The notes under the pieces are model-generated. The model was given only the letters and a program-made list of their open reading frames with translations, did no database searches and was not told the DNA's origin. Positions 1-64,000 of a stretch of 64,000 bases of DNA are shown piece after piece. The stretch lies in contig JBEKCB010000014.1 of the NCBI GenBank assembly GCA_050015075.1, positions 1-64,000 of the forward strand, read 5' to 3'. Position 1 is the stretch's first letter. Each line of letters starts with the position of its first letter. Source of the stretch: Candidatus Brocadiia bacterium (GTDB lineage: Bacteria; Planctomycetota; Brocadiia; CAIUPP01). Position numbers and translations under genes: made by a program.

Positions 1-1305
1 AAAAAACTCCTGGCGGCGAATCGCGGGGAGGAACTTCACTTTGACGTGTATGCCAAGCCTCGCGGCGGGCGGTGGCAGAGGTTCGAGAGCGTTTCCAACA
101 CCATCGCGAAAGAGGAGATTGACGGATTTCTGGTCTACCGGCTTATTCACCCCCTGTATAACTTCTACTTTTCAATGAGCATCTGCCAGCGGAATCTTCA
201 GGACTACGACGAGTCCATCCTCCTTGACAACAAAGATTTCGGCGCAGGCCACTGCATGAATTGCCACACCTTCCTGAACAACAAGAGCGATAACATGCTC
301 CTCCAGGTGCGCGGACCCAACCAGGGCATGCTGCTGGAGCGCAAAGGGGTATTGACCAAAGTGGATACGCGGACGAATTCCAACGCGGGGGCCGGCGGAT
401 TCGCCTCCTGGCATCCGAGCGGGCGGGTGGTCGCCTTCTCCGTCAACAAGGTGCGGCAGTTTTTCCACCGCGCGCGCACGGAGGTCCGCGACTGCGTAGA
501 CATGGATTCGTACCTGGAGTTGTACTCGGTTGATACCAACACGATGACGAGCATCCCGAAGATTGCCCCGCCGGGCCAAATGGATACCTGGCCGGCCTGG
601 TCGGCAGACGGCCGCTACCTGTACTTCTGTCGAGCGCCGAGGCCGTGGACCAGCACCGATAAGTACCCGCCCGCGGATTACGAGAAGGTGAAATACGACC
701 TGCTGCGGATCGGATTCGACATTGAGACCCGCGCGTGGGGCGATGTTGAGACGGTCCTTTCCTCCAAGGACACCGGCTTGAGCATCACGGAGCCGAGATT
801 CTCGCCGGACGGCCGCTTCCTGGTCTTCTGCATGGCCGACTACAGCACGTACCCCGTCTGGCAATCCAACAGTGACCTGTACCTCATGGATCTCAAGAGC
901 GGGCGCTATGGCCGCATGGAGTGCAACAGCGACCAGGCGGAGTCGTGGCACTGCTGGTCGAGCAACAGCCGATGGCTGGTCTTCAGCAGCAAACGGGGGA
1001 CAGGCATGTTGAGCCGGCCGTACTTCAGCTACATAGATGACGCCGGCAAGGCTCATAAGCCGTTCGTGATGCCCCAGGAGGACCCTGCCTTCTACGATTC
1101 ATTCGTCAAGCTTTACAATTTGCCCGAGCTCGTCACCGGTCCGGTGCGGCCGGGCGAGCAGGAGTTCGCGCACGCCGTGACCTCTCTGCGTGCGGTTGGG
1201 GTCAAGGGCGAATTGCCCGCCGCTTCCGCAACCCCGCCGACAGCGCCGGATACGACGAGTCCGTGGCGCGCGCCGCAGGATCAATCGGGCCAGATGCTTC
1301 AATGA
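1..1305 (+). CDS. TolB-like/PD40 beta-propeller protein with a CxxCH motif (5'-truncated by the window edge)
   Basis: Frame is open from base 1 (KKLLAANRGEELHFDVYAK...). PD40-like repeats WHPSGRVVAF, PAWSADGRYLYF, PRFSPDGRFLVF, WSSNSRWLVFSS; motif CMNCH. Confidence 0.75.
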   Translation, partial: KKLLAANRGEELHFDVYAKPRGGRWQRFESVSNTIAKEEIDGFLVYRLIHPLYNFYFSMSICQRNLQDYDESILLDNKDFGAGHCMNCHTFLNNKSDNMLLQVRGPNQGMLLERKGVLTKVDTRTNSNAGAGGFASWHPSGRVVAFSVNKVRQFFHRARTEVRDCVDMDSYLELYSVDTNTMTSIPKIAPPGQMDTWPAWSADGRYLYFCRAPRPWTSTDKYPPADYEKVKYDLLRIGFDIETRAWGDVETVLSSKDTGLSITEPRFSPDGRFLVFCMADYSTYPVWQSNSDLYLMDLKSGRYGRMECNSDQAESWHCWSSNSRWLVFSSKRGTGMLSRPYFSYIDDAGKAHKPFVMPQEDPAFYDSFVKLYNLPELVTGPVRPGEQEFAHAVTSLRAVGVKGELPAASATPPTAPDTTSPWRAPQDQSGQMLQ

Positions 1306-1527
1306 TCGTTCGCTCCGTAGCGCACTTGTGGCCGCCGCGATGCAACCCGTCTCCATTTGACCTGATACCGCCCGCAATACCGGCGCATGGCATCTGGAAT
1401 CCGCCGCTGGTATACTACGCAGCGCCGGAAGGCATTTCCTTCATCCGGGGCCGGAATTTCGGATCGAGCACTTCATTTTCCACCCCGATAGGCGTTCGCA
1501 TCCGGCGCGCTAAACGGAGGGCGGCCT

Positions 1528-2523
1528 GTGTTCGTGGACGCACTGTTGTGGCTCGCGAGCCTGTTCATGATCCTGCTGGCGAGCATACTGTTCACCAATG
1601 GGATCGAGCTTCTCGGGCATCGGCTGAAGATGCACCAGAGCGCTGTCGGAAGTGTCCTGGCGGCCGTGGGGACGGCGCTGCCGGAGACGGTCATTCCGAT
1701 CATCGCGATCCTCGTTTTTCACGATTCAAGGGCGATGGATGTCGGCATTGGCGCCATCGCGGGCGCGCCGTTCATGCTCGCCACGCTTGGGCTTTTCCTG
1801 ACAGGTGCGGCGATCATCGCGTTCTCGCTTCTCGGCCGGCGGACGATGGAGATCCGTGTAGCGCCGCGCGCGGTCGCGCGCGACCTGACGTTCTTCATCA
1901 TCCTCTACGGCACGGCAGTGCTGACCACCTTCATCCCAATCCACGCTCTGCGCGTGGTCATCGCGCTGGCGCTGCTGGGATCATACGCTATCTATCTTAA
2001 GAGAACGATCAGCGCGGACGGCGAGGCGCTGGAGCTGCCCGACCTGCTCTGGCTGACGCGGGTGTTCAAGGTCCCGCACCGGCCCGCATGGGTCGTGACG
2101 CAGGTGGTCGGATCGCTGGCGCTGATGCTCGTCGGGGCGCATATTTTCATCGGCTCGGTGGAGCGGATTGCGGAACACCTGGATGTCGCGACGCTGCTCG
2201 TCTCCATCATCCTCACGCCCATCGGCACGGAACTGCCGGAAAAGCTCAACTCGATCCTCTGGGTGCGGCGGAAGAAGGATGCGCTCGCGCTCGGGAACAT
2301 GACCGGGGCCATGGTCTTCCAGAGCTGTTTTCCGGTGGTGTTCGGCATGATCTTCACGCGATGGGAACTGCGCGGCGCAACGATGCTCTCGGCGCTGATC
2401 GCGCTGGCGATGGGCTTGTTCATTCTCGGCTGGGTCAAGCTCCGCAAGTCGCTCAGTCCCTGGCCGCTGCTCCTTGGCGGGTTGATGTACGGCGTGTTTC
2501 TTGCGTACGTCCTTGGACGATAG
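1528..2523 (+). CDS. Sodium:calcium (cation) antiporter, Na_Ca_ex family
   Basis: About 10 hydrophobic segments; alpha-repeat motifs GTALPE and GTELPE; GGAGG RBS upstream of GTG. Confidence 0.85.
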   Translation: MFVDALLWLASLFMILLASILFTNGIELLGHRLKMHQSAVGSVLAAVGTALPETVIPIIAILVFHDSRAMDVGIGAIAGAPFMLATLGLFLTGAAIIAFSLLGRRTMEIRVAPRAVARDLTFFIILYGTAVLTTFIPIHALRVVIALALLGSYAIYLKRTISADGEALELPDLLWLTRVFKVPHRPAWVVTQVVGSLALMLVGAHIFIGSVERIAEHLDVATLLVSIILTPIGTELPEKLNSILWVRRKKDALALGNMTGAMVFQSCFPVVFGMIFTRWELRGATMLSALIALAMGLFILGWVKLRKSLSPWPLLLGGLMYGVFLAYVLGR

Positions 2524-2527
2524 CCCC

Positions 2528-3280
2528 TTATCGATTAAAGCCTCTGAAAAAACAGCCGGGATCGTTCTTGAGTCGTGCCTCGACACACTCTGCAAAACTT
2601 CTGCCGGCCAGCATGGTGGCGGTCGCCCCTCCGATTTTCCCCTCTCGGATAACGCCTTGAACGCGAAATTCATTCTCCATGATGGTGAAATCGTATGAAA
2701 ATGTCCTCCTAAGTATTTTGGACGGCAAGGGAAACACTTCCTCGTTGATGCGGTATTTCGCTTTCGGATGTTCCTGGAATGTCATATACGGCGCCTTCAG
2801 CCGCTCTTCCACCACATGGAAAGCGGTGCAGGAGTTATAGCCGACGCCGAGCAAAAGAATCTTTCCACTGCGACGCATGAACTTGCCCAGCGGTGAGTCT
2901 TCCCCGCAAGGTGTGATGTCCAGGCGATGAACCGTGAGTTCCGCAGCCAGTGGGCCGGCCGCTGAATACGAATGACTTAGGTGGATGCTGCGATGCGTAG
3001 CGTATTCCCGCCGGAACACTTCGGTGATCAATCCGACGCAAGAAGGCGTCTCGCGCACATCGAATATCGGTTCGTCCTCCGACTTAAGCGGAAAGGAAAA
3101 GGCCGGCATCAGGATCGTCCCTTCTGGGCCGATGGTCTCGAGCAAGGCCCGGATCACGGTCTGGCCGCCGCCCTCGACATGGCCAAGACTCTTCAAGGAA
3201 CTGTGCAGGGTCACCAGGTCCCCATTGCCCAAGCCCAGTTTTCTTAATCCATTGATAATCTCGTCTTTGCTGACAATCAT
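2528..3280 (-). CDS. AAC(3)/YokD-family N-acetyltransferase
   Basis: Motifs LHSSLKSLG-VEGG, GPEGTILMPAF, G.ITEVFR, RS.H.SHS, ILLLGVG, TAFHVVE. Confidence 0.85.
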   Translation of the reverse strand: MIVSKDEIINGLRKLGLGNGDLVTLHSSLKSLGHVEGGGQTVIRALLETIGPEGTILMPAFSFPLKSEDEPIFDVRETPSCVGLITEVFRREYATHRSIHLSHSYSAAGPLAAELTVHRLDITPCGEDSPLGKFMRRSGKILLLGVGYNSCTAFHVVEERLKAPYMTFQEHPKAKYRINEEVFPLPSKILRRTFSYDFTIMENEFRVQGVIREGKIGGATATMLAGRSFAECVEARLKNDPGCFFRGFNR

Positions 3281-3305
3281 GATTGTGGAACCCGCGTTCT
3301 TCCTG

Positions 3306-4316
3306 TTAGGTTAAGGTTGCCCGGATGCGTTGAGACTTACCGCTTGCAGCGGATCGGTAAAGCGCTTCGATCATCTTGAGGAGGGTCCATCCTTGTTCCG
3401 GGGTGACGATTGGATTCTGGTCCTCGCGGATGCACCTGACAAAATGCTCAACGGGATTCTCGGTCTTGATCGCCTCCGGCTTTACCTGTTCGCAATCTCC
3501 GCCATGCCTCCGGGTAACGATAAACGGTTGTGCCGTCGCCCCCATCTTAGTGCCCAGCACGCGGAGCAGGTGTGTCGGCTCCTGGACAACCGATGCCCAC
3601 GCATTCTCAAAAAGGAGCGCGGCGCCGTTCTCGAAGCGGATCATCCCGGTGGCGAAGTCCTCGACATCGAACTCTTTGCCGATGAGTTCGGATCCGAACT
3701 TGTTGTACGTCTGCCCCATGGCCTCCGCCGGCTTCGGGCACCCCATGAGATACCACTGCTGGTCAATAAGGTGCACCCCGTTGTCCAGCAGCGCGCCCCC
3801 TCCGGATTGGGCTTTCTTATAGAACCACCCGCCGATGCCGGTCGGGATGCCCCGCGGCTGACGAAGGTATGAGCTGAACGAGTAGTACACTTCGCCCAGC
3901 TCGCCGGATTCCAGGAGTGCGTGAATATACGTTGACGCCGGCGTGAAACGCAGGTGGAGGTTCATCATGAATTTTTTTCCGCTTGCGCGCGCCGCCGCGA
4001 CGATCCTTTCGCCCGCGGCTGCCGTATGCGCCAGGGGTTTTTCACACAGCACGTGTTTCCCTTTTTTGAACGCGCGGACGGCCGCCGGTTCATGAAGGAA
4101 AGTGGGCAGACAGATACTCACAGCGTCAATGTCGGGGTCGTCGCAGAGTTCCTCGTATGACGAATAGCGCCTCACGCGCGCATCGGCATTTGAGGCCAAA
4201 CGCTCCGCGTTCGCATCCGCCACGGCGACCAACTCGACGGCGGCCAATTGTTTATACTTCTCAATGTGCGACTGGCCGATTCCCAGCCCAATCACGCCGA
4301 CCTTGAGGGTATTCAC
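3306..4316 (-). CDS. Gfo/Idh/MocA family oxidoreductase
   Basis: VGVIGLGIG Rossmann start, HVLCEKP, GGGALLDNGVHLID. Confidence 0.9.
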   Translation of the reverse strand: MNTLKVGVIGLGIGQSHIEKYKQLAAVELVAVADANAERLASNADARVRRYSSYEELCDDPDIDAVSICLPTFLHEPAAVRAFKKGKHVLCEKPLAHTAAAGERIVAAARASGKKFMMNLHLRFTPASTYIHALLESGELGEVYYSFSSYLRQPRGIPTGIGGWFYKKAQSGGGALLDNGVHLIDQQWYLMGCPKPAEAMGQTYNKFGSELIGKEFDVEDFATGMIRFENGAALLFENAWASVVQEPTHLLRVLGTKMGATAQPFIVTRRHGGDCEQVKPEAIKTENPVEHFVRCIREDQNPIVTPEQGWTLLKMIEALYRSAASGKSQRIRATLT

Positions 4317-5134
4317 TTCGTCCCCTTCGCCTTCGAGGCCTCATTAGGTGGAACGGGCTTCAAGCGCCTGAGAAAAGAAACCGCCCTGCGGGTGTCCCCG
4401 ACCACGTCTTCTCCCACCTCGCGTTCAATCGTGTAGGCCCCGTTGTAGCCCAGGCTTGTCAAGAGCCCCACATACACCGGGAAGTTGACGTCGCCTTCCC
4501 CCAGCGGCATTTCCCGGCCCTTGCCCTCACGGCGCACGCCGTCTTTGGCATGGGTATGAACGATGAGCGGGAACAATTCGCGAACGGCGGCGAGATAATC
4601 AATCCCGTTCATAACAAGGTTGGCGGGATCATAATTCACGCCGAGCCCCTTAGTCTCCGCTCTTTCCAGAATCCTCCGAAGCGTCGTACCGGATTCAAGC
4701 CCCGTCTCGGTCGCCAGCGTCACACCGTGGCTCGCGGCAAAATCTCCCAATCGTTTGAGGTTCGTCACAATGATCTTTTCCCTCGCGCCGGAAGGATCAT
4801 CGCCCAGCGACCCGATGTGCGTCGTCATGATTGCGCTTTCCAGTTCCGCCGTTTGGATGACGGCCTCCCGGAGCATCGCCTCCTTGGCCTTGAGCGCCGC
4901 GTCATCGCCGAAATTGAGGCCGAAGTCGCCGCACGTGGCGCTTAACTCCAGACCTAAGTCCTTGTACTGCTTGACGAAATCCGCGCGCGCCTGCCGGTTC
5001 ATGTTCGCCGCGAGCATTTCTCCTTTAGTGACGAATACTTGAAAGCTTTGCACTTTCATCTCGGCGGCCAGGCGCAGGCCTTCAGGAATGGGACGCCGGA
5101 GACAGTCCACAAAGACGCCGATGTTCAACTTCAT
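4313..5134 (-). CDS. Sugar phosphate isomerase/epimerase (xylose isomerase-like TIM barrel)
   Basis: LATETG, NYDPANL, HTHAKD, GEGDVNF, TIERE metal-site motifs. Start placed at MKLNIG (ATG 5134, GGAGG RBS) rather than at the ORF-track start. Confidence 0.85.
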   Translation of the reverse strand: MKLNIGVFVDCLRRPIPEGLRLAAEMKVQSFQVFVTKGEMLAANMNRQARADFVKQYKDLGLELSATCGDFGLNFGDDAALKAKEAMLREAVIQTAELESAIMTTHIGSLGDDPSGAREKIIVTNLKRLGDFAASHGVTLATETGLESGTTLRRILERAETKGLGVNYDPANLVMNGIDYLAAVRELFPLIVHTHAKDGVRREGKGREMPLGEGDVNFPVYVGLLTSLGYNGAYTIEREVGEDVVGDTRRAVSFLRRLKPVPPNEASKAKGTK

Positions 5135-5163
5135 ACTGACCTCCACTTTAACAATTGAACCGC

Positions 5164-6783
5164 TCAGTCGGGTTTTCCAAAGCCTCCGCCGCCGGGGGTG
5201 CGTATGCTGAGGATATCCCCCGGATTCAGATAAAAGCTTCCCTTGCCTGGCAATGCCGTCTCCACGCCTGCTCGGATCAGGACATTTTCTCCGCGCATGC
5301 CGCATTCACCTCCTTGCAGACCGTACGGCCCTCGTAAGCGTCTGTCGCTAATCAGGGTAACCTGCGTCTCACCCTCCTGGCTTAGCGTTTGAATGTCTCT
5401 GCGAAGGCCGTCGCCGCCGCGGAAGCGGCCTCTGCCGCCCGAACCCCGCCGGATTTCGTAGCGCAGCACGCGCAGGGGATAGGCATATTCGATCGCTTCG
5501 GCGGGCGTGTTGAGCGTATTGGTCATGTGCGTATGCACGGCCGACAGCCCCGGCGCGGTGGGACGGGCGCCCATGCCTCCGCCGATCGTCTCATAATACG
5601 TGAAAGCGCGCGGCGGTTTCCCGCTGCGGCGGCCGTCGAATCCGCCGATGCTGATGTTATTCATCGTTCCCTGGCTGGCGGCCGGCACGCGCTCCGGGCA
5701 AGCCTGCGCCATCGCGCCCAGGAGGACGTCGACAATTCGCTGCGAGGTTTCCACGTTCCCCGCTGCAACGGGCGCGGGCGGCTGCGCGTTCACGACGCTG
5801 CGCGGCGGCGCGACCGCCTCGATCGGCGCCAGACACCCGGAGTTGTTCGGCGCGTCCAGGCGGAGCAGGCAGCGGAATACGTAGCTGACGGCGGAGAGCG
5901 TGATAGCGTACACGGCGTTCACGCCGGTCGGTTGCTGCGACGCGGAGCCGGTGAAGTCCACGGTCGCGTGATCGCCCTCGATCGTAACGGCGACCCGGAT
6001 GTCCACCGGCTCAGGGGAGACTCCGTTGTCGTCCAACGCATCCGCATAGCGGTACGTGCCGCCGGGCAGCCCGGCGAGGAGTGCGCGTGTCAGCCGCTCC
6101 GTATAGGCCAGAAGTTCGGCCATGTAGAGAGCGACTTCGTCCGTCCCATACCGGGCGACCATCTCCTGCAGCCGGGCGGCGCCGCGCTGGTTCGCAGCCA
6201 CCTGCGCCCAGAGATCGCCGGAACGCTCGTCGGGGGTGCGCACGTTGGCCAGGATCAGATCCAGTACGCCTTGATTGAGCCGCCCGGCGCTGAACAGTTT
6301 CAGCGGCGGGATGATCAAGCCTTCCTGGTAGATTTCACGCGCGACCGGCATGGATCCGGGCGTCATTCCCCCGACGTCCGCATGGTGCGCCCGGCAGGCG
6401 ACGAACCCGAACGGCTCCTCGGCTCCTGAGGGTGAGTTCGACGCGAACACCGGCGTGACGAGGGTAATATCGGGCAGGTGCGTGCCGCCGCGAAAGGGGT
6501 CATTCATGAGGATGGCGTCTCCGCGCACGAGCCCGCCGGAAGTCCGGAAGGCGTCAATGGCGGCGCCCACCGAGAGCGGCATGGACCCGAGATGCACGGG
6601 GATGTGCGCCGCCTGGGCCGCCATTCTGCCCTGGCCGTCAAAGAGCGCACACGAGTAGTCCCGGCGCTCTTTGATATTGGGCGAGTAACTGGCCCGGCGC
6701 AGCACCACGCCCATCTCTTCGGCGATGGAGGTCAGCCGATGCTTGAACACTTCCAGGCGAATCGGATCGGCCACTGGCGTCAC
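5164..6783 (-). CDS. Hydantoinase B/oxoprolinase family protein
   Basis: SPNIKERRDYSCA, HIPVHLGSM, NDPFRGGTHLPD, HHADVGG, GNVETSQR, HTHMTNT. Confidence 0.92.
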   Translation of the reverse strand: MTPVADPIRLEVFKHRLTSIAEEMGVVLRRASYSPNIKERRDYSCALFDGQGRMAAQAAHIPVHLGSMPLSVGAAIDAFRTSGGLVRGDAILMNDPFRGGTHLPDITLVTPVFASNSPSGAEEPFGFVACRAHHADVGGMTPGSMPVAREIYQEGLIIPPLKLFSAGRLNQGVLDLILANVRTPDERSGDLWAQVAANQRGAARLQEMVARYGTDEVALYMAELLAYTERLTRALLAGLPGGTYRYADALDDNGVSPEPVDIRVAVTIEGDHATVDFTGSASQQPTGVNAVYAITLSAVSYVFRCLLRLDAPNNSGCLAPIEAVAPPRSVVNAQPPAPVAAGNVETSQRIVDVLLGAMAQACPERVPAASQGTMNNISIGGFDGRRSGKPPRAFTYYETIGGGMGARPTAPGLSAVHTHMTNTLNTPAEAIEYAYPLRVLRYEIRRGSGGRGRFRGGDGLRRDIQTLSQEGETQVTLISDRRLRGPYGLQGGECGMRGENVLIRAGVETALPGKGSFYLNPGDILSIRTPGGGGFGKPD

Positions 6784-8888
6784 GCCCTTTCCGAGTCGGA
6801 ATTGCCGACGGTCAGGATCAAGTTGTGATAGGCATCCACCTTGGTCCGGTCTCCCGCGGAGACGAGGATGGTCGTGTCGGCGCGCACGATGATCGCGGGG
6901 CCTTCGATGACGTTGCCCGGCCGCAAGGATTCGTACCGGAAGAATGGGACTTCCGCTGCACCCGAACTCAGTACCACGGGCCGTGCGCCGATGATCGCGC
7001 GGCGCGGGTCCGGTCCTTCCATCTCGGACGGCGCCAGAGGCGGCGGAATCACCCGCCCGGTCGCGCGGACGCGCACGTTGACAATTTCCGACGCCCCATC
7101 CCGCCGCGCGTACCCGTAGGTGTGCTCATGGAGGCGGTGGAACGCCTCGCCGGGATCGAAATCGGTCTCGCCGTCGGCGGGCCAAGGCACGGTCAACTCG
7201 TAGGACTGGCCGACGTATCGCATATCCAATAGTCGTTGGATGAGGATGTCTCCAGGGGCCACGCGGTCGGCGAGGACATCGCTCCTTCCGCGCTCGACCA
7301 GCGGTTCGAGTGCAGAGGCCACCGCCGCCGGCGGCGAGTCGCCCGGGAGCATGACGGTTTGCGTGTAATCCTTCACGACATCAGCAGCCAGCATGCCGAA
7401 AGCCGACAGGGTGGAAGCCAGAGGCGGAACGATCACGGTGGAAATATTCAGCCGGCGTGCCAAGTCGGCGGCGTGCAGCCCGCCCGCGCCGCCGAAGGAG
7501 AGCAGGCTGTAGTCGCGCGGATCGTGGCCGCGCTCGACGGAAATCACGCGCAGCGCCCTTTCCATGTGCGCATTGACCACCTCGATCATCCCCAGCGCGG
7601 TCCGGATCGGGTCGAGGTGCAACGCCTCCCCGATCCGCCTCAGCGCCCGCAACGCGCGGCCCTCATCCAGCGGCATCTTCCCGCCCAGGAACTGGTCGGC
7701 CGCCAGCCGGCCGAGGACCAAGTTCGCGTCGGTAACGGTCGGCAAATCGCCGCGGCCGTAACAGGCCGGTCCAGGGTCCGCCGCCGCGCTCTCCGGCCCG
7801 ACGCGCAATGCGCCTCCGGCATCCACGGAGGCAATGGACCCGCCGCCGGCGCCGATGGAATGGATGTCCAGGACCGGTATGCGGATGGGGCAACCGCCCA
7901 CAACGGATTCGCTGGTTACCACGGGAGCTTCGTCCACCAGAGAGACATCGGTGGAGGTGCCGCCCATGTCGAAGGTCAGGATGCCTATCCGCCCGTCGTT
8001 CCGCGCGGGCCCGGCCAACGAAGGGATCGGCCGCAGGCGGGCCACATGGCAGGCGCCTACAACGCCGCCGGCCGGCCCGGAGAGGATGCAACGCACGCCG
8101 CTGCGTCGGGCCTCGTCCAGGCTGATGTGACCTCCGTTCGATTGCATGACGCGAAAAGCAACGCCGCCGTCCGTCGAGCCGCCGGTCGCCCGCTCCAGGC
8201 GGCCGAGGTAACTGTCGAGGATCGGCGAGACATACGCGTTGACCACCGTTGTGCTCGTCCGCTCGTACTCGCGATACTCAGGCAGAATTTCGTGCGAGGA
8301 GGAGACCCTGAAGCCGGCCTCTCGCAAGCGCGCCGCCACCAGGCGCTCATGCTCGGGCCGGGCGAACGAGAACAGCAGGCTCACCGCGACCGATGCGGCG
8401 TTGCGGGCCTTCAGGGCGGCAATGAGCGGCTCGAGCGCCTTCACGTCGAGCGGCGTCAGCACGTTGCCATCTTTGTCCACCCGTTCATCCACTTCAAAGC
8501 GGAGCTCTTTCGGGACAAGCGTGGGCAGAGGATCGGCGAAGAAGTCGTAAAGCGAAGGGCGATTCTGCCGGCCGATTTGAAGGACATCGCGGAAGCCTCG
8601 CGTCGCAACCAGGGCGGTGACTGCGCCTTTGCGTTCGAGCAAGGCGTTGGTGGCGACGGTGGATCCGTGGACGATGCGGAGTTCGGCCGAAGCGGCGCAG
8701 CGGCCGCGGATCGCCGCAAGCCCCTCCAACACGGCTTGAGAAGGGTCCTGCGGCGTGGTCAGGAGTTTGAACGTCTCCACGCTGCCGCTCGCGGGATCGA
8801 AAACCACAAAGTCAGTGAACGTGCCGCCGATGTCAATGCCGACACGAAGCGCCGCAGGGCGCTCAGCCCGACTGGAATGCACCGGCAT
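6780..8888 (-). CDS. Hydantoinase A/oxoprolinase family protein
   Basis: GIDIGGTFTD, HGSTVATNALLE, REYERTST, SGPAGG, DMGGTSTD, FGGAGGLH. Start chosen at ATG 8888 behind GAGGAGG. Confidence 0.92.
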   Translation of the reverse strand: MPVHSSRAERPAALRVGIDIGGTFTDFVVFDPASGSVETFKLLTTPQDPSQAVLEGLAAIRGRCAASAELRIVHGSTVATNALLERKGAVTALVATRGFRDVLQIGRQNRPSLYDFFADPLPTLVPKELRFEVDERVDKDGNVLTPLDVKALEPLIAALKARNAASVAVSLLFSFARPEHERLVAARLREAGFRVSSSHEILPEYREYERTSTTVVNAYVSPILDSYLGRLERATGGSTDGGVAFRVMQSNGGHISLDEARRSGVRCILSGPAGGVVGACHVARLRPIPSLAGPARNDGRIGILTFDMGGTSTDVSLVDEAPVVTSESVVGGCPIRIPVLDIHSIGAGGGSIASVDAGGALRVGPESAAADPGPACYGRGDLPTVTDANLVLGRLAADQFLGGKMPLDEGRALRALRRIGEALHLDPIRTALGMIEVVNAHMERALRVISVERGHDPRDYSLLSFGGAGGLHAADLARRLNISTVIVPPLASTLSAFGMLAADVVKDYTQTVMLPGDSPPAAVASALEPLVERGRSDVLADRVAPGDILIQRLLDMRYVGQSYELTVPWPADGETDFDPGEAFHRLHEHTYGYARRDGASEIVNVRVRATGRVIPPPLAPSEMEGPDPRRAIIGARPVVLSSGAAEVPFFRYESLRPGNVIEGPAIIVRADTTILVSAGDRTKVDAYHNLILTVGNSDSERA

Positions 8889-8932
8889 CGCCTCCTCGGC
8901 GGTACGCCCGCGTTTCATTCTACGGCAACGCC

Positions 8933-10351
8933 CTATCGGCCGCGCAACTCCGACTGGAGCATGAGATAGTAGGGCACGGTGGAAAAACCAAACCAGGTGT
9001 CCGGAGTCGCGGTCGCCTCGAAATTCTTCTGGATCTCGACATCATATGGGACCAGCGCGGTCCACATCCGCAGGACCTGGACCTTCGTGTCCTTGTCGGT
9101 GTCCAGCGTCACCTGGGCCGCCTGCGCGTCCTTGGGCTGGACGACAATCTTGCCCTTGTTCGCTTTCACGTCCCACTGCACGCTGACCACCGTGCCGTTC
9201 AACGCCCCCGCGCCCGCGGAAGCCGGCTCCGAGGTCTTCGAATTCGGGAAGCAGGCGTTGATCTGTTTCGCCGTGCCGCCGGTCGCCTGGACCGAGATCG
9301 TCATTCCGGCCCCCGGACTGCCGGGATCACCTTCGACCCAACTGGTCTTGGCGGTGGCGATCAGGGCATCAATGTCCGCCTTGGTGAAAATTAGACCATG
9401 CTCATAGGCGGCGGCGATGGCCCGGGTGTCACCCGTGTAATACCCGCCGTTGGGATGGGTGCCGATCCAGAGTTTGGGGGTGCCGTCGTTCTTGTAATCC
9501 CACGGCCCGGCCGGTTGCCAGTAGTTCCAAATCGCGTACGTGCCATCGCTGTTCAGCGTCATCCGGCTCTTTTGTACCTTGAACCATCTCTCAGCGCGGT
9601 CCTTGAATTCCGGCTTGCCCGTCACGTCCCACATCGCGAGCATCCATCGGGCGACCTCGTTGGCCTTGTTGTCAGGGTGAGAGAATCCGTGCCCGGGGTC
9701 GTTCCGGGTGTCGAAATCAATCCACTTCTGGTGGGTCGCATCCATCCCGTACGGCAGTTCCATGGAGATCATCCCGCCGTCCTGGGTCTCCCGCCAGCCG
9801 CCGCGCTCCACCCACTTCGCATAGAGCTGTTCGGTGAGCTTGAGGTAGCTCTCGCCTTTCGCGCCGTACTTCCGCTTCAGCGCGGGGTCCTTGATCATCT
9901 GATTGGCCATCAGGACGATCGGGCGGAACACCATGGCGTCGCTGAGCATGCTGTCGGCATTGTAGTCATCCAGGTTGTCCACCGGAGTGCCGGCCGCTCC
10001 CTTCGAGGGCCAGCCGACGTAGCCGTCGGGCTCCTTCACGGCGCGCTTGATCAGGGAATCCGCCCAGTCCACCAGCATGTCCACGTACTTGGGATTCTTC
10101 GTGGCCACGTAACCGTAATAGAAGGCGTCCATGGCAGGCGTCATCCCGAAGGCAATGTCCTCGCCCACGTCGTGATCGCACTCGCGGAAGGCCTTGGTGT
10201 CGCTGAGCAGCTCCTTATCCCAGCGGGCGAGCCAGTCCTTTTGCTTCGCCGCGTCCATTTTCGTGAGCGTCATGGCCGGGGGCGTGGTCTGTGCCTGGCA
10301 GAGAGCCGCCAGCATGAGCCCGGCGACGCACAGCCCGATCATCTTCTTCAT
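8933..10351 (-). CDS. Secreted hypothetical protein, probable alpha/alpha-toroid carbohydrate-active fold
   Basis: Signal peptide MKKMIGLCVAGLMLAALCQA; AGGAG RBS; helical repeats ending in TKNPKY and TGKPEF; W/Y-rich. Confidence 0.6.
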   Translation of the reverse strand: MKKMIGLCVAGLMLAALCQAQTTPPAMTLTKMDAAKQKDWLARWDKELLSDTKAFRECDHDVGEDIAFGMTPAMDAFYYGYVATKNPKYVDMLVDWADSLIKRAVKEPDGYVGWPSKGAAGTPVDNLDDYNADSMLSDAMVFRPIVLMANQMIKDPALKRKYGAKGESYLKLTEQLYAKWVERGGWRETQDGGMISMELPYGMDATHQKWIDFDTRNDPGHGFSHPDNKANEVARWMLAMWDVTGKPEFKDRAERWFKVQKSRMTLNSDGTYAIWNYWQPAGPWDYKNDGTPKLWIGTHPNGGYYTGDTRAIAAAYEHGLIFTKADIDALIATAKTSWVEGDPGSPGAGMTISVQATGGTAKQINACFPNSKTSEPASAGAGALNGTVVSVQWDVKANKGKIVVQPKDAQAAQVTLDTDKDTKVQVLRMWTALVPYDVEIQKNFEATATPDTWFGFSTVPYYLMLQSELRGR

Positions 10352-10415
10352 GCGTTCTCCTCCTTTGGGTCAATGGCCGCTCGCGCGGCGTGTATCAGAG
10401 ATCGGATATTCATGC

Positions 10416-12188
10416 CTACTTCGCGCCGGGCATCGCCTCGCCCAAGGTGTCAACCACCGTGACGCCCTCGACCTTGACTCCCTTTCGGCCGGCCAGGTCA
10501 ATCCCGCTCTCCCGCACCATCGTCTCGAAGAGGTGCAGCCGCGGGTCGCCGCCGGTCTTCACCATGATCCGTTTGGCCGCCGCATCGAAGGTGAACTCAG
10601 TCCACGGCCGGCCGTCGCGGAGCAGTTTCTTCGGCTCGGCGGTCAGCGGCGCCCACCATGATCCGCCTTCGCCGCGAGTCCAACCGGCGACTTCGTCCGC
10701 CCCGCTGATCATCACCTTCTCATCCTTCATCGCCCGGATCGTCACCCTGTCGCTGGCCGGACGAAGCGTCTCGCGGTACACGCCGCCGCGGAGCATGATC
10801 GTCTCGCCCGCCTGGGCTATCGCGCATGCCTTGGAGGCCGTCGCCAGCGGCACGGCCGGATAGCCCCACGCCGGCTCGTCCGCCGCCGCCGGGTGACGCG
10901 GGTCCACGTACCAGACGTTGGGCCATTCCAAGGCCCCGAGCGTCACGCCGCCCTTGCCCGCGCCGATGGCCGGGCTGCCCTTGCGCAGGCGGAAATCCCG
11001 ATTCTTGGGATCCACAAGGAGCGGGTCCTTGCCGTTGATATTCGTCGGGGCGGTGAGCGCCCAGGTGTTGTTCGTCAGGTTATATTCCACTACCGGGTTG
11101 GAGGGCGCGGGAAAGTCCATGCGATCGTCAACGGCCCTCGGCGCGTCGCAGAGAATGTTGTTGAGGATATGTCCGTTGGTTGACTCCTTGCCCCGCAGGC
11201 CGACGCAGGCCCACCCCACCTGGGAGACAGTGCAATTCTCGACCGTCACGTTGGGCGTCACGCAAACGTCCGGGCCCCAGCCTCCGTGCATCGTCGGCGA
11301 GTTGGGACAATAGATGTCGCCCCGGAAGGTCCAGTTCCGCACGTTGCCGATGCGCGGAGCGCCATCCACCATGCAGCCTTCATGGTAATCGCAGATCATG
11401 TTGTATTCGATAAGCGCGTCCAGCGCGATTTCGCCGTTGTCCGTGAACGTCTGAATGCCGTCCACGTGGGCGACCTTGATTTCCTTCTGGGTGGTGCCGT
11501 GGAAGTAGTTGTATCGCTCCACACAGCCCTTGCCGAAGAACCGCGAGTAGTCGCAGTCGTCGAAGTTGCGGCCCGGGAGGTACATCCACAGCCGGCACAC
11601 CTCGTTGTTCTCCACCATCCAATCATTCCCGCCCATCACGAAACCATAGTCGCTGTGATAGACCTTGTTATAGGCGATCCGGTTGTGCGCCACCGCCGAG
11701 TAGTCCCGGTTGCCGTCGGCTTTAACCACGCCCACGGTCCCGTTGACAGCCTCCATCATGGCGTGGACATAGTTGTCCAACACCTCGCAGTAACTTCCGT
11801 TCAGTTGCACGGCAGTCTCGGCCTTCTCTTCCGTGATCTCGAAGCCCGCCACGCGGATGTAACTGGCCGCCAGGTCGAACCCGCTCACGATGGCCGATCG
11901 CCGCGGCATGGCCTGGAACGTGATCGGCTTCCCCTCCGAGCCGCCGGTCTTGACCTTGACCCGCTCGTCGTACCGGCCCGCCATAACATAGACAGTGTCG
12001 CCCGGCTTGACCACGTCGGCCGCGCGCTGAACCGTCTTGAAGGGATTCTCTTCCGCGCCCGTGTTCGTGTCGGCCGCGCCGGGCGCCGCCTGGTCCACCA
12101 CGTACACGGACCCTAGCGCCGCGCGGGCATTCAACGAGATCGCCGACAATACAACCAGGCAGAAAGAGCTCCAGCGCGCAAGCTTCAT
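10416..12188 (-). CDS. Secreted right-handed parallel beta-helix protein (DUF1565/pectate-lyase-like)
   Basis: Signal peptide; PFKTVQRAADVVKPGDTVYVMAGRY cap; N/I-rich beta-helix repeats; DFRLRKGSPAIGAG tail motif. Confidence 0.8.
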   Translation of the reverse strand: MKLARWSSFCLVVLSAISLNARAALGSVYVVDQAAPGAADTNTGAEENPFKTVQRAADVVKPGDTVYVMAGRYDERVKVKTGGSEGKPITFQAMPRRSAIVSGFDLAASYIRVAGFEITEEKAETAVQLNGSYCEVLDNYVHAMMEAVNGTVGVVKADGNRDYSAVAHNRIAYNKVYHSDYGFVMGGNDWMVENNEVCRLWMYLPGRNFDDCDYSRFFGKGCVERYNYFHGTTQKEIKVAHVDGIQTFTDNGEIALDALIEYNMICDYHEGCMVDGAPRIGNVRNWTFRGDIYCPNSPTMHGGWGPDVCVTPNVTVENCTVSQVGWACVGLRGKESTNGHILNNILCDAPRAVDDRMDFPAPSNPVVEYNLTNNTWALTAPTNINGKDPLLVDPKNRDFRLRKGSPAIGAGKGGVTLGALEWPNVWYVDPRHPAAADEPAWGYPAVPLATASKACAIAQAGETIMLRGGVYRETLRPASDRVTIRAMKDEKVMISGADEVAGWTRGEGGSWWAPLTAEPKKLLRDGRPWTEFTFDAAAKRIMVKTGGDPRLHLFETMVRESGIDLAGRKGVKVEGVTVVDTLGEAMPGAK

Positions 12189-12232
12189 CGCACTCTCCTC
12201 GAAGTAATTCCGCCCGACGGTCAGTTTCCAGG

Positions 12233-12265
12233 CATGAGATTATACAGTCGAATTGCCGCTGTCAA
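12233..12265 (-). promoter_or_regulatory. Repeated sigma70-like promoter element, copy A
   Basis: Minus strand reads TTGACAGCGGCAATTCGACTGTATAATCTCATG, upstream of the beta-helix gene. Confidence 0.75.
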
Positions 12266-12284
12266 CATTTCGACGGTCCGTCAC

Positions 12285-13319
12285 TCAGGGTTCCTTCTCG
12301 TAGACCGCCACATCAACAAATGCCGTCTTCGCTGAAGTCTGCGGCGCCCGCCGCGCAAGCACCGTCGTCTGTCGGAACCCGGCGCGCCGCAGCACATGGT
12401 CCTTCCCCGTCCAGCCGACATCCGCGTACGCTATGAAATGGCCGCCCGGCGGCAATGGCAGTGAATCCAGCAGGTCGCCTGCCCGATCCCAGAAATCGGG
12501 ATGACAGAAGAGGTCCACCAAGCGCAACTCCGCCCAGATGGGGTGACTGCCGCACGTGGCGAAGCCGACGCCCGCGCCGCTTTGCCTGCTCCGCAGGACC
12601 AGCGCGCTCGGTTCTTTCCCTTCAACCGGATGCCGGTTTTCGTAAAGCGCCTTCAAGATATAACCTTCCCCGGGATTGCGCCCAATGAGGCCTAACCGGG
12701 CGCAGCGAACCTGGCCCTGGAAGTCGCCGACGAGCAAGGGCGCGAGAACCGGCCAGTGCGCCATAGTCAGCGGTTCTATTTCAGTATCCGCCCGCGCAAA
12801 CCAGGAAGCCTCGAACTCTTCGCGTGTGGCGGCGTAGTACTCCATGTAGCCGCTCTTGTCCTCGATCCCCTGAAACCCGTGGCAAGCATAAATGCGGTAT
12901 GCCGGAGACCCGAATCCTGTGCCGAGAAACAGCGCGCGTCCGCCGCGCACGCGAAAATGCTCCATCTGGAGTGTCATTAACTTGTCGCATGCGCCTTTGC
13001 GGCGATCTTCAGGACGGGTGAAAACGTGGCCGAAATGACCGACGCCCTTCACCTCGGATGTCATGATGTTCGAGAAAGGGACGCCATCACGATGCAGAAC
13101 GTAGAAGAAGGTCTCCACGCCAGTCAGTTTGGTCAGGTTTTCCGCGTTTCCCCAGTTCCATAGTTCGCCCTTATGCGCCAGGAATCCCTTGAGCCGATCC
13201 GCCCACGCGGCATCCGGCGCTGCGATGACCGCGGCTTCCACGCGCTCTCCGGTCTTCAAGACAACTGTCCCGAGGTCCTGTTGCATAGTGTTTCTCTCAT
13301 CATCTCCTGATGCTGTCAT
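12285..13319 (-). CDS. GNAT-family N-acetyltransferase (probably tandem GNAT domains)
   Basis: Motif A VFTRPEDRRKG, AYRIYACHGF, and a second degenerate LRRAGF at the C-terminus. Alternative start at 13286. Confidence 0.75.
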   Translation of the reverse strand: MTASGDDERNTMQQDLGTVVLKTGERVEAAVIAAPDAAWADRLKGFLAHKGELWNWGNAENLTKLTGVETFFYVLHRDGVPFSNIMTSEVKGVGHFGHVFTRPEDRRKGACDKLMTLQMEHFRVRGGRALFLGTGFGSPAYRIYACHGFQGIEDKSGYMEYYAATREEFEASWFARADTEIEPLTMAHWPVLAPLLVGDFQGQVRCARLGLIGRNPGEGYILKALYENRHPVEGKEPSALVLRSRQSGAGVGFATCGSHPIWAELRLVDLFCHPDFWDRAGDLLDSLPLPPGGHFIAYADVGWTGKDHVLRRAGFRQTTVLARRAPQTSAKTAFVDVAVYEKEP

Positions 13320-13392
13320 GGCCCCTCGCGCGTCAGCCGTATCATACTCCTTCGCCCGGCGGAATCAAGGAACCCGTCCGCCGGGAAGCTGC

Positions 13393-13425
13393 TTGACAGC
13401 GGCGATTCAACGGTATAGTCTCATG
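13393..13425 (+). promoter_or_regulatory. Repeated sigma70-like promoter element, copy B
   Basis: TTGACAGCGGCGATTCAACGGTATAGTCTCATG, followed by hairpin GTCCT-TCGG-AGGAC. Confidence 0.75.
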
Positions 13426-13498
13426 TTTGAAGGCCGACCGTCCTTCGGAGGACACAGTCCAATGGATTTGAGACGCGCCTAACTAAGTGAGGTTAACA

Positions 13499-13870
13499 AT
13501 GTCGAAGAAAGACGGAATCAAGTGGCTCAGCGAGCCGGAAGAACAAGACTATCCTGCAACGCTGTCGTACTTGTCCTTGCTCTACGATGCTAAGACGGCT
13601 GCTGCCTATGTTAATAAATTGAAACGCGCGCCGATATCAGAATTCAAAGCAAAGGACATCTTCAGAGCATCCGGTTTATCATTGCTCGGGACCGGCAATT
13701 CTCATGTCGCAAAAGATCAGCAGAGAATAGAGTCGGGGCGCAAGTTATCGCCTCTTCTATTGGTGAGAGATGCAGCCAATGGAAAAGTCATCATCGCGGA
13801 CGGATATCATCGCTTATGCGCAGTCTACGCTAATAATGAGGATGCCGTAATTCCCTGCAGAATCGTGTAA
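13499..13870 (+). CDS. Small ParB/Sulfiredoxin-like hypothetical protein (low GC)
   Basis: PLLLVR...IIADGYHRLCA resembles the ParB/Srx N-terminal DGxHR motif; GAGG RBS; visibly more AT-rich than the flanks. Confidence 0.7.
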   Translation: MSKKDGIKWLSEPEEQDYPATLSYLSLLYDAKTAAAYVNKLKRAPISEFKAKDIFRASGLSLLGTGNSHVAKDQQRIESGRKLSPLLLVRDAANGKVIIADGYHRLCAVYANNEDAVIPCRIV

Positions 13871-13876
13871 CCCCGC

Positions 13877-13909
13877 TTGACAGCGGCCATCCGACCCTAT
13901 AATCTCACG
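13877..13909 (+). promoter_or_regulatory. Repeated sigma70-like promoter element, copy C
   Basis: TTGACAGCGGCCATCCGACCCTATAATCTCACG, starting 7 bp after the upstream stop codon. Confidence 0.75.
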
Positions 13910-13973
13910 TTCGAAAGCTGCCTCCCTTTGACGGCATGGCAGGTATCTGTTTCAGAAAACAAGGATCCCTTGG

Positions 13974-15878
13974 ATGAAAAGCTTTTGGGGACGCCCGGCG
14001 CAAATGTTATTGCTGCCCGTTCTTCTCGTCGCTTCCCGCGGCGCCGCGCGCGCAGAGGAACCGCTCGACGCCGGCCGCATCCGCGAAATCGCCGCGACGT
14101 TGCCGGAGCATGCTGCGGGTCCCGGCCAGCCGATCAGCAACCGCGCCGCGTGGGAAGCTCTCGACACTCGCCACCCGGAGGCGAAGGACGTGATCGCGAA
14201 CGCGGTCAGACGCGCCGCCCAGCCGTTACCGGAACAGCCGGACTCCTTGTATCTGGAATTTTCCAAGAACGGCGACCGCGAGCGCTGGCAGAATGTCGCC
14301 TACAACCGCCGCATACGAATTCAGGTTTTCACCCTGGCCGAGTGCCTTGAAAACAAAGGCCGTTTTCTGGCGCCGCTGGAGCAGACCATCGCGGCGCTCT
14401 GCGCCGAACGGACGTGGGTATTGCCCGCGCATGACGGAGACTTGAAAAATTTTCGCGGCGAGACGGTTGAAATTGATCTGGGCTCGGCGGGTCTCGGCGT
14501 CGAACTGGCCACGGCGAGTTATCTGCTCGGCGATCGGCTGTCGGATGCGACACGGAAATTGATCCGTGAAAATCTGGAGCGCCGCATCTTCGCGCCGTAT
14601 CACGCCGCCGTGAACGGAACCAGCAAGGAATTCTGGTGGATGCGCGCCGGGAATAACTGGAACGCCGTCTGTCTCAACGACGTCACCGGGACGGCGCTGC
14701 AGACATTGGATTCGGCGGAGGAACGCGCGTGGTTCATCGCCGTTGCGGAGAAACTCATCGGCCACTACCTGGCCGGCGGTTTCACGCCTGACGGTTATTG
14801 CGTGGAAGGTCTGGGTTATTGGAACTACGGTTTCACGAAGTTCGCGTTGCTGGCCGAGAACGTCCGCCAGGCCACCGGCGGCAAAGTTGATTTGCTGGCC
14901 AGGCCGCAGGCCGTGCAGCCCGCGCTGTTCGGCCTCCGCTCGGACATTCTCGGCGGCGTCTACACGACCATCGCGGACAGCGACCCCGGCGACCAGCCGT
15001 CGGGCATCCTGATGAGTTACCTGTACCGGCGTTTCGGTTCGAACTTCGCGCGCTGGCGCGACGCAAAGCTGGGCGGCACCCTTTATGAACAGATGACGTG
15101 GGGATTTCTGCCGGCGGACCTTCCGCAAATTCGTTCCGAAGAGAACCTCGGCGAAGTTCCCTGGCGAAGCTGGTTCCCCGACGGCGGCGTGCTGATCTGC
15201 CGTCCCGGGCCCGGTGCGAAAGTCCCGTTCGCCGTCGCCATCAAAGGGGGTAACAACGGCGTCAACCACGGCCACACCGACGTGGGCAGCTTCAGCGTCG
15301 TGGCCGGGAAGACGATGGTCATCTGCGATCCGGGCGGCGAAGTTTACACCGCGCGCACGTTCAGCGCGCATCGCTTCGACAGCAAGGTGCTGAACTCCTT
15401 CGGTCACGCAGTGCCGCGGATCGCGGGGCAGTTGCAGCGGGCGGGCGCCGAGGCGCGCGGCGTGGTGCTTGCCCAGATTTTCACCGAGGCGGCCGACACG
15501 CTCACGCTCGACTACCGCTCGGCCTATCCGGTGGCGGATTTGCAGAAGCTTCAACGCACGTTTCTTTTTTCACGGGGAGATTCGCCGTCGCTCGAAGTGC
15601 GCGATGAAATAAAACTTGCGTCGCCGGAAACTTTTGAGTCCGCGCTCATCACCTGGGGAACGATCCGCCACGTCAGCGCGAACGAACTGGAAATCGCCGA
15701 CGGTGAAGACGCGGTGCGTGTGACCATTGACACGCAGGGCCGCGCGTTTGAATTCAAGCAGGAAACGATTGACGAAAATGTTGACTCCAAACGGAAGCCG
15801 GTCCGCCTCGGCATCGCGCTCACCGCGAAAGTTGCCACGGCGACCGTCACGCTGCGGATTTCGCCGGTGATAAAATAA
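13974..15878 (+). CDS. Heparinase II/III-family protein (polysaccharide lyase-like)
   Basis: Signal peptide; NNWNAVC, DGYCVEGLGYWNYG, NHGHTDVGSF, DPGGEVY, SFGHAVP motifs. Confidence 0.85.
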   Translation: MKSFWGRPAQMLLLPVLLVASRGAARAEEPLDAGRIREIAATLPEHAAGPGQPISNRAAWEALDTRHPEAKDVIANAVRRAAQPLPEQPDSLYLEFSKNGDRERWQNVAYNRRIRIQVFTLAECLENKGRFLAPLEQTIAALCAERTWVLPAHDGDLKNFRGETVEIDLGSAGLGVELATASYLLGDRLSDATRKLIRENLERRIFAPYHAAVNGTSKEFWWMRAGNNWNAVCLNDVTGTALQTLDSAEERAWFIAVAEKLIGHYLAGGFTPDGYCVEGLGYWNYGFTKFALLAENVRQATGGKVDLLARPQAVQPALFGLRSDILGGVYTTIADSDPGDQPSGILMSYLYRRFGSNFARWRDAKLGGTLYEQMTWGFLPADLPQIRSEENLGEVPWRSWFPDGGVLICRPGPGAKVPFAVAIKGGNNGVNHGHTDVGSFSVVAGKTMVICDPGGEVYTARTFSAHRFDSKVLNSFGHAVPRIAGQLQRAGAEARGVVLAQIFTEAADTLTLDYRSAYPVADLQKLQRTFLFSRGDSPSLEVRDEIKLASPETFESALITWGTIRHVSANELEIADGEDAVRVTIDTQGRAFEFKQETIDENVDSKRKPVRLGIALTAKVATATVTLRISPVIK

Positions 15879-15934
15879 TCTTTCGGTCGTAATTCTCCTT
15901 TCAGTCGGCGGTTGATCTGGAAAGCGACGTTTCC

Positions 15935-18319
15935 GTGAACATCCGTCGCGCCGTGATGGTGCTTAGTTGTATGGCGCTATGCTCAGGACGTATGGCGGCG
16001 CCGGCGGCCGATCGGGTTGCCGCAACGGACAAGAACCTTGTCGTGAACGGGGACTTCAAGGCAGGGACCGAAGGCTGGAGCGCGCTCTGGACGCGGGATC
16101 CCGGGGCCGGAAAGGCCGCTCTGGACGCCGGCGAGCGACACAGCGGGCTGCAGGCCATCCGCATCGAGCATGCGGGCGACAAGGACTGGAGCCTGGCGCA
16201 GACTCTGCAGCTCGACGTCAAGCCCGGCGAGATTTTCGAACTGTCTGCATGGGTTCGCCTGCAAGGAAATGGAAGCGCGACGCTGGGCGTCGTCACTCGC
16301 GACGCGGGCGGCCAGGTTCTGAGTTGGGACTACGGCGGACGGACAGAGCGCCAAACCAAGGGCTGGCTTCCGCTCCGCACCCGCTTCATCATCCCCAACA
16401 GCGTCGCCTCGATCCAGTGCCGCCTCATCGGCTATGGCCCCGCCACCGTCTGGCTAGACGACGTCGTCCTGACTCGGCAGGGCGATTTGAGCACGCTCCG
16501 CAACAAGGACCTGCCCGCCCTGCTGACCGTTCGGAACGATGTCTTCGAAGTCACGCTCCACACCGCCGACGGCGCAATCGGCATAAAGGACCGACGCGCG
16601 GACCGCTCTTGGTTGCCGCGCGGCGACGAGAGTCCCCTGGTTGTCCTGGACGCGAAGGCGGTGGCCGGCGGCCTGGAAGTCCGCCTCCTCGACGCGGCGG
16701 CGATGCGTGAGATCGCCGCAACGATCCGGCTGGATGAGGACCGGCCTGAATGTGTCGTCACGCTCAAGGCCGAAGGCGCGATGGAAGGGCCGCTCCTCTG
16801 GCCGGCTCCATTCGCCTCCGCCAAAGGCCAGCTTCTGATCCTTCCCGTCAACGAGGGGATCAGTTACCCCGCCGACGATTCGTCCCTTCCACCGATGGAA
16901 TATTACCTCTACGGCGGACATGGACTCTGCATGCCGTGGTACGGCGCTACGGACGGCGAGGCGGGCTGGATGGCCATCGTGGAAACGCCCGACGACGCCG
17001 CTGTGCGCATCCCGCGCCGGGACGGCCTGCTCGGGCTTAGCCAGGAGTGGCAGCCGCAGAAAGGGCGATTCGGCCCGGAGCGAGTCATCCGGTACGTCGT
17101 CCTCGACCGCGGCGGTTACGTGGCCATGGCCAAGCGCTACCGCGAATTTGCGAAGAAGACGGGGCTGTTCAAGACGTTGGGCGAGAAGCGCTTGGCGCTG
17201 CCCGCAGTGGACCTCCTCGTCGGCGCCGTGAACGTCTGGTGCTGGGACGCGGACGCTCCCGCGATCTGCCGCGACATGCAGTCGCACGGCATCCGGCGCA
17301 TCCTCTGGAGCAATCAGTGTCCGCCCGACGATCTCAAGGCCCTGAACGACCTGGGCGTGCTCACCAGCCGGTACGACATTTACCAGGACGCGATGAACCC
17401 TGAGAACTTCGCGAAACTCCGGTGGCTCCATCCCGACTGGACCAGTGACGCGTGGAAAAACGGCGACCTCCTGATCGGCAGCGACGGCGAGTGGGTGCGC
17501 GGGTGGCAGGTCGAGGCAAAAGACGGCTCAATGATCCCTTGCGGCGTCCTCTGCGACCGGCAGGCGCTGGCCTACGCCAGGAGGCGCATTCCGCCCGAGC
17601 TGGCCACTCACCCCTACCGCTGCCGGTTCATTGACACGACCACCGCGAGCCCGTGGCGCGAATGCTACGACCCGCGGCATCCGATGACGCGTACCGAGAG
17701 CAAGCAATACAAGATGGAACTGTTGCGTTACGTCTCCGGGGACTGCGGCCTGGTGTGCGGCAGCGAGACCGGCCACGACGCGGCTGTCCCCTACGTGCAC
17801 TATTTCGAGGGCATGTTGAGTCTCGGCCCCTACCGCGTCCCGGACGCGGGGCGGGATATGATGCGCGTCTGGGATGAGGTGCCGGATCTGGTCGCCAAAT
17901 TCCAGACCGGCCACGTCTATCGTCTCCCGCTGTGGGAGCTTGTTTACCACGACTGCGTCGTGGCGCAATGGTATTGGGGCGACTACAACAATAAACTCCC
18001 GACGCTGTGGGACCGGCGCGACCTCTGGAACGCCCTCTATGGCACGCCACCGATGTTCATGTTCAGTCGAAAAAGCTGGGAGGCGAACCGCGACCGTTTT
18101 GTGCAGAGCTACAAGGCCACAGCACCGGTGGCGCGGGCGACAGGGTATGCCGAGATGCTTTCGCACGAGTGGCTGACCGCCGACCACGCCGTCCAGCGGA
18201 CGCGGTTCGCCAACGGCGTCGTCGTGACGGTCAACTTCGGCGGCACGCCGTACCTGCTGCCCGACGGCACGAATCTGCCGCCGCTGGCGCGCCATGTGGA
18301 CGGGGCCGTGCAGGACTGA
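15935..18319 (+). CDS. Secreted glycoside hydrolase (GH101/GH129-like) with an N-terminal CBM4/9-like domain
   Basis: NLVVNGDF...VWLDDV carbohydrate-binding module; catalytic-like FIDTT, GSETG, PLWELVYHDC; C-terminal VQRTRFANG. Confidence 0.7.
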   Translation: MNIRRAVMVLSCMALCSGRMAAPAADRVAATDKNLVVNGDFKAGTEGWSALWTRDPGAGKAALDAGERHSGLQAIRIEHAGDKDWSLAQTLQLDVKPGEIFELSAWVRLQGNGSATLGVVTRDAGGQVLSWDYGGRTERQTKGWLPLRTRFIIPNSVASIQCRLIGYGPATVWLDDVVLTRQGDLSTLRNKDLPALLTVRNDVFEVTLHTADGAIGIKDRRADRSWLPRGDESPLVVLDAKAVAGGLEVRLLDAAAMREIAATIRLDEDRPECVVTLKAEGAMEGPLLWPAPFASAKGQLLILPVNEGISYPADDSSLPPMEYYLYGGHGLCMPWYGATDGEAGWMAIVETPDDAAVRIPRRDGLLGLSQEWQPQKGRFGPERVIRYVVLDRGGYVAMAKRYREFAKKTGLFKTLGEKRLALPAVDLLVGAVNVWCWDADAPAICRDMQSHGIRRILWSNQCPPDDLKALNDLGVLTSRYDIYQDAMNPENFAKLRWLHPDWTSDAWKNGDLLIGSDGEWVRGWQVEAKDGSMIPCGVLCDRQALAYARRRIPPELATHPYRCRFIDTTTASPWRECYDPRHPMTRTESKQYKMELLRYVSGDCGLVCGSETGHDAAVPYVHYFEGMLSLGPYRVPDAGRDMMRVWDEVPDLVAKFQTGHVYRLPLWELVYHDCVVAQWYWGDYNNKLPTLWDRRDLWNALYGTPPMFMFSRKSWEANRDRFVQSYKATAPVARATGYAEMLSHEWLTADHAVQRTRFANGVVVTVNFGGTPYLLPDGTNLPPLARHVDGAVQD

Positions 18320-18442
18320 ATGGCGCAAGACGAACGGGCCTCACCCGTCGCAACCTGCCAACTCCGGCCCGCCGGAAAACGCGCGCTCCTCCCGCTTCAA
18401 AGCGCGCCGCGCAATGCAGGCGGCGGAAAATCGGCGGCAGGA

Positions 18443-18471
18443 TTGACACACGGCGCGGGCTTTGGTAGGAA
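18443..18471 (+). promoter_or_regulatory. Possible sigma70 promoter of the large membrane operon
   Basis: TTGACA-17 bp-TAGGAA with an upstream TG; the -10 element is weak. Confidence 0.35.
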
Positions 18472-18543
18472 CTCCCTAGGCGATTTGCGCTGCGACGCAA
18501 GTCCGACCCGCCGACGGTTTAAGAAAAGGACCCGGCACGATTG

Positions 18544-21500
18544 ATGAGACGATTGTTCCCATTGGCGGCGACGGGGTTCGTCCTGTTCTGCGCGGCGCTC
18601 CAGGCCGCCGAGATCGGTCCGACGGACGTCAAACCGCAGCCTGCGTTGCGGGCCGATGAAAATGCTCTGAAGGACGTTGAGGCGCTCCTGCGTGTCGCGC
18701 CGACCCGCAACATGGGATCGCCGAATCGCGAAGCGCTGGACAAGTACGTGGCCGAACGGTTCAAGGCCACCGGCTTCGAGTGCGGGACCATCAACTTTCC
18801 CACCGCCGCCTTCATCCCCGGCAAGGCCGAAATTCGCCTGCCTGACGGAACCAGCTTTCCTCTCCAAACTCTGGCCCCCAACACGGCGCACCCGGGCAAC
18901 CTGCCTGGCGGGCAGTGGTCGGGGAACCTGGCGGACATGGGTCGCGGTACGCTGAAGGACATCGAGTCCTCCTCGCCGATGAACGCGGCGGTCCTGCTCG
19001 ACATGGACAGCCACCGCGCGTGGGTCACGGCGCTGGAACTCGGGGCGCAGGTGCTGATTTTCGTGGGCGGCGAGCGGGACAACACCCGCCAGGCGGCCGA
19101 AAAACTTTACGTGGCCCCGCTTTCGGTCCCGCGCTTCTATGTGGCGCCCGGCGACGGGGCGGCGCTCCGGAGCGCGCTCCAGGCGCAGAAGACGCTCGCC
19201 GTCCGCATCGTGCAGACCCAGCCGAACCGCTGGGCGAACGTCATGGCGGCGGACGACTGGGTCATCATCCCCGGCGCCGGTCAGGCCGATAAAGTCGTTC
19301 ACATCCAAGCGTACAAGGACGCCGCCAGCATCGTCCCGGCGGCCACTCCCGGCGCGCAGAGCATCTGCAACCTCGCCCTCCTTTTCCGCCTGCTCGACCA
19401 CTACACCCGCTACAAACCGCAATGCACGCTCGTTTTCTCCGCCGTCAGCGACCACTGCAACGCCATGCGCGGCGAGCAGTTCTTCCTCGGCTCCACCTAC
19501 CCTGATGCAGGCGCGCTGGCGGACGAACTGGAGCAACGCGAAAAGGATCGGAAGGAAGCGGAGTTCTACGCCAAGGTTTACGCCGATACTTCCGCTGCGC
19601 AGGTCGGGCGGTTGCGGCAGGACTCGTCCATGGAGACGGGGCAAGCCCTGCAGTTGAAAACGCCGATCGTTGACGAATTGAGCTATCAGCGGAACAAGAC
19701 GAACCGCCGCATATCGCAGATCGCCGATCAGCTTAAAGCCGGGCAGTTATCGCAATCCGTACGCGAGGCGCTGGAGGCGGAAAAGGAAACCCTATGCGGG
19801 AAGGACGGACAAGGCGGCCGGCTCGGCGACCTGGTTGCGATGATGGGCGTCTTCCAGAAATGGCGCAGCAGCGCGACCTTCGAGGCGCTCAGCCCCGAGC
19901 ACCAGGCGGAACTGGTCGCGGTGATGCAGGCGCTGCAGCGGAAGTACCGGGAGCGGGCGGAGGACGCCCGGTCGCAACTGGACCAGATCGAGGCCAACGC
20001 GCGCCTGGGGCGTGCGCTGGCGGGCAAGACGACGCACCTGTACCTGAGCCTGGACCTGACCTTCGGCAACGACCGGATGGGGTTCTTCTATCAGGGATCG
20101 GACCTGCAGGACATCTGGGGGTTTTCCACCGAATGGTCTACGACGGTCGCGCCGCTGGCGCGCCTCTCGGTGGAACTGGCCTCCAAAGTGCCCGGCGGGG
20201 ACCTGCATTTCGCCGACACGATCCAGAACAGCGGCAGCGACTGGCGGAGCCACCTGGGCGACAAGTTCGCCATGGCCGCCTCGAGCGGCGCGGGCCTGGT
20301 CCTGCCGAGCGTGACGCTGACGACCGTCGGCGACACGCGCGACCTGCTGTTCACTCCAGGCGACAGGCTCCAGAATCTGGACGCCGCGCGCGTGGGGAGC
20401 ATGCTGGACTTCGCGAACCGGTTTCTGGTCGAGCTGCTTGAGCATCCGGAGTTTCCGCAGGCGACGCGGCCGGAGCGCGTCCAGAACTTCAACGTGCTCA
20501 CGTATCGCTACAACCTGCGCCGCATGGACCCGTTCTCGGTGGAGATCCCCAGCGAGCGCGTGCGCGACGCGGCGGTGGTCGCCTATCCGGGCGAGCTCGT
20601 CCAGACGCTGCTGCCCGTCGAAGGCCAGGTGGCGATTTGCCAATTGGCGCTGACGGACCGGCAAGGCACGGCGATATTCCGCGCGGCGCCCTGGCCTTTC
20701 GCCATCGAGGCTTACGGCTTCTCTCCGGATTTCGCGCAGATCAACGGAGCCATTGACGCCGGCGCGGGGCTGCGGCGCATGTCGCCGGCCCTGGCCAATC
20801 CCGGGAGCGACTGGGTCTGGGACGACCACCTGGCGCTCCTGTTCGACTGCATCCAGACGGATCTGGTGGGGCTGAATAATCCGTCCACGCGCTCGCCTAC
20901 GCAGCACATGATCCTGCTCGACGCCGTTCAGGAATCCAGCCCGGAGCACTACGGCATCGCCGGGATCAAGGAGGACCGCACCAAGTTCGTTCCCATTCCC
21001 GGCGACGAAGGCATCGGCTGCGTTTTCACCGACGAGGGGATTCCGATCAAGGTCATCTCGACGGACTTCCTGCTGATCAACTCAACGCCCGAGCGGCCGG
21101 ATGGCGTGGGCTACCTGCCGGGCGACCCGCGTCTCAGGACGATCACTTACACGGCGGCGAAGGACATCCAGTCGCTCAACGGCGTGCGGTCGCAGCGGAT
21201 CGAGGGCAAAGGCGTCAGCAGCCTTGCCGCCGACGAGCTGTACGCGCAGGCGGTGGACCTGGTCAAGAGGGCTGAAGCGCAGCGCGCGGAGGGCCGGCAA
21301 GGGAGCTTCTTCAGCACCTCCGTCGAGGCGCTCAGCACCGCCTTGCGCTCTTATCTGATGGTCCGCACCACGACGACGGACCTCATCAAGGCCGTCGCGG
21401 TTTTCCTGGCGCTCGTGATCCCGTTCTGCCTGTTCCTGACGCGGCTGGTCACGCCGTGGACGGACATCCGCGCGCAGATCGCTTCGTTCCTGGTCATCTT

Positions 21501-23541
21501 CACCATCATGGCGCTGAGCCTGGCGTTGCTGCACCCGGCGTTCAGCCTGTCGCAGACACCGATGATGGTGCTGCTGGCCTTCATTATGGTGGGGCTGGCC
21601 ATCTTCGTCATGCTGATCCTCTATACGCGGTTCGACGCGGGCTTGCAGAAACTGGTCGAGGAAGCGCAGGGCGTGGAGTCGTCGGAAAGCTCGCGCAAGA
21701 TGCTCGCCGGGGTGGCGTTCTCCGTCGGGGTCAACAACATGCGGCGGCGGTTCATCCGCACGACGCTGACCGCCGCCACGATCGTGCTGGTGACCTTCAC
21801 GATGTTGTCGGTCATCAGCGTCGGCCAGTCGCTCGTGCCCTACCGCCGCAAGACCGAGGCGAACGTGCCGTACAACGGCGTCCTGTTCGCCAAGCCGGGC
21901 ATGGCGCCCATCTCGCCGAGCACCGCGCTCAGCGTCGTCGGACTCCTCAAGCCGTACGGCACGGTGGTGCTGCGGACGTGGACGCAGCGCCTGGATTCGT
22001 ACGGTGGCTATCTCCTTCAGCCGGTCACCGACCCGGCCCACCCCGACAAAACCATCAGCCTCGACGCGGTGGTCGGAGTGCAGATGACGGAGAACGGTTT
22101 CATCACGCCCATGCCGCTGGTGGCGGGCCGGTGGTTCAGCAGCGACAGCGCGGCGGAGATGGTTCTGTCGGCGGAAACCGCTTCGTACCTGGGCATCGCG
22201 AAGGAGCCGTTCGTCGAGCGGACGCTGGATTTGCGCAACCGCAAGGTCCGCCTCGTGGGGCTGCTGGACGATGCGAAGCTGGCGGCGATCGGCGACCTCG
22301 CGCGGCTGATGCTGCTGCCGCTGAAGAGCATGCCCGACCTCATCACCCACACGGTGTCGGAGACGGGCGCAATGATCGTGAGCGAGGAGGACGCGATGGC
22401 CGGGCCCGCGCCGTCCGCGCAGTCGCTGCGCTCGCAGGAGGTTGCGTTCGTGCCTGTGGACTTCGCGCGCGAACTGCCGGACACCTCCTACCGCTCCATC
22501 GCACTGAAGACGGAGGACGCCGCTTCGGCCTGGGCTGCGGCGAACCACTTCGTTGACGCCACGGGCATACTGACCTACGTGTCCATCCGCGCGCCGATCA
22601 CCACGCCGGACGGCGTTTCCCTCCAGTCCCACCAGTATTCCCTCGGCGCGCCGGTCGGCACTACGATCGGCGGGGCCGGCAAGGTCATCATCCCCATCTG
22701 CCTGGCGGCGACCATCATTCTGAACACGATGCTCGGCACCGTGATGGAGCGGCGCAAAGAGATCGCGGTGTACAACAGCATCGGACTCAACCCGACGCAC
22801 GTCTTCGTCTTTTTCGTGGCCGAAGCCGTGGTCTTCGGGATGATCGGCTCGGTGGCGGGATACCTGATCGGCCAGGGTCTGGCGCAGGCGATCGTGCACT
22901 TCCACTGGCTGCCGGGCGTGAACCTGAACTATTCCTCGATGGCGGTGATGCTGGTCATCTTCGCGGCGATCGTGACCGTCGTCGTCTCGACGCTGTACCC
23001 GGCGTATATCGCCACGCGCGCGGCGGTGCCCTCGGGCCAGCGCCGGTGGAAGCTCCCGCCGCCGGTCGGCGACGAGCTGCATCTGGACTTCCCTTTCAGC
23101 TACAGCGTACAGCAGTTGCCGGGCGTGCTGGCGTACCTGCAAGCGTTCATGGATCTGAACAGCGAGGCGTCTTCGGGCCGGTTCCTGACGCAGGACGCGC
23201 GGTTCGGGTTCGTGCACGACGTGGACGCCCGCAAGGTGCTGGCGATGACGTACAGCGTCACGCCCGTGCCCTTCGACCTGGGCGTCAACCAGCGGATGGA
23301 GGTCTACGGTTATTACCGGCCGCGGGTGCGGGCATACGTGGTCGCCGTCGTGCTTACCCGGCTGAAGGGCGACAAAAAGAGCTGGCTGACGGTGAACGAG
23401 CCGTTCCTGGAATCGTTGCGCGCGCGGCTGCTGAGCTGGCGGTCTCAATCGAGCGTCAACCAGGAGCAGTTCCGCAGGCAAGGCGAGGCGATGTTCGCCG
23501 AAGCTCGTGAATTCCCCGTGCTGGAGAACGCGGTCCGGTGA
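18544..23541 (+). CDS. Giant M28-peptidase-like / MacB-FtsX-like permease fusion
   Basis: Signal peptide; PA/M28-like region (VVHIQAYKD, PGAQS, LVFSAVSDH); 4-TM block; MacB-type NMRRRFIRTTLT TM plus extracytoplasmic core; FtsX motif VMERRKEIAVYNSIG...FVAEA. Confidence 0.75.
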   Translation: MRRLFPLAATGFVLFCAALQAAEIGPTDVKPQPALRADENALKDVEALLRVAPTRNMGSPNREALDKYVAERFKATGFECGTINFPTAAFIPGKAEIRLPDGTSFPLQTLAPNTAHPGNLPGGQWSGNLADMGRGTLKDIESSSPMNAAVLLDMDSHRAWVTALELGAQVLIFVGGERDNTRQAAEKLYVAPLSVPRFYVAPGDGAALRSALQAQKTLAVRIVQTQPNRWANVMAADDWVIIPGAGQADKVVHIQAYKDAASIVPAATPGAQSICNLALLFRLLDHYTRYKPQCTLVFSAVSDHCNAMRGEQFFLGSTYPDAGALADELEQREKDRKEAEFYAKVYADTSAAQVGRLRQDSSMETGQALQLKTPIVDELSYQRNKTNRRISQIADQLKAGQLSQSVREALEAEKETLCGKDGQGGRLGDLVAMMGVFQKWRSSATFEALSPEHQAELVAVMQALQRKYRERAEDARSQLDQIEANARLGRALAGKTTHLYLSLDLTFGNDRMGFFYQGSDLQDIWGFSTEWSTTVAPLARLSVELASKVPGGDLHFADTIQNSGSDWRSHLGDKFAMAASSGAGLVLPSVTLTTVGDTRDLLFTPGDRLQNLDAARVGSMLDFANRFLVELLEHPEFPQATRPERVQNFNVLTYRYNLRRMDPFSVEIPSERVRDAAVVAYPGELVQTLLPVEGQVAICQLALTDRQGTAIFRAAPWPFAIEAYGFSPDFAQINGAIDAGAGLRRMSPALANPGSDWVWDDHLALLFDCIQTDLVGLNNPSTRSPTQHMILLDAVQESSPEHYGIAGIKEDRTKFVPIPGDEGIGCVFTDEGIPIKVISTDFLLINSTPERPDGVGYLPGDPRLRTITYTAAKDIQSLNGVRSQRIEGKGVSSLAADELYAQAVDLVKRAEAQRAEGRQGSFFSTSVEALSTALRSYLMVRTTTTDLIKAVAVFLALVIPFCLFLTRLVTPWTDIRAQIASFLVIFTIMALSLALLHPAFSLSQTPMMVLLAFIMVGLAIFVMLILYTRFDAGLQKLVEEAQGVESSESSRKMLAGVAFSVGVNNMRRRFIRTTLTAATIVLVTFTMLSVISVGQSLVPYRRKTEANVPYNGVLFAKPGMAPISPSTALSVVGLLKPYGTVVLRTWTQRLDSYGGYLLQPVTDPAHPDKTISLDAVVGVQMTENGFITPMPLVAGRWFSSDSAAEMVLSAETASYLGIAKEPFVERTLDLRNRKVRLVGLLDDAKLAAIGDLARLMLLPLKSMPDLITHTVSETGAMIVSEEDAMAGPAPSAQSLRSQEVAFVPVDFARELPDTSYRSIALKTEDAASAWAAANHFVDATGILTYVSIRAPITTPDGVSLQSHQYSLGAPVGTTIGGAGKVIIPICLAATIILNTMLGTVMERRKEIAVYNSIGLNPTHVFVFFVAEAVVFGMIGSVAGYLIGQGLAQAIVHFHWLPGVNLNYSSMAVMLVIFAAIVTVVVSTLYPAYIATRAAVPSGQRRWKLPPPVGDELHLDFPFSYSVQQLPGVLAYLQAFMDLNSEASSGRFLTQDARFGFVHDVDARKVLAMTYSVTPVPFDLGVNQRMEVYGYYRPRVRAYVVAVVLTRLKGDKKSWLTVNEPFLESLRARLLSWRSQSSVNQEQFRRQGEAMFAEAREFPVLENAVR

Positions 23542-25532
23542 GTCCCCGTTTCGGACAAGGCGACAAGGAGCTGGAAGAGTACCGGGACATTATGCCCGTC
23601 CCGGACCATTTCGAGGACGGGTTCAGCGGCAAGACGGTCCTCGGCGCGATCTTCCTGGGGCTCTTCATGCTGCCGGGGTCCATGTACCTGTCGCTCTTCA
23701 TGGGCGGCGGTCTCGGGCCGGCGGCGCGGTGGGTGACCGTCATCCTCTTCTCGGAGGTCGCCCGCCGTTCGCTCAAGAGCCTCAAAGAGCAGGAAATCTT
23801 CATCCTCTTCTACATGACGGGCGTCGCTCTCTCCAGCCCGTTCCAGGGGCTGCTCTGGAACCAGTACCTGGCGCAGTCGCCGGAGGCGCAGGCGATGGGC
23901 GTGGCGCCGCTGATCCCCGCCTGGGTCACGCCCTCGGCCGAACAGATCCGGCAGACCGGCAACACGTTCTTCAGCCGTATCTGGCTGGCGCCCGTGGTGC
24001 TGATCGCCATCCAGTTGCTTATCTCGCGCGTGAACGGGTTCGGGCTCGGCTATGTCCTTTACCGGTTGACGGCGCACTACGAGAAGCTGCCTTTCCCCAT
24101 GGCGCCGGTGTCCGCGCAGGGCGTGCTGGTGCTGGCCGAGGACAAGGAGAACCGCAACCGCTGGCGCCTGACGACGTTCGCCATCGGCGCCATGCTGGGC
24201 GCGCTCTTCGGGTTCGTTTACGTCGGCATCCCGTCGCTGACCGGCTCGATCCTGGGCACGCCGTACCAGTTGCTTCCGAACCCGTGGCTCGACCTGACCA
24301 TCACGACGCAGAACGTCCTGCACGCCACACCGGTCAACCTGGTCTTCGACCTGTCCATTGTGATCGTCGGCATGGTCCTGCCCTTCTGGGCGGTGATCGG
24401 CGGGTTCATCGGCGTGGTCCTCACCTTCATCGCCAACCCGATCCTGCAGCATTACGGCAGGCTGCCCACGTGGCAGATGAATATGGGGCTGGTGGACACG
24501 ATTTACAGCAACCAGATTGACTTCTACCTTTCTTTCGGCATCGGATTGACCTTTGCGATATTCTTCATCAGCCTGGCCTCGGTCGTGTTCCCGCTGTTGC
24601 GGAAGATGGCCATCGGCCGGCCGATCCAGCCCGGCGCGGCCCGCCCGCCGTCGGCGCTGGCGGACGCCCTCCGATACAACCGCCTGCGCGGCGACATCCC
24701 CATCTGGATTTCGCTGGCCATCTACATCATCTCCACCTTCGGCTACATCGCCTTGTGTGCCTGGCTGATTGACGGTTTTCCGTGGATCTTCTTCGTCATC
24801 TTCGCCTTCGTCTATACGCCGCTGATCAGCTACGTCTCGGCCAAGCTCGAGGGGCTGGTCGGCCAGGCCGTCTCGATCCCGCTCGTGCGCGAGTCGGCGT
24901 TCATCCTCTCCGGCTACAAAGGCGTGGCGATCTGGTTCGCGCCGATCCCGCTGGTGGACTACGGACAGGGCTTGCAGTCGTTCCGCGTCGTCGAGCTGAC
25001 CGGCACGAAGATGACGAGCCTGATCAAGACGGAACTGGTGACGATCCCCGTCGTGATCATCGCCAGCTTCCTCTTCTCGGAGTTCATCTGGCGGCTGGGG
25101 CCGATCCCGTCGGAGCAATATCCCTTCACGCAGGAAATGTGGCGGTTGTACGCGCTGAACAGTTGCCTGACGTACACGGCGACCATGAGCGGCGGCTCGA
25201 AGTTCCTCGACGCGCTGGTCCCGTCGTACGTCGCCATCGGGCTGGGGTTCGGCCTGGTGACGTACATCGGCCTGTGGCTGTTGAGCCTGCCGACGCTGCT
25301 GATGTTCGGCCTCGTGCGCGGGATGGGCGCGATGACGCCCGGCCACGTCCTGCCGGAGTTCATCGGCGCGCTGATCGGACGTTATTTCTTCATGAAGAAA
25401 TTCGGCGTGACTCGGTGGCGCCAGATGGCGCCGGTGGTTCTGGCGGGCTTCCTCTGCGGCATCGGCCTGATGGCGATGGCGGCCGTAGGCATCGCCCTGA
25501 TCGCAAAATCTATCTCATCGCTCTTATATTGA
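23538..25532 (+). CDS. OPT/YSL-like polytopic membrane transporter
   Basis: 664 aa with roughly 15 or more hydrophobic segments; EKLPFPMAPV motif similar to the OPT L.FP motif; GTGA overlap with the upstream gene. Confidence 0.65.
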   Translation: MSPRFGQGDKELEEYRDIMPVPDHFEDGFSGKTVLGAIFLGLFMLPGSMYLSLFMGGGLGPAARWVTVILFSEVARRSLKSLKEQEIFILFYMTGVALSSPFQGLLWNQYLAQSPEAQAMGVAPLIPAWVTPSAEQIRQTGNTFFSRIWLAPVVLIAIQLLISRVNGFGLGYVLYRLTAHYEKLPFPMAPVSAQGVLVLAEDKENRNRWRLTTFAIGAMLGALFGFVYVGIPSLTGSILGTPYQLLPNPWLDLTITTQNVLHATPVNLVFDLSIVIVGMVLPFWAVIGGFIGVVLTFIANPILQHYGRLPTWQMNMGLVDTIYSNQIDFYLSFGIGLTFAIFFISLASVVFPLLRKMAIGRPIQPGAARPPSALADALRYNRLRGDIPIWISLAIYIISTFGYIALCAWLIDGFPWIFFVIFAFVYTPLISYVSAKLEGLVGQAVSIPLVRESAFILSGYKGVAIWFAPIPLVDYGQGLQSFRVVELTGTKMTSLIKTELVTIPVVIIASFLFSEFIWRLGPIPSEQYPFTQEMWRLYALNSCLTYTATMSGGSKFLDALVPSYVAIGLGFGLVTYIGLWLLSLPTLLMFGLVRGMGAMTPGHVLPEFIGALIGRYFFMKKFGVTRWRQMAPVVLAGFLCGIGLMAMAAVGIALIAKSISSLLY

Positions 25533-25544
25533 TTTTTGGCCGGC

Positions 25545-27647
25545 ATGGCAGAGACACCGCCTTACAAACGCATTGACGCGGCGCAGCTTGAGGAGATGCA
25601 GCAGTTAGAGCGGCCGACGCTGCGCATCCGTTGGTGGATCGTGCTGCCGCTGGCGATCGTCCTGTGCGGCGTCCAGGCCGCGCTGAACCTCCGCTTTGAG
25701 AACGGCGCGACGGGGGTCTTCCTCATCGCCACCCAGATCTCGATCATCGCCTTCGCCTTCCTGATGTTGTTGTCGCTCGTGCTGAACCCCCTGCTTCGCC
25801 TGACCCGCCTGATGGAGCCGTTCAACCGCGGCGAAATGATGACGCTCTTCGCGGCGCTCTGCGTCTCCGCCGGCATCAGCTCGTTCGGCCTGGTGGACCA
25901 GTTGGTGCCGCTGATCGTCACGCCGTTCAACTCGGAGTACGCCACGCCGCAGAGCGGCTGGAATCAAGACGTGATCCCGCACCTGAACCGGGCCCTGTAC
26001 ATTACCGACATGGCGCGCATCAAGGAGTACCGGGAAGGCTTCCCCTCGGCCGAAGGGCTGTGGCGAAAGATCCCGTGGTCGTTGTGGGTCAAACCGCTGG
26101 CGCTGTGGATGATTTTCGTCTTCGCACTCTATGGCATGTTCTACAGCCTGGCGATGCTGCTGTACGACTCCTGGGCGCGGCGCGAGAAGCTGATATTTCC
26201 CCTGGCGCGGCTTCCCGAGGACCTTCTGAACGACGAGGGCGCCGCCTCCGGCACTCTTTCCTCCACACTGCACAGCGGCCTGTTCTGGATCGGCTTTCTC
26301 TTTGTCCTGCTGCTCCTGAGCTACAATGGCATCTGCCAGGCGGAATTGGTCCGCGGCTTGAACCCGTTGACCCTCGGCATCAAGCAGGACCAGCTCCGGC
26401 AAATGCTGGCCAACTCCGTTTTCAAGGGCATTGCGGACGAGTCGGAATTCGGCTTCCGCTTCCTGATCATCTTTACGGCCATCGGGATCAGCTTTCTCAT
26501 ACCGCTGGAGATTTCCGCGAGCATCTGGATCTACTACCTGATCGGCATGCTCCTGTTCCTGATAGCTTTCTGGACGGCCGCCGGGGCGACGATGGAGTCC
26601 TTCCCGAGCAACTGGCTGTGGGAGAACCACTTCGTCTCCAGCCTGGGTGCAGGCGGACTGCTGGCCTACTCCGCGGCGGCGCTCGTCAAGCTGGTGATCG
26701 AACGCGCAGGCGCTCTCCGGCAGGCGGCCGCGGCGCAGGGGCGGCGGCTCGGCGCCGCGGGCTGGGCGGTGAAGCTGCCGGCCAGCATGGGCTGGGGCGG
26801 TTTGCTCTTCCTGGTGTCGAGCGCGGTGGCCATCGGCTGGCTGGCGTGGTGCCACGTGCCGTGGTACTGGAGTGCGGGCTTCCTGGCGGTCATCGTGCTG
26901 GTGACCGTAGGGCTGATGCGCGTCGTGGCGGAGGGCGGCATCTATTGGTTCCACATCCACGTAGGTCCGTTCCATTTGATCAAGTCGTTCGGTGCGACGG
27001 AGGCGGTGCCGAAGGCCGTCCTGGCGCCGCTCATGCCGATTTATTCGGTGCTGTTCCTGGACATCAAGACGTTCATGGCCCCGGCGGTGATGAACAGCTT
27101 CAAGATGCAGGACGAGACGCGCGCCGCGCGCCGATGGTTTCACACGATCGTGATTGCGGCGAGCCTGGCGACGGTCGCGGTGTCGTTCGTCGCCATTCTG
27201 TACATCGTGTACGGCGTGGGCGCGAACCGGGCGGAACCGTGGTTCTTCACGGTCGGGCCGCAGAGCCTGTTCGACAACACCCAGTTGATGGTCAGCGGCG
27301 GCGCCGCCGGTTCCGGGCAGCACAACTGGATTTTCTACCTCATCGGCGCCGGCTGGGTCCTGCTGAGCATCGGCCTGCGCCGCAAGTTCTTCTGGTGGCT
27401 GCACCCGATCGGCCTGGTGATGCTGGCCAACCCGCTGATCGCGCAGCTTTGGTTCTCCTTTTTTCTCGGCTGGTGCTGCAAGAAACTGGCGGTCAGGTAC
27501 GGCGGTCGGCACATGTTCGCCCGGCTCCGCCCGGCGTTCATCGGGCTGATTTTCGGAGAGTTCGTGGCGGCTTTCACCTGGTCGCTCATCGCCGTCACGA
27601 TGCACTTGAACAAGATCTCGATAGACATTAACAAGTACTATCCGTAG
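25545..27647 (+). CDS. DUF6785/DUF6784-like polytopic membrane protein (distant OPT-like)
   Basis: W..REKLIFPLARLP, W.LHPIG, KLAVRYGG, RPAFIGLIFGE motifs; many TM segments. Confidence 0.7.
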   Translation: MAETPPYKRIDAAQLEEMQQLERPTLRIRWWIVLPLAIVLCGVQAALNLRFENGATGVFLIATQISIIAFAFLMLLSLVLNPLLRLTRLMEPFNRGEMMTLFAALCVSAGISSFGLVDQLVPLIVTPFNSEYATPQSGWNQDVIPHLNRALYITDMARIKEYREGFPSAEGLWRKIPWSLWVKPLALWMIFVFALYGMFYSLAMLLYDSWARREKLIFPLARLPEDLLNDEGAASGTLSSTLHSGLFWIGFLFVLLLLSYNGICQAELVRGLNPLTLGIKQDQLRQMLANSVFKGIADESEFGFRFLIIFTAIGISFLIPLEISASIWIYYLIGMLLFLIAFWTAAGATMESFPSNWLWENHFVSSLGAGGLLAYSAAALVKLVIERAGALRQAAAAQGRRLGAAGWAVKLPASMGWGGLLFLVSSAVAIGWLAWCHVPWYWSAGFLAVIVLVTVGLMRVVAEGGIYWFHIHVGPFHLIKSFGATEAVPKAVLAPLMPIYSVLFLDIKTFMAPAVMNSFKMQDETRAARRWFHTIVIAASLATVAVSFVAILYIVYGVGANRAEPWFFTVGPQSLFDNTQLMVSGGAAGSGQHNWIFYLIGAGWVLLSIGLRRKFFWWLHPIGLVMLANPLIAQLWFSFFLGWCCKKLAVRYGGRHMFARLRPAFIGLIFGEFVAAFTWSLIAVTMHLNKISIDINKYYP

Positions 27648-27689
27648 GATAGTCGTCGCCATGGGAATTTCCGAGGATGTGTTCTGCTG

Positions 27690-28424
27690 ATGACCGGCAC
27701 AAGCGCTGAAATCGTCGTGGACGTTCGGGACGTTCACCGGGAGTTCCGGATCGGCGGCGAGATCGTCCGCGCGCTGCAGGGAATCACCCTGCAGGTCGGG
27801 CGCGCCGAGTTTGTCTCGATCATGGGCCCCTCCGGTTCCGGCAAGACGACGCTCTTCAACATGATCGGAGGGCTTGACGCGCCGACGCGCGGCAGCGTCA
27901 CGCTCCTGGGCCACCCGCTGGGCACGCTGCCCAGCCACATCGTCGCCCGCCTGCGCTGCCGCAAAATCGGCTACATTTTTCAGAGCTACAACCTCATTCC
28001 CGTCCTGACCGCCCTGGACAACGTGGCGCTGCCCTCGCTGCTCCTGGGCCGGCCGCAGGCCGAGGCGCGCAGCCGCGCCGGCGCACAACTCGACCGAGTC
28101 GGCCTCGGCGACCGCCACCACCACCGTCCGGACGAACTTTCCGGCGGGCAGCAGCAGCGCGTCGCCATCGCCCGCGCCTTCGTCAACGAGCCGGCCATCA
28201 TCCTCGCCGACGAACCCACCGGCAACCTCGACCTCAAGACCGGCGAGGAGATCATCCGCATGCTCTCGGTCATGAGCAAGGAAGACAACGTCACGATCAT
28301 CTCCACCACGCATGACCACAAAATGCTTTCCGTGTCGGACCGCGTCGTCTGGGTCGTCGGCGGCAGAATTGACCGGCTGGTCAACCGCGAGGACCTCAAG
28401 ATTCAGGTCGGAAGCATCACATGA
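27690..28424 (+). CDS. ABC transporter ATP-binding protein (LolD/MacB-like)
   Basis: GPSGSGKT, LSGGQQQRVAIAR, ILADEPTGNLD, THD. Confidence 0.92.
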   Translation: MTGTSAEIVVDVRDVHREFRIGGEIVRALQGITLQVGRAEFVSIMGPSGSGKTTLFNMIGGLDAPTRGSVTLLGHPLGTLPSHIVARLRCRKIGYIFQSYNLIPVLTALDNVALPSLLLGRPQAEARSRAGAQLDRVGLGDRHHHRPDELSGGQQQRVAIARAFVNEPAIILADEPTGNLDLKTGEEIIRMLSVMSKEDNVTIISTTHDHKMLSVSDRVVWVVGGRIDRLVNREDLKIQVGSIT

Positions 28425-29098
28425 CCGAGACGCCCGAAGAACTGATGGCGACGCTGACGGCCGAGGCCGCGCACCTGCCGACGAAGACCCTCTTCCAGTT
28501 GGCGTGGGCGGGTCTGCGCGTGCGCCTGGCGCGCTCGCTGGTGACGCTGCTCTCCGTCGTCCTCGCGATCGCCTACCTCAGTTACAGCGGCGTGAGCAAC
28601 GACCTCGTCCAGCGCCTCGCGGGGAGCAAGTCGGACGAAATCTACACGCTGCTGCGCGCCGCCGGGATCGACGTCGAAGCCACCGCCAAGGGCAGCCCGC
28701 TCGACCGCTGGCTGGTGGCCATGGCGCTGCTGACCTGCACGGTCGGCATCGCCAACGCCATGCTCATGTCGGTCACCGAGCGCTTCCGCGAGATCGGCAC
28801 GATGAAATGCCTCGGCGCGGAGAACGGCACCGTGGTCAAGCTGTTCCTCATCGAGTCGGCCATGATCGGCGGCGCGGGGTCGCTCATGGGAATTGTGGTC
28901 GGCCTGCTCATCTGCGTCATCGCCGGCGCGGCGCAGTTCGGCCGGTACTCCATCGAGTACCTGACGTTCGGGTCCGTCATGACGTACGTGGGATTCGCCT
29001 TCGTGGCAGGCGTCGTCCTGTGTCTGATCGGCGCGGGCTATCCGGCGCTCGTCGCATCCCGGATGCGCCCGGTCGAAGCCTTGCGGGTGGAGGAATAA
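28421..29098 (+). CDS. Small FtsX-like ABC permease
   Basis: RSLVTLLSV TM1; MSVTERFREIGTMKCLGA; YPA..ASRMRPVEALR C-terminus. Confidence 0.88.
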   Translation: MTETPEELMATLTAEAAHLPTKTLFQLAWAGLRVRLARSLVTLLSVVLAIAYLSYSGVSNDLVQRLAGSKSDEIYTLLRAAGIDVEATAKGSPLDRWLVAMALLTCTVGIANAMLMSVTERFREIGTMKCLGAENGTVVKLFLIESAMIGGAGSLMGIVVGLLICVIAGAAQFGRYSIEYLTFGSVMTYVGFAFVAGVVLCLIGAGYPALVASRMRPVEALRVEE

Positions 29099-29875
29099 AT
29101 GTCCGGGCAGACCGCCGCCGCTCCGGCGCCCGCCGTCAAGCCGCCGGGCCACGACATCGTCGTCCGCGCCATTGACGTGGTGAAGGACTTCGTCCGCGGC
29201 AAGGAAACCGTCCACGCGCTGCGCGGTGTGAGTCTGGACATCTACCGCGGCGAGTACCTGGCGATCATGGGCCCCTCCGGCTCCGGCAAGAGCACCCTCT
29301 TCAACATGATCGGCGGCCTCGACAAGCCGACGAGCGGGATGGTGTTCCTGGACGACGTGGACATCGCGCAGCTCGACGCGTACGAACTGGCGTGGATGCG
29401 CTGCCGCAAGATCGGCTACATCTTCCAGGCTTACAACCTGCTGCCTACCTTGACGGCGCTGGAGAACGTGACGATGCCGATGCTCTTCGCGAACATAGAT
29501 GCGGACACCGCGCGCGACAAGGGCGCGGCGATCCTCCGCAGGGTCGGCCTCGCCGACCGCATCTTCCACCGCCCCGGCCGCATGTCCGGCGGCCAGCAGC
29601 AGCGCGTCGCCATCGCCCGCGCCATGGCCAATGACCCCGCCATCGTCCTCGCCGACGAACCCACCGCCAACCTCGACCTCAAGACCGGCGAGGAGATCAT
29701 CAATCTCCTCAAAAACCTCAGCATGGAACTGAACGTGACCGTCATCTCCGCCACGCACGACCATAAGATGCTCAACCTCTGCGACCGCGTCGCCTGGATC
29801 CGCGACGGCGCCATCGAGCGGCTGGAAAAGCGCGCGGACCTCAAAATCACCGTCGGCAAGATTGACGGGCAGTAG
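29099..29875 (+). CDS. ABC transporter ATP-binding protein (LolD/MacB-like), second paralog
   Basis: GPSGSGKS, MSGGQQQRVAIAR, VLADEPTANLD, THD. Confidence 0.92.
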   Translation: MSGQTAAAPAPAVKPPGHDIVVRAIDVVKDFVRGKETVHALRGVSLDIYRGEYLAIMGPSGSGKSTLFNMIGGLDKPTSGMVFLDDVDIAQLDAYELAWMRCRKIGYIFQAYNLLPTLTALENVTMPMLFANIDADTARDKGAAILRRVGLADRIFHRPGRMSGGQQQRVAIARAMANDPAIVLADEPTANLDLKTGEEIINLLKNLSMELNVTVISATHDHKMLNLCDRVAWIRDGAIERLEKRADLKITVGKIDGQ

Positions 29876-29899
29876 ACACATCACCCGCCGGAGTCCTTC

Positions 29900-30790
29900 A
29901 TGATATCGGACTGGTCGCCCTTCGCCTGGCAGGGCATTCAGATCGAGACGCCTCGCGCCTGGGAACTGGGATCCGTCACCGGCGACCGCCGGAAAGGCTA
30001 CTTCCGCCTGGATGACGCGGACATGCCGCGCGTCGAGGCGAAGTGGGAGTCGGGCAGTCCCGGCAAGTCCGTCCGTTCGGTGGCGGACCGCTACCTGAAA
30101 AAGGCCGGTTTGGTCGGCGCCGCGGGCGAACGACAGGTGCAACGCAATGTGCGCCTCGCCGAGCCGGCGCACATGGAGACGGAATTCTTCATCACGCGCG
30201 GCGACCCGAACGCCATGCACATGGCCGCGCGTTGCCGCCACTGCGGGCGCGTGGCGCTCCTGCGCGTTTTCTACCGCAGCGATGAGTCGCTCCAGCCCGT
30301 CATCGCGCGCCTCTTCGGCTCGTACCGCGACCACGCGCGCGACGGGAAGACGCCGTGGTCGCTCTACGGTCTCCGGTTCGAAGTCCCGGAGGACTACATC
30401 CTGCTCCGCCACAGCATCCGCGCCGGGCGCGTCGAACTGGAGTTCTTCGGCAAGCGCGCCCGCGCACTGGCCGCGCGGGTCGGCCTTGCGGAAACCGTCC
30501 TCAAGAAAATGAGCCTTCTCGACTGGCTGAAAAAGGATTCCACGAGCCAGTCGCCGCCCTGCCCGCCGGCCTTTACCGAAACGAAGCGCGGAGAGCACGC
30601 CGCCGTCGCCGTCAGCGGCCGCGAACGGTCGCTCGCGCGGAGAATGCTCCGCCGCCGCCGCGTTGCGCGCGGCCTGGCCTGGCATTGCGAGCCCTCGAAC
30701 GCGCTTTATATCGCCCGGTGGTTCGGACGAGAAGAGAAAGTTCCCGATTTTGCCGCGTTCGCGGAATCGTTCCTCTGTCATGAGCCTTGA
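29900..30790 (+). CDS. Hypothetical soluble protein with an internal two-fold repeat
   Basis: Halves begin FAWQGIQIETPRAW and WSLYGLRFEVPEDY and end RCRHCGR...SYRDH and WHCEPSN...SFLCH; co-oriented within the operon. Confidence 0.65.
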   Translation: MISDWSPFAWQGIQIETPRAWELGSVTGDRRKGYFRLDDADMPRVEAKWESGSPGKSVRSVADRYLKKAGLVGAAGERQVQRNVRLAEPAHMETEFFITRGDPNAMHMAARCRHCGRVALLRVFYRSDESLQPVIARLFGSYRDHARDGKTPWSLYGLRFEVPEDYILLRHSIRAGRVELEFFGKRARALAARVGLAETVLKKMSLLDWLKKDSTSQSPPCPPAFTETKRGEHAAVAVSGRERSLARRMLRRRRVARGLAWHCEPSNALYIARWFGREEKVPDFAAFAESFLCHEP

Positions 30791-30819
30791 AAAGACGCTC
30801 GGCGTTCGGAAGGAGACCG

Positions 30820-31239
30820 ATGCTCGCCTTCTGGAAAAAGAAAAGCCCGCAACTTACCCGCGAGGACTCATTCGCTGCGGTCGTCGTCCCGAACCGGCAA
30901 CTGCGCGTCGAACGGAATGCCGAGGGCGTTGTCACGCTCTATGCGCCCTTCCATGCCGCCGTCTTCGTCGAGCGCATCGCCCGGTGGCTCGGCGCGCCCC
31001 CGCGCGCCGGCGAGGCGAAGGTCGAGTTGGACGAGGTCGGCTCCTTCGTCTGGGACCTGTGCGACGGCCGGAGGAACGTCCGCGAGATGGTCGCCTGCCT
31101 CGCCGACAGGTATAAGCTCAATCGCAAGGAAGCCGAAGCCTCGCTGACCGCCTTCCTCCGCAGCCTCGCCGGACGCAACCTCGTCGCCATCGTCATCCTC
31201 AAACGCGAGGAGCAGGCAAGCGAAAAACGCCGGGGGTAG
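30820..31239 (+). CDS. PqqD-family (RiPP recognition element-like) protein
   Basis: VELDEVGSFVWDLCDGRRNVREMV..L...Y.....EAEASL..FL.SL..RNLV winged-helix pattern; AGGAG RBS before ATG 30820. Confidence 0.8.
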   Translation: MLAFWKKKSPQLTREDSFAAVVVPNRQLRVERNAEGVVTLYAPFHAAVFVERIARWLGAPPRAGEAKVELDEVGSFVWDLCDGRRNVREMVACLADRYKLNRKEAEASLTAFLRSLAGRNLVAIVILKREEQASEKRRG

Positions 31240-31268
31240 CGCCGGCGCTTACACGAAGCCCGCGGCCG

Positions 31269-34200
31269 TCACCAGCAGAAGAAACGATACGGGTCGTCCC
31301 ACGCCTCGGGCTGGTCCAGGTAAAGGCCGTCGAGCCACCGCTTCTCCGTTTTGTCGGGCGCGGCGGGACTGCCGAAGCGCGCCAGGAGCGGCGTGGAGCC
31401 GGCGACGCCCATGTCGGCCAAGATGCGCGTCAGCAGGAACGAGGCGCGCCGGTACGTGCGCCTGAGATTGTATTGCTCGACGAATTGGAAATAGTAGGGT
31501 TCGGAGCCCTTCTCGAAGCTCGGGTTGGCGCAGAGGTTCCGCGGCGCCGCATGGGCCTGGGCCGCCGCTCCTTCGGCGGGCGGCTTCGGCGCGACGTATT
31601 CCCCTTCGTAAAGCCGGAACAGGTCGGCCCTGAACCGGCCGCCGTCCTGCGCGCAAGCGACGTATGCCTGCCAACTCTCCGGGAACGGCTTCTCGCACGT
31701 GAACGTGACGTGCAGGTCCGTCCATTCGTTCTCCGGGATCACGACGTCCGGACCCTTCGCAGCGCGGTCCCAGGGGCTGCCGGCGCGCTCCACCTCCAGG
31801 TGCGCCGTAACCGGACCGGCCACGCCTTTGATCCGGACGGCAAACGTGTACGCCTTACCGACCTCCGGCGCCGCCTTCAGGCGCTGGCCGAACTGCCCGC
31901 CCGCCTCGGACGTCGTGCCCAGGGTCACCAGCGCGCTCGGCTTCCCGTCCGCCGCGCCGCCGGCATCCACCTGGAATGACGTGACCGCTCCTTCCGCGCG
32001 GGTGATTTCGTACGGCAGGAGCTGGCAGAAGATGACATTCATGTCCTGCGCTTTCGCCAGCACGCCGTCGCCGAACGGCGCGGCCCCCGCCGTTACGAGA
32101 GGCAGCCGCAGCGCGCCGCGGTCATGGACGTCCGCCGGGCTGACCCCGGCGAGAAGGGAATCCGCGCCGAACGGCTCGAAGAATGCGGCGATGTGCTCCT
32201 GCCGGTTCGTGCGGATCGGCGTCGGCAGAAACGAATTTGCCTCCTGCGCGTCGAGCCCGAGAGCCAGCAGGTTGCCGCCCGCCTTCAGGAACTCGGCGAT
32301 GGCTGAGGCGTGTGCGGCGAGCTCTTTTCCGCCGCCGGTCCCGACGACGAGTACCCGGTCGGGCGAGAGACTGCCTCCCTCGTAGGAACTCAGGGCGATG
32401 CCGGCGCGCTCCAGGTGGCGCTTTCCCGCCGGACCGCCGACGTAGAGCGCTTCCCGGCGAGCGGCCGGTTTCCAGGTGGACGCGTACTGCACGATGTTCG
32501 CCGCCAGCGCCTCGGCGGCCGGGTCGCTCTCGGTGCGCCCGCTCACGTCCATCTGGCAGAAGAGGACCATCCCTTTGCCCTCGCGGTACTCCATCAGCGG
32601 GCTGTACTGCAGGCTGTAGCCGCCGTCCAGGATCGGCAGGAAGTCGCCGCGGGCGGGCTTCTCGATCAGGACCGAGGCGACGTTGCCGCGACAGCCGCAT
32701 CGCCAGATGCGCGGCACGTCAATCCCGCACCACTGGACCACCGGCGTATCGGACTGGTAGGCCGGGCCGATCCGGTAGTCCAGGCGCGGCGGCAGGAGTG
32801 TCGCCTCGCCGCGCCAGTCGCGAAAGTTCTCCGCCTCGATTCCTGAGAGCAGCGGGCGGTCCGGCACGCGCTTGAAGACCTGCCTGAGCCCGTACTCCGT
32901 CGTGCGGAACCCGAGCCGCTTCTGCAGGGCCTCCGAGCTCTGCTCGAAGACGACGACCCGCAGGCCATCGCGCACGCGCGCGAGGTCAGGGGCCGGTCCG
33001 TCCACGGTCAGGGCGCTCTTGCCTATGACTAGGAGGTCGTATCCGCTGAGGTCGGCCTGCGCATCCACGGACTGGTACGATGCGCCCATCCCGTCCAGCA
33101 GTTTTCCGGTCTCGCCCTTGGGGTCGAAGAGCGCTATCTTGGAGTGATTGGACAAAGTTCTCGCGGCCGGCATGACGTTGACCGCGAAGGAATCCTGCTG
33201 GCTCTCTCCGGTGCTGAACTTGACTGTCGCGGTCAACTCGTACGGGCCGGGCGCCACTTCAGCCGGAAGTTCGAAGCGAAGCGGCATGCGCGCCTGCTCT
33301 CCGATCTCCACGGCGACCTGTTTCGCGCCGACCAGCGGTTGCGGCAGGCCCAGCGACCAAGCGCAGTCGCACGTCACCGGCTCGCGCGAGTCGTTGATGA
33401 TGATGAGCTGCTTGGCGACGGTCTCGCCCGGCCGGAAATTGTGGTCCTTGCTGATGAAAACCGTCGGCCCGCCGCCGATGTAGGCCAGCAGCGGCATGTT
33501 GTTGCGCATCACGGCCTGGGCCGCCGGCGTGGGGATCCAGTCGGAACGCTCGAAGGCCGTCGCCATGTTCACATCCTGCGCGTCAATGTAGTCCGGGCTG
33601 AACCCCGGCCGCTGGAGGCGATCCCAGTCCACCTTGAATTCCCTGCGGCCCTGGTCAACGCCGTCGCGCAGTTTCCAGTAGCCGTCGCATTCCCAGGGGC
33701 CGAACGCCGACATCCCCCAGGTGCGAAACGCGCGCCAGTTGTCCGTGATGTACATGGCCATTGCCGGGTACTGCTCCGCGAACGCCTGCGTGCCGATCTG
33801 GTAGGGGTAGTCCCACCGATGCCACAGAGCGCCGGCGCGAAACTTCAGGCTCTCCCAGCGCAGGCACCGTTTCTCCACCTCGCTGATCCGAAAAGCCTCA
33901 GCCCCGAAGAACTGCGAATTCCACTCCGCCAGGCACAGCTCCCAGGGAACCGCGGCGCTGCCCCATTCGCGCGCGCCCCGGTACCAGCCGCGGTACATGG
34001 CGAAGTCCCAGCCGCCCGGCGCGGCGAACTCGGTCAGGAAGAGCGGCTTGACGCCGACGGTGGCCCAGTGCTCGAACCAGTCGTCGAGTTCCTGGATCGG
34101 AACGAAGTTGGGGTAGAAGTTGTTCGTGTGCATCGTGCCGAGGTTGCCGGAGGAGTGGTGGTAGACGATGCGCTCCGGGTCGAGCCGGTTCACGATCGCC

Positions 34201-35714
34201 TGCGCCCGCAGCGCGTGCTCGGCGCCGGCCTTCGCCCACGGTTCCTTCCGAGGATCCTGAATGCCGTCAATCATGTCCGGATTCATATCCTCCACGTAGC
34301 CGAGGGAGTTGTGGCTCATGGCATAGGCGACGACCGAGGGATGGTTCTGGGCGACGCGCACGTAGAACTCGGCGTGCCGGGCATAGCCGTTATTGCGGTC
34401 GGCGTCCGGGTCCTTCCAGTCGTACTGGGCGAAGTGCGGCTGCGGAAGCGCGAAGAGCATCCCCACGTCGTCGGCTGCGCGCAGCACCTCCGCATAGCTG
34501 ACGTGCGTGCCCGGCTCGCAGCCGTAGTTGTGGCCGTAGACGAAGTTGATGCCGAAGCTCTTCAGGCGCAGCAGGATTTCCTTGGTGCCTTCGTAGCTCG
34601 CCGCGACCGCGCCGAGCGCCGTGCTGTCGCACGGGACCACGGAGAGGAAGATGCGGCTGCCGTTCAGGTAGAAGTCCCGCCCGCTGATCCAGAACTCGCG
34701 GAAGCCGAACTGGACCGGGACGGCGGCATCCAGCGCGTTTCCGGCGGAGTCGAGAAGCGAGAGGCTGACCTGGTACGTGTTCTGAGGGGTGTGGGTGTCC
34801 CACAGCTTCTCCGGCTTCCAGCTCTCGGCAAAGGCGATGCGCCCATCCTTCAGGTCGTCCGCGGTGAATGGCTTGCCTGTGAACTCCTGGACGGGCCGGC
34901 CGTGGTCGGCGACCTCAGCTTTCAGCGAATACTGCTGACCCGCGGCGAGTCCCTTCAGCGCTGCCTCGAACGAGATCTCCCAGCGACGCACCGAGGTATC
35001 CACCTTCACGTCCGCGATGCGCGGCCCCGCCGGCGTGGCGAACAGCCAGACATCGCCGCACAGGCCGCGCCGCTGCACGCTGCCCTCGACTTCTTTGGGC
35101 GCGTAGGTGTCGCTGTGCGACATCATGACCGCCTTCAGCGGCAGTGCGATGACGAGCAGGCTGAGCGTGCATGTGTCGCCGGGGCGGCACTGCGCGGTGA
35201 GATCCACATCGCCGCCCGGGAACCGTATCTCGCCGGCCGCCTTGCCGTCTACGTAGACCGCGGCCGTGGAATTGACGTAATCGGCGGACAGCGCAATCCG
35301 GCGCCCGGCCCATTCGCCTGGAATGGTGATTTCCCGCTGGTACCAGGCGGCGGTGATCTTCTCCAGCTTGATGTCCTTCCACGCCGGATGAGCGAAGCAG
35401 GTCTGGCAGTCTTCCTGGTCCCACTGCTGAAGCCCCGGCCAGAACCCGGGCACTTTGAAGTAACCCCAATCGCCCTCGGGCGGCGGGCCTGCGAAATCCC
35501 GGGCCGGCTTCCAGCGCCACAGGCCGTTAATGCAGATACGCTCGCGCGTCGGCGTGGCTTCACGATACGCCTTGGCGAGGTCCCAGACCGCCTTCACTCC
35601 CTTCGGCAATTCGACCGAGGATTCTGCTTGGCAGAGACCGCATGCCGCGCTGACGAACAGCACCGCGGCAGCGACCCATCGTTTTACCTCGACTGGGCGC
35701 ACGTGAGCTTTCAT
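31269..35714 (-). CDS. Large secreted GH2-like glycoside hydrolase with a C-terminal CBM-like insert
   Basis: Signal peptide; ICINGLWRW, AAWYQREITIP, PEKLWD..P, FGFREFWI.G.DFYLNG, NHPSVVAY GH2 motifs. Alternative start at 35753. Confidence 0.75.
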   Translation of the reverse strand: MKAHVRPVEVKRWVAAAVLFVSAACGLCQAESSVELPKGVKAVWDLAKAYREATPTRERICINGLWRWKPARDFAGPPPEGDWGYFKVPGFWPGLQQWDQEDCQTCFAHPAWKDIKLEKITAAWYQREITIPGEWAGRRIALSADYVNSTAAVYVDGKAAGEIRFPGGDVDLTAQCRPGDTCTLSLLVIALPLKAVMMSHSDTYAPKEVEGSVQRRGLCGDVWLFATPAGPRIADVKVDTSVRRWEISFEAALKGLAAGQQYSLKAEVADHGRPVQEFTGKPFTADDLKDGRIAFAESWKPEKLWDTHTPQNTYQVSLSLLDSAGNALDAAVPVQFGFREFWISGRDFYLNGSRIFLSVVPCDSTALGAVAASYEGTKEILLRLKSFGINFVYGHNYGCEPGTHVSYAEVLRAADDVGMLFALPQPHFAQYDWKDPDADRNNGYARHAEFYVRVAQNHPSVVAYAMSHNSLGYVEDMNPDMIDGIQDPRKEPWAKAGAEHALRAQAIVNRLDPERIVYHHSSGNLGTMHTNNFYPNFVPIQELDDWFEHWATVGVKPLFLTEFAAPGGWDFAMYRGWYRGAREWGSAAVPWELCLAEWNSQFFGAEAFRISEVEKRCLRWESLKFRAGALWHRWDYPYQIGTQAFAEQYPAMAMYITDNWRAFRTWGMSAFGPWECDGYWKLRDGVDQGRREFKVDWDRLQRPGFSPDYIDAQDVNMATAFERSDWIPTPAAQAVMRNNMPLLAYIGGGPTVFISKDHNFRPGETVAKQLIIINDSREPVTCDCAWSLGLPQPLVGAKQVAVEIGEQARMPLRFELPAEVAPGPYELTATVKFSTGESQQDSFAVNVMPAARTLSNHSKIALFDPKGETGKLLDGMGASYQSVDAQADLSGYDLLVIGKSALTVDGPAPDLARVRDGLRVVVFEQSSEALQKRLGFRTTEYGLRQVFKRVPDRPLLSGIEAENFRDWRGEATLLPPRLDYRIGPAYQSDTPVVQWCGIDVPRIWRCGCRGNVASVLIEKPARGDFLPILDGGYSLQYSPLMEYREGKGMVLFCQMDVSGRTESDPAAEALAANIVQYASTWKPAARREALYVGGPAGKRHLERAGIALSSYEGGSLSPDRVLVVGTGGGKELAAHASAIAEFLKAGGNLLALGLDAQEANSFLPTPIRTNRQEHIAAFFEPFGADSLLAGVSPADVHDRGALRLPLVTAGAAPFGDGVLAKAQDMNVIFCQLLPYEITRAEGAVTSFQVDAGGAADGKPSALVTLGTTSEAGGQFGQRLKAAPEVGKAYTFAVRIKGVAGPVTAHLEVERAGSPWDRAAKGPDVVIPENEWTDLHVTFTCEKPFPESWQAYVACAQDGGRFRADLFRLYEGEYVAPKPPAEGAAAQAHAAPRNLCANPSFEKGSEPYYFQFVEQYNLRRTYRRASFLLTRILADMGVAGSTPLLARFGSPAAPDKTEKRWLDGLYLDQPEAWDDPYRFFCW

Positions 35715-35786
35715 TATCCGGCGCTCCGATCCACATAACCCGGGACTCGTCATTTGACCGACCTTCGCGAACAGTCAACGCTCGAA

Positions 35787-35820
35787 CATTAGATTGTAGG
35801 CTTGAAGCGTTCGTTGTCAA
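35787..35820 (-). promoter_or_regulatory. Repeated promoter element, degenerate copy F
   Basis: Minus strand reads TTGACAACGAACGCTTCAAGCCTACAATCTAATG(TTCGA), upstream of the GH2-like gene. Confidence 0.55.
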
Positions 35821-35890
35821 GTCGTACACTGGTCACAGCCGTGCCGGTGTTAGCGGTCTCGATCATAGAGTGTGAAAAACGGAGCGCGGA

Positions 35891-36370
35891 ATGCCGAAGG
35901 AATGTCCCATCGAAAGCATCACATGGAACAAGATCGGGCACCTGGTCGTGCGCGTGAGGGGACGCGAGCAGCCTTACGTTGAGGCGAAGGTGGCCCGATG
36001 CTTTCCGTGGTCGGTGCCGGAGACGTACATCTCCATTCGGGACAAGGACGGAAAAGAGATCGCGCTGCTGAACTCCGCCGACGACCTGGACGAGGCGAGC
36101 AAAACGGTTCTGCTGCGGGAACTGAGGGAGAAGATGTTCGCGCCGAAGATTCTGCGCGTGGCGGACTGCAAGGAGGAATTCGGCGTGACCTCCTTCACCG
36201 CCGAGACCGACCGCGGCATGGTCACGTTTCAAGTCCGCAGCCGCGACGACGTGCGCGTCCTGTCCAGTACGCGCGCCCTCTTCCGCGATGCGGATGGAAA
36301 TACGTATGAGCTGGCCGACCTGAACGCGCTGGATGCTGCCGGACAGAAGTGCATGCAGAATTACTTCTAA
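35891..36370 (+). CDS. DUF1854 domain protein
   Basis: RCFPWS.P..YISI.D..GKEI, F.PKI.RV, ETDRG...F, D.DGN.Y, LD; GGAG RBS. Confidence 0.8.
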   Translation: MPKECPIESITWNKIGHLVVRVRGREQPYVEAKVARCFPWSVPETYISIRDKDGKEIALLNSADDLDEASKTVLLRELREKMFAPKILRVADCKEEFGVTSFTAETDRGMVTFQVRSRDDVRVLSSTRALFRDADGNTYELADLNALDAAGQKCMQNYF

Positions 36371-36405
36371 GCCGCCAAGAGGCGCAGGTCCGCATCCGCC
36401 GCGCT

Positions 36406-38700
36406 TTATGCTCCGATGGCCATAACGGACTGCAGCTCGACCTGCGTCTTCAGCAACTTCGCGTAGATCCCGCCTTCCTTGTGCGACAGTTCCTCGTGGG
36501 AGCCTTGCTCCGCGATTTCGCCCTTGTCGAGAATGATGAGCCGGCTCGTGCGCCGCAGAGTCGAAAGCCGGTGCGCAATCGCGATGGTGGTCCTCCGCGC
36601 CGTCAGGCGGTCCAGCGCTTCCTGAATCTGCCTTTCCGCCTCCGTATCCACGGAACTGGTGGCCTCGTCGAGGATGAGGATCGCCGGATCGTGCAGGATG
36701 GCGCGGGCGATGCTGATCCGCTGCCGCTCGCCGCCGGAAAGGGTCTGACCGCGCTCGCCCACCATCGTGTCGTAGCCGTCCGGGAAGCCGACGATGAAAT
36801 CGTGCGCGTTGGCGGCCCTGGCGGCCGCGATGATGTCATCGAGCGTGGCCTCCGGGTTGCCGTAGGCGATGTTCCGGGCCACGGTGCCGTAGAACAGGAA
36901 CGGCTCCTGCAGAACGACCCCCGTGCACCGGCGCAACTGTTCGACGTCGTAGTCGCGGATGTCCACGCCGTCAATCAGAATCTGGCCTTCGAGCACGTCA
37001 TAGAATCGGCAGATGACGTTGACCATGGTGGTCTTGCCGCCGCCGCTGGGACCGGCCAGGCCGACCATCTCTCCGGGCTGGATCGTCAGGTCAATGTTCT
37101 TGAGCACCTTGCGGATGCCGTCGTAACTGAAGCTGACGTTGCGAAGCTCGATGCGCCCCTCAATCTTCCGGATCGGCAGTGCGCCGGCTTTTGAGAAGAT
37201 GGCCGGCGCGGTGTCCAAAATCTCGAAAATCCGCTGGACGCTGGTGGCGGCGCGATTGAGCATGCGATCCATGTGAGCGATGCCGTGGATCGGGCCGTAG
37301 AACATCCACATGTACCCGGTGTACGCCATCAGCGTGCCGACGGTCATCTGCCCTTTCACCGTCCAATACCCGCCGACGATCCAGACGAGGAGCGAGCCGA
37401 CCTGCGTGCACAATTCCATCAGCGGACCGTAGAGCGTCCAGACGCCGATCATCTCGACTTCTTTGTCGTAGTAGTCCCCGCTCCTGCCGGTGAAGCGACG
37501 GACTTCGTTGCGCTCCTGGCTGAAGGCCTTGATCACGCGCACACCCGGCAACGCGTCGGACACCACCGCCGTCAGCAGGCTCCAACGGTGGAACAGGCGG
37601 TCGAACCCTTTGTGGAGTTTCTTGTGAAAGACGGTCGTCAGGGCGAACATGATCGGGACCGGCAGCAGGACGATGATGGCCAGTTTCCAGTTCATGAGAA
37701 ACATGAACACGCCGATGCCCACGATGGTCAGAACCGAGACCACCGCCTCAATGACGGTCCATGCCACGAAGTCCCAGATACGGTCGGTGTCGCTGGTGAC
37801 GCGCGTCACGAGCGACCCGGTGGGTTTCTTGGAAAAGAAGCTCAGGCTGAGCTTGTGCAGATGTTCGTAAGCGCGGTCGCGCAGGTCGCGGGCGATGCTC
37901 GCGCCGAGGACGGCCATCAGTCGCTCGCGGAAGGCGCCGGCGACGGCGCTGAACAGCATCAGGCCCGCCATGACTAAAATGTAAATGAGCAGGAGGTGAT
38001 AATCCGCGCCTTTGCTGCCACCCTTGAGGCCCAGGCCGTCATCGAGCATCGGTTTGGTCAGCCAAGGTCGGAACAACCCGGCGGCGGTCACGAGGATCGC
38101 CAGCACAAAGCCGCCGATGGCGCGCGCCCGGTACGGTTTAACGTAGTCGAGCAGGCGGCTCAGCACCTGGCGCCGGCTGGTGCAGGCGGGGCAGACCTCG
38201 CTCCAAGGCGGGATGACACGGTCGCACTTCTCGCAGCGCACCTTTTTCTCGTCGGCTTTCGGGCCTTCCGCAGGCGCCTCGGACTCGCCCTTTCCGCCCA
38301 TGTGGCGTTCCATCCGGCGGTGGAGCTTGGCGACTTCACGGGCATGGCGCAGGGTGAAGCGGTACTCGGCCACGATGGCGTCGTTCGCGATCAGCCGCAG
38401 TACGCTCATGCCGACGCCCTCGACGATGAGCGCGGAGGCCACGCTGCTGAGCGGGCGCCATTCCCCGACCCATTCGCCGTCGCGGGGCCGGAATACGCCG
38501 AGCCGCTTTTCCGTGAGGACGAGATAACCTTCGGCATATCGGCCGTGGTCGTCGAGGTCAAACCTCGCCGCGACCTCTATAATCTCGGGAGCGGCCTCGG
38601 ACCGGATTTTCTCGCCCAGCTCTTCCGGCAAGTGCCCCAGTACGTCAGGCTGATTCGCTTCGGCCACGTTGCGTCCTTTAGGTAAGGCGCCTTCCCGCAT
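36406..38700 (-). CDS. Type IV ABC transporter (TMD+NBD) with an N-terminal accessory domain and Zn-ribbon
   Basis: CEKC...CPAC; 6-TM domain; GPSGGGKT, LSGGERQR, ILDEATSSVD, AHRLST. Confidence 0.9.
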   Translation of the reverse strand: MREGALPKGRNVAEANQPDVLGHLPEELGEKIRSEAAPEIIEVAARFDLDDHGRYAEGYLVLTEKRLGVFRPRDGEWVGEWRPLSSVASALIVEGVGMSVLRLIANDAIVAEYRFTLRHAREVAKLHRRMERHMGGKGESEAPAEGPKADEKKVRCEKCDRVIPPWSEVCPACTSRRQVLSRLLDYVKPYRARAIGGFVLAILVTAAGLFRPWLTKPMLDDGLGLKGGSKGADYHLLLIYILVMAGLMLFSAVAGAFRERLMAVLGASIARDLRDRAYEHLHKLSLSFFSKKPTGSLVTRVTSDTDRIWDFVAWTVIEAVVSVLTIVGIGVFMFLMNWKLAIIVLLPVPIMFALTTVFHKKLHKGFDRLFHRWSLLTAVVSDALPGVRVIKAFSQERNEVRRFTGRSGDYYDKEVEMIGVWTLYGPLMELCTQVGSLLVWIVGGYWTVKGQMTVGTLMAYTGYMWMFYGPIHGIAHMDRMLNRAATSVQRIFEILDTAPAIFSKAGALPIRKIEGRIELRNVSFSYDGIRKVLKNIDLTIQPGEMVGLAGPSGGGKTTMVNVICRFYDVLEGQILIDGVDIRDYDVEQLRRCTGVVLQEPFLFYGTVARNIAYGNPEATLDDIIAAARAANAHDFIVGFPDGYDTMVGERGQTLSGGERQRISIARAILHDPAILILDEATSSVDTEAERQIQEALDRLTARRTTIAIAHRLSTLRRTSRLIILDKGEIAEQGSHEELSHKEGGIYAKLLKTQVELQSVMAIGA

Positions 38701-38716
38701 CTTATGTCACTACGGC

Positions 38717-38745
38717 ATTTTCCGATGATGCTGCGCCGTTGTCAA
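38717..38745 (-). promoter_or_regulatory. Putative sigma70 promoter of the ABC transporter
   Basis: Minus strand TTGACA-17 bp-GAAAAT. Confidence 0.45.
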
Positions 38746-38809
38746 GGCCGCCGGCCTCGATGCGGCCGTGAACCGCCCCTTTCACGCATGCTCGGGCGCG
38801 TTATTGAGC

Positions 38810-38837
38810 TTGACCGCCGCCATTAACAGGATATACT
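38810..38837 (+). promoter_or_regulatory. Putative sigma70 promoter
   Basis: TTGACC-16 bp-TATACT followed by an AT-rich stretch and an AGGAGG RBS. Confidence 0.5.
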
Positions 38838-38881
38838 TATTATAGATAAAGATAGGGTGTGTAGATGAAGGAGGGCGAGCC

Positions 38882-39634
38882 ATGCGCAATAAATTTCCAG
38901 TGATATTCCTGGTTCTTCTCTTTCCGCTAGTTCTCGGATGGGCAATGGCGAGGGCGGCCGATCAGCAGAACGCCGCCGGTTTCAAGATCGTGCTGTCGGA
39001 CGGCAGCCTGCTGAACGGAGCGGTTTCCTTCGTCGTTGACCTCGACACGCAATACGGCCTGATCAAGATACCATCGAGCAGCATGGTATCGGCGCGGTTT
39101 GACGCTCAGCAGGAGTGGGCGGACGTTCGGCTGAACGGAGCCGAACTGAAGATGAAGTATAAACCCGCCACCAGCGACCTGAACGCTAACCTGGCAGGTG
39201 GGCCGCTCAAAGTCGAGCTGGCGAAAGTAGTGGCCATAGACAACGGGTCGGGTGAGGCTGCAAACGCAGCGCCTCCGCAGGCCAATATTTCGCAGGCTCC
39301 GGTGGCTTCTGCTCAGCAACCGTCGCAGGTCGGCGCATCGCAGTATCCGTACCAGTACCAATATCCGTACCAATACGCCCAGCCGGCGCCTTCCTATGAC
39401 TATAGCTATCCTTATTACGGCTATGGCTATAATTATGCGCCGTACTATGGTTACGGCTACGGATCGCCCTATTACGGTATCGGCTTTGGGTGGTGGCCTT
39501 GGTATGGGTATTATGGCGGTTACGGCAGGTACTATGGCGGTTTCCGCGGTGGCTACTACGGTGGCGGTTTCCACGGAGGCTTCAGTGGCGGTTTCCACGG
39601 AGGCGGCGGCCACGGGGGTGGCGGACACAGATAA
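38882..39634 (+). CDS. Secreted hypothetical protein with a Tyr/Gly-rich low-complexity tail
   Basis: Signal peptide; small beta-rich domain; QYPY, YYGYGY and GGFHGG repeats; AGGAGG RBS. Confidence 0.75.
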   Translation: MRNKFPVIFLVLLFPLVLGWAMARAADQQNAAGFKIVLSDGSLLNGAVSFVVDLDTQYGLIKIPSSSMVSARFDAQQEWADVRLNGAELKMKYKPATSDLNANLAGGPLKVELAKVVAIDNGSGEAANAAPPQANISQAPVASAQQPSQVGASQYPYQYQYPYQYAQPAPSYDYSYPYYGYGYNYAPYYGYGYGSPYYGIGFGWWPWYGYYGGYGRYYGGFRGGYYGGGFHGGFSGGFHGGGGHGGGGHR

Positions 39635-39708
39635 GTGCGGACTGCGCCAGGGGCGCGCAGAGCAGTGGGCGCACGGGCAAAGTGCGCTCTTGAAGCGTAA
39701 CCGGCCGG

Positions 39709-42588
39709 CTACTTTCGCCCGACCGGCTCCAGGTTCTCGATTGCCGAAATCACCTTCGCCTTGAGCGCCTCCGCGTCGTAACCGGGCGGCGGCTGCGTCT
39801 GGTCCAGGCGGATTCCCGAGACGGCATTCTCCAGCAGCGCCGTGGCGGCATCGGCGGCGGGTAAATTCCCGCCGGCGCGGCGCGCTTCCCCGATCCGGCT
39901 CCAGAGCGTCTGATAGAGATAGAAGTCCTCCGCGCCCTGGCGGCAGCGCTCGAACTCGATGGTCGGATAGATCGCCTTGCGGCCGTAGCAGATCATGGCC
40001 GTGTCCGGCTCGCGGCCGTCGAGGTCGAAGAACTGGTAGCCGTGCAGGATGTTCAAGTGCCACTGCCAGCGCGCGCGGACGCCCTTGCGGTACTCGCTCC
40101 ATTGATACAAGCCGAACGAGTAGCGCGACGTGCCCTGGTTGTAGATCTGCACTTCCTTTCCCAGACGCTGCGCTTCGGCCATCACCGTCTCGTCATGCTC
40201 GTTGAGGCTGCTGATATCGAGCGCCTCGAAGAACCGCTGGTGCCAGTGGAGCAGATCGCTCGGATCGTCCGGGCGCTGCCTGAATGAGACGCTGTAGCTG
40301 CCGCTGGTGCGGACGGTCGCGGGGAAGGCGGCGCTGACTTTGGCCATCATCCGCATGAAATCGAGCTCGCGTTCGGCCACGTCGCGGACTCGCGTCTCGT
40401 CGCACATCGCGTAGAGGATCGTGGGCCATTGCGCCGCGCGGGCATGCGCGTCCACGGCGCGCCAGGCGCGCATCAGCGCCTCGGGATACGCCAGGCCGCT
40501 CTCCTTCTCGACCTTGGCGCCGGCCGCGCCTTTTTCGTAGCCCTCGTGCAAGTCCAGGAACCGCGCGCCGCCGTAGCCGTTGAGCGGCTTGTCAAAGCCG
40601 TACTTGCGCAGGAGCGCAAAGAAGCGGTCCATCTCGCCGAAGTCAATCACCGGCTCGTCGCCGCTCCAGCCCTTGAGCCGCCAGTCGGGGCCGCCGGAGA
40701 CCGCGTTCATGCCGTGGTCGCGCAGCATCGCGAGCGTCTCTTCCAGCACGTCCCACCTGCGCTCCTCGGGAATCAGCTCCGGCGGCGTGAGGCCGAAGAA
40801 GCCCATGAGAAAATCGGTCCGGCGGTCGAGCGTGACGGGGCGCACGTCGAGCCTCAACGGCGCCCGCAGCAGCGCGTTCCCTTGCGCGTCCTTGAGCACC
40901 AGCGCGCCGGAGTACACGCCGGCGGGCGCGTCTTCGGGGACGCGGACGGTGGCGATCAGCTCGCGCGTGACGTCCTTCGGCAGCGCCACTGCATCCTGGA
41001 TACGCAGCGTGTGCGGCTTCACGCGATACGCGATGTTTCCGAATCCGCGGCTGGTGTTATACCAGACGACCTGGACCTGAGCGGGCAGCGCCGCCGGGCC
41101 TGTCAGCGGCTCCAGTTCCAGCCGGCATTCGCCCAGGTCGCGAAGCGGGCGGAGCGCCAGGCAGAACGACTCGTGCTCGCCGCGCGCGGCAAGGCGCGTC
41201 AGCGCGATATCGCCCGGACTCTTCGGCGCCGGCGCGGGCTTGCCCGCCGAAACCTCGGCGAAGACGGGCGTGGAGTTCGGCGTTACCTCATCTTCGATCA
41301 GCACCGGCCACGCCACGAGGCCCAGCTTCGCCCAGTCCGGCGGGACATCGAAGGCGGCCGCGGGCCGGTCGAGGCAGACGGCCATGCTGCGGAATTCGCG
41401 GGCAAGCTCGTCGAGCTGCTCGCGCAGCCACTGCTCGGACTTCGCGTCGTCCGCGGCGTGGAGCGCCAGCGCTGAGACCTTGCTGCCCCAGACGCGGTCG
41501 GCCTCGAAGCGGAACGTGATCCCGTCCGCGGCGGCTTCCGCCTCGAAGAGCGCCGGCCGGGCGAGTTCCGCGGCCATGTACATGTCCCAGATGTCCGCGC
41601 CGACCGGCTCCACCTCCTCGAAACGGTAGAGCGCGTGCGCGGGGCCGTCGGGGCGTTTCTCGCTCCACGCCTCGCGGCCGTTGGCGAGGATTCGGCGCTC
41701 GCGGTGCTGCGCCTGCTCGCCGGACCAGTAGCCTGAGTTTTCGTAGATGACCATCACGCGGTAGCGGCCGGGCGGAACGTCCACGTGGAAATTATAGCCG
41801 CCCGCCTCGCAGAAATTGCGGATGAGCGCCGGGCCGAATGTCGTGTCGCGCGCCGCGCCGTCCCACGGCGTGCCGCCGGCCGGTCCCCAGCCGAAGCCGC
41901 GTTCCTTGGAGTAGCGCGTCTCGTTCGAGACCGGCGTCCAGCCGGGCATCACGCTCTGGTCGGGCGGGCCGAAATCGAAAGCCCAGATGCCGGCGGGCCG
42001 GCTGACCTTCACCAGGCGCAAGCTCTCGAGCACGATGCGCCCGGTTGCGCCCTTCGCCCCGAACCCGAAGTCCACCCGGACGATACTGTTGACGTCGATG
42101 TTCCGCTTGATATCGTTGTTGCGGCTGCCGGCCTCGCCGCGATAGAGGCCGCCGACGGAGATCACCCAGCGCGTGCGGCCCGGCGCGAGCATCGTGGTCG
42201 CGTTGTGGCGGTTCCAGTACGTGCCGCCCCGGTCCGCCCACGCCCGGTCGGCCACGAGGAAGGATCCCTCGACCGGCTCGGAGGCGGGATTGAATACGTC
42301 GAGGATCAGCGCGTCGTAGCCGGACCAATCGCCGCGTACGCGCCGCCAGCTCATGTACGCCGCTTGATACGGCCCGGCGGGATCGAACGCGATCTCCAAC
42401 GCCTTCCGGCCGGGGATCGCAGGTTCCTGGACCAGCCGCGGCGTGCCGGCGTTGAAGTCCCACGCTTTCAGCGCCGCGTCGTCCTGGAAATCGCACAGCA
42501 CTAACGATTCGTCCGCGCGCGCGAGCGCGGCCAGGAGCAGCGCTGCGGCTATCGCGAGCCCGTGGCCGATGTAACGATGGCTCTTCAT
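39709..42588 (-). CDS. Secreted multidomain glycoside-hydrolase-like protein
   Basis: Signal peptide from MKSHRY (ATG 42588); DWSGYDAL..DVFNP CBM-like domain; AFDFG/GFGW beta-sandwich; ARGEHES Ig-like domain; barrel with CDE and ERCRQGAEDF.Y. Confidence 0.65.
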   Translation of the reverse strand: MKSHRYIGHGLAIAAALLLAALARADESLVLCDFQDDAALKAWDFNAGTPRLVQEPAIPGRKALEIAFDPAGPYQAAYMSWRRVRGDWSGYDALILDVFNPASEPVEGSFLVADRAWADRGGTYWNRHNATTMLAPGRTRWVISVGGLYRGEAGSRNNDIKRNIDVNSIVRVDFGFGAKGATGRIVLESLRLVKVSRPAGIWAFDFGPPDQSVMPGWTPVSNETRYSKERGFGWGPAGGTPWDGAARDTTFGPALIRNFCEAGGYNFHVDVPPGRYRVMVIYENSGYWSGEQAQHRERRILANGREAWSEKRPDGPAHALYRFEEVEPVGADIWDMYMAAELARPALFEAEAAADGITFRFEADRVWGSKVSALALHAADDAKSEQWLREQLDELAREFRSMAVCLDRPAAAFDVPPDWAKLGLVAWPVLIEDEVTPNSTPVFAEVSAGKPAPAPKSPGDIALTRLAARGEHESFCLALRPLRDLGECRLELEPLTGPAALPAQVQVVWYNTSRGFGNIAYRVKPHTLRIQDAVALPKDVTRELIATVRVPEDAPAGVYSGALVLKDAQGNALLRAPLRLDVRPVTLDRRTDFLMGFFGLTPPELIPEERRWDVLEETLAMLRDHGMNAVSGGPDWRLKGWSGDEPVIDFGEMDRFFALLRKYGFDKPLNGYGGARFLDLHEGYEKGAAGAKVEKESGLAYPEALMRAWRAVDAHARAAQWPTILYAMCDETRVRDVAERELDFMRMMAKVSAAFPATVRTSGSYSVSFRQRPDDPSDLLHWHQRFFEALDISSLNEHDETVMAEAQRLGKEVQIYNQGTSRYSFGLYQWSEYRKGVRARWQWHLNILHGYQFFDLDGREPDTAMICYGRKAIYPTIEFERCRQGAEDFYLYQTLWSRIGEARRAGGNLPAADAATALLENAVSGIRLDQTQPPPGYDAEALKAKVISAIENLEPVGRK

Positions 42589-42598
42589 GCACACCTGC

Positions 42599-43590
<992 letters not shown>

Positions 43591-43591
<1 letters not shown>

Positions 43592-44340
43592 CAGCGCACG
43601 GCTCCTCTCTGGCGCGCAGGTTTCGGCGCCGGGTAGCGGTATTCGGCCATCGCCGGCGCGAAGAAATCGAAGTAGTTCACGCCCTTGTCCTGCTTCCACC
43701 GCCCGACCGCGTCGCGCCGGACGATGATCCTGGCCAGGTCAATGCCCAGGAATTCCTCCAAGCGGGAAAGCATCCTCTTCTGGCGGAGGACGAAGTCCTC
43801 GAAACGCACCTCGATCCAGTTCGCGGGCCTCGGCGTGGCCTTGACGATGTCGTACTGGTACTTCCACGAGATGGCGCGCCGGAGCCTGAGATCGTCCGTC
43901 TTCGGATACCGGATGCCGAAGTCGGCCAGGTCATCGGTCACGTGCCCGCCGATGATGCAGTCGCGCGGATCGCGGATCCAGAAGATGTACTTGATCTCCG
44001 GGAACATCCGCGCGATCCACGGATACGCCAGCACCGTCTCAGGGAGCTTCCACCCGCGCGCCGCGGACTTGTCGTCCAGGACCGGCTTCAGATACGAGCG
44101 GATCAGCGCCTGGAAGTTTTTGGGGATCGGCATCGTGTGCAACGTGCTGAAATCCCATTCCAGCCCGCCTTTCCACACCACGTGCCGGGCCATGATGCGG
44201 CACGCTTGGTACATATCCTCTGGCGGCAGCATGTCGCCGGAGTCGTTGATCATGTCGCCCATGAAGACGCCGCTGGCGTAGAGCGTATGGGAAATCGCCC
44301 GGGTTCCCGAATGTCCGCGGCCGATGATCGTGATCAACAT
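43591..44340 (-). CDS. PAPS-dependent sulfotransferase-family protein
   Basis: IIGRGHSGT (5'-PSB-like loop), GWKLP, IRDPRD (3'-PB-like), VRFEDF, L.EFLG, VGRWK. Confidence 0.75.
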
Positions 44341-44350
44341 AATCGGCTGT

Positions 44351-45772
44351 CTAAAGCTGTTTCGCGCCGCGCTGAGTCAGGAGTTCCCTCTGCTGGACTT
44401 GCTTGGCGGCGTTGGGCGATCCGATGTGCAGAGTGTTGTAGGCCTGCCGGGAGGTCTTGAACGTCCCGGCGCCCTTCTTGTGCCAGTCCGTGTGCCAGTT
44501 CAGGTTCGTGTAGATGGGGTTCGTGCGCCCGGTTTCCTTCTCGCGGCGGGCGATGTGCGCCTTCATTCGCTCTTCGAGCATCTTCACGACGGCCGGCTCG
44601 GACTTGGCCACGTTCCGGTTCTCCTGCGGATCGGTGATCAGGTTGTACAGTTCCACCTCGGGCTTGAAGTGGAAGTCCGGCTCGAGCGCGTGGATCAGCT
44701 TCCACTCCGGCGTGCGCCAGCCGTGCTTGCGCATCCAGGTGCACTCGGTGATGTAGAACTCCGGCTCCGGCGTGCGCTCGTGGCCCTCCATCAGCGGGAC
44801 CAGGCTGCGGCCGTCGAACTTGATCCGCGTCTGGATGCCCATGAGATCGAGGATCGTCGGCGTGACGTCCTTCATCTGGCAGCAGTCGCCGAACCGCCGG
44901 CCCGCCGGGACCTTGCCGGGCAGGACGAATGCCAGCGGGATGTGCAGCGTGACGTCGTAGAGGCCGTGGTGGTCGAAAAAGCACTCGTGGTCGTACAGCG
45001 TCTCGCCGTGGTCGGCGTCTATCACCACCAGCGTGTCCTCTTCCAGCCCCAGCGTCTTCAAGCTGGTGAAAATTTGGGCGATGCACGCGTCCATGTACGC
45101 CAGCGCTCCGTCGTACTGCGCGATGACGTATTCCTTGTCCGTGCAGCCCGGCGGGAACCAACTGGCGTGGAAGTCGCAGAACGGCTTGAACTTCATGACC
45201 GGGTCGAGCGAGTGGTTCCGCTTGTCGAATTCGTCGCCTTGATAGAACATCCGGTCGAACGGCTGCGGCGGCAGGTACGGCGCATGCGGGTCCATGTGGC
45301 GCAGGAAGAGGAAGAACGGCTTCTTGCCCGCGGCCAGGCGCTTCAGCTCCGGGAGCGCCGCCGCGTTCAAATTCTCCGCCTTGTGGCTGCGCCCCTGTTG
45401 CCACGAGCCCCAGCCTTCGAAGTCGAGATACTTCTGGAATCCGCGCGACGCCACGTTGCCGCTGAAGCCGACGCACGACGTCGCATAGCCTTCCTTGCCC
45501 AGGATTTCCGCCATCGTTTGCAGTTTCTTCAACAGCCCGCCCTGGTGCCGCAGCGCCACCACGTCCATGCCGAAGGTGTCCAGGCCGGTGAACATGGAGG
45601 TATAGCCCGGCGTCGTCGGGATGTGCGGGCTGAAGACGTTCTCGAAGACCGCGCCGCCCGACATGAACTTGTCCATGTGCGGCGTCGTCAGGCGGGGATA
45701 ACCGTATGTGCTCATGTGGTCGGCGCGGATGCTGTCGATCCCGATCAGGAGCAGGTTCGTCTTGCGTGCCAT
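44351..45772 (-). CDS. Sulfatase-like alkaline-phosphatase-superfamily hydrolase (non-canonical active site)
   Basis: NLLLIGIDSIRADH, TTPHMD, DPHAPY, ADHGE, ELYNL.TDP.E. The signature reads PTTPGYTSMFTG instead of C/SxPxR. Confidence 0.8.
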   Translation of the reverse strand: MARKTNLLLIGIDSIRADHMSTYGYPRLTTPHMDKFMSGGAVFENVFSPHIPTTPGYTSMFTGLDTFGMDVVALRHQGGLLKKLQTMAEILGKEGYATSCVGFSGNVASRGFQKYLDFEGWGSWQQGRSHKAENLNAAALPELKRLAAGKKPFFLFLRHMDPHAPYLPPQPFDRMFYQGDEFDKRNHSLDPVMKFKPFCDFHASWFPPGCTDKEYVIAQYDGALAYMDACIAQIFTSLKTLGLEEDTLVVIDADHGETLYDHECFFDHHGLYDVTLHIPLAFVLPGKVPAGRRFGDCCQMKDVTPTILDLMGIQTRIKFDGRSLVPLMEGHERTPEPEFYITECTWMRKHGWRTPEWKLIHALEPDFHFKPEVELYNLITDPQENRNVAKSEPAVVKMLEERMKAHIARREKETGRTNPIYTNLNWHTDWHKKGAGTFKTSRQAYNTLHIGSPNAAKQVQQRELLTQRGAKQL

Positions 45773-45793
45773 GTGGGTCGCTCTCCTTGTCCT

Positions 45794-46843
45794 TTAATCC
45801 GGCGTTATCGTCACTCGCGTCCCCGAGGCCGCGGATTCGTAACAGGCCAGCACCATGCGCAGCACGTCGCGCCCTTCCGCCGCCGTGGCGATCGGCGGGC
45901 GCCGGCCGGACAGGAACTCCGCCAGCGGGCCGGCCAGTCCGGCGATCCGTTCGCCCTGCCCGTTAATATCCGGGATATCGCTCACCGTCCATCCGGCGTC
46001 GTCGTCCAGCCGCCACTTCAATTGGATTCCGCCCGCCGGTCGCGGCGGCGCAACGCTCACCAGGTCGCCGTAATTGCCGATGATCGTCCCGTTCTGGCAG
46101 ACCACCTCGAGCGTGTTCTCGCCCGCCACCGCCGCAAAGCTGCACGAAACTTCCGCAAAACGGCCGTCGGCGTACCGGAACACGGCGATGGCGTTGTCGT
46201 TGGGGATGCGCGGATTGAGGAGCGTTCCCATCTCCGCCATGACCGTCCGAGGCATGCCCGTCAGCCAGTAGATGAAGTCCATCGCGTGCGCCGCGTCATC
46301 GGCGAAGATGTCGCGGTTGAACTCCGGCCGGACGTGCCAGGTGCGGTCGAAGTCCTTCCACCGTTGCGTGTTCAGGCAATGCCGCCGCCGCACCATGTAG
46401 ACCTTGCCGAACCGGCCCTCGGCCAGCAGCCGCTTCACCTTCACGTTGTGCGGGTCCACGCGCATCTGCCAGGCCAGCGTAAAGGGGACCTTGCTCCGGC
46501 CCACCGCCGCAAGGATGCGGTCCGCTTCGGCCAGCGTCAGCGATAGCGGCTTCTGCAGCGCAATCGGCTTGCCCGCCGCCGCGGCCTTCTCCACCAGTTC
46601 CGCGTGCAGCGACGTCTCCGCGGCGATCACGACCGCATCCACGTCCTTGCGGGAGAGCAACTCCTCGGCCGTCGCCGCGCGCGCAACCTGATGGCGCTCG
46701 CATTCCTTCGCCGCGCGCCCGGCGTCGTGGTCCCAGCCGGCGACGACCTGCGCTCCGAGCTGCGGCTGCTGGCGCCATCTCTCGCAGTACATGCCCACGT
46801 GGCCGTGGGCGAATCCCAGGATGCCGAGGCGAACCGTTCCCAT
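45794..46843 (-). CDS. Gfo/Idh/MocA family oxidoreductase
   Basis: LGILGFAHGH start, LQKP, DDAAHAMD. Confidence 0.85.
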   Translation of the reverse strand: MGTVRLGILGFAHGHVGMYCERWRQQPQLGAQVVAGWDHDAGRAAKECERHQVARAATAEELLSRKDVDAVVIAAETSLHAELVEKAAAAGKPIALQKPLSLTLAEADRILAAVGRSKVPFTLAWQMRVDPHNVKVKRLLAEGRFGKVYMVRRRHCLNTQRWKDFDRTWHVRPEFNRDIFADDAAHAMDFIYWLTGMPRTVMAEMGTLLNPRIPNDNAIAVFRYADGRFAEVSCSFAAVAGENTLEVVCQNGTIIGNYGDLVSVAPPRPAGGIQLKWRLDDDAGWTVSDIPDINGQGERIAGLAGPLAEFLSGRRPPIATAAEGRDVLRMVLACYESAASGTRVTITPD

Positions 46844-46849
46844 ATCCAG

Positions 46850-47650
46850 TTACCTCGCGCCCAGCGCCTTGAGGCAGGCGTTCATGTATCCGTAGCTCTC
46901 CGCGGCGATGATGTCCCGGCGCGGCAGCTCGTACTTGGCCGCACCGATGACCTCCAGGCACACCGGCCCGTCGTACCGGCCCGAGACCATCGCCTTGAAA
47001 TACCCGCGCAGGTCAATGTCGCCGCGTCCGCAGGCCTGGTCGCACGGCTCGCCGGGGCCGGGCCCCATCCCCTTGCAGTCGCGGATGTGAATGTGCCGCA
47101 TGCGCGCCAGCACCGCCGGCAGCGCCTGCGCCGGGTCCTCTTTCGCCCGGTAGATGTGGCTCGGGTCCATGTCAATCCCGAACGCGGGGGACTTGATCTT
47201 CTCCATCGCTCGCTTCGTCGTGGGCGTGTTGAAGATGGACTGGCCCACGTGCGCCTTGCAGCAGAGCGTCACGCCGTAGCGCGCGGCCTTCTCGGCCCTC
47301 TGGGCGAGCACGTCAATCTGGCGCGCGAGGTCCTCCTCGACGCCGGACTTGCCGCCGGGCCCGACATTGATCACCGGCACGCCGATCCCCTGGCCCGCCT
47401 CGAACGCCTTCGTCAGCCGGTCCTCATCCAGCGAGGCCACCTCCATGCTCAGCAATGCCAGCTTGTGCTCCGCCGCCAGGCCCTGGATCGCCGCCTTCTG
47501 CGACCGCCAGTTGTCCAGCTCCAAGTGCTCGCACAGGCCCTTGATGGCCGAGAGCTCGATCCCGTCGTAGCCGGCCCACGCGATATGCTGAAACGCCGTC
47601 GCCAGGTCGTGCCCGCCGTACAATACCGAATTCACGCCAAGTTTGATCAT
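46850..47650 (-). CDS. Sugar phosphate isomerase/epimerase (TIM barrel)
   Basis: AGYDGIEL, DMDPSH, HIHIRD, GRGDIDL, YDGPVCLEV. Confidence 0.85.
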   Translation of the reverse strand: MIKLGVNSVLYGGHDLATAFQHIAWAGYDGIELSAIKGLCEHLELDNWRSQKAAIQGLAAEHKLALLSMEVASLDEDRLTKAFEAGQGIGVPVINVGPGGKSGVEEDLARQIDVLAQRAEKAARYGVTLCCKAHVGQSIFNTPTTKRAMEKIKSPAFGIDMDPSHIYRAKEDPAQALPAVLARMRHIHIRDCKGMGPGPGEPCDQACGRGDIDLRGYFKAMVSGRYDGPVCLEVIGAAKYELPRRDIIAAESYGYMNACLKALGAR

Positions 47651-47664
47651 CGCCGGTCCCTTCA

Positions 47665-48831
47665 TCAAATCTTCTCAACCGTGGGGTCGCCGTGAATGGG
47701 CGGCAGCGGCTTGGGCCGCACGAGCGCGCCGCCGTTCTCGTAGGACTCGATCACCGCCCAAATGTACTCCAGCGTCGCCAGCGCGTCGCGGCCGGACGCC
47801 CGCAGGGCTTCGCGCGGCGTCTCGTTGGTCAGGTCCTCCAGGAACGCGTGGATCCGGCGCGGGAACGTCGCGCCGAAGTCCTTGATGCCCGTGTCCATGA
47901 CTTCCGGCGTCGGGCCTTGTCCCAGGGGGAACGACTGGCCGGGTTTCGGCGCGGGCCAGTACGTCAGCTTCTCCACGCAGTTCTCGATGCAGAACGTGCC
48001 CTTGCTCCCGGCCACCTCGCAGCTCCACCAGCCGCCCAGGCCCCAGGTCGCATCGCCGCGCTGGCTCAGCAGGTAGCCCACCGTCCCGTTGGCGAAGGCG
48101 ACGTGCACGCTGTTCACCGACACCAGCAGGTCGCCCTTGCTCTTGCGGAAGCCCGGCTTCGTGCTGAACGACTGCACGTGCGTGATGTCGCCGCAGAAGT
48201 GCCGCATCACGCTGAAGGGGTGCGTCAGGAACGCCTTCATGTGCGCGTACGGCTGGTTGAAGCGCGGCGTGTCCTTGAAAGAGTACGTCTCCTCGCCGCC
48301 GTGGAAACCCATCTTGAACAGCAGGTAGATCGTCTCGCCGATCTTGCCCTCGCGCATGTACTTCTTCGCGCAGTCGGCCGTCTCGGTGAAATAGTGGTTC
48401 AAGTTGCAACCGAGGTAGAGCTTCTTCTCCGCGGCGTAGCGGACCATCTCGCGCGCCTCGCCGATGTCGTTCGACAGGGGCTTTTCGCAGAGCACGTGCT
48501 TGCCCGCGGCGAGCGCCTGCATCGCCGGCTCGAAATGCCAGCTCCCGTTCTCGTATCCGCCGGTCGTCACGTCTACGACGTCCAGGTCCTCGTTCGCCAG
48601 CAGGTCCTTCAGGCTGTAGTAGGCCTTCACTCCATTCGCCGCGGCCGCCGCGTCGGCCCGTTCCTTCACCACGTCGCACACCGCCACCAGCTTCGCGAGT
48701 GGGTCCTGCTTGTAGCTCGCCGCGTGCGTCTTGCCGATGCCGCTCATGCCGACCAGGCCTACGCGGATCGGGCCTTTCGCTTTCTTTTGATCCTTGCGAA
48801 CCGGGGTTTTCGCTTTCCGCTGATCCTTCAC
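47665..48831 (-). CDS. Gfo/Idh/MocA family oxidoreductase
   Basis: VGLVGMSGIG, HVLCEKP; GGAGGG RBS before GTG. Confidence 0.88.
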   Translation of the reverse strand: MKDQRKAKTPVRKDQKKAKGPIRVGLVGMSGIGKTHAASYKQDPLAKLVAVCDVVKERADAAAAANGVKAYYSLKDLLANEDLDVVDVTTGGYENGSWHFEPAMQALAAGKHVLCEKPLSNDIGEAREMVRYAAEKKLYLGCNLNHYFTETADCAKKYMREGKIGETIYLLFKMGFHGGEETYSFKDTPRFNQPYAHMKAFLTHPFSVMRHFCGDITHVQSFSTKPGFRKSKGDLLVSVNSVHVAFANGTVGYLLSQRGDATWGLGGWWSCEVAGSKGTFCIENCVEKLTYWPAPKPGQSFPLGQGPTPEVMDTGIKDFGATFPRRIHAFLEDLTNETPREALRASGRDALATLEYIWAVIESYENGGALVRPKPLPPIHGDPTVEKI

Positions 48832-48960
48832 GGGATTTCCCTCCTGGGTTGAAAAAATCGGCCGTCGAGCGCGTTACTATACTCCTGTGCGGTGCGGAAC
48901 GTCAACAGCTCCGGCCCTGCAATCAGGCGGAGCGCATCGAGGATAATCCGCTCCCGTCGG

Positions 48961-50862
48961 TCAGCAAATTCCGCGCTCGGCCAGTTGCGCGCGGAGGTGA
49001 TCCACGCAGACGTCAAAAGACCACTGGCTGGTGGGCAGATGGATATCGGGGGCGGCGGGCGCTTCGTAGGATGCGGAGAGGCCGGTGAAGTCGGCGATCT
49101 CGCCGGCGCGCGCCTTGCGATAGAGGCCCTTCGGGTCGCGCTCTTCGCAGACGGCGATCGGCGCGTCAACGAAGACCTCGATGAACCGCTCCGCGCCGAT
49201 GATGCGCCGCGCGTCCTCGCGGTTGCGCTCGTACGGCGAGATGAAGGAGGTGATGACGATGACGCCGGCGTCGTTGAACAGGCGCGCCACTTCCGCGACG
49301 CGCCGCAGGTTTTCGGCGCGGTCCTCCGGCGCGAAGCCGAGGTCGCGGTTCAGCCCATGGCGAACGTTGTCGCCGTCAATGACATAGCACAGGCGGCCGT
49401 CGTCGAAGAGGCGCTTTTCCAGGGCGTACGCCAGCGAGGACTTGCCCGATCCGCTCAGGCCGGTCATCCACAGCGTCACCGCCTTCTGGCCGAGCAGGCG
49501 CGCGCGGTCGGCGGTGGCGACCTGCCCGTTGTGCGCGACGATGTTCCGGCTGACGGGCGCACGTTCTTCCGCGCCGGCGGTCGCGCTCCGGTGCAGCGCG
49601 CGCTCGATGATCATCCCCGCTCCGACGGTCCCGTTGGTCTGCGGATCAATGAGAATGAACCCGCCGGTGCGGCGGTTGCGGGCGTATTCGTCGTACATCA
49701 GCGGCTGATGAGTCTCGATCTCGACGCGGCCGATTTCGTTCAGACCCAGATCCGGCGCCACCTGCCGGTGCAGGTCGTTCGGGTCTATGCGGTAATGGAG
49801 CGAGGCGACGTGCGCGGGCAGGACGCGAGTGGTGTGCTTGAGCTGGTACGCGCGGCCGACCTGCAGCGGGCGCGTGTCCATCCAGACCAGCATCGCCTCG
49901 ATGCGTTGATCCATGCGCGGCCGGTTGGCCGGGTGGACGAGCATGTCGCCGCGGCTGATGTCGCGGTCGTGTTCCAGGCAGAAAGTGACGGACATCGGCG
50001 GGAAGGCGTAAGGCAGGTCGCCGTCGCGCGTGACGATGCGCGTGATGCGGCTGTGGAGGCCGGAGGGAAGGACGGCCACCTCGTCGCCGACGCGCGCGAC
50101 GCCTCCGACGATCTGGCCGGCGTAGCCGCGGAAGTTCGCGTCGGGCCGCAGGACGTACTGCACCGGGAACCGAAAGTCTATCAGGTTCTGGTCGCCGGCG
50201 ATGAGCACCGTCTCCAGGTGGTTGAGCAGCGTGGTGCCGTCGTACCACGGCATGTTCGCGCTGCGCTCGACCACGTTGTCGCCGGCCAGCGCGCTCAGCG
50301 GGATGAAGACGATGTCCTTCAGCGCCAGCTTGGGCGCGAACGCGCGGAAGTCGTCGCAGATGCGGTCGAATACGGAGCGGTCGTAGCCGACCAGGTCCAT
50401 CTTGTTCACGGCCGCCACCACGTGCTGCACGCCGAGCAGCGAGGCGATGAACGCGTGGCGCTTGGACTGCTGCAGGATGCCCTTCTGCGCGTCAATCAGG
50501 ATGACCGCCAGTTGCGCGGTGCTCGCGCCGGTGACCATGTTTCGCGTGTACTGCTCGTGGCCGGGCACGTCGGCGATGATGAACCGCCGCCGCGCCGTGG
50601 CGAAGCACCGGTACGCCACGTCAATGGTGATCCCCTGCTCGCGCTCGGCTTTCAGGCCGTCGGTGAAGAAGGAGAAGTCAATCTCGGTCCCCTTCTTCTC
50701 GGAGGCCTTGCGCACGGAGGAGATGTGGTCCTGGTAGAGCGACTCGCTCTCGTAGAGCAGGCGGCCGATCAACGTGCTCTTGCCGTCGTCCACGCTGCCC
50801 ACCGTGGTGAACCGGAGCAGTTCGGTCTGTTCGTATTGCCGGAGCAGGCGATCGAGGTCCAT
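48961..50862 (-). CDS. cysNC: Bifunctional sulfate adenylyltransferase large subunit / APS kinase
   Basis: GSVDDGKST, EREQGITIDVAY, PGHEQYTRNM, NKMD; C-terminal GLSGSGKS, DGDNVRHGL, RDPKGLY. Confidence 0.95.
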   Translation of the reverse strand: MDLDRLLRQYEQTELLRFTTVGSVDDGKSTLIGRLLYESESLYQDHISSVRKASEKKGTEIDFSFFTDGLKAEREQGITIDVAYRCFATARRRFIIADVPGHEQYTRNMVTGASTAQLAVILIDAQKGILQQSKRHAFIASLLGVQHVVAAVNKMDLVGYDRSVFDRICDDFRAFAPKLALKDIVFIPLSALAGDNVVERSANMPWYDGTTLLNHLETVLIAGDQNLIDFRFPVQYVLRPDANFRGYAGQIVGGVARVGDEVAVLPSGLHSRITRIVTRDGDLPYAFPPMSVTFCLEHDRDISRGDMLVHPANRPRMDQRIEAMLVWMDTRPLQVGRAYQLKHTTRVLPAHVASLHYRIDPNDLHRQVAPDLGLNEIGRVEIETHQPLMYDEYARNRRTGGFILIDPQTNGTVGAGMIIERALHRSATAGAEERAPVSRNIVAHNGQVATADRARLLGQKAVTLWMTGLSGSGKSSLAYALEKRLFDDGRLCYVIDGDNVRHGLNRDLGFAPEDRAENLRRVAEVARLFNDAGVIVITSFISPYERNREDARRIIGAERFIEVFVDAPIAVCEERDPKGLYRKARAGEIADFTGLSASYEAPAAPDIHLPTSQWSFDVCVDHLRAQLAERGIC

Positions 50863-50863
50863 G

Positions 50864-51778
50864 TCAGAAGTACCCCTCTCGCTTCTTCTGCTCCATGGAG
50901 GCGTCCATGTCGTGGTCAATGAGGCGGGTGATCCGCTCGGAGTGCCGGGCGGTCTGGAGTTCGTGGATGATCTCGGGCACGGTCTTTGCGGTGGAGGGCA
51001 CCGCGCCGGTGCAGGGATAGCAGCCGAGGGTGCGGAAGCGGCACATCACCTTCTGCGGCTTTTCGCCGGGGTTCAGGCGCGTGGCCTCGCCGACGGGGAT
51101 GAGCTGTTCCTCGCGCACGACCATCTCGCGCTCCGCCGCGAAGTACATCGGCACGACGGGGATCTGCTCGAGGTGGATGTAGAGCCAGACGTCGATCTCG
51201 GTCCAGTTCGAGATGGGGAAGACGCGGATGCTCTCGCCCTTGTTGATGCGCCCGTTGAACAGGTTCCACAGTTCGGGCCGCTGGTTCTTGGGGTCCCATT
51301 GGCCGTAGGCGTCGCGGAAAGAGTAGACGCGCTCCTTGGCGCGGGAGCGTTCCTCGTCGCGCCGCGCCCCACCGAAGGCGGCGTCGTGCCGGCCTTGCCG
51401 GAGCGCCTCGAGCAGCGCCTGCGTCTTCAACTGCGCGCAGCACTTGATCGTGCCCCAGTCCCAGGGATTGGCGCCCTGCCGGACGGCCTGTTCGTATTTG
51501 AACACGTGCAGGTCCGCGCCGATCTCCCGGCAGAACCGGTCGCGGAACTCGTACATCTCCGGGAACTTCAGCCCGGTATCCACGTGGAGGAGCGGGAACG
51601 GAATGCGGCCGGGATAGAAGGCCTTCTGCGCCAGGCGGACCATCACCGAGGAGTCCTTCCCCACGGAATAGAGCAGCACCGGGCGTTCGAACTCCGCCGC
51701 GACCTCGCGGAAGATGTGGATGCTCTCCGCCTCCAGCGTGCGCAGATAGCTCAGCGAATATTTCTCGTCGCGCGGCAC
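50864..51778 (-). CDS. cysD: Sulfate adenylyltransferase small subunit
   Basis: [54 protein letters not shown]. Confidence 0.96.
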
Positions 51779-51856
51779 GGCATCATCTCCAGCGAAAATC
51801 GTTTCAGGTATGATATCATAACTCCAAACTGAATAGAAAGTAAGGCGCCATACTAT

Positions 51857-51892
51857 ATGATAGCGGCCGTCGGACCGTATAATAATCTCACG
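51857..51892 (+). promoter_or_regulatory. Repeated promoter element, copy D
   Basis: ATGATAGCGGCCGTCGGACCGTATAATAATCTCACG: degenerate -35 and a TAA duplication in the -10 region. Confidence 0.65.
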
Positions 51893-51912
51893 TCATCATA
51901 AAGGAGGAACGG

Positions 51913-52716
51913 ATGAAGCTGGCCTTGTCTGGACGGCTGTTCGAAACCCCGGCCGGTTACACGCTGGACCTGGACGCATTCCTGAAGTTCGCCCGATCCT
52001 GCGGGTATGACGGTGTGGAGATTCGATACCCGCAATTGCCGCTGGAAACTCCCTCGGCCAAACTGGACGAAACCGCCGCGCTGCTGAAGACGCTGGGGCT
52101 GGCATGGAGCTTCGGCGCCGTCGAGGGGATCGTGGGCGAGCCGGCCTTCGAACGCGCCGTGCGCATGCTGGACGTGCATCGGCGGTGCGGCTGCCGGTTC
52201 ACGCGCTTCGCCGTTTCGCGGACCGATGACATCGCCTGGGCGCAACGGTTCGCCGACGAGGCGGCGCGCCGAGGGCTGCGCCTCATTACGCAGCTTCACA
52301 ACGGCACGCTGACGGACAACGTGCCGCACACCCTCGAGACGCTGGAACGCATCGGCCGTCCGAACGTCGGCCTGGCCTATGAAGCCAACCACCTGCGCTT
52401 CGACGGGAATGAGCGATATGCCGAGGCCATCCGGCCGCTGCGCGACTGCATCTTCTCCGTTTCGATTCAGAACTTCAGGCCCGCCGCCGACGCGGACCCC
52501 GCGGCAATGCGCGTGCAGGTGAACGGACGAGACTATCTCCGCGCCCTGCCGGGCGATCCGGAGGGCCTTGACTTTCCGAAGATATTCCGCGTCCTGCGCG
52601 AAGTCGGCTTCGACGGCTTCGCCACGGTCATGGCCGACGTGGCGCCGGGCATGGACCCGCGCGAGGTGGCCCGGCGCTATCAGGACGCGTGTCGCCGTTT
52701 CATGCAGGCCGCGTAA
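51913..52716 (+). CDS. Sugar phosphate isomerase/epimerase-like TIM barrel (degenerate metal ligands)
   Basis: GYDGVEIR, RPNVGL, LDFPKIFRVLREVGFDG. The usual E/D/H ligands appear as QLH, YEANH, SIQN, VMA. AGGAGG RBS. Confidence 0.75.
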   Translation: MKLALSGRLFETPAGYTLDLDAFLKFARSCGYDGVEIRYPQLPLETPSAKLDETAALLKTLGLAWSFGAVEGIVGEPAFERAVRMLDVHRRCGCRFTRFAVSRTDDIAWAQRFADEAARRGLRLITQLHNGTLTDNVPHTLETLERIGRPNVGLAYEANHLRFDGNERYAEAIRPLRDCIFSVSIQNFRPAADADPAAMRVQVNGRDYLRALPGDPEGLDFPKIFRVLREVGFDGFATVMADVAPGMDPREVARRYQDACRRFMQAA

Positions 52717-52728
52717 CTGAAAAAGTGC

Positions 52729-52761
52729 TTGACGGCGGCGGCTCGACCGTATAACTTCACG
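52729..52761 (+). promoter_or_regulatory. Repeated sigma70-like promoter element, copy E
   Basis: TTGACGGCGGCGGCTCGACCGTATAACTTCACG, followed by hairpin GCT-TCGG-AGC. Confidence 0.7.
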
Positions 52762-52828
52762 CTTGACAGCCGACTGCGCTTCGGAGCACATTAGCCGCGC
52801 CAACGGCTGCGCGGCTGGTGCATTAATG

Positions 52829-52857
52829 GAAAATGCGCGACGGGCGCGCATTTTCTT
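52829..52857 (+). terminator. Terminator-like hairpin in the GH50 leader
   Basis: Perfect 11-bp inverted repeat GAAAATGCGCG-acggg-CGCGCATTTTC followed by TT. Confidence 0.5.
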
Positions 52858-52893
52858 AGGAGGACGGCCCAATGGAAAATTCCCGGTGAAACC

Positions 52894-54999
52894 ATGCGAC
52901 CGATGAAATGGCGCTCCCTGTGCCCCAGCATGATCTATCTGCCTTGCCTGGCCATGGCGGCCACGGCTTCCGCCGGCGACACGGCGCCTTTCGACTTCGC
53001 CATCAATTTCGACCCGGCAAAAGTATCCACGACCGACGCGACCGTGGCCCCGGCCGAACTCGGCGCGGCGCCGGCCCTGCGCGTGGCCACCGGCCACCGG
53101 CAGCCCTGGCCGGGCATCGCTCTGCCGGCGCCGGGCGGACACTGGGACCTTTCGCCGTTCGGCCAAGTCGCGCTCGAAGTCAGGAACGCGGGCGCCGCCC
53201 CTGTCACGGTCCATTGCCGTGTGGATAACCCGGGCGCCGACGGCACGAGCCATTGCGTCACCGGTTCGCTGACGCTCAGCCCCGGCCAGACCGGCACATT
53301 GAAGGTGCCGCTGCCGCGCGCGGCGGACGATACGCTCGGCGGAAAACTCTTCGGCATGAGAGGCTATCCGGTCGCGGCCGGCGGCAAGGGCACGATTGAC
53401 CCGAAGAACATCACGCAACTGCTGATCTTCGTGGCCAAGCCGGAGGCAGACCACCTGTTCGAGGTCGCCGACATCCGCGCCACCGGCGCCTACACGCCGC
53501 CGACCGCGTGGGTGACGGACGCCGATCCGTTTTTCCCGTTCATAGACACGTTCGGCCAGTACCTGCACAAGGACTGGCCCGGCAAGACGCACTCGCTCGC
53601 CGAACTCGCGGCCCGGCGCGCGCAGGAGGCGAAGGAACTCGCCGCGCAGCCCGGCCCGAAGGACTGGGACCGGTACGGCGGGTCGCTGACCGGCCCGCAA
53701 CTCAAGGCCACCGGTTTCTTCCGCACCGAGAAGGTCGGCGGCAAGTGGTGGCTCGTGGACCCGGACGGCCGCCTGTTCTTCTCGCACGGCATTGACTGCG
53801 TGCGCCCGCTGGACGCCACGGCGATTGAGGAACGCGAGAACTGGTTCGCGGACTTCCCCGGCAAGCAGCCGGAGTTCGCGCAGTTCCTCTCGCACGGCAG
53901 CGCGCTCATGGGCCATTATCAGGGGCGCTCGCCGCAGACTTTCTCTTTCGCCTGCGCGAACCTCCTGCGCAAATACGGCCCGGATTGGCGCGAGGTCAAT
54001 TCCCGGATCGCTCACCAGCGGCTGCGGAGCTGGGGCCTCAACACCATCGCCAACTGGTCGGACGAGCGCACGTTCCTGATGCGCCTCACGCCCTACACCG
54101 ATTCCATCGGCAGCCGCGGGTCGAAGATGATTGAAGGCAGCGAGGGTTACTGGAGCAAGTTCCCGGACGTGTTCGACGCGAGCTTCGCCGCCGTGCTGCG
54201 GCGCGATATGGAAGGCAAGCGCGGCAAGAGCGCCGGCGACGCGTGGTGCATCGGCTATTTCTCGGACAATGAAATGTCGTGGGGCGACGATGTCTCGCTC
54301 GCGGTCGCCGCGCTGAAATCGCCGCCGGAGCAGGCGGCGAAGAAGGCCTTCATCGCCGACCTCCAGGCGAAATACGGAGACATCGCAAAGTTGAACCAGG
54401 CCTGGGACGCGGCGCACGCCTCCTGGGACGCGCTGCTCGAAAGCCGCGACGCCCCGGACCTGCGGAAAGCGAAGGAGGACCTCGCCGCCTTCTACTCGAA
54501 GGCCGCGGAGCAGTATTTCCGCACCGTGCGCGACACCGTCAAAGCGGTCGCGCCGAACCAGCTTTACCTGGGCTGCCGGTTCGCGTGGGTGAACGACCGC
54601 GCCGCCGCGGCCGCCGCGAAGCACTGCGACGTGGTCAGCTACAACCTCTACCGCCGCAGCGTGGCCGATTTCCAGTTCAACGGCGGCGCCGACGTGCCGC
54701 TGATCATCGGCGAGTTCCACTTCGGCGCGCTCGACCGCGGGATGTTCCACACCGGCCTCGTGCCGGTGACGGATCAGGCGGCGCGGGCGAAGGCCTACAA
54801 GGATTACGTCCTGGGCGCGGTCGCCCACCCGCAGTTCGTCGGCTGCCACTGGTTCCAGTACCAGGACGAGCCGGTCACCGGCCGCGTGTTCGACGAGGAG
54901 AACTACCAGATCGGGTTCGTGGACGAGTGCGACACGCCGTATCGCGAAACCATCGAGGCCAGCCGCGCAGCAGGCGCGGCGCTTTATCTGACGCCGTGA
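52894..54999 (+). CDS. GH50 (beta-agarase-like) glycoside hydrolase
   Basis: IDTFGQY, ATGFFRTEK..GKWWLVDPDG, WGLNTIANWS, IGYFSDNE, IIGEFHFG, VGCHWFQY.DEP, ENYQIG. Confidence 0.88.
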   Translation: MRPMKWRSLCPSMIYLPCLAMAATASAGDTAPFDFAINFDPAKVSTTDATVAPAELGAAPALRVATGHRQPWPGIALPAPGGHWDLSPFGQVALEVRNAGAAPVTVHCRVDNPGADGTSHCVTGSLTLSPGQTGTLKVPLPRAADDTLGGKLFGMRGYPVAAGGKGTIDPKNITQLLIFVAKPEADHLFEVADIRATGAYTPPTAWVTDADPFFPFIDTFGQYLHKDWPGKTHSLAELAARRAQEAKELAAQPGPKDWDRYGGSLTGPQLKATGFFRTEKVGGKWWLVDPDGRLFFSHGIDCVRPLDATAIEERENWFADFPGKQPEFAQFLSHGSALMGHYQGRSPQTFSFACANLLRKYGPDWREVNSRIAHQRLRSWGLNTIANWSDERTFLMRLTPYTDSIGSRGSKMIEGSEGYWSKFPDVFDASFAAVLRRDMEGKRGKSAGDAWCIGYFSDNEMSWGDDVSLAVAALKSPPEQAAKKAFIADLQAKYGDIAKLNQAWDAAHASWDALLESRDAPDLRKAKEDLAAFYSKAAEQYFRTVRDTVKAVAPNQLYLGCRFAWVNDRAAAAAAKHCDVVSYNLYRRSVADFQFNGGADVPLIIGEFHFGALDRGMFHTGLVPVTDQAARAKAYKDYVLGAVAHPQFVGCHWFQYQDEPVTGRVFDEENYQIGFVDECDTPYRETIEASRAAGAALYLTP

Positions 55000-55083
55000 G
55001 ATTTGACAACCGGACGCGCAGTGGAATAGCATGGATTGTGCGGACATTCCGGTTTCTTCCCGCCCCGTTCCAGGCTGAAGCTC

Positions 55084-56343
55084 ATGCCGCAGAATAACGT
55101 CGCTCCGGCTTTCAACTCCGAACTTGCCGCGTCGCTGCGCGCGGAGATGGACCGCTGCGCCAAGTGCGGCCAGTGCCGCTCCATCTGCCCCGTGTTCATC
55201 GAGACCGGCGACGAGGCCGGCGTCGCGCGCGGCCGGATCAGCCTGGCCGAGGCGCTGCTCGACGGCCGCATCGGCTACACGCAGCGCTTGCAGGAGAGTT
55301 TCACGAAATGCCTGGACTGCCTGCGCTGCGACGCGGATTGCCCGAGCGGCGTCGCGCATGAACTGATCCTTCAGGCCGTGCGCCAGGGAATGGCCAGGGA
55401 TATCGGCGCGCCGCGGCTGGCGCGCTTCGCGCTTCGGCACCTGCTGCCGCGGCCGCGGCTTTTCGAGGCGGCGCTCCGCCTCGGCGCAAAAATCCAGGGG
55501 CTTCTGCCCGCGACGCAACGCCCGCCGGTACGGCACCTGCCGCTCTTCCTGGCGCGCGGGGCGAGGCTCCCGCGGCTCGCGCCGAAAACCGCGCGGAGGC
55601 AGTTCCGGGAAATGCCCGCGCGGAAGGCGCCTTCGAAACCGTCCAAGGGGCGCGTCGCCATCTTCACCGGCTGCCTCATCAACGCGGCCTACCCGGAAGT
55701 CGCGGCCGACCTCGCCGCCGTGCTCGAGCGGATCGGATACGAGCCGGTCCTGCCGCAGGGCCAGACCTGCTGCAGCGCGCCGCTGCTGAATTTCGGCGAG
55801 GTCGCCGCCGCGCGCCGCGTGGCCGAAGTCAACCGCCGCGCGCTGGCCGAAAGCGGCGCGGAAATCGTCCTCACGCCCTGCGCCGCCTGCGGCCACACGT
55901 TGAAGTCCACATACCCGAGGCTGCTCTCGACGGATTGGACCGGCGGAAAGTTCCGCGTGCTGGACGCCGTGGAGTTCCTCGCCGGCGCGGAGCTCGGGCC
56001 GCTGACGCCGCTGGCGCAGAAGGTAGCGTATCACGATCCATGCCAACTGCGGTGGGGACAACAGATCGCACAGCAGCCGCGCGACCTGCTGCGCCGATGC
56101 GCGAGCTACGTCGAGATGCCCGGCGCGGAGCGCTGCTGCGGAGGCGGCGGCGCGTTCAGCCTGTTCCATCCCGACATCGCCGCGAAAATTGCCGCGCGCA
56201 AAGTCCGCTCCATCCGCGAAAGCGGCGCCGAGGTCGTCGCGACGGCCTGCCCCGGCTGCATGCTCCTGCTGGCGCAGCACCTGCCCGCGCCGCCCGTTCA
56301 CGTAGTCCAGGTCCTGCGCCGCGCAATGGATGATCGTAAGTAA
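55084..56343 (+). CDS. GlcF-like Fe-S oxidoreductase subunit (two 4Fe-4S motifs plus CCG domains)
   Basis: CAKCGQCRSICP, CLDCLRCDADCPSG, FTGC, CCS, YHDPC, CCGGGG, ACPGC. Confidence 0.88.
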   Translation: MPQNNVAPAFNSELAASLRAEMDRCAKCGQCRSICPVFIETGDEAGVARGRISLAEALLDGRIGYTQRLQESFTKCLDCLRCDADCPSGVAHELILQAVRQGMARDIGAPRLARFALRHLLPRPRLFEAALRLGAKIQGLLPATQRPPVRHLPLFLARGARLPRLAPKTARRQFREMPARKAPSKPSKGRVAIFTGCLINAAYPEVAADLAAVLERIGYEPVLPQGQTCCSAPLLNFGEVAAARRVAEVNRRALAESGAEIVLTPCAACGHTLKSTYPRLLSTDWTGGKFRVLDAVEFLAGAELGPLTPLAQKVAYHDPCQLRWGQQIAQQPRDLLRRCASYVEMPGAERCCGGGGAFSLFHPDIAAKIAARKVRSIRESGAEVVATACPGCMLLLAQHLPAPPVHVVQVLRRAMDDRK

Positions 56344-56509
56344 TTGGCATAATTATACTTAGGATTAGCTGACCGGCTTGCTGCATAAGATATGTCAGCA
56401 CAAGGGCTTACTACACGCTGGGTTCGTTTTTTCAAATCGCCTTCTGAGCTTTATGTTCTTATCCACCGGCGCGTTGCGACTTCTCACGCGGCTTTACACC
56501 GCGAATCGA

Positions 56510-56538
56510 ACTATACCATATTTTTTCTGACTTGTCAA
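56510..56538 (-). promoter_or_regulatory. Near-consensus sigma70 promoter facing a non-coding region
   Basis: Minus strand TTGACA-17 bp-TATAGT with an extended TG. Confidence 0.6.
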
Positions 56539-56570
56539 GCGGCCGCCCTCTTTTTCCGGCGCGGGAATTC

Positions 56571-56599
56571 TTGACGCGCCCGCAGCGGGGCCGTACGAT
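56571..56599 (+). promoter_or_regulatory. Sigma70 promoter of the RluA-family gene (probably leaderless)
   Basis: TTGACG-17 bp-TACGAT; ATG begins 7 nt after the -10 element; no SD sequence. Confidence 0.55.
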
Positions 56600-56605
56600 T
56601 GCGGC

Positions 56606-57616
56606 ATGAGCGAGCCATCCGAGTTGATCGTCGAGGAGCTGACGGCAGGACCGGAGCACGAGCGGCTCCGGCTCGACAAGTTCCTCAGCCTGGCGTTTCA
56701 GGATTACTCGCGCTCGTTCCTCCAGCGCGCCATCCGCGAGGGCCGCGTCACGGTGGGCGGGCGGACGGTCAAGCCGAGTTGCCTGGTGAAGGCTGGCGAC
56801 GCGATCCGAGTCGCCATTCCCGTCCTCGTCGAAGACCACCTCGAACCGGAGCCCATCCCACTGGCGATCCTCTACGAGGACGAGCATTTCCTGGCGGTGA
56901 ACAAGCCGCCGGACCTCGTCGTCCATCCGTCGCGCGGGCACGCGCGCGGGACGCTGGCCAACGCCCTGCTCTACCATTGCCGGGAGCATGTGTCGAACCT
57001 GAACGGCCCGCTGCGGCCGGGGATCGTGCACCGGCTCGACCGCGACACCTCCGGCGTGATCCTCTGCGCGAAGACCAACGCCGCTCACGCCGCGCTCGCG
57101 GCGCAGTTCAAGGACCGGCTCGTGCGGAAGGAGTACGTGGCGGTGGTACGGGGCGCGATGGAGCACGACAGCGGCGAGATTTCCTTCCCCATCGGCCGCG
57201 ACCCGCGCCTGCGCGAGAGGATGCGCGTGCGCCTCGACGCAGGCGCGACCGGCGCGCGGCCGGCGGTCTCGCGGTTCTTCGTCGAGGAGCGGTTCGAGCG
57301 CTTCACGCTGGTGCGCGTCGAGCCGCTGACCGGGCGCACGCACCAGATCCGCGTCCACCTGAGCGCCGTCCGCCATCCGGTGGTCGCCGACGCGCTCTAC
57401 GGCGGCGGCGAAGCGCTGTACCCTTCGGAGATTCTGCGAAAGGGAAGGCCCGCAGAGGGAACCACCGAAACGCCGCTGATCGCGCGGCAGGCGCTCCACG
57501 CGCGCTCGATCCGCTTCAGCCACCCGGCCACCGGCGCGGCGATGACCTTGACGGCCGAGCCGCCGGAGGACATCCTGGCGCTGATCGCCGCGCTCAAATC
57601 CGCGCGCTCCGGTTGA
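56606..57616 (+). CDS. rluD: RluA/RluD-family pseudouridine synthase with S4 domain
   Basis: RLDKFL...SRS S4 domain; NKP..LVVHP; RPGIVHRLDRDTSG; TGRTHQIRVH; RQALHA. Confidence 0.88.
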   Translation: MSEPSELIVEELTAGPEHERLRLDKFLSLAFQDYSRSFLQRAIREGRVTVGGRTVKPSCLVKAGDAIRVAIPVLVEDHLEPEPIPLAILYEDEHFLAVNKPPDLVVHPSRGHARGTLANALLYHCREHVSNLNGPLRPGIVHRLDRDTSGVILCAKTNAAHAALAAQFKDRLVRKEYVAVVRGAMEHDSGEISFPIGRDPRLRERMRVRLDAGATGARPAVSRFFVEERFERFTLVRVEPLTGRTHQIRVHLSAVRHPVVADALYGGGEALYPSEILRKGRPAEGTTETPLIARQALHARSIRFSHPATGAAMTLTAEPPEDILALIAALKSARSG

Positions 57617-57647
57617 TCAAGCATCGCCGCGATCCACTGTCCGACGC

Positions 57648-59495
57648 TCATTTAACGTCGCCGCTCACCTCGCCACGCCGCAGCAGGAGCATGCCGAACT
57701 GCCGCGTTCGCTGCAGCGGTATCTTTCCAATCTGTCCAACCGGCCGGTAGTGGCTCATAATCCATCGGTAAAGCTCCTCGCCGTAGTCCTTGCCGAAGAA
57801 TTGCTTGCCGTACTCCGTCGTGTCGCGGTGGACGAGCAAAATGAAATCGGGCGGATGGCGCTTGTAGGACTCCGTCATCTGTTCATCGCCGAAGGCTTCC
57901 AGCTCCACGCCCAGGTAGGTCGTGTAAGGCGCAGGGTTGGGTCGGCGCGCGAGGTAGTTCATGAGGACGCCTTCGGGCAGCACGGCCAGCGTCTGCGAGC
58001 GCCCCGCATTCTCCTCAATCATCTTCAGGGCGAGGCTGACGGGTTCCCCTTCGTTCGGCAGAGTACGGAACGCATCGGCGCCCGCGCCGACCTCGTTTGT
58101 GCAGTGCGAAAGGACATCGCGGGTGAAGCTGACGTGCCAACAGGCGGCGGTCGCAATCAGCGTCAGGGCCAGCGGGCGAAACCCGCTTCCGAAGCCGCCC
58201 ATGCGGTCCAACGCCCGGGGCGCCCAGTCCAGCAGGGCCACGACCATGACGAGGCCTGCGGGCAATGCGAGCACGAAACCGTACTGATTTATTCGGCTGT
58301 CGAGAAGTATCCTGGACAGCAGCGCCAGGGCAAAGACTGCGGTCATTGCGGCCAGGGCCGCCTGCGCGCCGCGGTCAGGAGAGCGGCGGCTTCTGATAAA
58401 CCCCACGAGGGCGGCCGCCGCAAGGATGACCATGAACAGCGGCCAGGGGCGCGCGGTCCAGTACCAGAAGACCTGGTTGTATTTCCACAGCATCAAGATT
58501 GCCGCAGCAACGAACAGAACCGCGGCGAGTACCCAGCGGTACCGGCCGGCTCGCCGGCAGGCCAGCATCAGCATCGCGCCGGGGATGAGCATCTCCGCGT
58601 ACCCGGCTGCCGATCGCAGCATGATGACCAGGTTGCCGGCTGCATCGTTCGTGCCCATGACCAGCCTGTAGAACGGCAGGCTGGTGATCCGGGAGTTGAA
58701 GACGTACCACCAGGATCCGAGCATTCCGCGAAGGGCTTCGTGCGGCGGCATGGCCAGGCAGAGGAGCGCCCACGCGGCGAGCGCCGGCAGCGCCGCGCAC
58801 CCGGCGATAGTTCCCGCCGTCCGCGCCAGCCGCCCCGCGGTGAACCCATGCGCCCAGGCAGCGAGGAGAAGTCCTGTCGCCACAGCCAGAGCCGCGCCCG
58901 CAAACATCTCGGTCTTGGTCAGGAACGCCAGGCCGAGAGCCAGCCCCGCCGCCGACGCCCACGCCGGCGACGGCCGCCGGTGATAACGCGCCATGAAGTA
59001 GATCGCCGCCACGCCCAGGATCAGGCCGTGCGTCGCCGAATGCGTATAGGGGCAGACGAAGTTATAATCGGCTATGCGCTCATACCGGCCGAAGGCGAAC
59101 ACCAGCAATGCGACCAGGCATCCGACCGTCGCTCCAAGCCGGCTGCCCATGCGCCTCAAAATGCTGTAAAGCAGCGCCAGCAGAACGCCCAGCAGCGCCA
59201 GGTTGGTCAGCACCAGCGCCAGCAGACTCACGCCGAACAGGCGGAACATCAGGGCGTTGAAATAGGGCGACAGCGGACCGAAGATCGAGGCGAGGTCGCG
59301 GTACAGCACCTTGCCGGCGGCGATCTGCCAGGGGAAGTACAACTCCCGCCCGAAGTCTATCAGCGGGTCCGGCCACGTGCCCCAAGTCCACCAGGTCATC
59401 ACGGCCATGGTCGCCGCGATCAGCGCCGGGCCGGCCCAAACCGAGATTTTCTGCAGTCGCACCGCGCCGATCTTCGGGGCTTCGAATTTCATCAT
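57648..59495 (-). CDS. GT-C fold membrane glycosyltransferase (GT39/ArnT/PMT-like)
   Basis: DFGRELY first-loop acidic motif, LYRD....GPL, many TMs, FLTK.E, C-terminal soluble domain. Confidence 0.7.
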   Translation of the reverse strand: MMKFEAPKIGAVRLQKISVWAGPALIAATMAVMTWWTWGTWPDPLIDFGRELYFPWQIAAGKVLYRDLASIFGPLSPYFNALMFRLFGVSLLALVLTNLALLGVLLALLYSILRRMGSRLGATVGCLVALLVFAFGRYERIADYNFVCPYTHSATHGLILGVAAIYFMARYHRRPSPAWASAAGLALGLAFLTKTEMFAGAALAVATGLLLAAWAHGFTAGRLARTAGTIAGCAALPALAAWALLCLAMPPHEALRGMLGSWWYVFNSRITSLPFYRLVMGTNDAAGNLVIMLRSAAGYAEMLIPGAMLMLACRRAGRYRWVLAAVLFVAAAILMLWKYNQVFWYWTARPWPLFMVILAAAALVGFIRSRRSPDRGAQAALAAMTAVFALALLSRILLDSRINQYGFVLALPAGLVMVVALLDWAPRALDRMGGFGSGFRPLALTLIATAACWHVSFTRDVLSHCTNEVGAGADAFRTLPNEGEPVSLALKMIEENAGRSQTLAVLPEGVLMNYLARRPNPAPYTTYLGVELEAFGDEQMTESYKRHPPDFILLVHRDTTEYGKQFFGKDYGEELYRWIMSHYRPVGQIGKIPLQRTRQFGMLLLRRGEVSGDVK

Positions 59496-59558
59496 TTTCA
59501 GCCCGCGCCGGCCCTCGCCAGCGCCTCCGGTGCAGGAGAACCCGGCCGGCGCGGCCGG

Positions 59559-60617
59559 TTACCGGATGCGCACCGGCTTGCCGGTCTCGGCCGAGGCGAT
59601 GCAGGCATCCTGGTACGCGCGGGCGCGGACGCCGTCCTCGAACGTCGGCGCCTCAGGCGTGCCGGAGCGGATGGAGCGGATGAAACGCGTGAACACCGTG
59701 GTCTCCGGCACCTTCGCCGGCAGCTCGTTCCAGAGCAGGTTGCGCGCGTGGAATTTCTCCAGGCAGACCTGAAGCTTGTTGCCGCCGGAGTCGGTGTCCA
59801 GCACCAGGCCGCCGCGGTCGCCGAAGACGCGCAGGCGCAGGCAGTTCGCGTGGCCGGTGGCCCAGCGCGTGGCGTGGATGACGCCCAGGGCGCCGGAGGT
59901 GAACTCGGCGGTGGTGAAGAAGCTGTCGTCCGCGTCGAGCTTATAGCCTTTCCACGTGTCCCGCGGCACGCCCTTGGGGAAGCTCTTCATCGAGCAGTGC
60001 AGCGACGCGATGTCGCCGACGACGTACGTGGTGAAGTCCAGGATGTGGCAGCCGATGTCCGCGAGCGTGCCGCCGCTGTGGCTGCGGCTCATCCGCCAGA
60101 GCCACGCGGACGAGTTATGCCAGTCGCCCCAGATGTCGTTGGCGAGCCAGCATTGCAGGTAGCTGGCCTCGACGTGCCGGACCTTGCCCAGTTCCCCGTC
60201 CACCACCAGTTGCCGGGCGCGCTCGAGCGCCGGAAGGGAACGGTACGAGAAGTTGATCATGTGGATTTTCCCCGAGGCGCGCGCGGCGCGGAGCATGCGC
60301 GCGGCTTCGGCGGACGAGGTCGCAATCGGCTTCTCGCACAGGACGTGCAGCCCTTTCCGGAACGCGGCCAGGGAGACCTCGCAGTGCGCGGCGTCGCTGG
60401 TGACCACCGAGACGGCGTCGAGCGATTCCTTCGCGAGCAGTTCGCGGTAGTCCGAGTACACCGCCGGGACCGCGTGCTTGGCCGCGAACGCCTCCGCGGT
60501 CTTCGGGACCACGTCGCAGCAGGCGACGATGTGCACGTCCGATTCCTTCTTGAAAGACATCGCATGGTGGTTGGCCATTCCGCCGGTGCCGATGATCGCC
60601 ACGCGGATCGCGTCCAT
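59559..60617 (-). CDS. Gfo/Idh/MocA oxidoreductase (ThuB-like)
   Basis: VAIIGTGGMA, HVLCEKP, NFSYR, GTLADIGCHILD; directly downstream of the ThuA gene. Confidence 0.88.
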   Translation of the reverse strand: MDAIRVAIIGTGGMANHHAMSFKKESDVHIVACCDVVPKTAEAFAAKHAVPAVYSDYRELLAKESLDAVSVVTSDAAHCEVSLAAFRKGLHVLCEKPIATSSAEAARMLRAARASGKIHMINFSYRSLPALERARQLVVDGELGKVRHVEASYLQCWLANDIWGDWHNSSAWLWRMSRSHSGGTLADIGCHILDFTTYVVGDIASLHCSMKSFPKGVPRDTWKGYKLDADDSFFTTAEFTSGALGVIHATRWATGHANCLRLRVFGDRGGLVLDTDSGGNKLQVCLEKFHARNLLWNELPAKVPETTVFTRFIRSIRSGTPEAPTFEDGVRARAYQDACIASAETGKPVRIR

Positions 60618-60696
60618 ACTCTCTATCTCCCTTCAGTCGTTTTGATGAACTGCCCAGCCTATCGTCCCGTAAGCAACACGCATAATTCGAGCCCCT

Positions 60697-60782
60697 GTCA
60701 TGCTGAGCGCAGCGAAGCATCTCACGCCCTGAACGGTTGCCGGCGCGGTGCGTACGAGATTCCTCGCTCCGCTCGGAATGAC
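60697..60782. repeat. Palindromic intergenic (REP/RPE-like) element
   Basis: 27-bp imperfect inverted arms GTCATGCTGAGCGCAGCGAAGCATCTC / GAGATTCCTCGCTCCGCTCGGAATGAC around a 32-nt loop. Confidence 0.75.
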
Positions 60783-60832
60783 CAGAGCGTACGCAACTTA
60801 TTCTCGAGCGCCTTGCCGGCGGATGCACGCCC

Positions 60833-61567
60833 TCAGAATTTCTCCAGCGGCGTCACGGCCTGGCCGAACCGGGTCGGCGGGCAATCGCCCGGCGCGGCCC
60901 ATCGGCAGGCGTTGGCGATCACGCGCTGCACTTCCGGCTGAGAATAGATCGGGAACGTCTCGTGGCCGGGGCGGAAATAGAAGATCCGCCCGATGCCGCG
61001 GTTGAAGCAGCAGCCGCTGCGGAAGACGTCGCCGCCCTGGAACCAGCTCACGAACACGAGCGCGTCGGGCGCGGGGATGTCGAACCGCTCGCCGTACATC
61101 TCCGTGTGCGGGATCTCGAAATGCGGCGGCAGGCCGGCGGCGATCGGATGGTTCGGCTCGACGACCCAGATGCGCTCCTTCTCGCCCATCTCGCGCCAGC
61201 GCAGGTCGCAGGTCGTGCCCATCAGCTTCCTGAAAATCTTGCTGAAGTGCCCGGAGTGCAGCACGATGAGCCCCATGCCGCCGAGGACGACGCGCTGGTG
61301 GACGCGCTCGACGACCTCGTCCCTTACCTCGCCGTGCGCCGCGTGGCCCCACCAGATCAGCACGTCGGTCGTCTCCAGCGCGTCCTTCGTCAGCCCGTGC
61401 TCCGGCTCATCGAGCGTCGCCGTGCGCGCCTCGAAGTCCGGCGAGGCGGACAGCGCCTTCGCGATGACGGCGTGCATGCCGTGCGGATAGACCTCGCGCG
61501 CCGGGTGCTTTGCCTCGCGCTCGTGGCGGAACTCGTTCCAGACCGTGACGCGGATTTTGCGATTCAT
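60833..61567 (-). CDS. thuA: ThuA (trehalose utilization) domain protein
   Basis: [55 protein letters not shown]. Confidence 0.88.
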
Positions 61568-61595
61568 GGCGATTCTCCTTGTCTAAAACGAGGCG

Positions 61596-61625
61596 ATATT
61601 ACGCACTTTGCACTGCGCCTGTCAA
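61596..61625 (-). promoter_or_regulatory. Putative sigma70 promoter of thuA
   Basis: Minus strand TTGACA-18 bp-TAATAT upstream of an AGGAG RBS. Confidence 0.5.
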
Positions 61626-61701
61626 CCGAACTTGCGCGCAGGCCGCGCCTCCGATAGAATCTGTGGGTTGCGCGGCGCGGCGGTTCCCGGAGGCAAGGGC
61701 C

Positions 61702-62187
61702 ATGAAGATCGGCGTGATGTCGGATTCGCACGACAATCTGCCCGCGATCCGCCGCGCGCTGGCGCGTTTCGAGGCCGAGGGCGCGGAGGCCGTCATCCAC
61801 GCCGGAGACTTCGTCGCGCCGTTCTCCATCAAGGAACTGCTGAAATTCAAGGGCGCGCTTTACGGCTGCTTCGGGAACAATGACGGCGAGAAGGCCGGCA
61901 TCCGCGCGCTCTGGCCGGCGGTGGCCGAGCCGCCCTGCGAACTGCAACTCGGCGGACGGCGCATCCTGCTGACGCACGACGAGGCGGCGCTGCAGAAAGC
62001 GCCGGAACTGCTCCGGCGCGCCGAGGTCGTGATCTTCGGCCATTCGCACCACGTCGTCCCCGGCGAGCGCCGCGGCGGCAGCCCGGTGCGCCTGAACCCG
62101 GGCGAATGCGGCGGCTGGCTGACCGGCAAGAGCACCGTGGCGATCCTCGATACCGAGACGCTCGGCGTCCGCATTTTGGAGATTTGA
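61702..62187 (+). CDS. YfcE/MJ0936-family metallophosphoesterase
   Basis: SDSHDN, HAGD, GNND, TH, GHSH, NPGE motifs; GGAGG RBS. Confidence 0.9.
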   Translation: MKIGVMSDSHDNLPAIRRALARFEAEGAEAVIHAGDFVAPFSIKELLKFKGALYGCFGNNDGEKAGIRALWPAVAEPPCELQLGGRRILLTHDEAALQKAPELLRRAEVVIFGHSHHVVPGERRGGSPVRLNPGECGGWLTGKSTVAILDTETLGVRILEI

Positions 62188-62197
62188 CGGGGCGGTG

Positions 62198-62306
62198 GTT
62201 GGGTGATTAGAAAATTGGGAGATTAGGTGATGGGGAAAATGGGACTTGGCGCGTGGCGCGTTTCCGTCCACCAATTTCCCAATCTCCCAATTTCCCAATC
62301 TCCCAA
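62198..62306. repeat. Octamer tandem repeats in inverted arrangement
   Basis: Right arm (CCAATTTC CCAATCTC)x2 CCAA at 62271-62306; left arm made of degenerate complementary units (GGTGATTA, GAAAATTG, GGAGATTA...). Confidence 0.75.
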
Positions 62307-62321
62307 CATTGAGGAAAAACC

Positions 62322-62765
62322 GTGAAGCCGCAACGCGTTCTGCTCTCAGGTCTGGCCATCGCGGCGCTGCTCACCGGCTGCGTCGAGCGCACGCTGCTCC
62401 TGCGCTCCGATCCGCCCGGCGCAACGGTGGTCGTCAACGGCAACGAAGTCGGCGTCGCCCCGGCGAAGATTCACTTCGAGACCTACGGCACGTTCGAGGT
62501 CGTCATGAGCGCCCCGCGCCATCGCCGGCTGCGCGCGCTGGTGCCGGTGAAGCCGCCCTGGTTCGAACAGATTCCGTTCGACCTCTTCTACGAAACACTC
62601 TGGCCCGGCACGGTCCTTGACGAGCATCCCGTGACGCTCAAGCTCGAGCCGCTCCCGGAAGCCGAAGCCGCCGGCGCCGGTCTCGACGAGCGCGAGCTGC
62701 AGCTCCAGCAGCGCGTGCTCGAAGGCGCCCCGGCCACGCCGCAGCCTCCGCCGGAAGGAAAGTGA
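62322..62765 (+). CDS. PEGA-domain lipoprotein
   Basis: Lipobox LLTGC; RSDPPGA.V.VNG..VG.AP; F..YG; PWFE..PFD. Confidence 0.8.
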   Translation: MKPQRVLLSGLAIAALLTGCVERTLLLRSDPPGATVVVNGNEVGVAPAKIHFETYGTFEVVMSAPRHRRLRALVPVKPPWFEQIPFDLFYETLWPGTVLDEHPVTLKLEPLPEAEAAGAGLDERELQLQQRVLEGAPATPQPPPEGK

Positions 62766-63400
62766 CCTTGCCGCCGTCATCCGACCGCGAACTGCTCCGC
62801 TCCATCTACCGCCATCTCGACCTGGAAGGCCTGCTGGAAGATCATCCCGGCCTGACGCAGGAGGACGTCGTGGATCTTTTCCGGCGGTTGAGCGCGCCGA
62901 CGGAGCCGGGCGGAAAAACTCCTCCGGCGCGGCGCGGCGCCGGCCCTTCCGCCTGCGATGAAAAGGGCAGCCGTCCGCCGAAGCCGGGGCGGCTGATCCT
63001 CTGTACCGACGGCGGCTCACGCGGCAATCCGGGACCCGCCGGCTTCGGGGCCGTCCTCCTCGACGACGCCGGCCACGTCGTGCGCGAACTCTCGGAATTC
63101 ATCGGCCGGGCCACGTGTAACGAGGCGGAGTACCGCGCGCTCATCGCGGCGCTGCAGGCGGCGCGCGAACTCGGCGCGCGCGACTTGCTCATCCGCGCCG
63201 ACAGCCAACTGCTCGTGCGCCAGCTCGGCGGCCAGTACAAGGTCAAGAGCCGCAGCCTGATGCCGCTGGCGCTTCGCGCGCGGCGGCTGCTCGAGGAGTT
63301 CGCCTCCTGGAAGGCGGAGCACGTCCCGCGCGAAATGAACTCCCGCGCCGACGCCCTCGCCAACGCAGCGATGGACCGCGGCGCCCCGCCCGCCGGTTGA
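62762..63400 (+). CDS. Ribonuclease HI family protein with an N-terminal extension
   Basis: TDGGSRGNPGPAG, T.NEAEY.AL, DSQLLVRQL.G.YKVK, HVPRE.N..AD.LAN. Confidence 0.9.
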   Translation: MTLPPSSDRELLRSIYRHLDLEGLLEDHPGLTQEDVVDLFRRLSAPTEPGGKTPPARRGAGPSACDEKGSRPPKPGRLILCTDGGSRGNPGPAGFGAVLLDDAGHVVRELSEFIGRATCNEAEYRALIAALQAARELGARDLLIRADSQLLVRQLGGQYKVKSRSLMPLALRARRLLEEFASWKAEHVPREMNSRADALANAAMDRGAPPAG

Positions 63401-63471
63401 AACCTGAGCCGAGTTTGCTCTATTATAGAAGGACTTATCCTCACGTATTCTCTTGGAGATGGGCCAAAGCG

Positions 63472-64000
63472 ATGAAGAAGTATTCTGTGGTGGTCGTGGG
63501 CATCGGGCTGGTCGGAACGCGCATTCTGCAGGTCCTGCGCGAGCGGCATTTCCCGGTCTCCAGCGTCAAAGTGCTCGCCCGCACGGCGCGGACGGAGACG
63601 GTGGACGGCGTGGATTACCCGGTGGTGCCCGCGTCGGCGGAGGCGTTCGACGGGGCGGACATCGCGCTGTTCGCCGGCACCGAGGGCGCCAAGGGCGCCT
63701 CGCAGCTTTACGGCTGGGAAGCGGTCAAGCGCGGCTGCGTGGTGATTGACAACGGCGACGATTTCCGCATGGATCCCCGCGTGCCGCTGGTGATCCCGGA
63801 AGTCAACCCCGAGGCATTGCGCCAGAGCCAGGGACTGATCAGCAACCCGAACTGCAGCACCATCCAGATGGTGGTGGCGCTGGCGCCGCTCCACCGCGCG
63901 GTGCGCATCCGGCGCGTGGTGGTGACCACGTTCCAGTCCGTCTCGGGCACCGGCAGCGCCGCCATCGCGGAACTCGAGCGCCAGGTGCGCGACGTGCCCG
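63472..64000 (+). CDS. asd: Aspartate-semialdehyde dehydrogenase (3'-truncated by the window edge; absent from the ORF track)
   Basis: Own translation: MKKYSVVVVGIGLVG...DIALFAG...VIDNGDDFRMDPRVPLVIPEVN...SNPNCSTIQMVVALAPLH...TFQSVSGTG. Confidence 0.93.
   Translation, partial: MKKYSVVVVGIGLVGTRILQVLRERHFPVSSVKVLARTARTETVDGVDYPVVPASAEAFDGADIALFAGTEGAKGASQLYGWEAVKRGCVVIDNGDDFRMDPRVPLVIPEVNPEALRQSQGLISNPNCSTIQMVVALAPLHRAVRIRRVVVTTFQSVSGTGSAAIAELERQVRDVP

Follow-up and report, generated by a model that had tools for sequence, protein, structure and literature searches.

Eight tightly packed plus-strand genes (g1 to g8) form an operon at positions 18541/18544–31239 of the window, by which we mean the whole 64,000-nt stretch of DNA that was analysed. 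ORF calls and translations recovered on the plus strand all eight co-oriented frames that an earlier sequence-only reading had described:

18541–23541, + strand: g1, giant FtsX protein, 1666 aa from a TTG start (alternative ATG at 18544)
23538–25532, + strand: g2, polytopic membrane protein, 664 aa
25536–27647, + strand: g3, DUF6785+DUF6784 membrane protein, 703 aa
27690–28424, + strand: g4, ABC ATPase 1, 244 aa
28421–29098, + strand: g5, small FtsX permease with 4 TM helices, 225 aa
29099–29875, + strand: g6, ABC ATPase 2, 258 aa
29900–30790, + strand: g7, cytoplasmic PsbP/Mog1-like protein, 296 aa
30787–31239, + strand: g8, small cytoplasmic PqqD-like (RRE-type) protein

The junctions quoted in that reading were exact (GTGA at 23538–23541, ATGA at 28421–24 and TAA-ATG at 29096–29101), and the other intergenic gaps measured 3, 42 and 24 nt. 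The 4-nt overlaps, the gaps of no more than 42 nt and a convergent gene past g8 (31269–35753, minus strand) all support a single operon. For g8 the more probable start codon is ATG 30820, giving 139 rather than 150 aa, because a GGAGA stands five bases upstream of this codon. A scan for promoters and terminators returned counts not above those of shuffled sequence. The public sequencing runs that contain this DNA are labelled peat or wetland metagenome, with no RNA run among those listed.

The giant protein g1 was divided into the following regions, in residue numbers:

N-terminal: signal peptide
~26–640: M28/PA-like ectodomain with a degenerate metal site and an inserted helical stretch
up to ~945: further periplasmic region
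948–1027: three extra TM helices, from hydropathy, with an invariant HPAF motif
1074–1273: MacB periplasmic core domain (PF12704, MacB_PCD; 32.6 bits, cut-off 27)
1386–1493: FtsX domain (PF02687; 52 bits, cut-off 25.5)
1498–1666: conserved cytoplasmic tail

Pfam returned no M28 match for g1 itself. Compared with the PDB, the g1 family profile matched 2ek8 (E=4.4e-14), YwaD (6hc6; 7.9e-13) and MacB (1.3e-13), along with YtrF, LolF and LolC chains, and gave weaker matches to nicalin, transferrin receptor and nicastrin; the g1 paralog encoded in a second cassette of the source genome matched PF04389 (M28) at E=6.8e-7. The "M28-like" label of the earlier reading is therefore upheld by the family profile (2ek8) and by the paralog (PF04389), and not by Pfam on g1 alone. 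In M28 enzymes the di-zinc ligands and the catalytic Glu lie in HxD, GAxDD, EE and HTxxD motifs, a list that we drew up partly from the 2ek8/YwaD alignment. At the aligned ligand columns none of 20 family members had the HxD histidine (Y258 in g1), and g1 carried GAQS, SDH and FTPGD in place of GAxDD, EE and HTxxD, respectively, in agreement with its previous description as a pseudo-peptidase. Within the old active-site region an Asp (D260) was invariant and a His (H305) was ~90% conserved, and the Desulfobacterota members showed GADE at the GAxDD site. Since the canonical di-zinc site is lost, we read the ectodomain as a putative binding or gating module and not as a peptidase. The g1 tail had no usable match in the ESM Atlas.

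The two ATPases, 59% identical to each other, scored 116 bits (g4) and 123 bits (g6) with Pfam ABC_tran, and both retained Walker A, Q-loop, LSGGQ signature, Walker B-Glu and H-loop. Their best NCBIfam matches were LolD, YbbA, DevA, FtsE and MacB, with LolD scores of 214–229 bits (214 for g4, its best match) against a cut-off of 307.75. Both are accordingly classed by sequence as predicted LolD/MacB/FtsE-type ATPases with intact motifs. The small permease g5 matched PF02687 (60.9 bits, cut-off 25.5); its TM1–TM2 loop, where g1 has the PF12704 match, spans ~40 residues as estimated from sequence and hydropathy, and g5 therefore lacks a MacB-type periplasmic domain. With the LolC, LolE and MacB models of NCBIfam, g1 scored 13–30 bits and g5 12–48 bits (cut-offs 362–966), and neither protein reached any LolCDE, MacB or FtsEX equivalog cut-off (225–966). 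A quick ATPase tree separated the sequences into two types, both of them represented once in each PVC cassette (SH-aLRT 91, under the tool's mark of 95), which fits the heterodimeric motor proposed earlier. In the PVC cassettes the A-type gene (g4) adjoins the small FtsX gene and the B-type gene (g6) lies beside or towards the giant gene; the single ATPase of the Desulfobacterota cassettes is of the B-type. Type VII ABC proteins (MacB/Lol/FtsX) have no pore and are thought to act on the periplasmic side alone. Their periplasmic work, in the available text of PMC12646458, is set by partner proteins, some of them membrane proteins such as BceS.

The putative permeases g2 and g3 proved very remote in sequence from the OPT/YSL transporters. 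Unusually conserved (51–56% identical to copies from other phyla), g2 had no Pfam match at E<=0.1; its 45% identical paralog exceeded the PF03169 cut-off (28.5 versus 25.8 bits, E=8e-7), and two of 16 g2-family members reached this family at E<=0.01. Some of the 4186 g2 relatives are named 'peptide transporter' or 'OPT/YSL family transporter' by their sources. By these sequence relationships, g2 is a predicted distant member of the OPT/YSL superfamily. In g3, Pfam detected DUF6785 (251.6 bits, cut-off 25) and DUF6784 (76.2 bits, cut-off 26.4) and no PF03169. An AF2 model of g3 (pLDDT 74.8, pTM 0.77) matched in a Foldseek search of the PDB solely 7wst/7wsr (TM 0.61/0.70, E=7e-7; the next at TM ~0.1), the structures of barley Yellow Stripe 1 (HvYS1). 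As modelled, g3 has the OPT/YSL fold and is OPT-like by fold alone. Of the two OPT-like permeases announced by the sequence-only reading, g3 is thus backed by its fold match to HvYS1 and g2, itself without a Pfam match, by the contact of its family with PF03169; the figure of ~15 TM helices was approximate, crude hydropathy counting 10 segments for g2 and 14 for g3. Comparison of the g2- and g3-family profiles detected no similarity between them apart from a weak local match, E[KR]LxFP[ML]A (prob 2.2%), neither profile matched a PDB sequence at E<=1, and a search for longer proteins, itself weak evidence, revealed no fused form of g2. The available text of PMC9691689 describes HvYS1 as a homodimeric, proton-coupled, elevator-type importer and all characterised OPT/YSL members as importers. 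Because HvYS1 is a homodimer, g2 and g3 could pair, and by this analogy they probably do.

A quick DUF6785 tree identified two close g3 paralogs (84% and 77% identical) that stand alone elsewhere in the source genome, and relatives had up to 15 DUF6785 matches per genome, most of them away from sites matching the giant protein; such proteins can evidently work without a motor in cis. Around 17 standalone DUF6785 loci (20 were fetched, and three without a labelled DUF6785 ORF were left out) no family occurred in more than two of 82 ORFs, likewise called crudely as longest non-overlapping frames, giving no hint of a substrate.

Two cytoplasmic proteins complete the set. For g7, which belongs to no Pfam family, an AF2 model (pLDDT 84.4) suggested an alpha/beta fold resembling PsbP/Mog1 that is apparently repeated in tandem; the best Foldseek matches were TplEi/Tli4, PsbP and Mog1 (prob up to 1.00, E 7e-5 to 1e-3), with low TM-scores of 0.3–0.55. 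An alignment of 23 sequences revealed a conserved CxxC (C112, C115) and D144-H145. Its relatives comprised 1814 cluster representatives at E<=0.001, the best 150 of them all 224–362 aa long, with the matches checked nearly whole-length and no fusions seen, and the ESM Atlas held unnamed look-alike clusters alone. The g8 product passed PF05402 (PqqD; 53.6 bits, cut-off 23.4) and scored below the NCBIfam cut-offs for PQQ_PqqD (30.7 versus 46) and the lasso-peptide RRE (30.6 versus 80). Neither Pfam nor NCBIfam found radical-SAM, RiPP maturase or pqq genes in the operon.

The gene set recurred well beyond this genome. Among 599 candidate stretches in the species genomes examined, at least 574 encoded a g2 relative. 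Synteny was assessed at 42 of 80 retained loci, all from other species and with at least 8.8 kb upstream and at least 6 kb downstream: DUF6785 was present in 41 of them, 39 encoded the giant protein, 38 an ATPase (31 loci having a single ATPase gene in cis) and 37 the small FtsX; a PqqD-like gene occurred in 30 and a g7-like (PsbP-like) gene in 22. Three loci had DUF6785 together with the OPT-like gene, g7 and PqqD, the giant protein and ABC genes being absent from the flank. The loci are labelled Planctomycetota, Verrucomicrobiota, Lentisphaerota, Kiritimatiellota, Thermodesulfobacteriota and Acidobacteriota, and the carriers, among the matches listed, are mostly sulfate-reducer-type Thermodesulfobacteriota. 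The eight genes stand in identical order, at 41–87% identity, in a genome of the same family (G002). Across 41 relatives g1, g2 and DUF6785 co-occurred in the same 24, comprising every member of families f1, f2, f3, f5 and f6, none of 13 in f4 and none of four in f7. The second cassette of the source genome contains the same parts in a different order (DUF6785 twice, FtsX, ATPase, a 1578-aa M28/FtsX protein, OPT-like, ATPase) and adjoins glutamate synthase. All 16 Desulfobacterota loci examined have between the OPT-like gene and g7 an ORF of ~200 aa with a hydrophobic, signal-like N-terminus, which is absent from the operon in this window. Recurrence in several phyla together with the second copy places the arrangement beyond chance; the synteny whose absence the sequence-only reading had named as refuting its proposal was found, in G002 as in the 42-locus set. 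Taken together, the eight genes very likely make up one operon whose products operate as a single functional unit, a conserved system of the inner membrane.

The neighbourhood of the operon was not conserved in the same way. In this window GH129/CBM and heparinase II/III-like genes precede it, and it faces a CBM/GH2-like giant protein; none of these genes adjoins the G002 operon, and at 12 PVC loci no flanking family occurred in more than two of 60 ORFs (BNR two, Melibiase one), the ORFs having been called crudely as the longest non-overlapping frames. The link to CAZyme neighbours does not hold at these other loci, and the idea of oligosaccharide or glycopeptide import drawn from these neighbours is left without support.

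The reading that we prefer, tentatively and with somewhat less than even confidence, is that of an importer, whose physical assembly, direction and substrate we infer. Its motor would be an asymmetric type VII ABC complex built from g1, g5 and the ATPases g4 and g6, which represent two old paralog types. The g1 ectodomain would capture a peptide-like or chelate-like periplasmic solute, ATP-driven mechanotransmission would pass the solute to the OPT-fold pair (g2, g3) or open that pair, and the pair would move it inward by elevator-type movement; g8, as a PqqD-like peptide binder, and g7 may then take up the cargo or regulate the machine. Lacking a pore of their own, type VII ABC proteins leave g2 and g3 as the only plausible membrane path. 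Several results weigh against an importer of this kind: the three loci with permeases, g7 and PqqD and no giant or ABC genes in the flank, the single ATPase gene in cis at 31 loci, the standalone g3-type proteins, the lack of detectable similarity between the g2 and g3 profiles, and the lack of a recurrent neighbour that would point to a substrate or of a RiPP maturase that would explain the PqqD-like protein. In addition, every characterised OPT member is to our knowledge self-sufficient and proton-driven, and we know of no type VII system that feeds a permease. A more specific version, which we regard as possible and rather doubtful, is a hybrid primary/secondary transporter in which the type VII motor would spend ATP on loading, gating or driving an elevator-type OPT-fold heterodimer. 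The motor would then contact the permeases through the three extra, motif-bearing TM helices of g1 or through its cytoplasmic tail, with the receptor-like dead peptidase serving as periplasmic substrate trap and the RRE-type protein as peptide binder inside.

Operation in the opposite direction, as an export or extraction machine, is unlikely and the best of the alternatives to the importer. Here the OPT-fold pair would let out a cytoplasmic peptide or a membrane-embedded lipid or lipopeptide. A peptide would be bound by the PqqD-like RRE and perhaps by g7, the motor would pull the cargo out of the outer leaflet, and the ectodomain would hold it or pass it further, in the manner of LolCDE and YbbAP. 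PqqD-type domains bind precursor peptides before modification or export, and the ~200-aa signal-bearing ORF of the Desulfobacterota loci could be a periplasmic acceptor, one that the operon in the window lacks. By Pfam and NCBIfam the operon also contains no precursor-peptide, maturase, outer-membrane or MacA/TolC-type adaptor gene. The typical action of type VII ABC systems, which in the available text of PMC12646458 work from the periplasmic side to extract substrates or expel them, argues for export, and the uniform import by characterised OPT/YSL members, as far as PMC9691689 describes them, argues against it.

Less probable again is an FtsEX-like regulator combined with recycling, in which ATP would switch the ectodomain, the ectodomain would control an envelope hydrolytic activity or keep a non-canonical version of one, and the OPT-fold permeases would import the released peptides. 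OPT members do carry peptides, and the conserved D260 and H305 and the GADE of the Desulfobacterota members would suit a residual activity. The first His ligand is missing from all 20 members, the EE and HTxxD motifs are altered, and no hydrolase gene was found among the conserved neighbours at the 42 loci or the 12 PVC loci. Control of periplasmic hydrolases by mechanotransmission is itself a property of FtsEX-type systems in the available text of PMC12646458. That an ordinary MacB-like pump and two unrelated secondary carriers are merely adjacent, each transporting independently, would agree with the g3-type genes that work alone elsewhere; it is very improbable given a linkage that survives in at least five labelled phyla despite rearrangement of the gene order, the identical presence/absence pattern across 41 relatives and the start/stop overlaps between ABC and permease genes. 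An oligosaccharide or glycopeptide importer serving the adjoining lyase and GH genes, in place of SusC/D or binding-protein ABC importers, has in its favour those flanking genes and is the least probable of all, in view of the G002 operon and the 12 PVC loci, the sulfate-reducer-type organisms among most of the listed carriers, and the glutamate synthase beside the second cassette.

A cassette that joins type VII ABC and OPT parts and is kept in hundreds of species of PVC bacteria, Thermodesulfobacteriota and Acidobacteriota points to an unrecognised coupling of ATP to transport or envelope work. It provides the first functional context for DUF6785/DUF6784, for the g7 family and for the g2 branch of OPT. 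A hybrid transporter, if real, would be of an undescribed kind and would show a new principle by which diderm anaerobes without binding-protein ABC importers for the cargo achieve high-affinity uptake. Cultured carriers include Desulfatibacillum alkenivorans DSM 16219, Solidesulfovibrio aerotolerans DSM 16695, Oligosphaera ethanolica DSM 24202 and Desulfopila sp. IMCC35008, and their existence makes the question directly testable.

The literature searched contained no paper joining FtsX ABC, M28, OPT/DUF6785/DUF6784 and PqqD parts, in line with the earlier reading, which knew of no characterised system combining ABC FtsX and OPT components. The system is a widely conserved bacterial variant of type VII ABC with unprecedented partners, in a combination undescribed in the literature found. 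One named model did match part of g1: residues 963–1288 and 1365–1511 aligned with positions 88–384 and 426–567 of PADLOC PDLC01991 'CARF_m8--CARF_LolE_TM' (E=4.2e-47), a model known to us by name alone, and residues 1–939 and the tail (1500–1666) had no match to it at E<=1. We rejected a defence-system reading because the membrane module alone matches and the CARF/LolE literature gave nothing relevant; no CRISPR or defence genes lie nearby.

Compared with known families, the g1 profile matches the scaffold of the M28 aminopeptidases with a PA domain (2ek8, YwaD 6hc6), from which g1 differs by replaced metal ligands, a long helical insertion and fusion to an ABC permease. With catalysis lost and the scaffold retained, it recalls the non-catalytic, receptor-type M28 relatives transferrin receptor, nicastrin and nicalin. 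Tli4/TplEi, the T6SS immunity proteins of PsbP/Mog1 fold that were among the best matches of the g7 model, differ from g7 in that it is cytoplasmic, has the conserved CxxC...DH and belongs to no T6SS context or sequence family. The g8 protein passes the Pfam PqqD model and falls under every NCBIfam PqqD-type cut-off, in an operon without pqq or RiPP maturase genes. Within OPT/YSL (PF03169), the g3 model superposes on HvYS1 (7wst/7wsr) alone, g2 and g3 are very remote in sequence, g3 being filed as a DUF, and the known members are autonomous proton symporters whereas g2 and g3 are encoded with an ABC motor. With type VII ABC systems such as MacAB-TolC, LolCDE, FtsEX-EnvC, YbbAP-TesA and BceAB-BceS, g1 and g5 share the FtsX 4-TM domain and g1 the MacB-type periplasmic core domain, and LolC/LolE likewise form an asymmetric permease pair. 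To this plan g1 adds three TM helices and a ~950-aa M28/PA-like ectodomain before the FtsX unit, as well as the conserved cytoplasmic tail, and g5 is almost devoid of a periplasmic domain. The function of such systems is probably set by their partners, with BceAB-BceS as the membrane-partner precedent in the available text of PMC12646458. In place of the MacA/TolC, LolA/B, EnvC and kinase partners of known type VII systems, the conserved partners here are a pair of OPT-fold permeases together with one PsbP-like and one PqqD-like protein.

The operon consisted of eight ORFs, all in one orientation, which made up the following region of the window:

18541-23541, +: g1, the giant M28-like/FtsX protein; TTG start (the sequence-only reading had used an ATG at 18544)
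23538-25532, +: g2, distant OPT-like permease; translated ORF
25536-27647, +: g3, DUF6785+DUF6784 permease; translated ORF
27690-28424, +: g4, ATPase; translated ORF
28421-29098, +: g5, small FtsX; translated ORF
29099-29875, +: g6, ATPase; translated ORF
29900-30790, +: g7; translated ORF
30787-31239, +: g8, PqqD-like; ORF
31269-35753, -: convergent gene beyond g8; ORF

The GTGA, ATGA and TAA-ATG junctions described in the sequence-only reading were each exact in the sequence, and the remaining intergenic gaps measured 3, 42 and 24 nt. The g8 start was more probably the ATG at 30820, which is preceded by GGAGA. A consensus scan of the region for promoters and terminators returned no more sites than shuffled sequence. 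Downstream on the opposite strand and outside the conserved cassette, 36406-38700 (-) encoded a 764-aa ABCB-type exporter (ABC_membrane + ABC_tran). Elsewhere in the window, 6780-8918 (-) carried a hydantoinase/oxoprolinase A-type gene beside 472-aa and 344-aa ORFs without a Pfam match.

Scanning species genomes with the g2 alignment yielded at least 574 confirmed relatives among the 599 candidates listed. We kept 80 loci, and parts were counted at the 42 whose flanks reached 8.8 kb or more upstream and 6 kb or more downstream: DUF6785 was present at 41 of these, the giant protein at 39, an ATPase at 38, the small FtsX at 37 and a PqqD-like gene at 30, while the 22 g7-like genes represent a lower bound because g7 similarity was only 20-32%. 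One ATPase gene was found in cis at 31 loci, two at 7 and none at 4. With BIG denoting the giant protein and DUF the g3-type permease, the order was FtsX-ATPase-BIG-DUF-OPT-(exported ~200-aa ORF)-g7-PqqD in Thermodesulfobacteriota and one Acidobacteriota record, ATPase-(PqqD)-BIG-OPT-DUF-FtsX-ATPase in Lentisphaerota, Verrucomicrobiota and Kiritimatiellota records, and ATPase-FtsX-ATPase-BIG-OPT-DUF in Planctomycetota. The same-family genome G002 kept the window order for all eight genes at 41-87% identity, and contig C2 of the window's own genome carried a second cassette with the same parts in a changed order (two DUF6785 genes, ~490-aa FtsX, ATPase, 1578-aa M28/FtsX protein, OPT-like protein, ATPase). 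Across 41 relatives, own genome counted, g2, g1 and DUF6785 occurred in exactly coinciding sets of 24 genomes, comprising all members of families f1, f2, f3, f5 and f6, none of the 13 in f4 (96-100% complete) and none of the 4 in f7; since kin are not independent, this counts as a pattern rather than as a statistical test.

The g1 protein contained MacB_PCD (residues 1074-1273) and FtsX (1386-1493) Pfam domains, and the profile of its 20-member family matched PA-domain M28 aminopeptidases in the PDB (2ek8, E=4.4e-14; YwaD, 7.9e-13), with its membrane part matching MacB, YtrF, LolF and LolC. Judged from the alignment, g1 has lost the canonical metal site of M28 peptidases. The His of the HxD motif was retained in 0/20 family members (Y258 in g1), the GAxDD position read GAQS in g1 and GADE in Desulfobacterota members, the EE position was D-H, with H305 ~90% conserved, and HTxxD was replaced by FTPGD in g1. 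In the hydropathy profile a signal peptide preceded three additional TM helices (948-1027), which contain an invariant HPAF at 998-1001, and the four FtsX helices came after them. The protein ends in a conserved 167-aa cytoplasmic tail. The PADLOC model PDLC01991 (CARF_m8--CARF_LolE_TM) matched the membrane module, extra helices included (E=4.2e-47), but neither the tail nor the ectodomain. Giants of ~3,000 aa occurred in two relatives (L094:2337-11726 and L095:3636-12428), with Ig-like (Big_5) domains added N-terminal to the PA/M28 part; at L094 the giant gene was followed by an OPT-like gene with a ~180-residue insertion.

The g2 permease had no Pfam match, its paralog scored 28.5 bits against PF03169 (OPT; cut-off 25.8), and PF03169 was detected at E<=0.01 in 2 of 16 family members; some relatives are publicly named 'peptide transporter' or 'OPT/YSL family transporter'. 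Its sequence was strikingly conserved across phyla, with 51-56% identity, compared to 22-37% for g1 and 23-40% for g3. The only structural match of the AlphaFold2 model of g3 (DUF6785+DUF6784 in Pfam; pLDDT 74.8, pTM 0.77) was barley Yellow Stripe 1 (7wst/7wsr; TM 0.61/0.70; E=7e-7), every other match having TM ~0.1. By its fold, g3 counts as OPT-like.

In quick IQ-TREE analyses, DUF6785 genes of PVC cassettes formed one clade (support 100) that included g3, its G002 ortholog and standalone copies on contigs C8 and C9 of the window's own genome (77% and 84% identity); being nested with g3, these copies are therefore recent escapes. Two further clades held the cassette genes of Desulfobacterota/Acidobacteriota and the C2 pair. 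The C9 copy (L009:8130-12878) started 4 nt ahead of the stop of an MttB-superfamily methyltransferase gene, with a GH4 gene upstream and a radical-SAM/SPASM gene downstream, and a second MttB-family gene lay ~4.6 kb upstream of the C2 cassette. A 40-residue match at C30:46750-46869, 85% identical to the g3 N-terminus and without continuation, has the look of a DUF6785 gene remnant, adjoining a 475-aa ORF. In another relative, a 2536-aa ORF (L093:3983-11593) ended in ~640 residues of DUF6785+DUF6784, its first ~1,900 residues matching no Pfam family. In three relatives (G015, G033 and G039) each genome had 14-15 DUF6785 matches, many of them arranged as tandem triplets, and this expansion suggests a major, little-explored carrier family in the class.

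The g4 and g6 proteins were LolD/MacB/FtsE-type ATPases sharing 59% identity, with all catalytic motifs intact, and g5 was a four-helix FtsX with a TM1-TM2 spacing of only ~40 residues. In a quick tree, cassette ATPases split into two groups (SH-aLRT 91), one of each per PVC cassette, the g4-type adjoining the small FtsX gene and the g6-type lying beside or towards the giant gene; the lone Desulfobacterota ATPase was g6-type. This pattern is compatible with a heterodimeric motor without proving one. Neither Pfam nor NCBIfam had a family for g7, whose model (pLDDT 84.4) resembles proteins of the PsbP/Mog1 fold as well as TplEi/Tli4, T6SS immunity proteins with two domains; its family comprised 1814 cluster representatives (E<=0.001), with C112, C115, D144 and H145 nearly invariant. 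The PqqD-like g8 scored over the Pfam cut-off and under every NCBIfam cut-off. A conserved ~200-aa ORF with a hydrophobic, signal-like N-terminus, having no counterpart in the window operon, lay between the OPT-like and g7-like genes at all 16 Desulfobacterota loci examined (L024, L040, L044 and 13 more).

The oligosaccharide or glycopeptide import that the sequence-only reading had drawn from the heparinase-like, GH129/CBM and CBM/GH2-like genes on either side found no support: the G002 operon lacked these neighbours, no Pfam family occurred in more than two of the 60 ORFs flanking 12 PVC loci, and the C2 cassette adjoined glutamate synthase. Nor did any family recur beside standalone DUF6785 genes among 82 ORFs from 17 of 20 fetched loci. 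In the literature library searched, no paper mentioned DUF6785 or DUF6784, and none linked FtsX with OPT or PqqD.

Read most simply, the cassette would combine a motor made of an asymmetric FtsX heterodimer plus two ATPases, a receptor-like dead peptidase serving as periplasmic capture or gating domain, two OPT-fold proteins, probably paired, as the transmembrane path, and two cytoplasmic accessories. Import is the direction we prefer, with a peptide-like or chelate-like solute as cargo, because every characterised OPT member is an importer. Obligate coupling of motor and permeases has several points against it: g3-type genes work alone elsewhere, with DUF6785 matches numbering as many as 15 in one genome, most of them distant from giant-protein match sites, and 3/42 loci carried DUF-OPT-g7-PqqD with the motor missing in cis. 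An export or extraction machine is a live alternative, as is an FtsEX-like regulator with product recycling. HvYS1 is characterized as a proton-coupled, homodimeric, elevator-type importer (PMC9691689). Type VII ABC systems perform mechanical work in the periplasm and take their function from partner proteins, some of them membrane-embedded, as in BceAB-BceS (PMC12646458).
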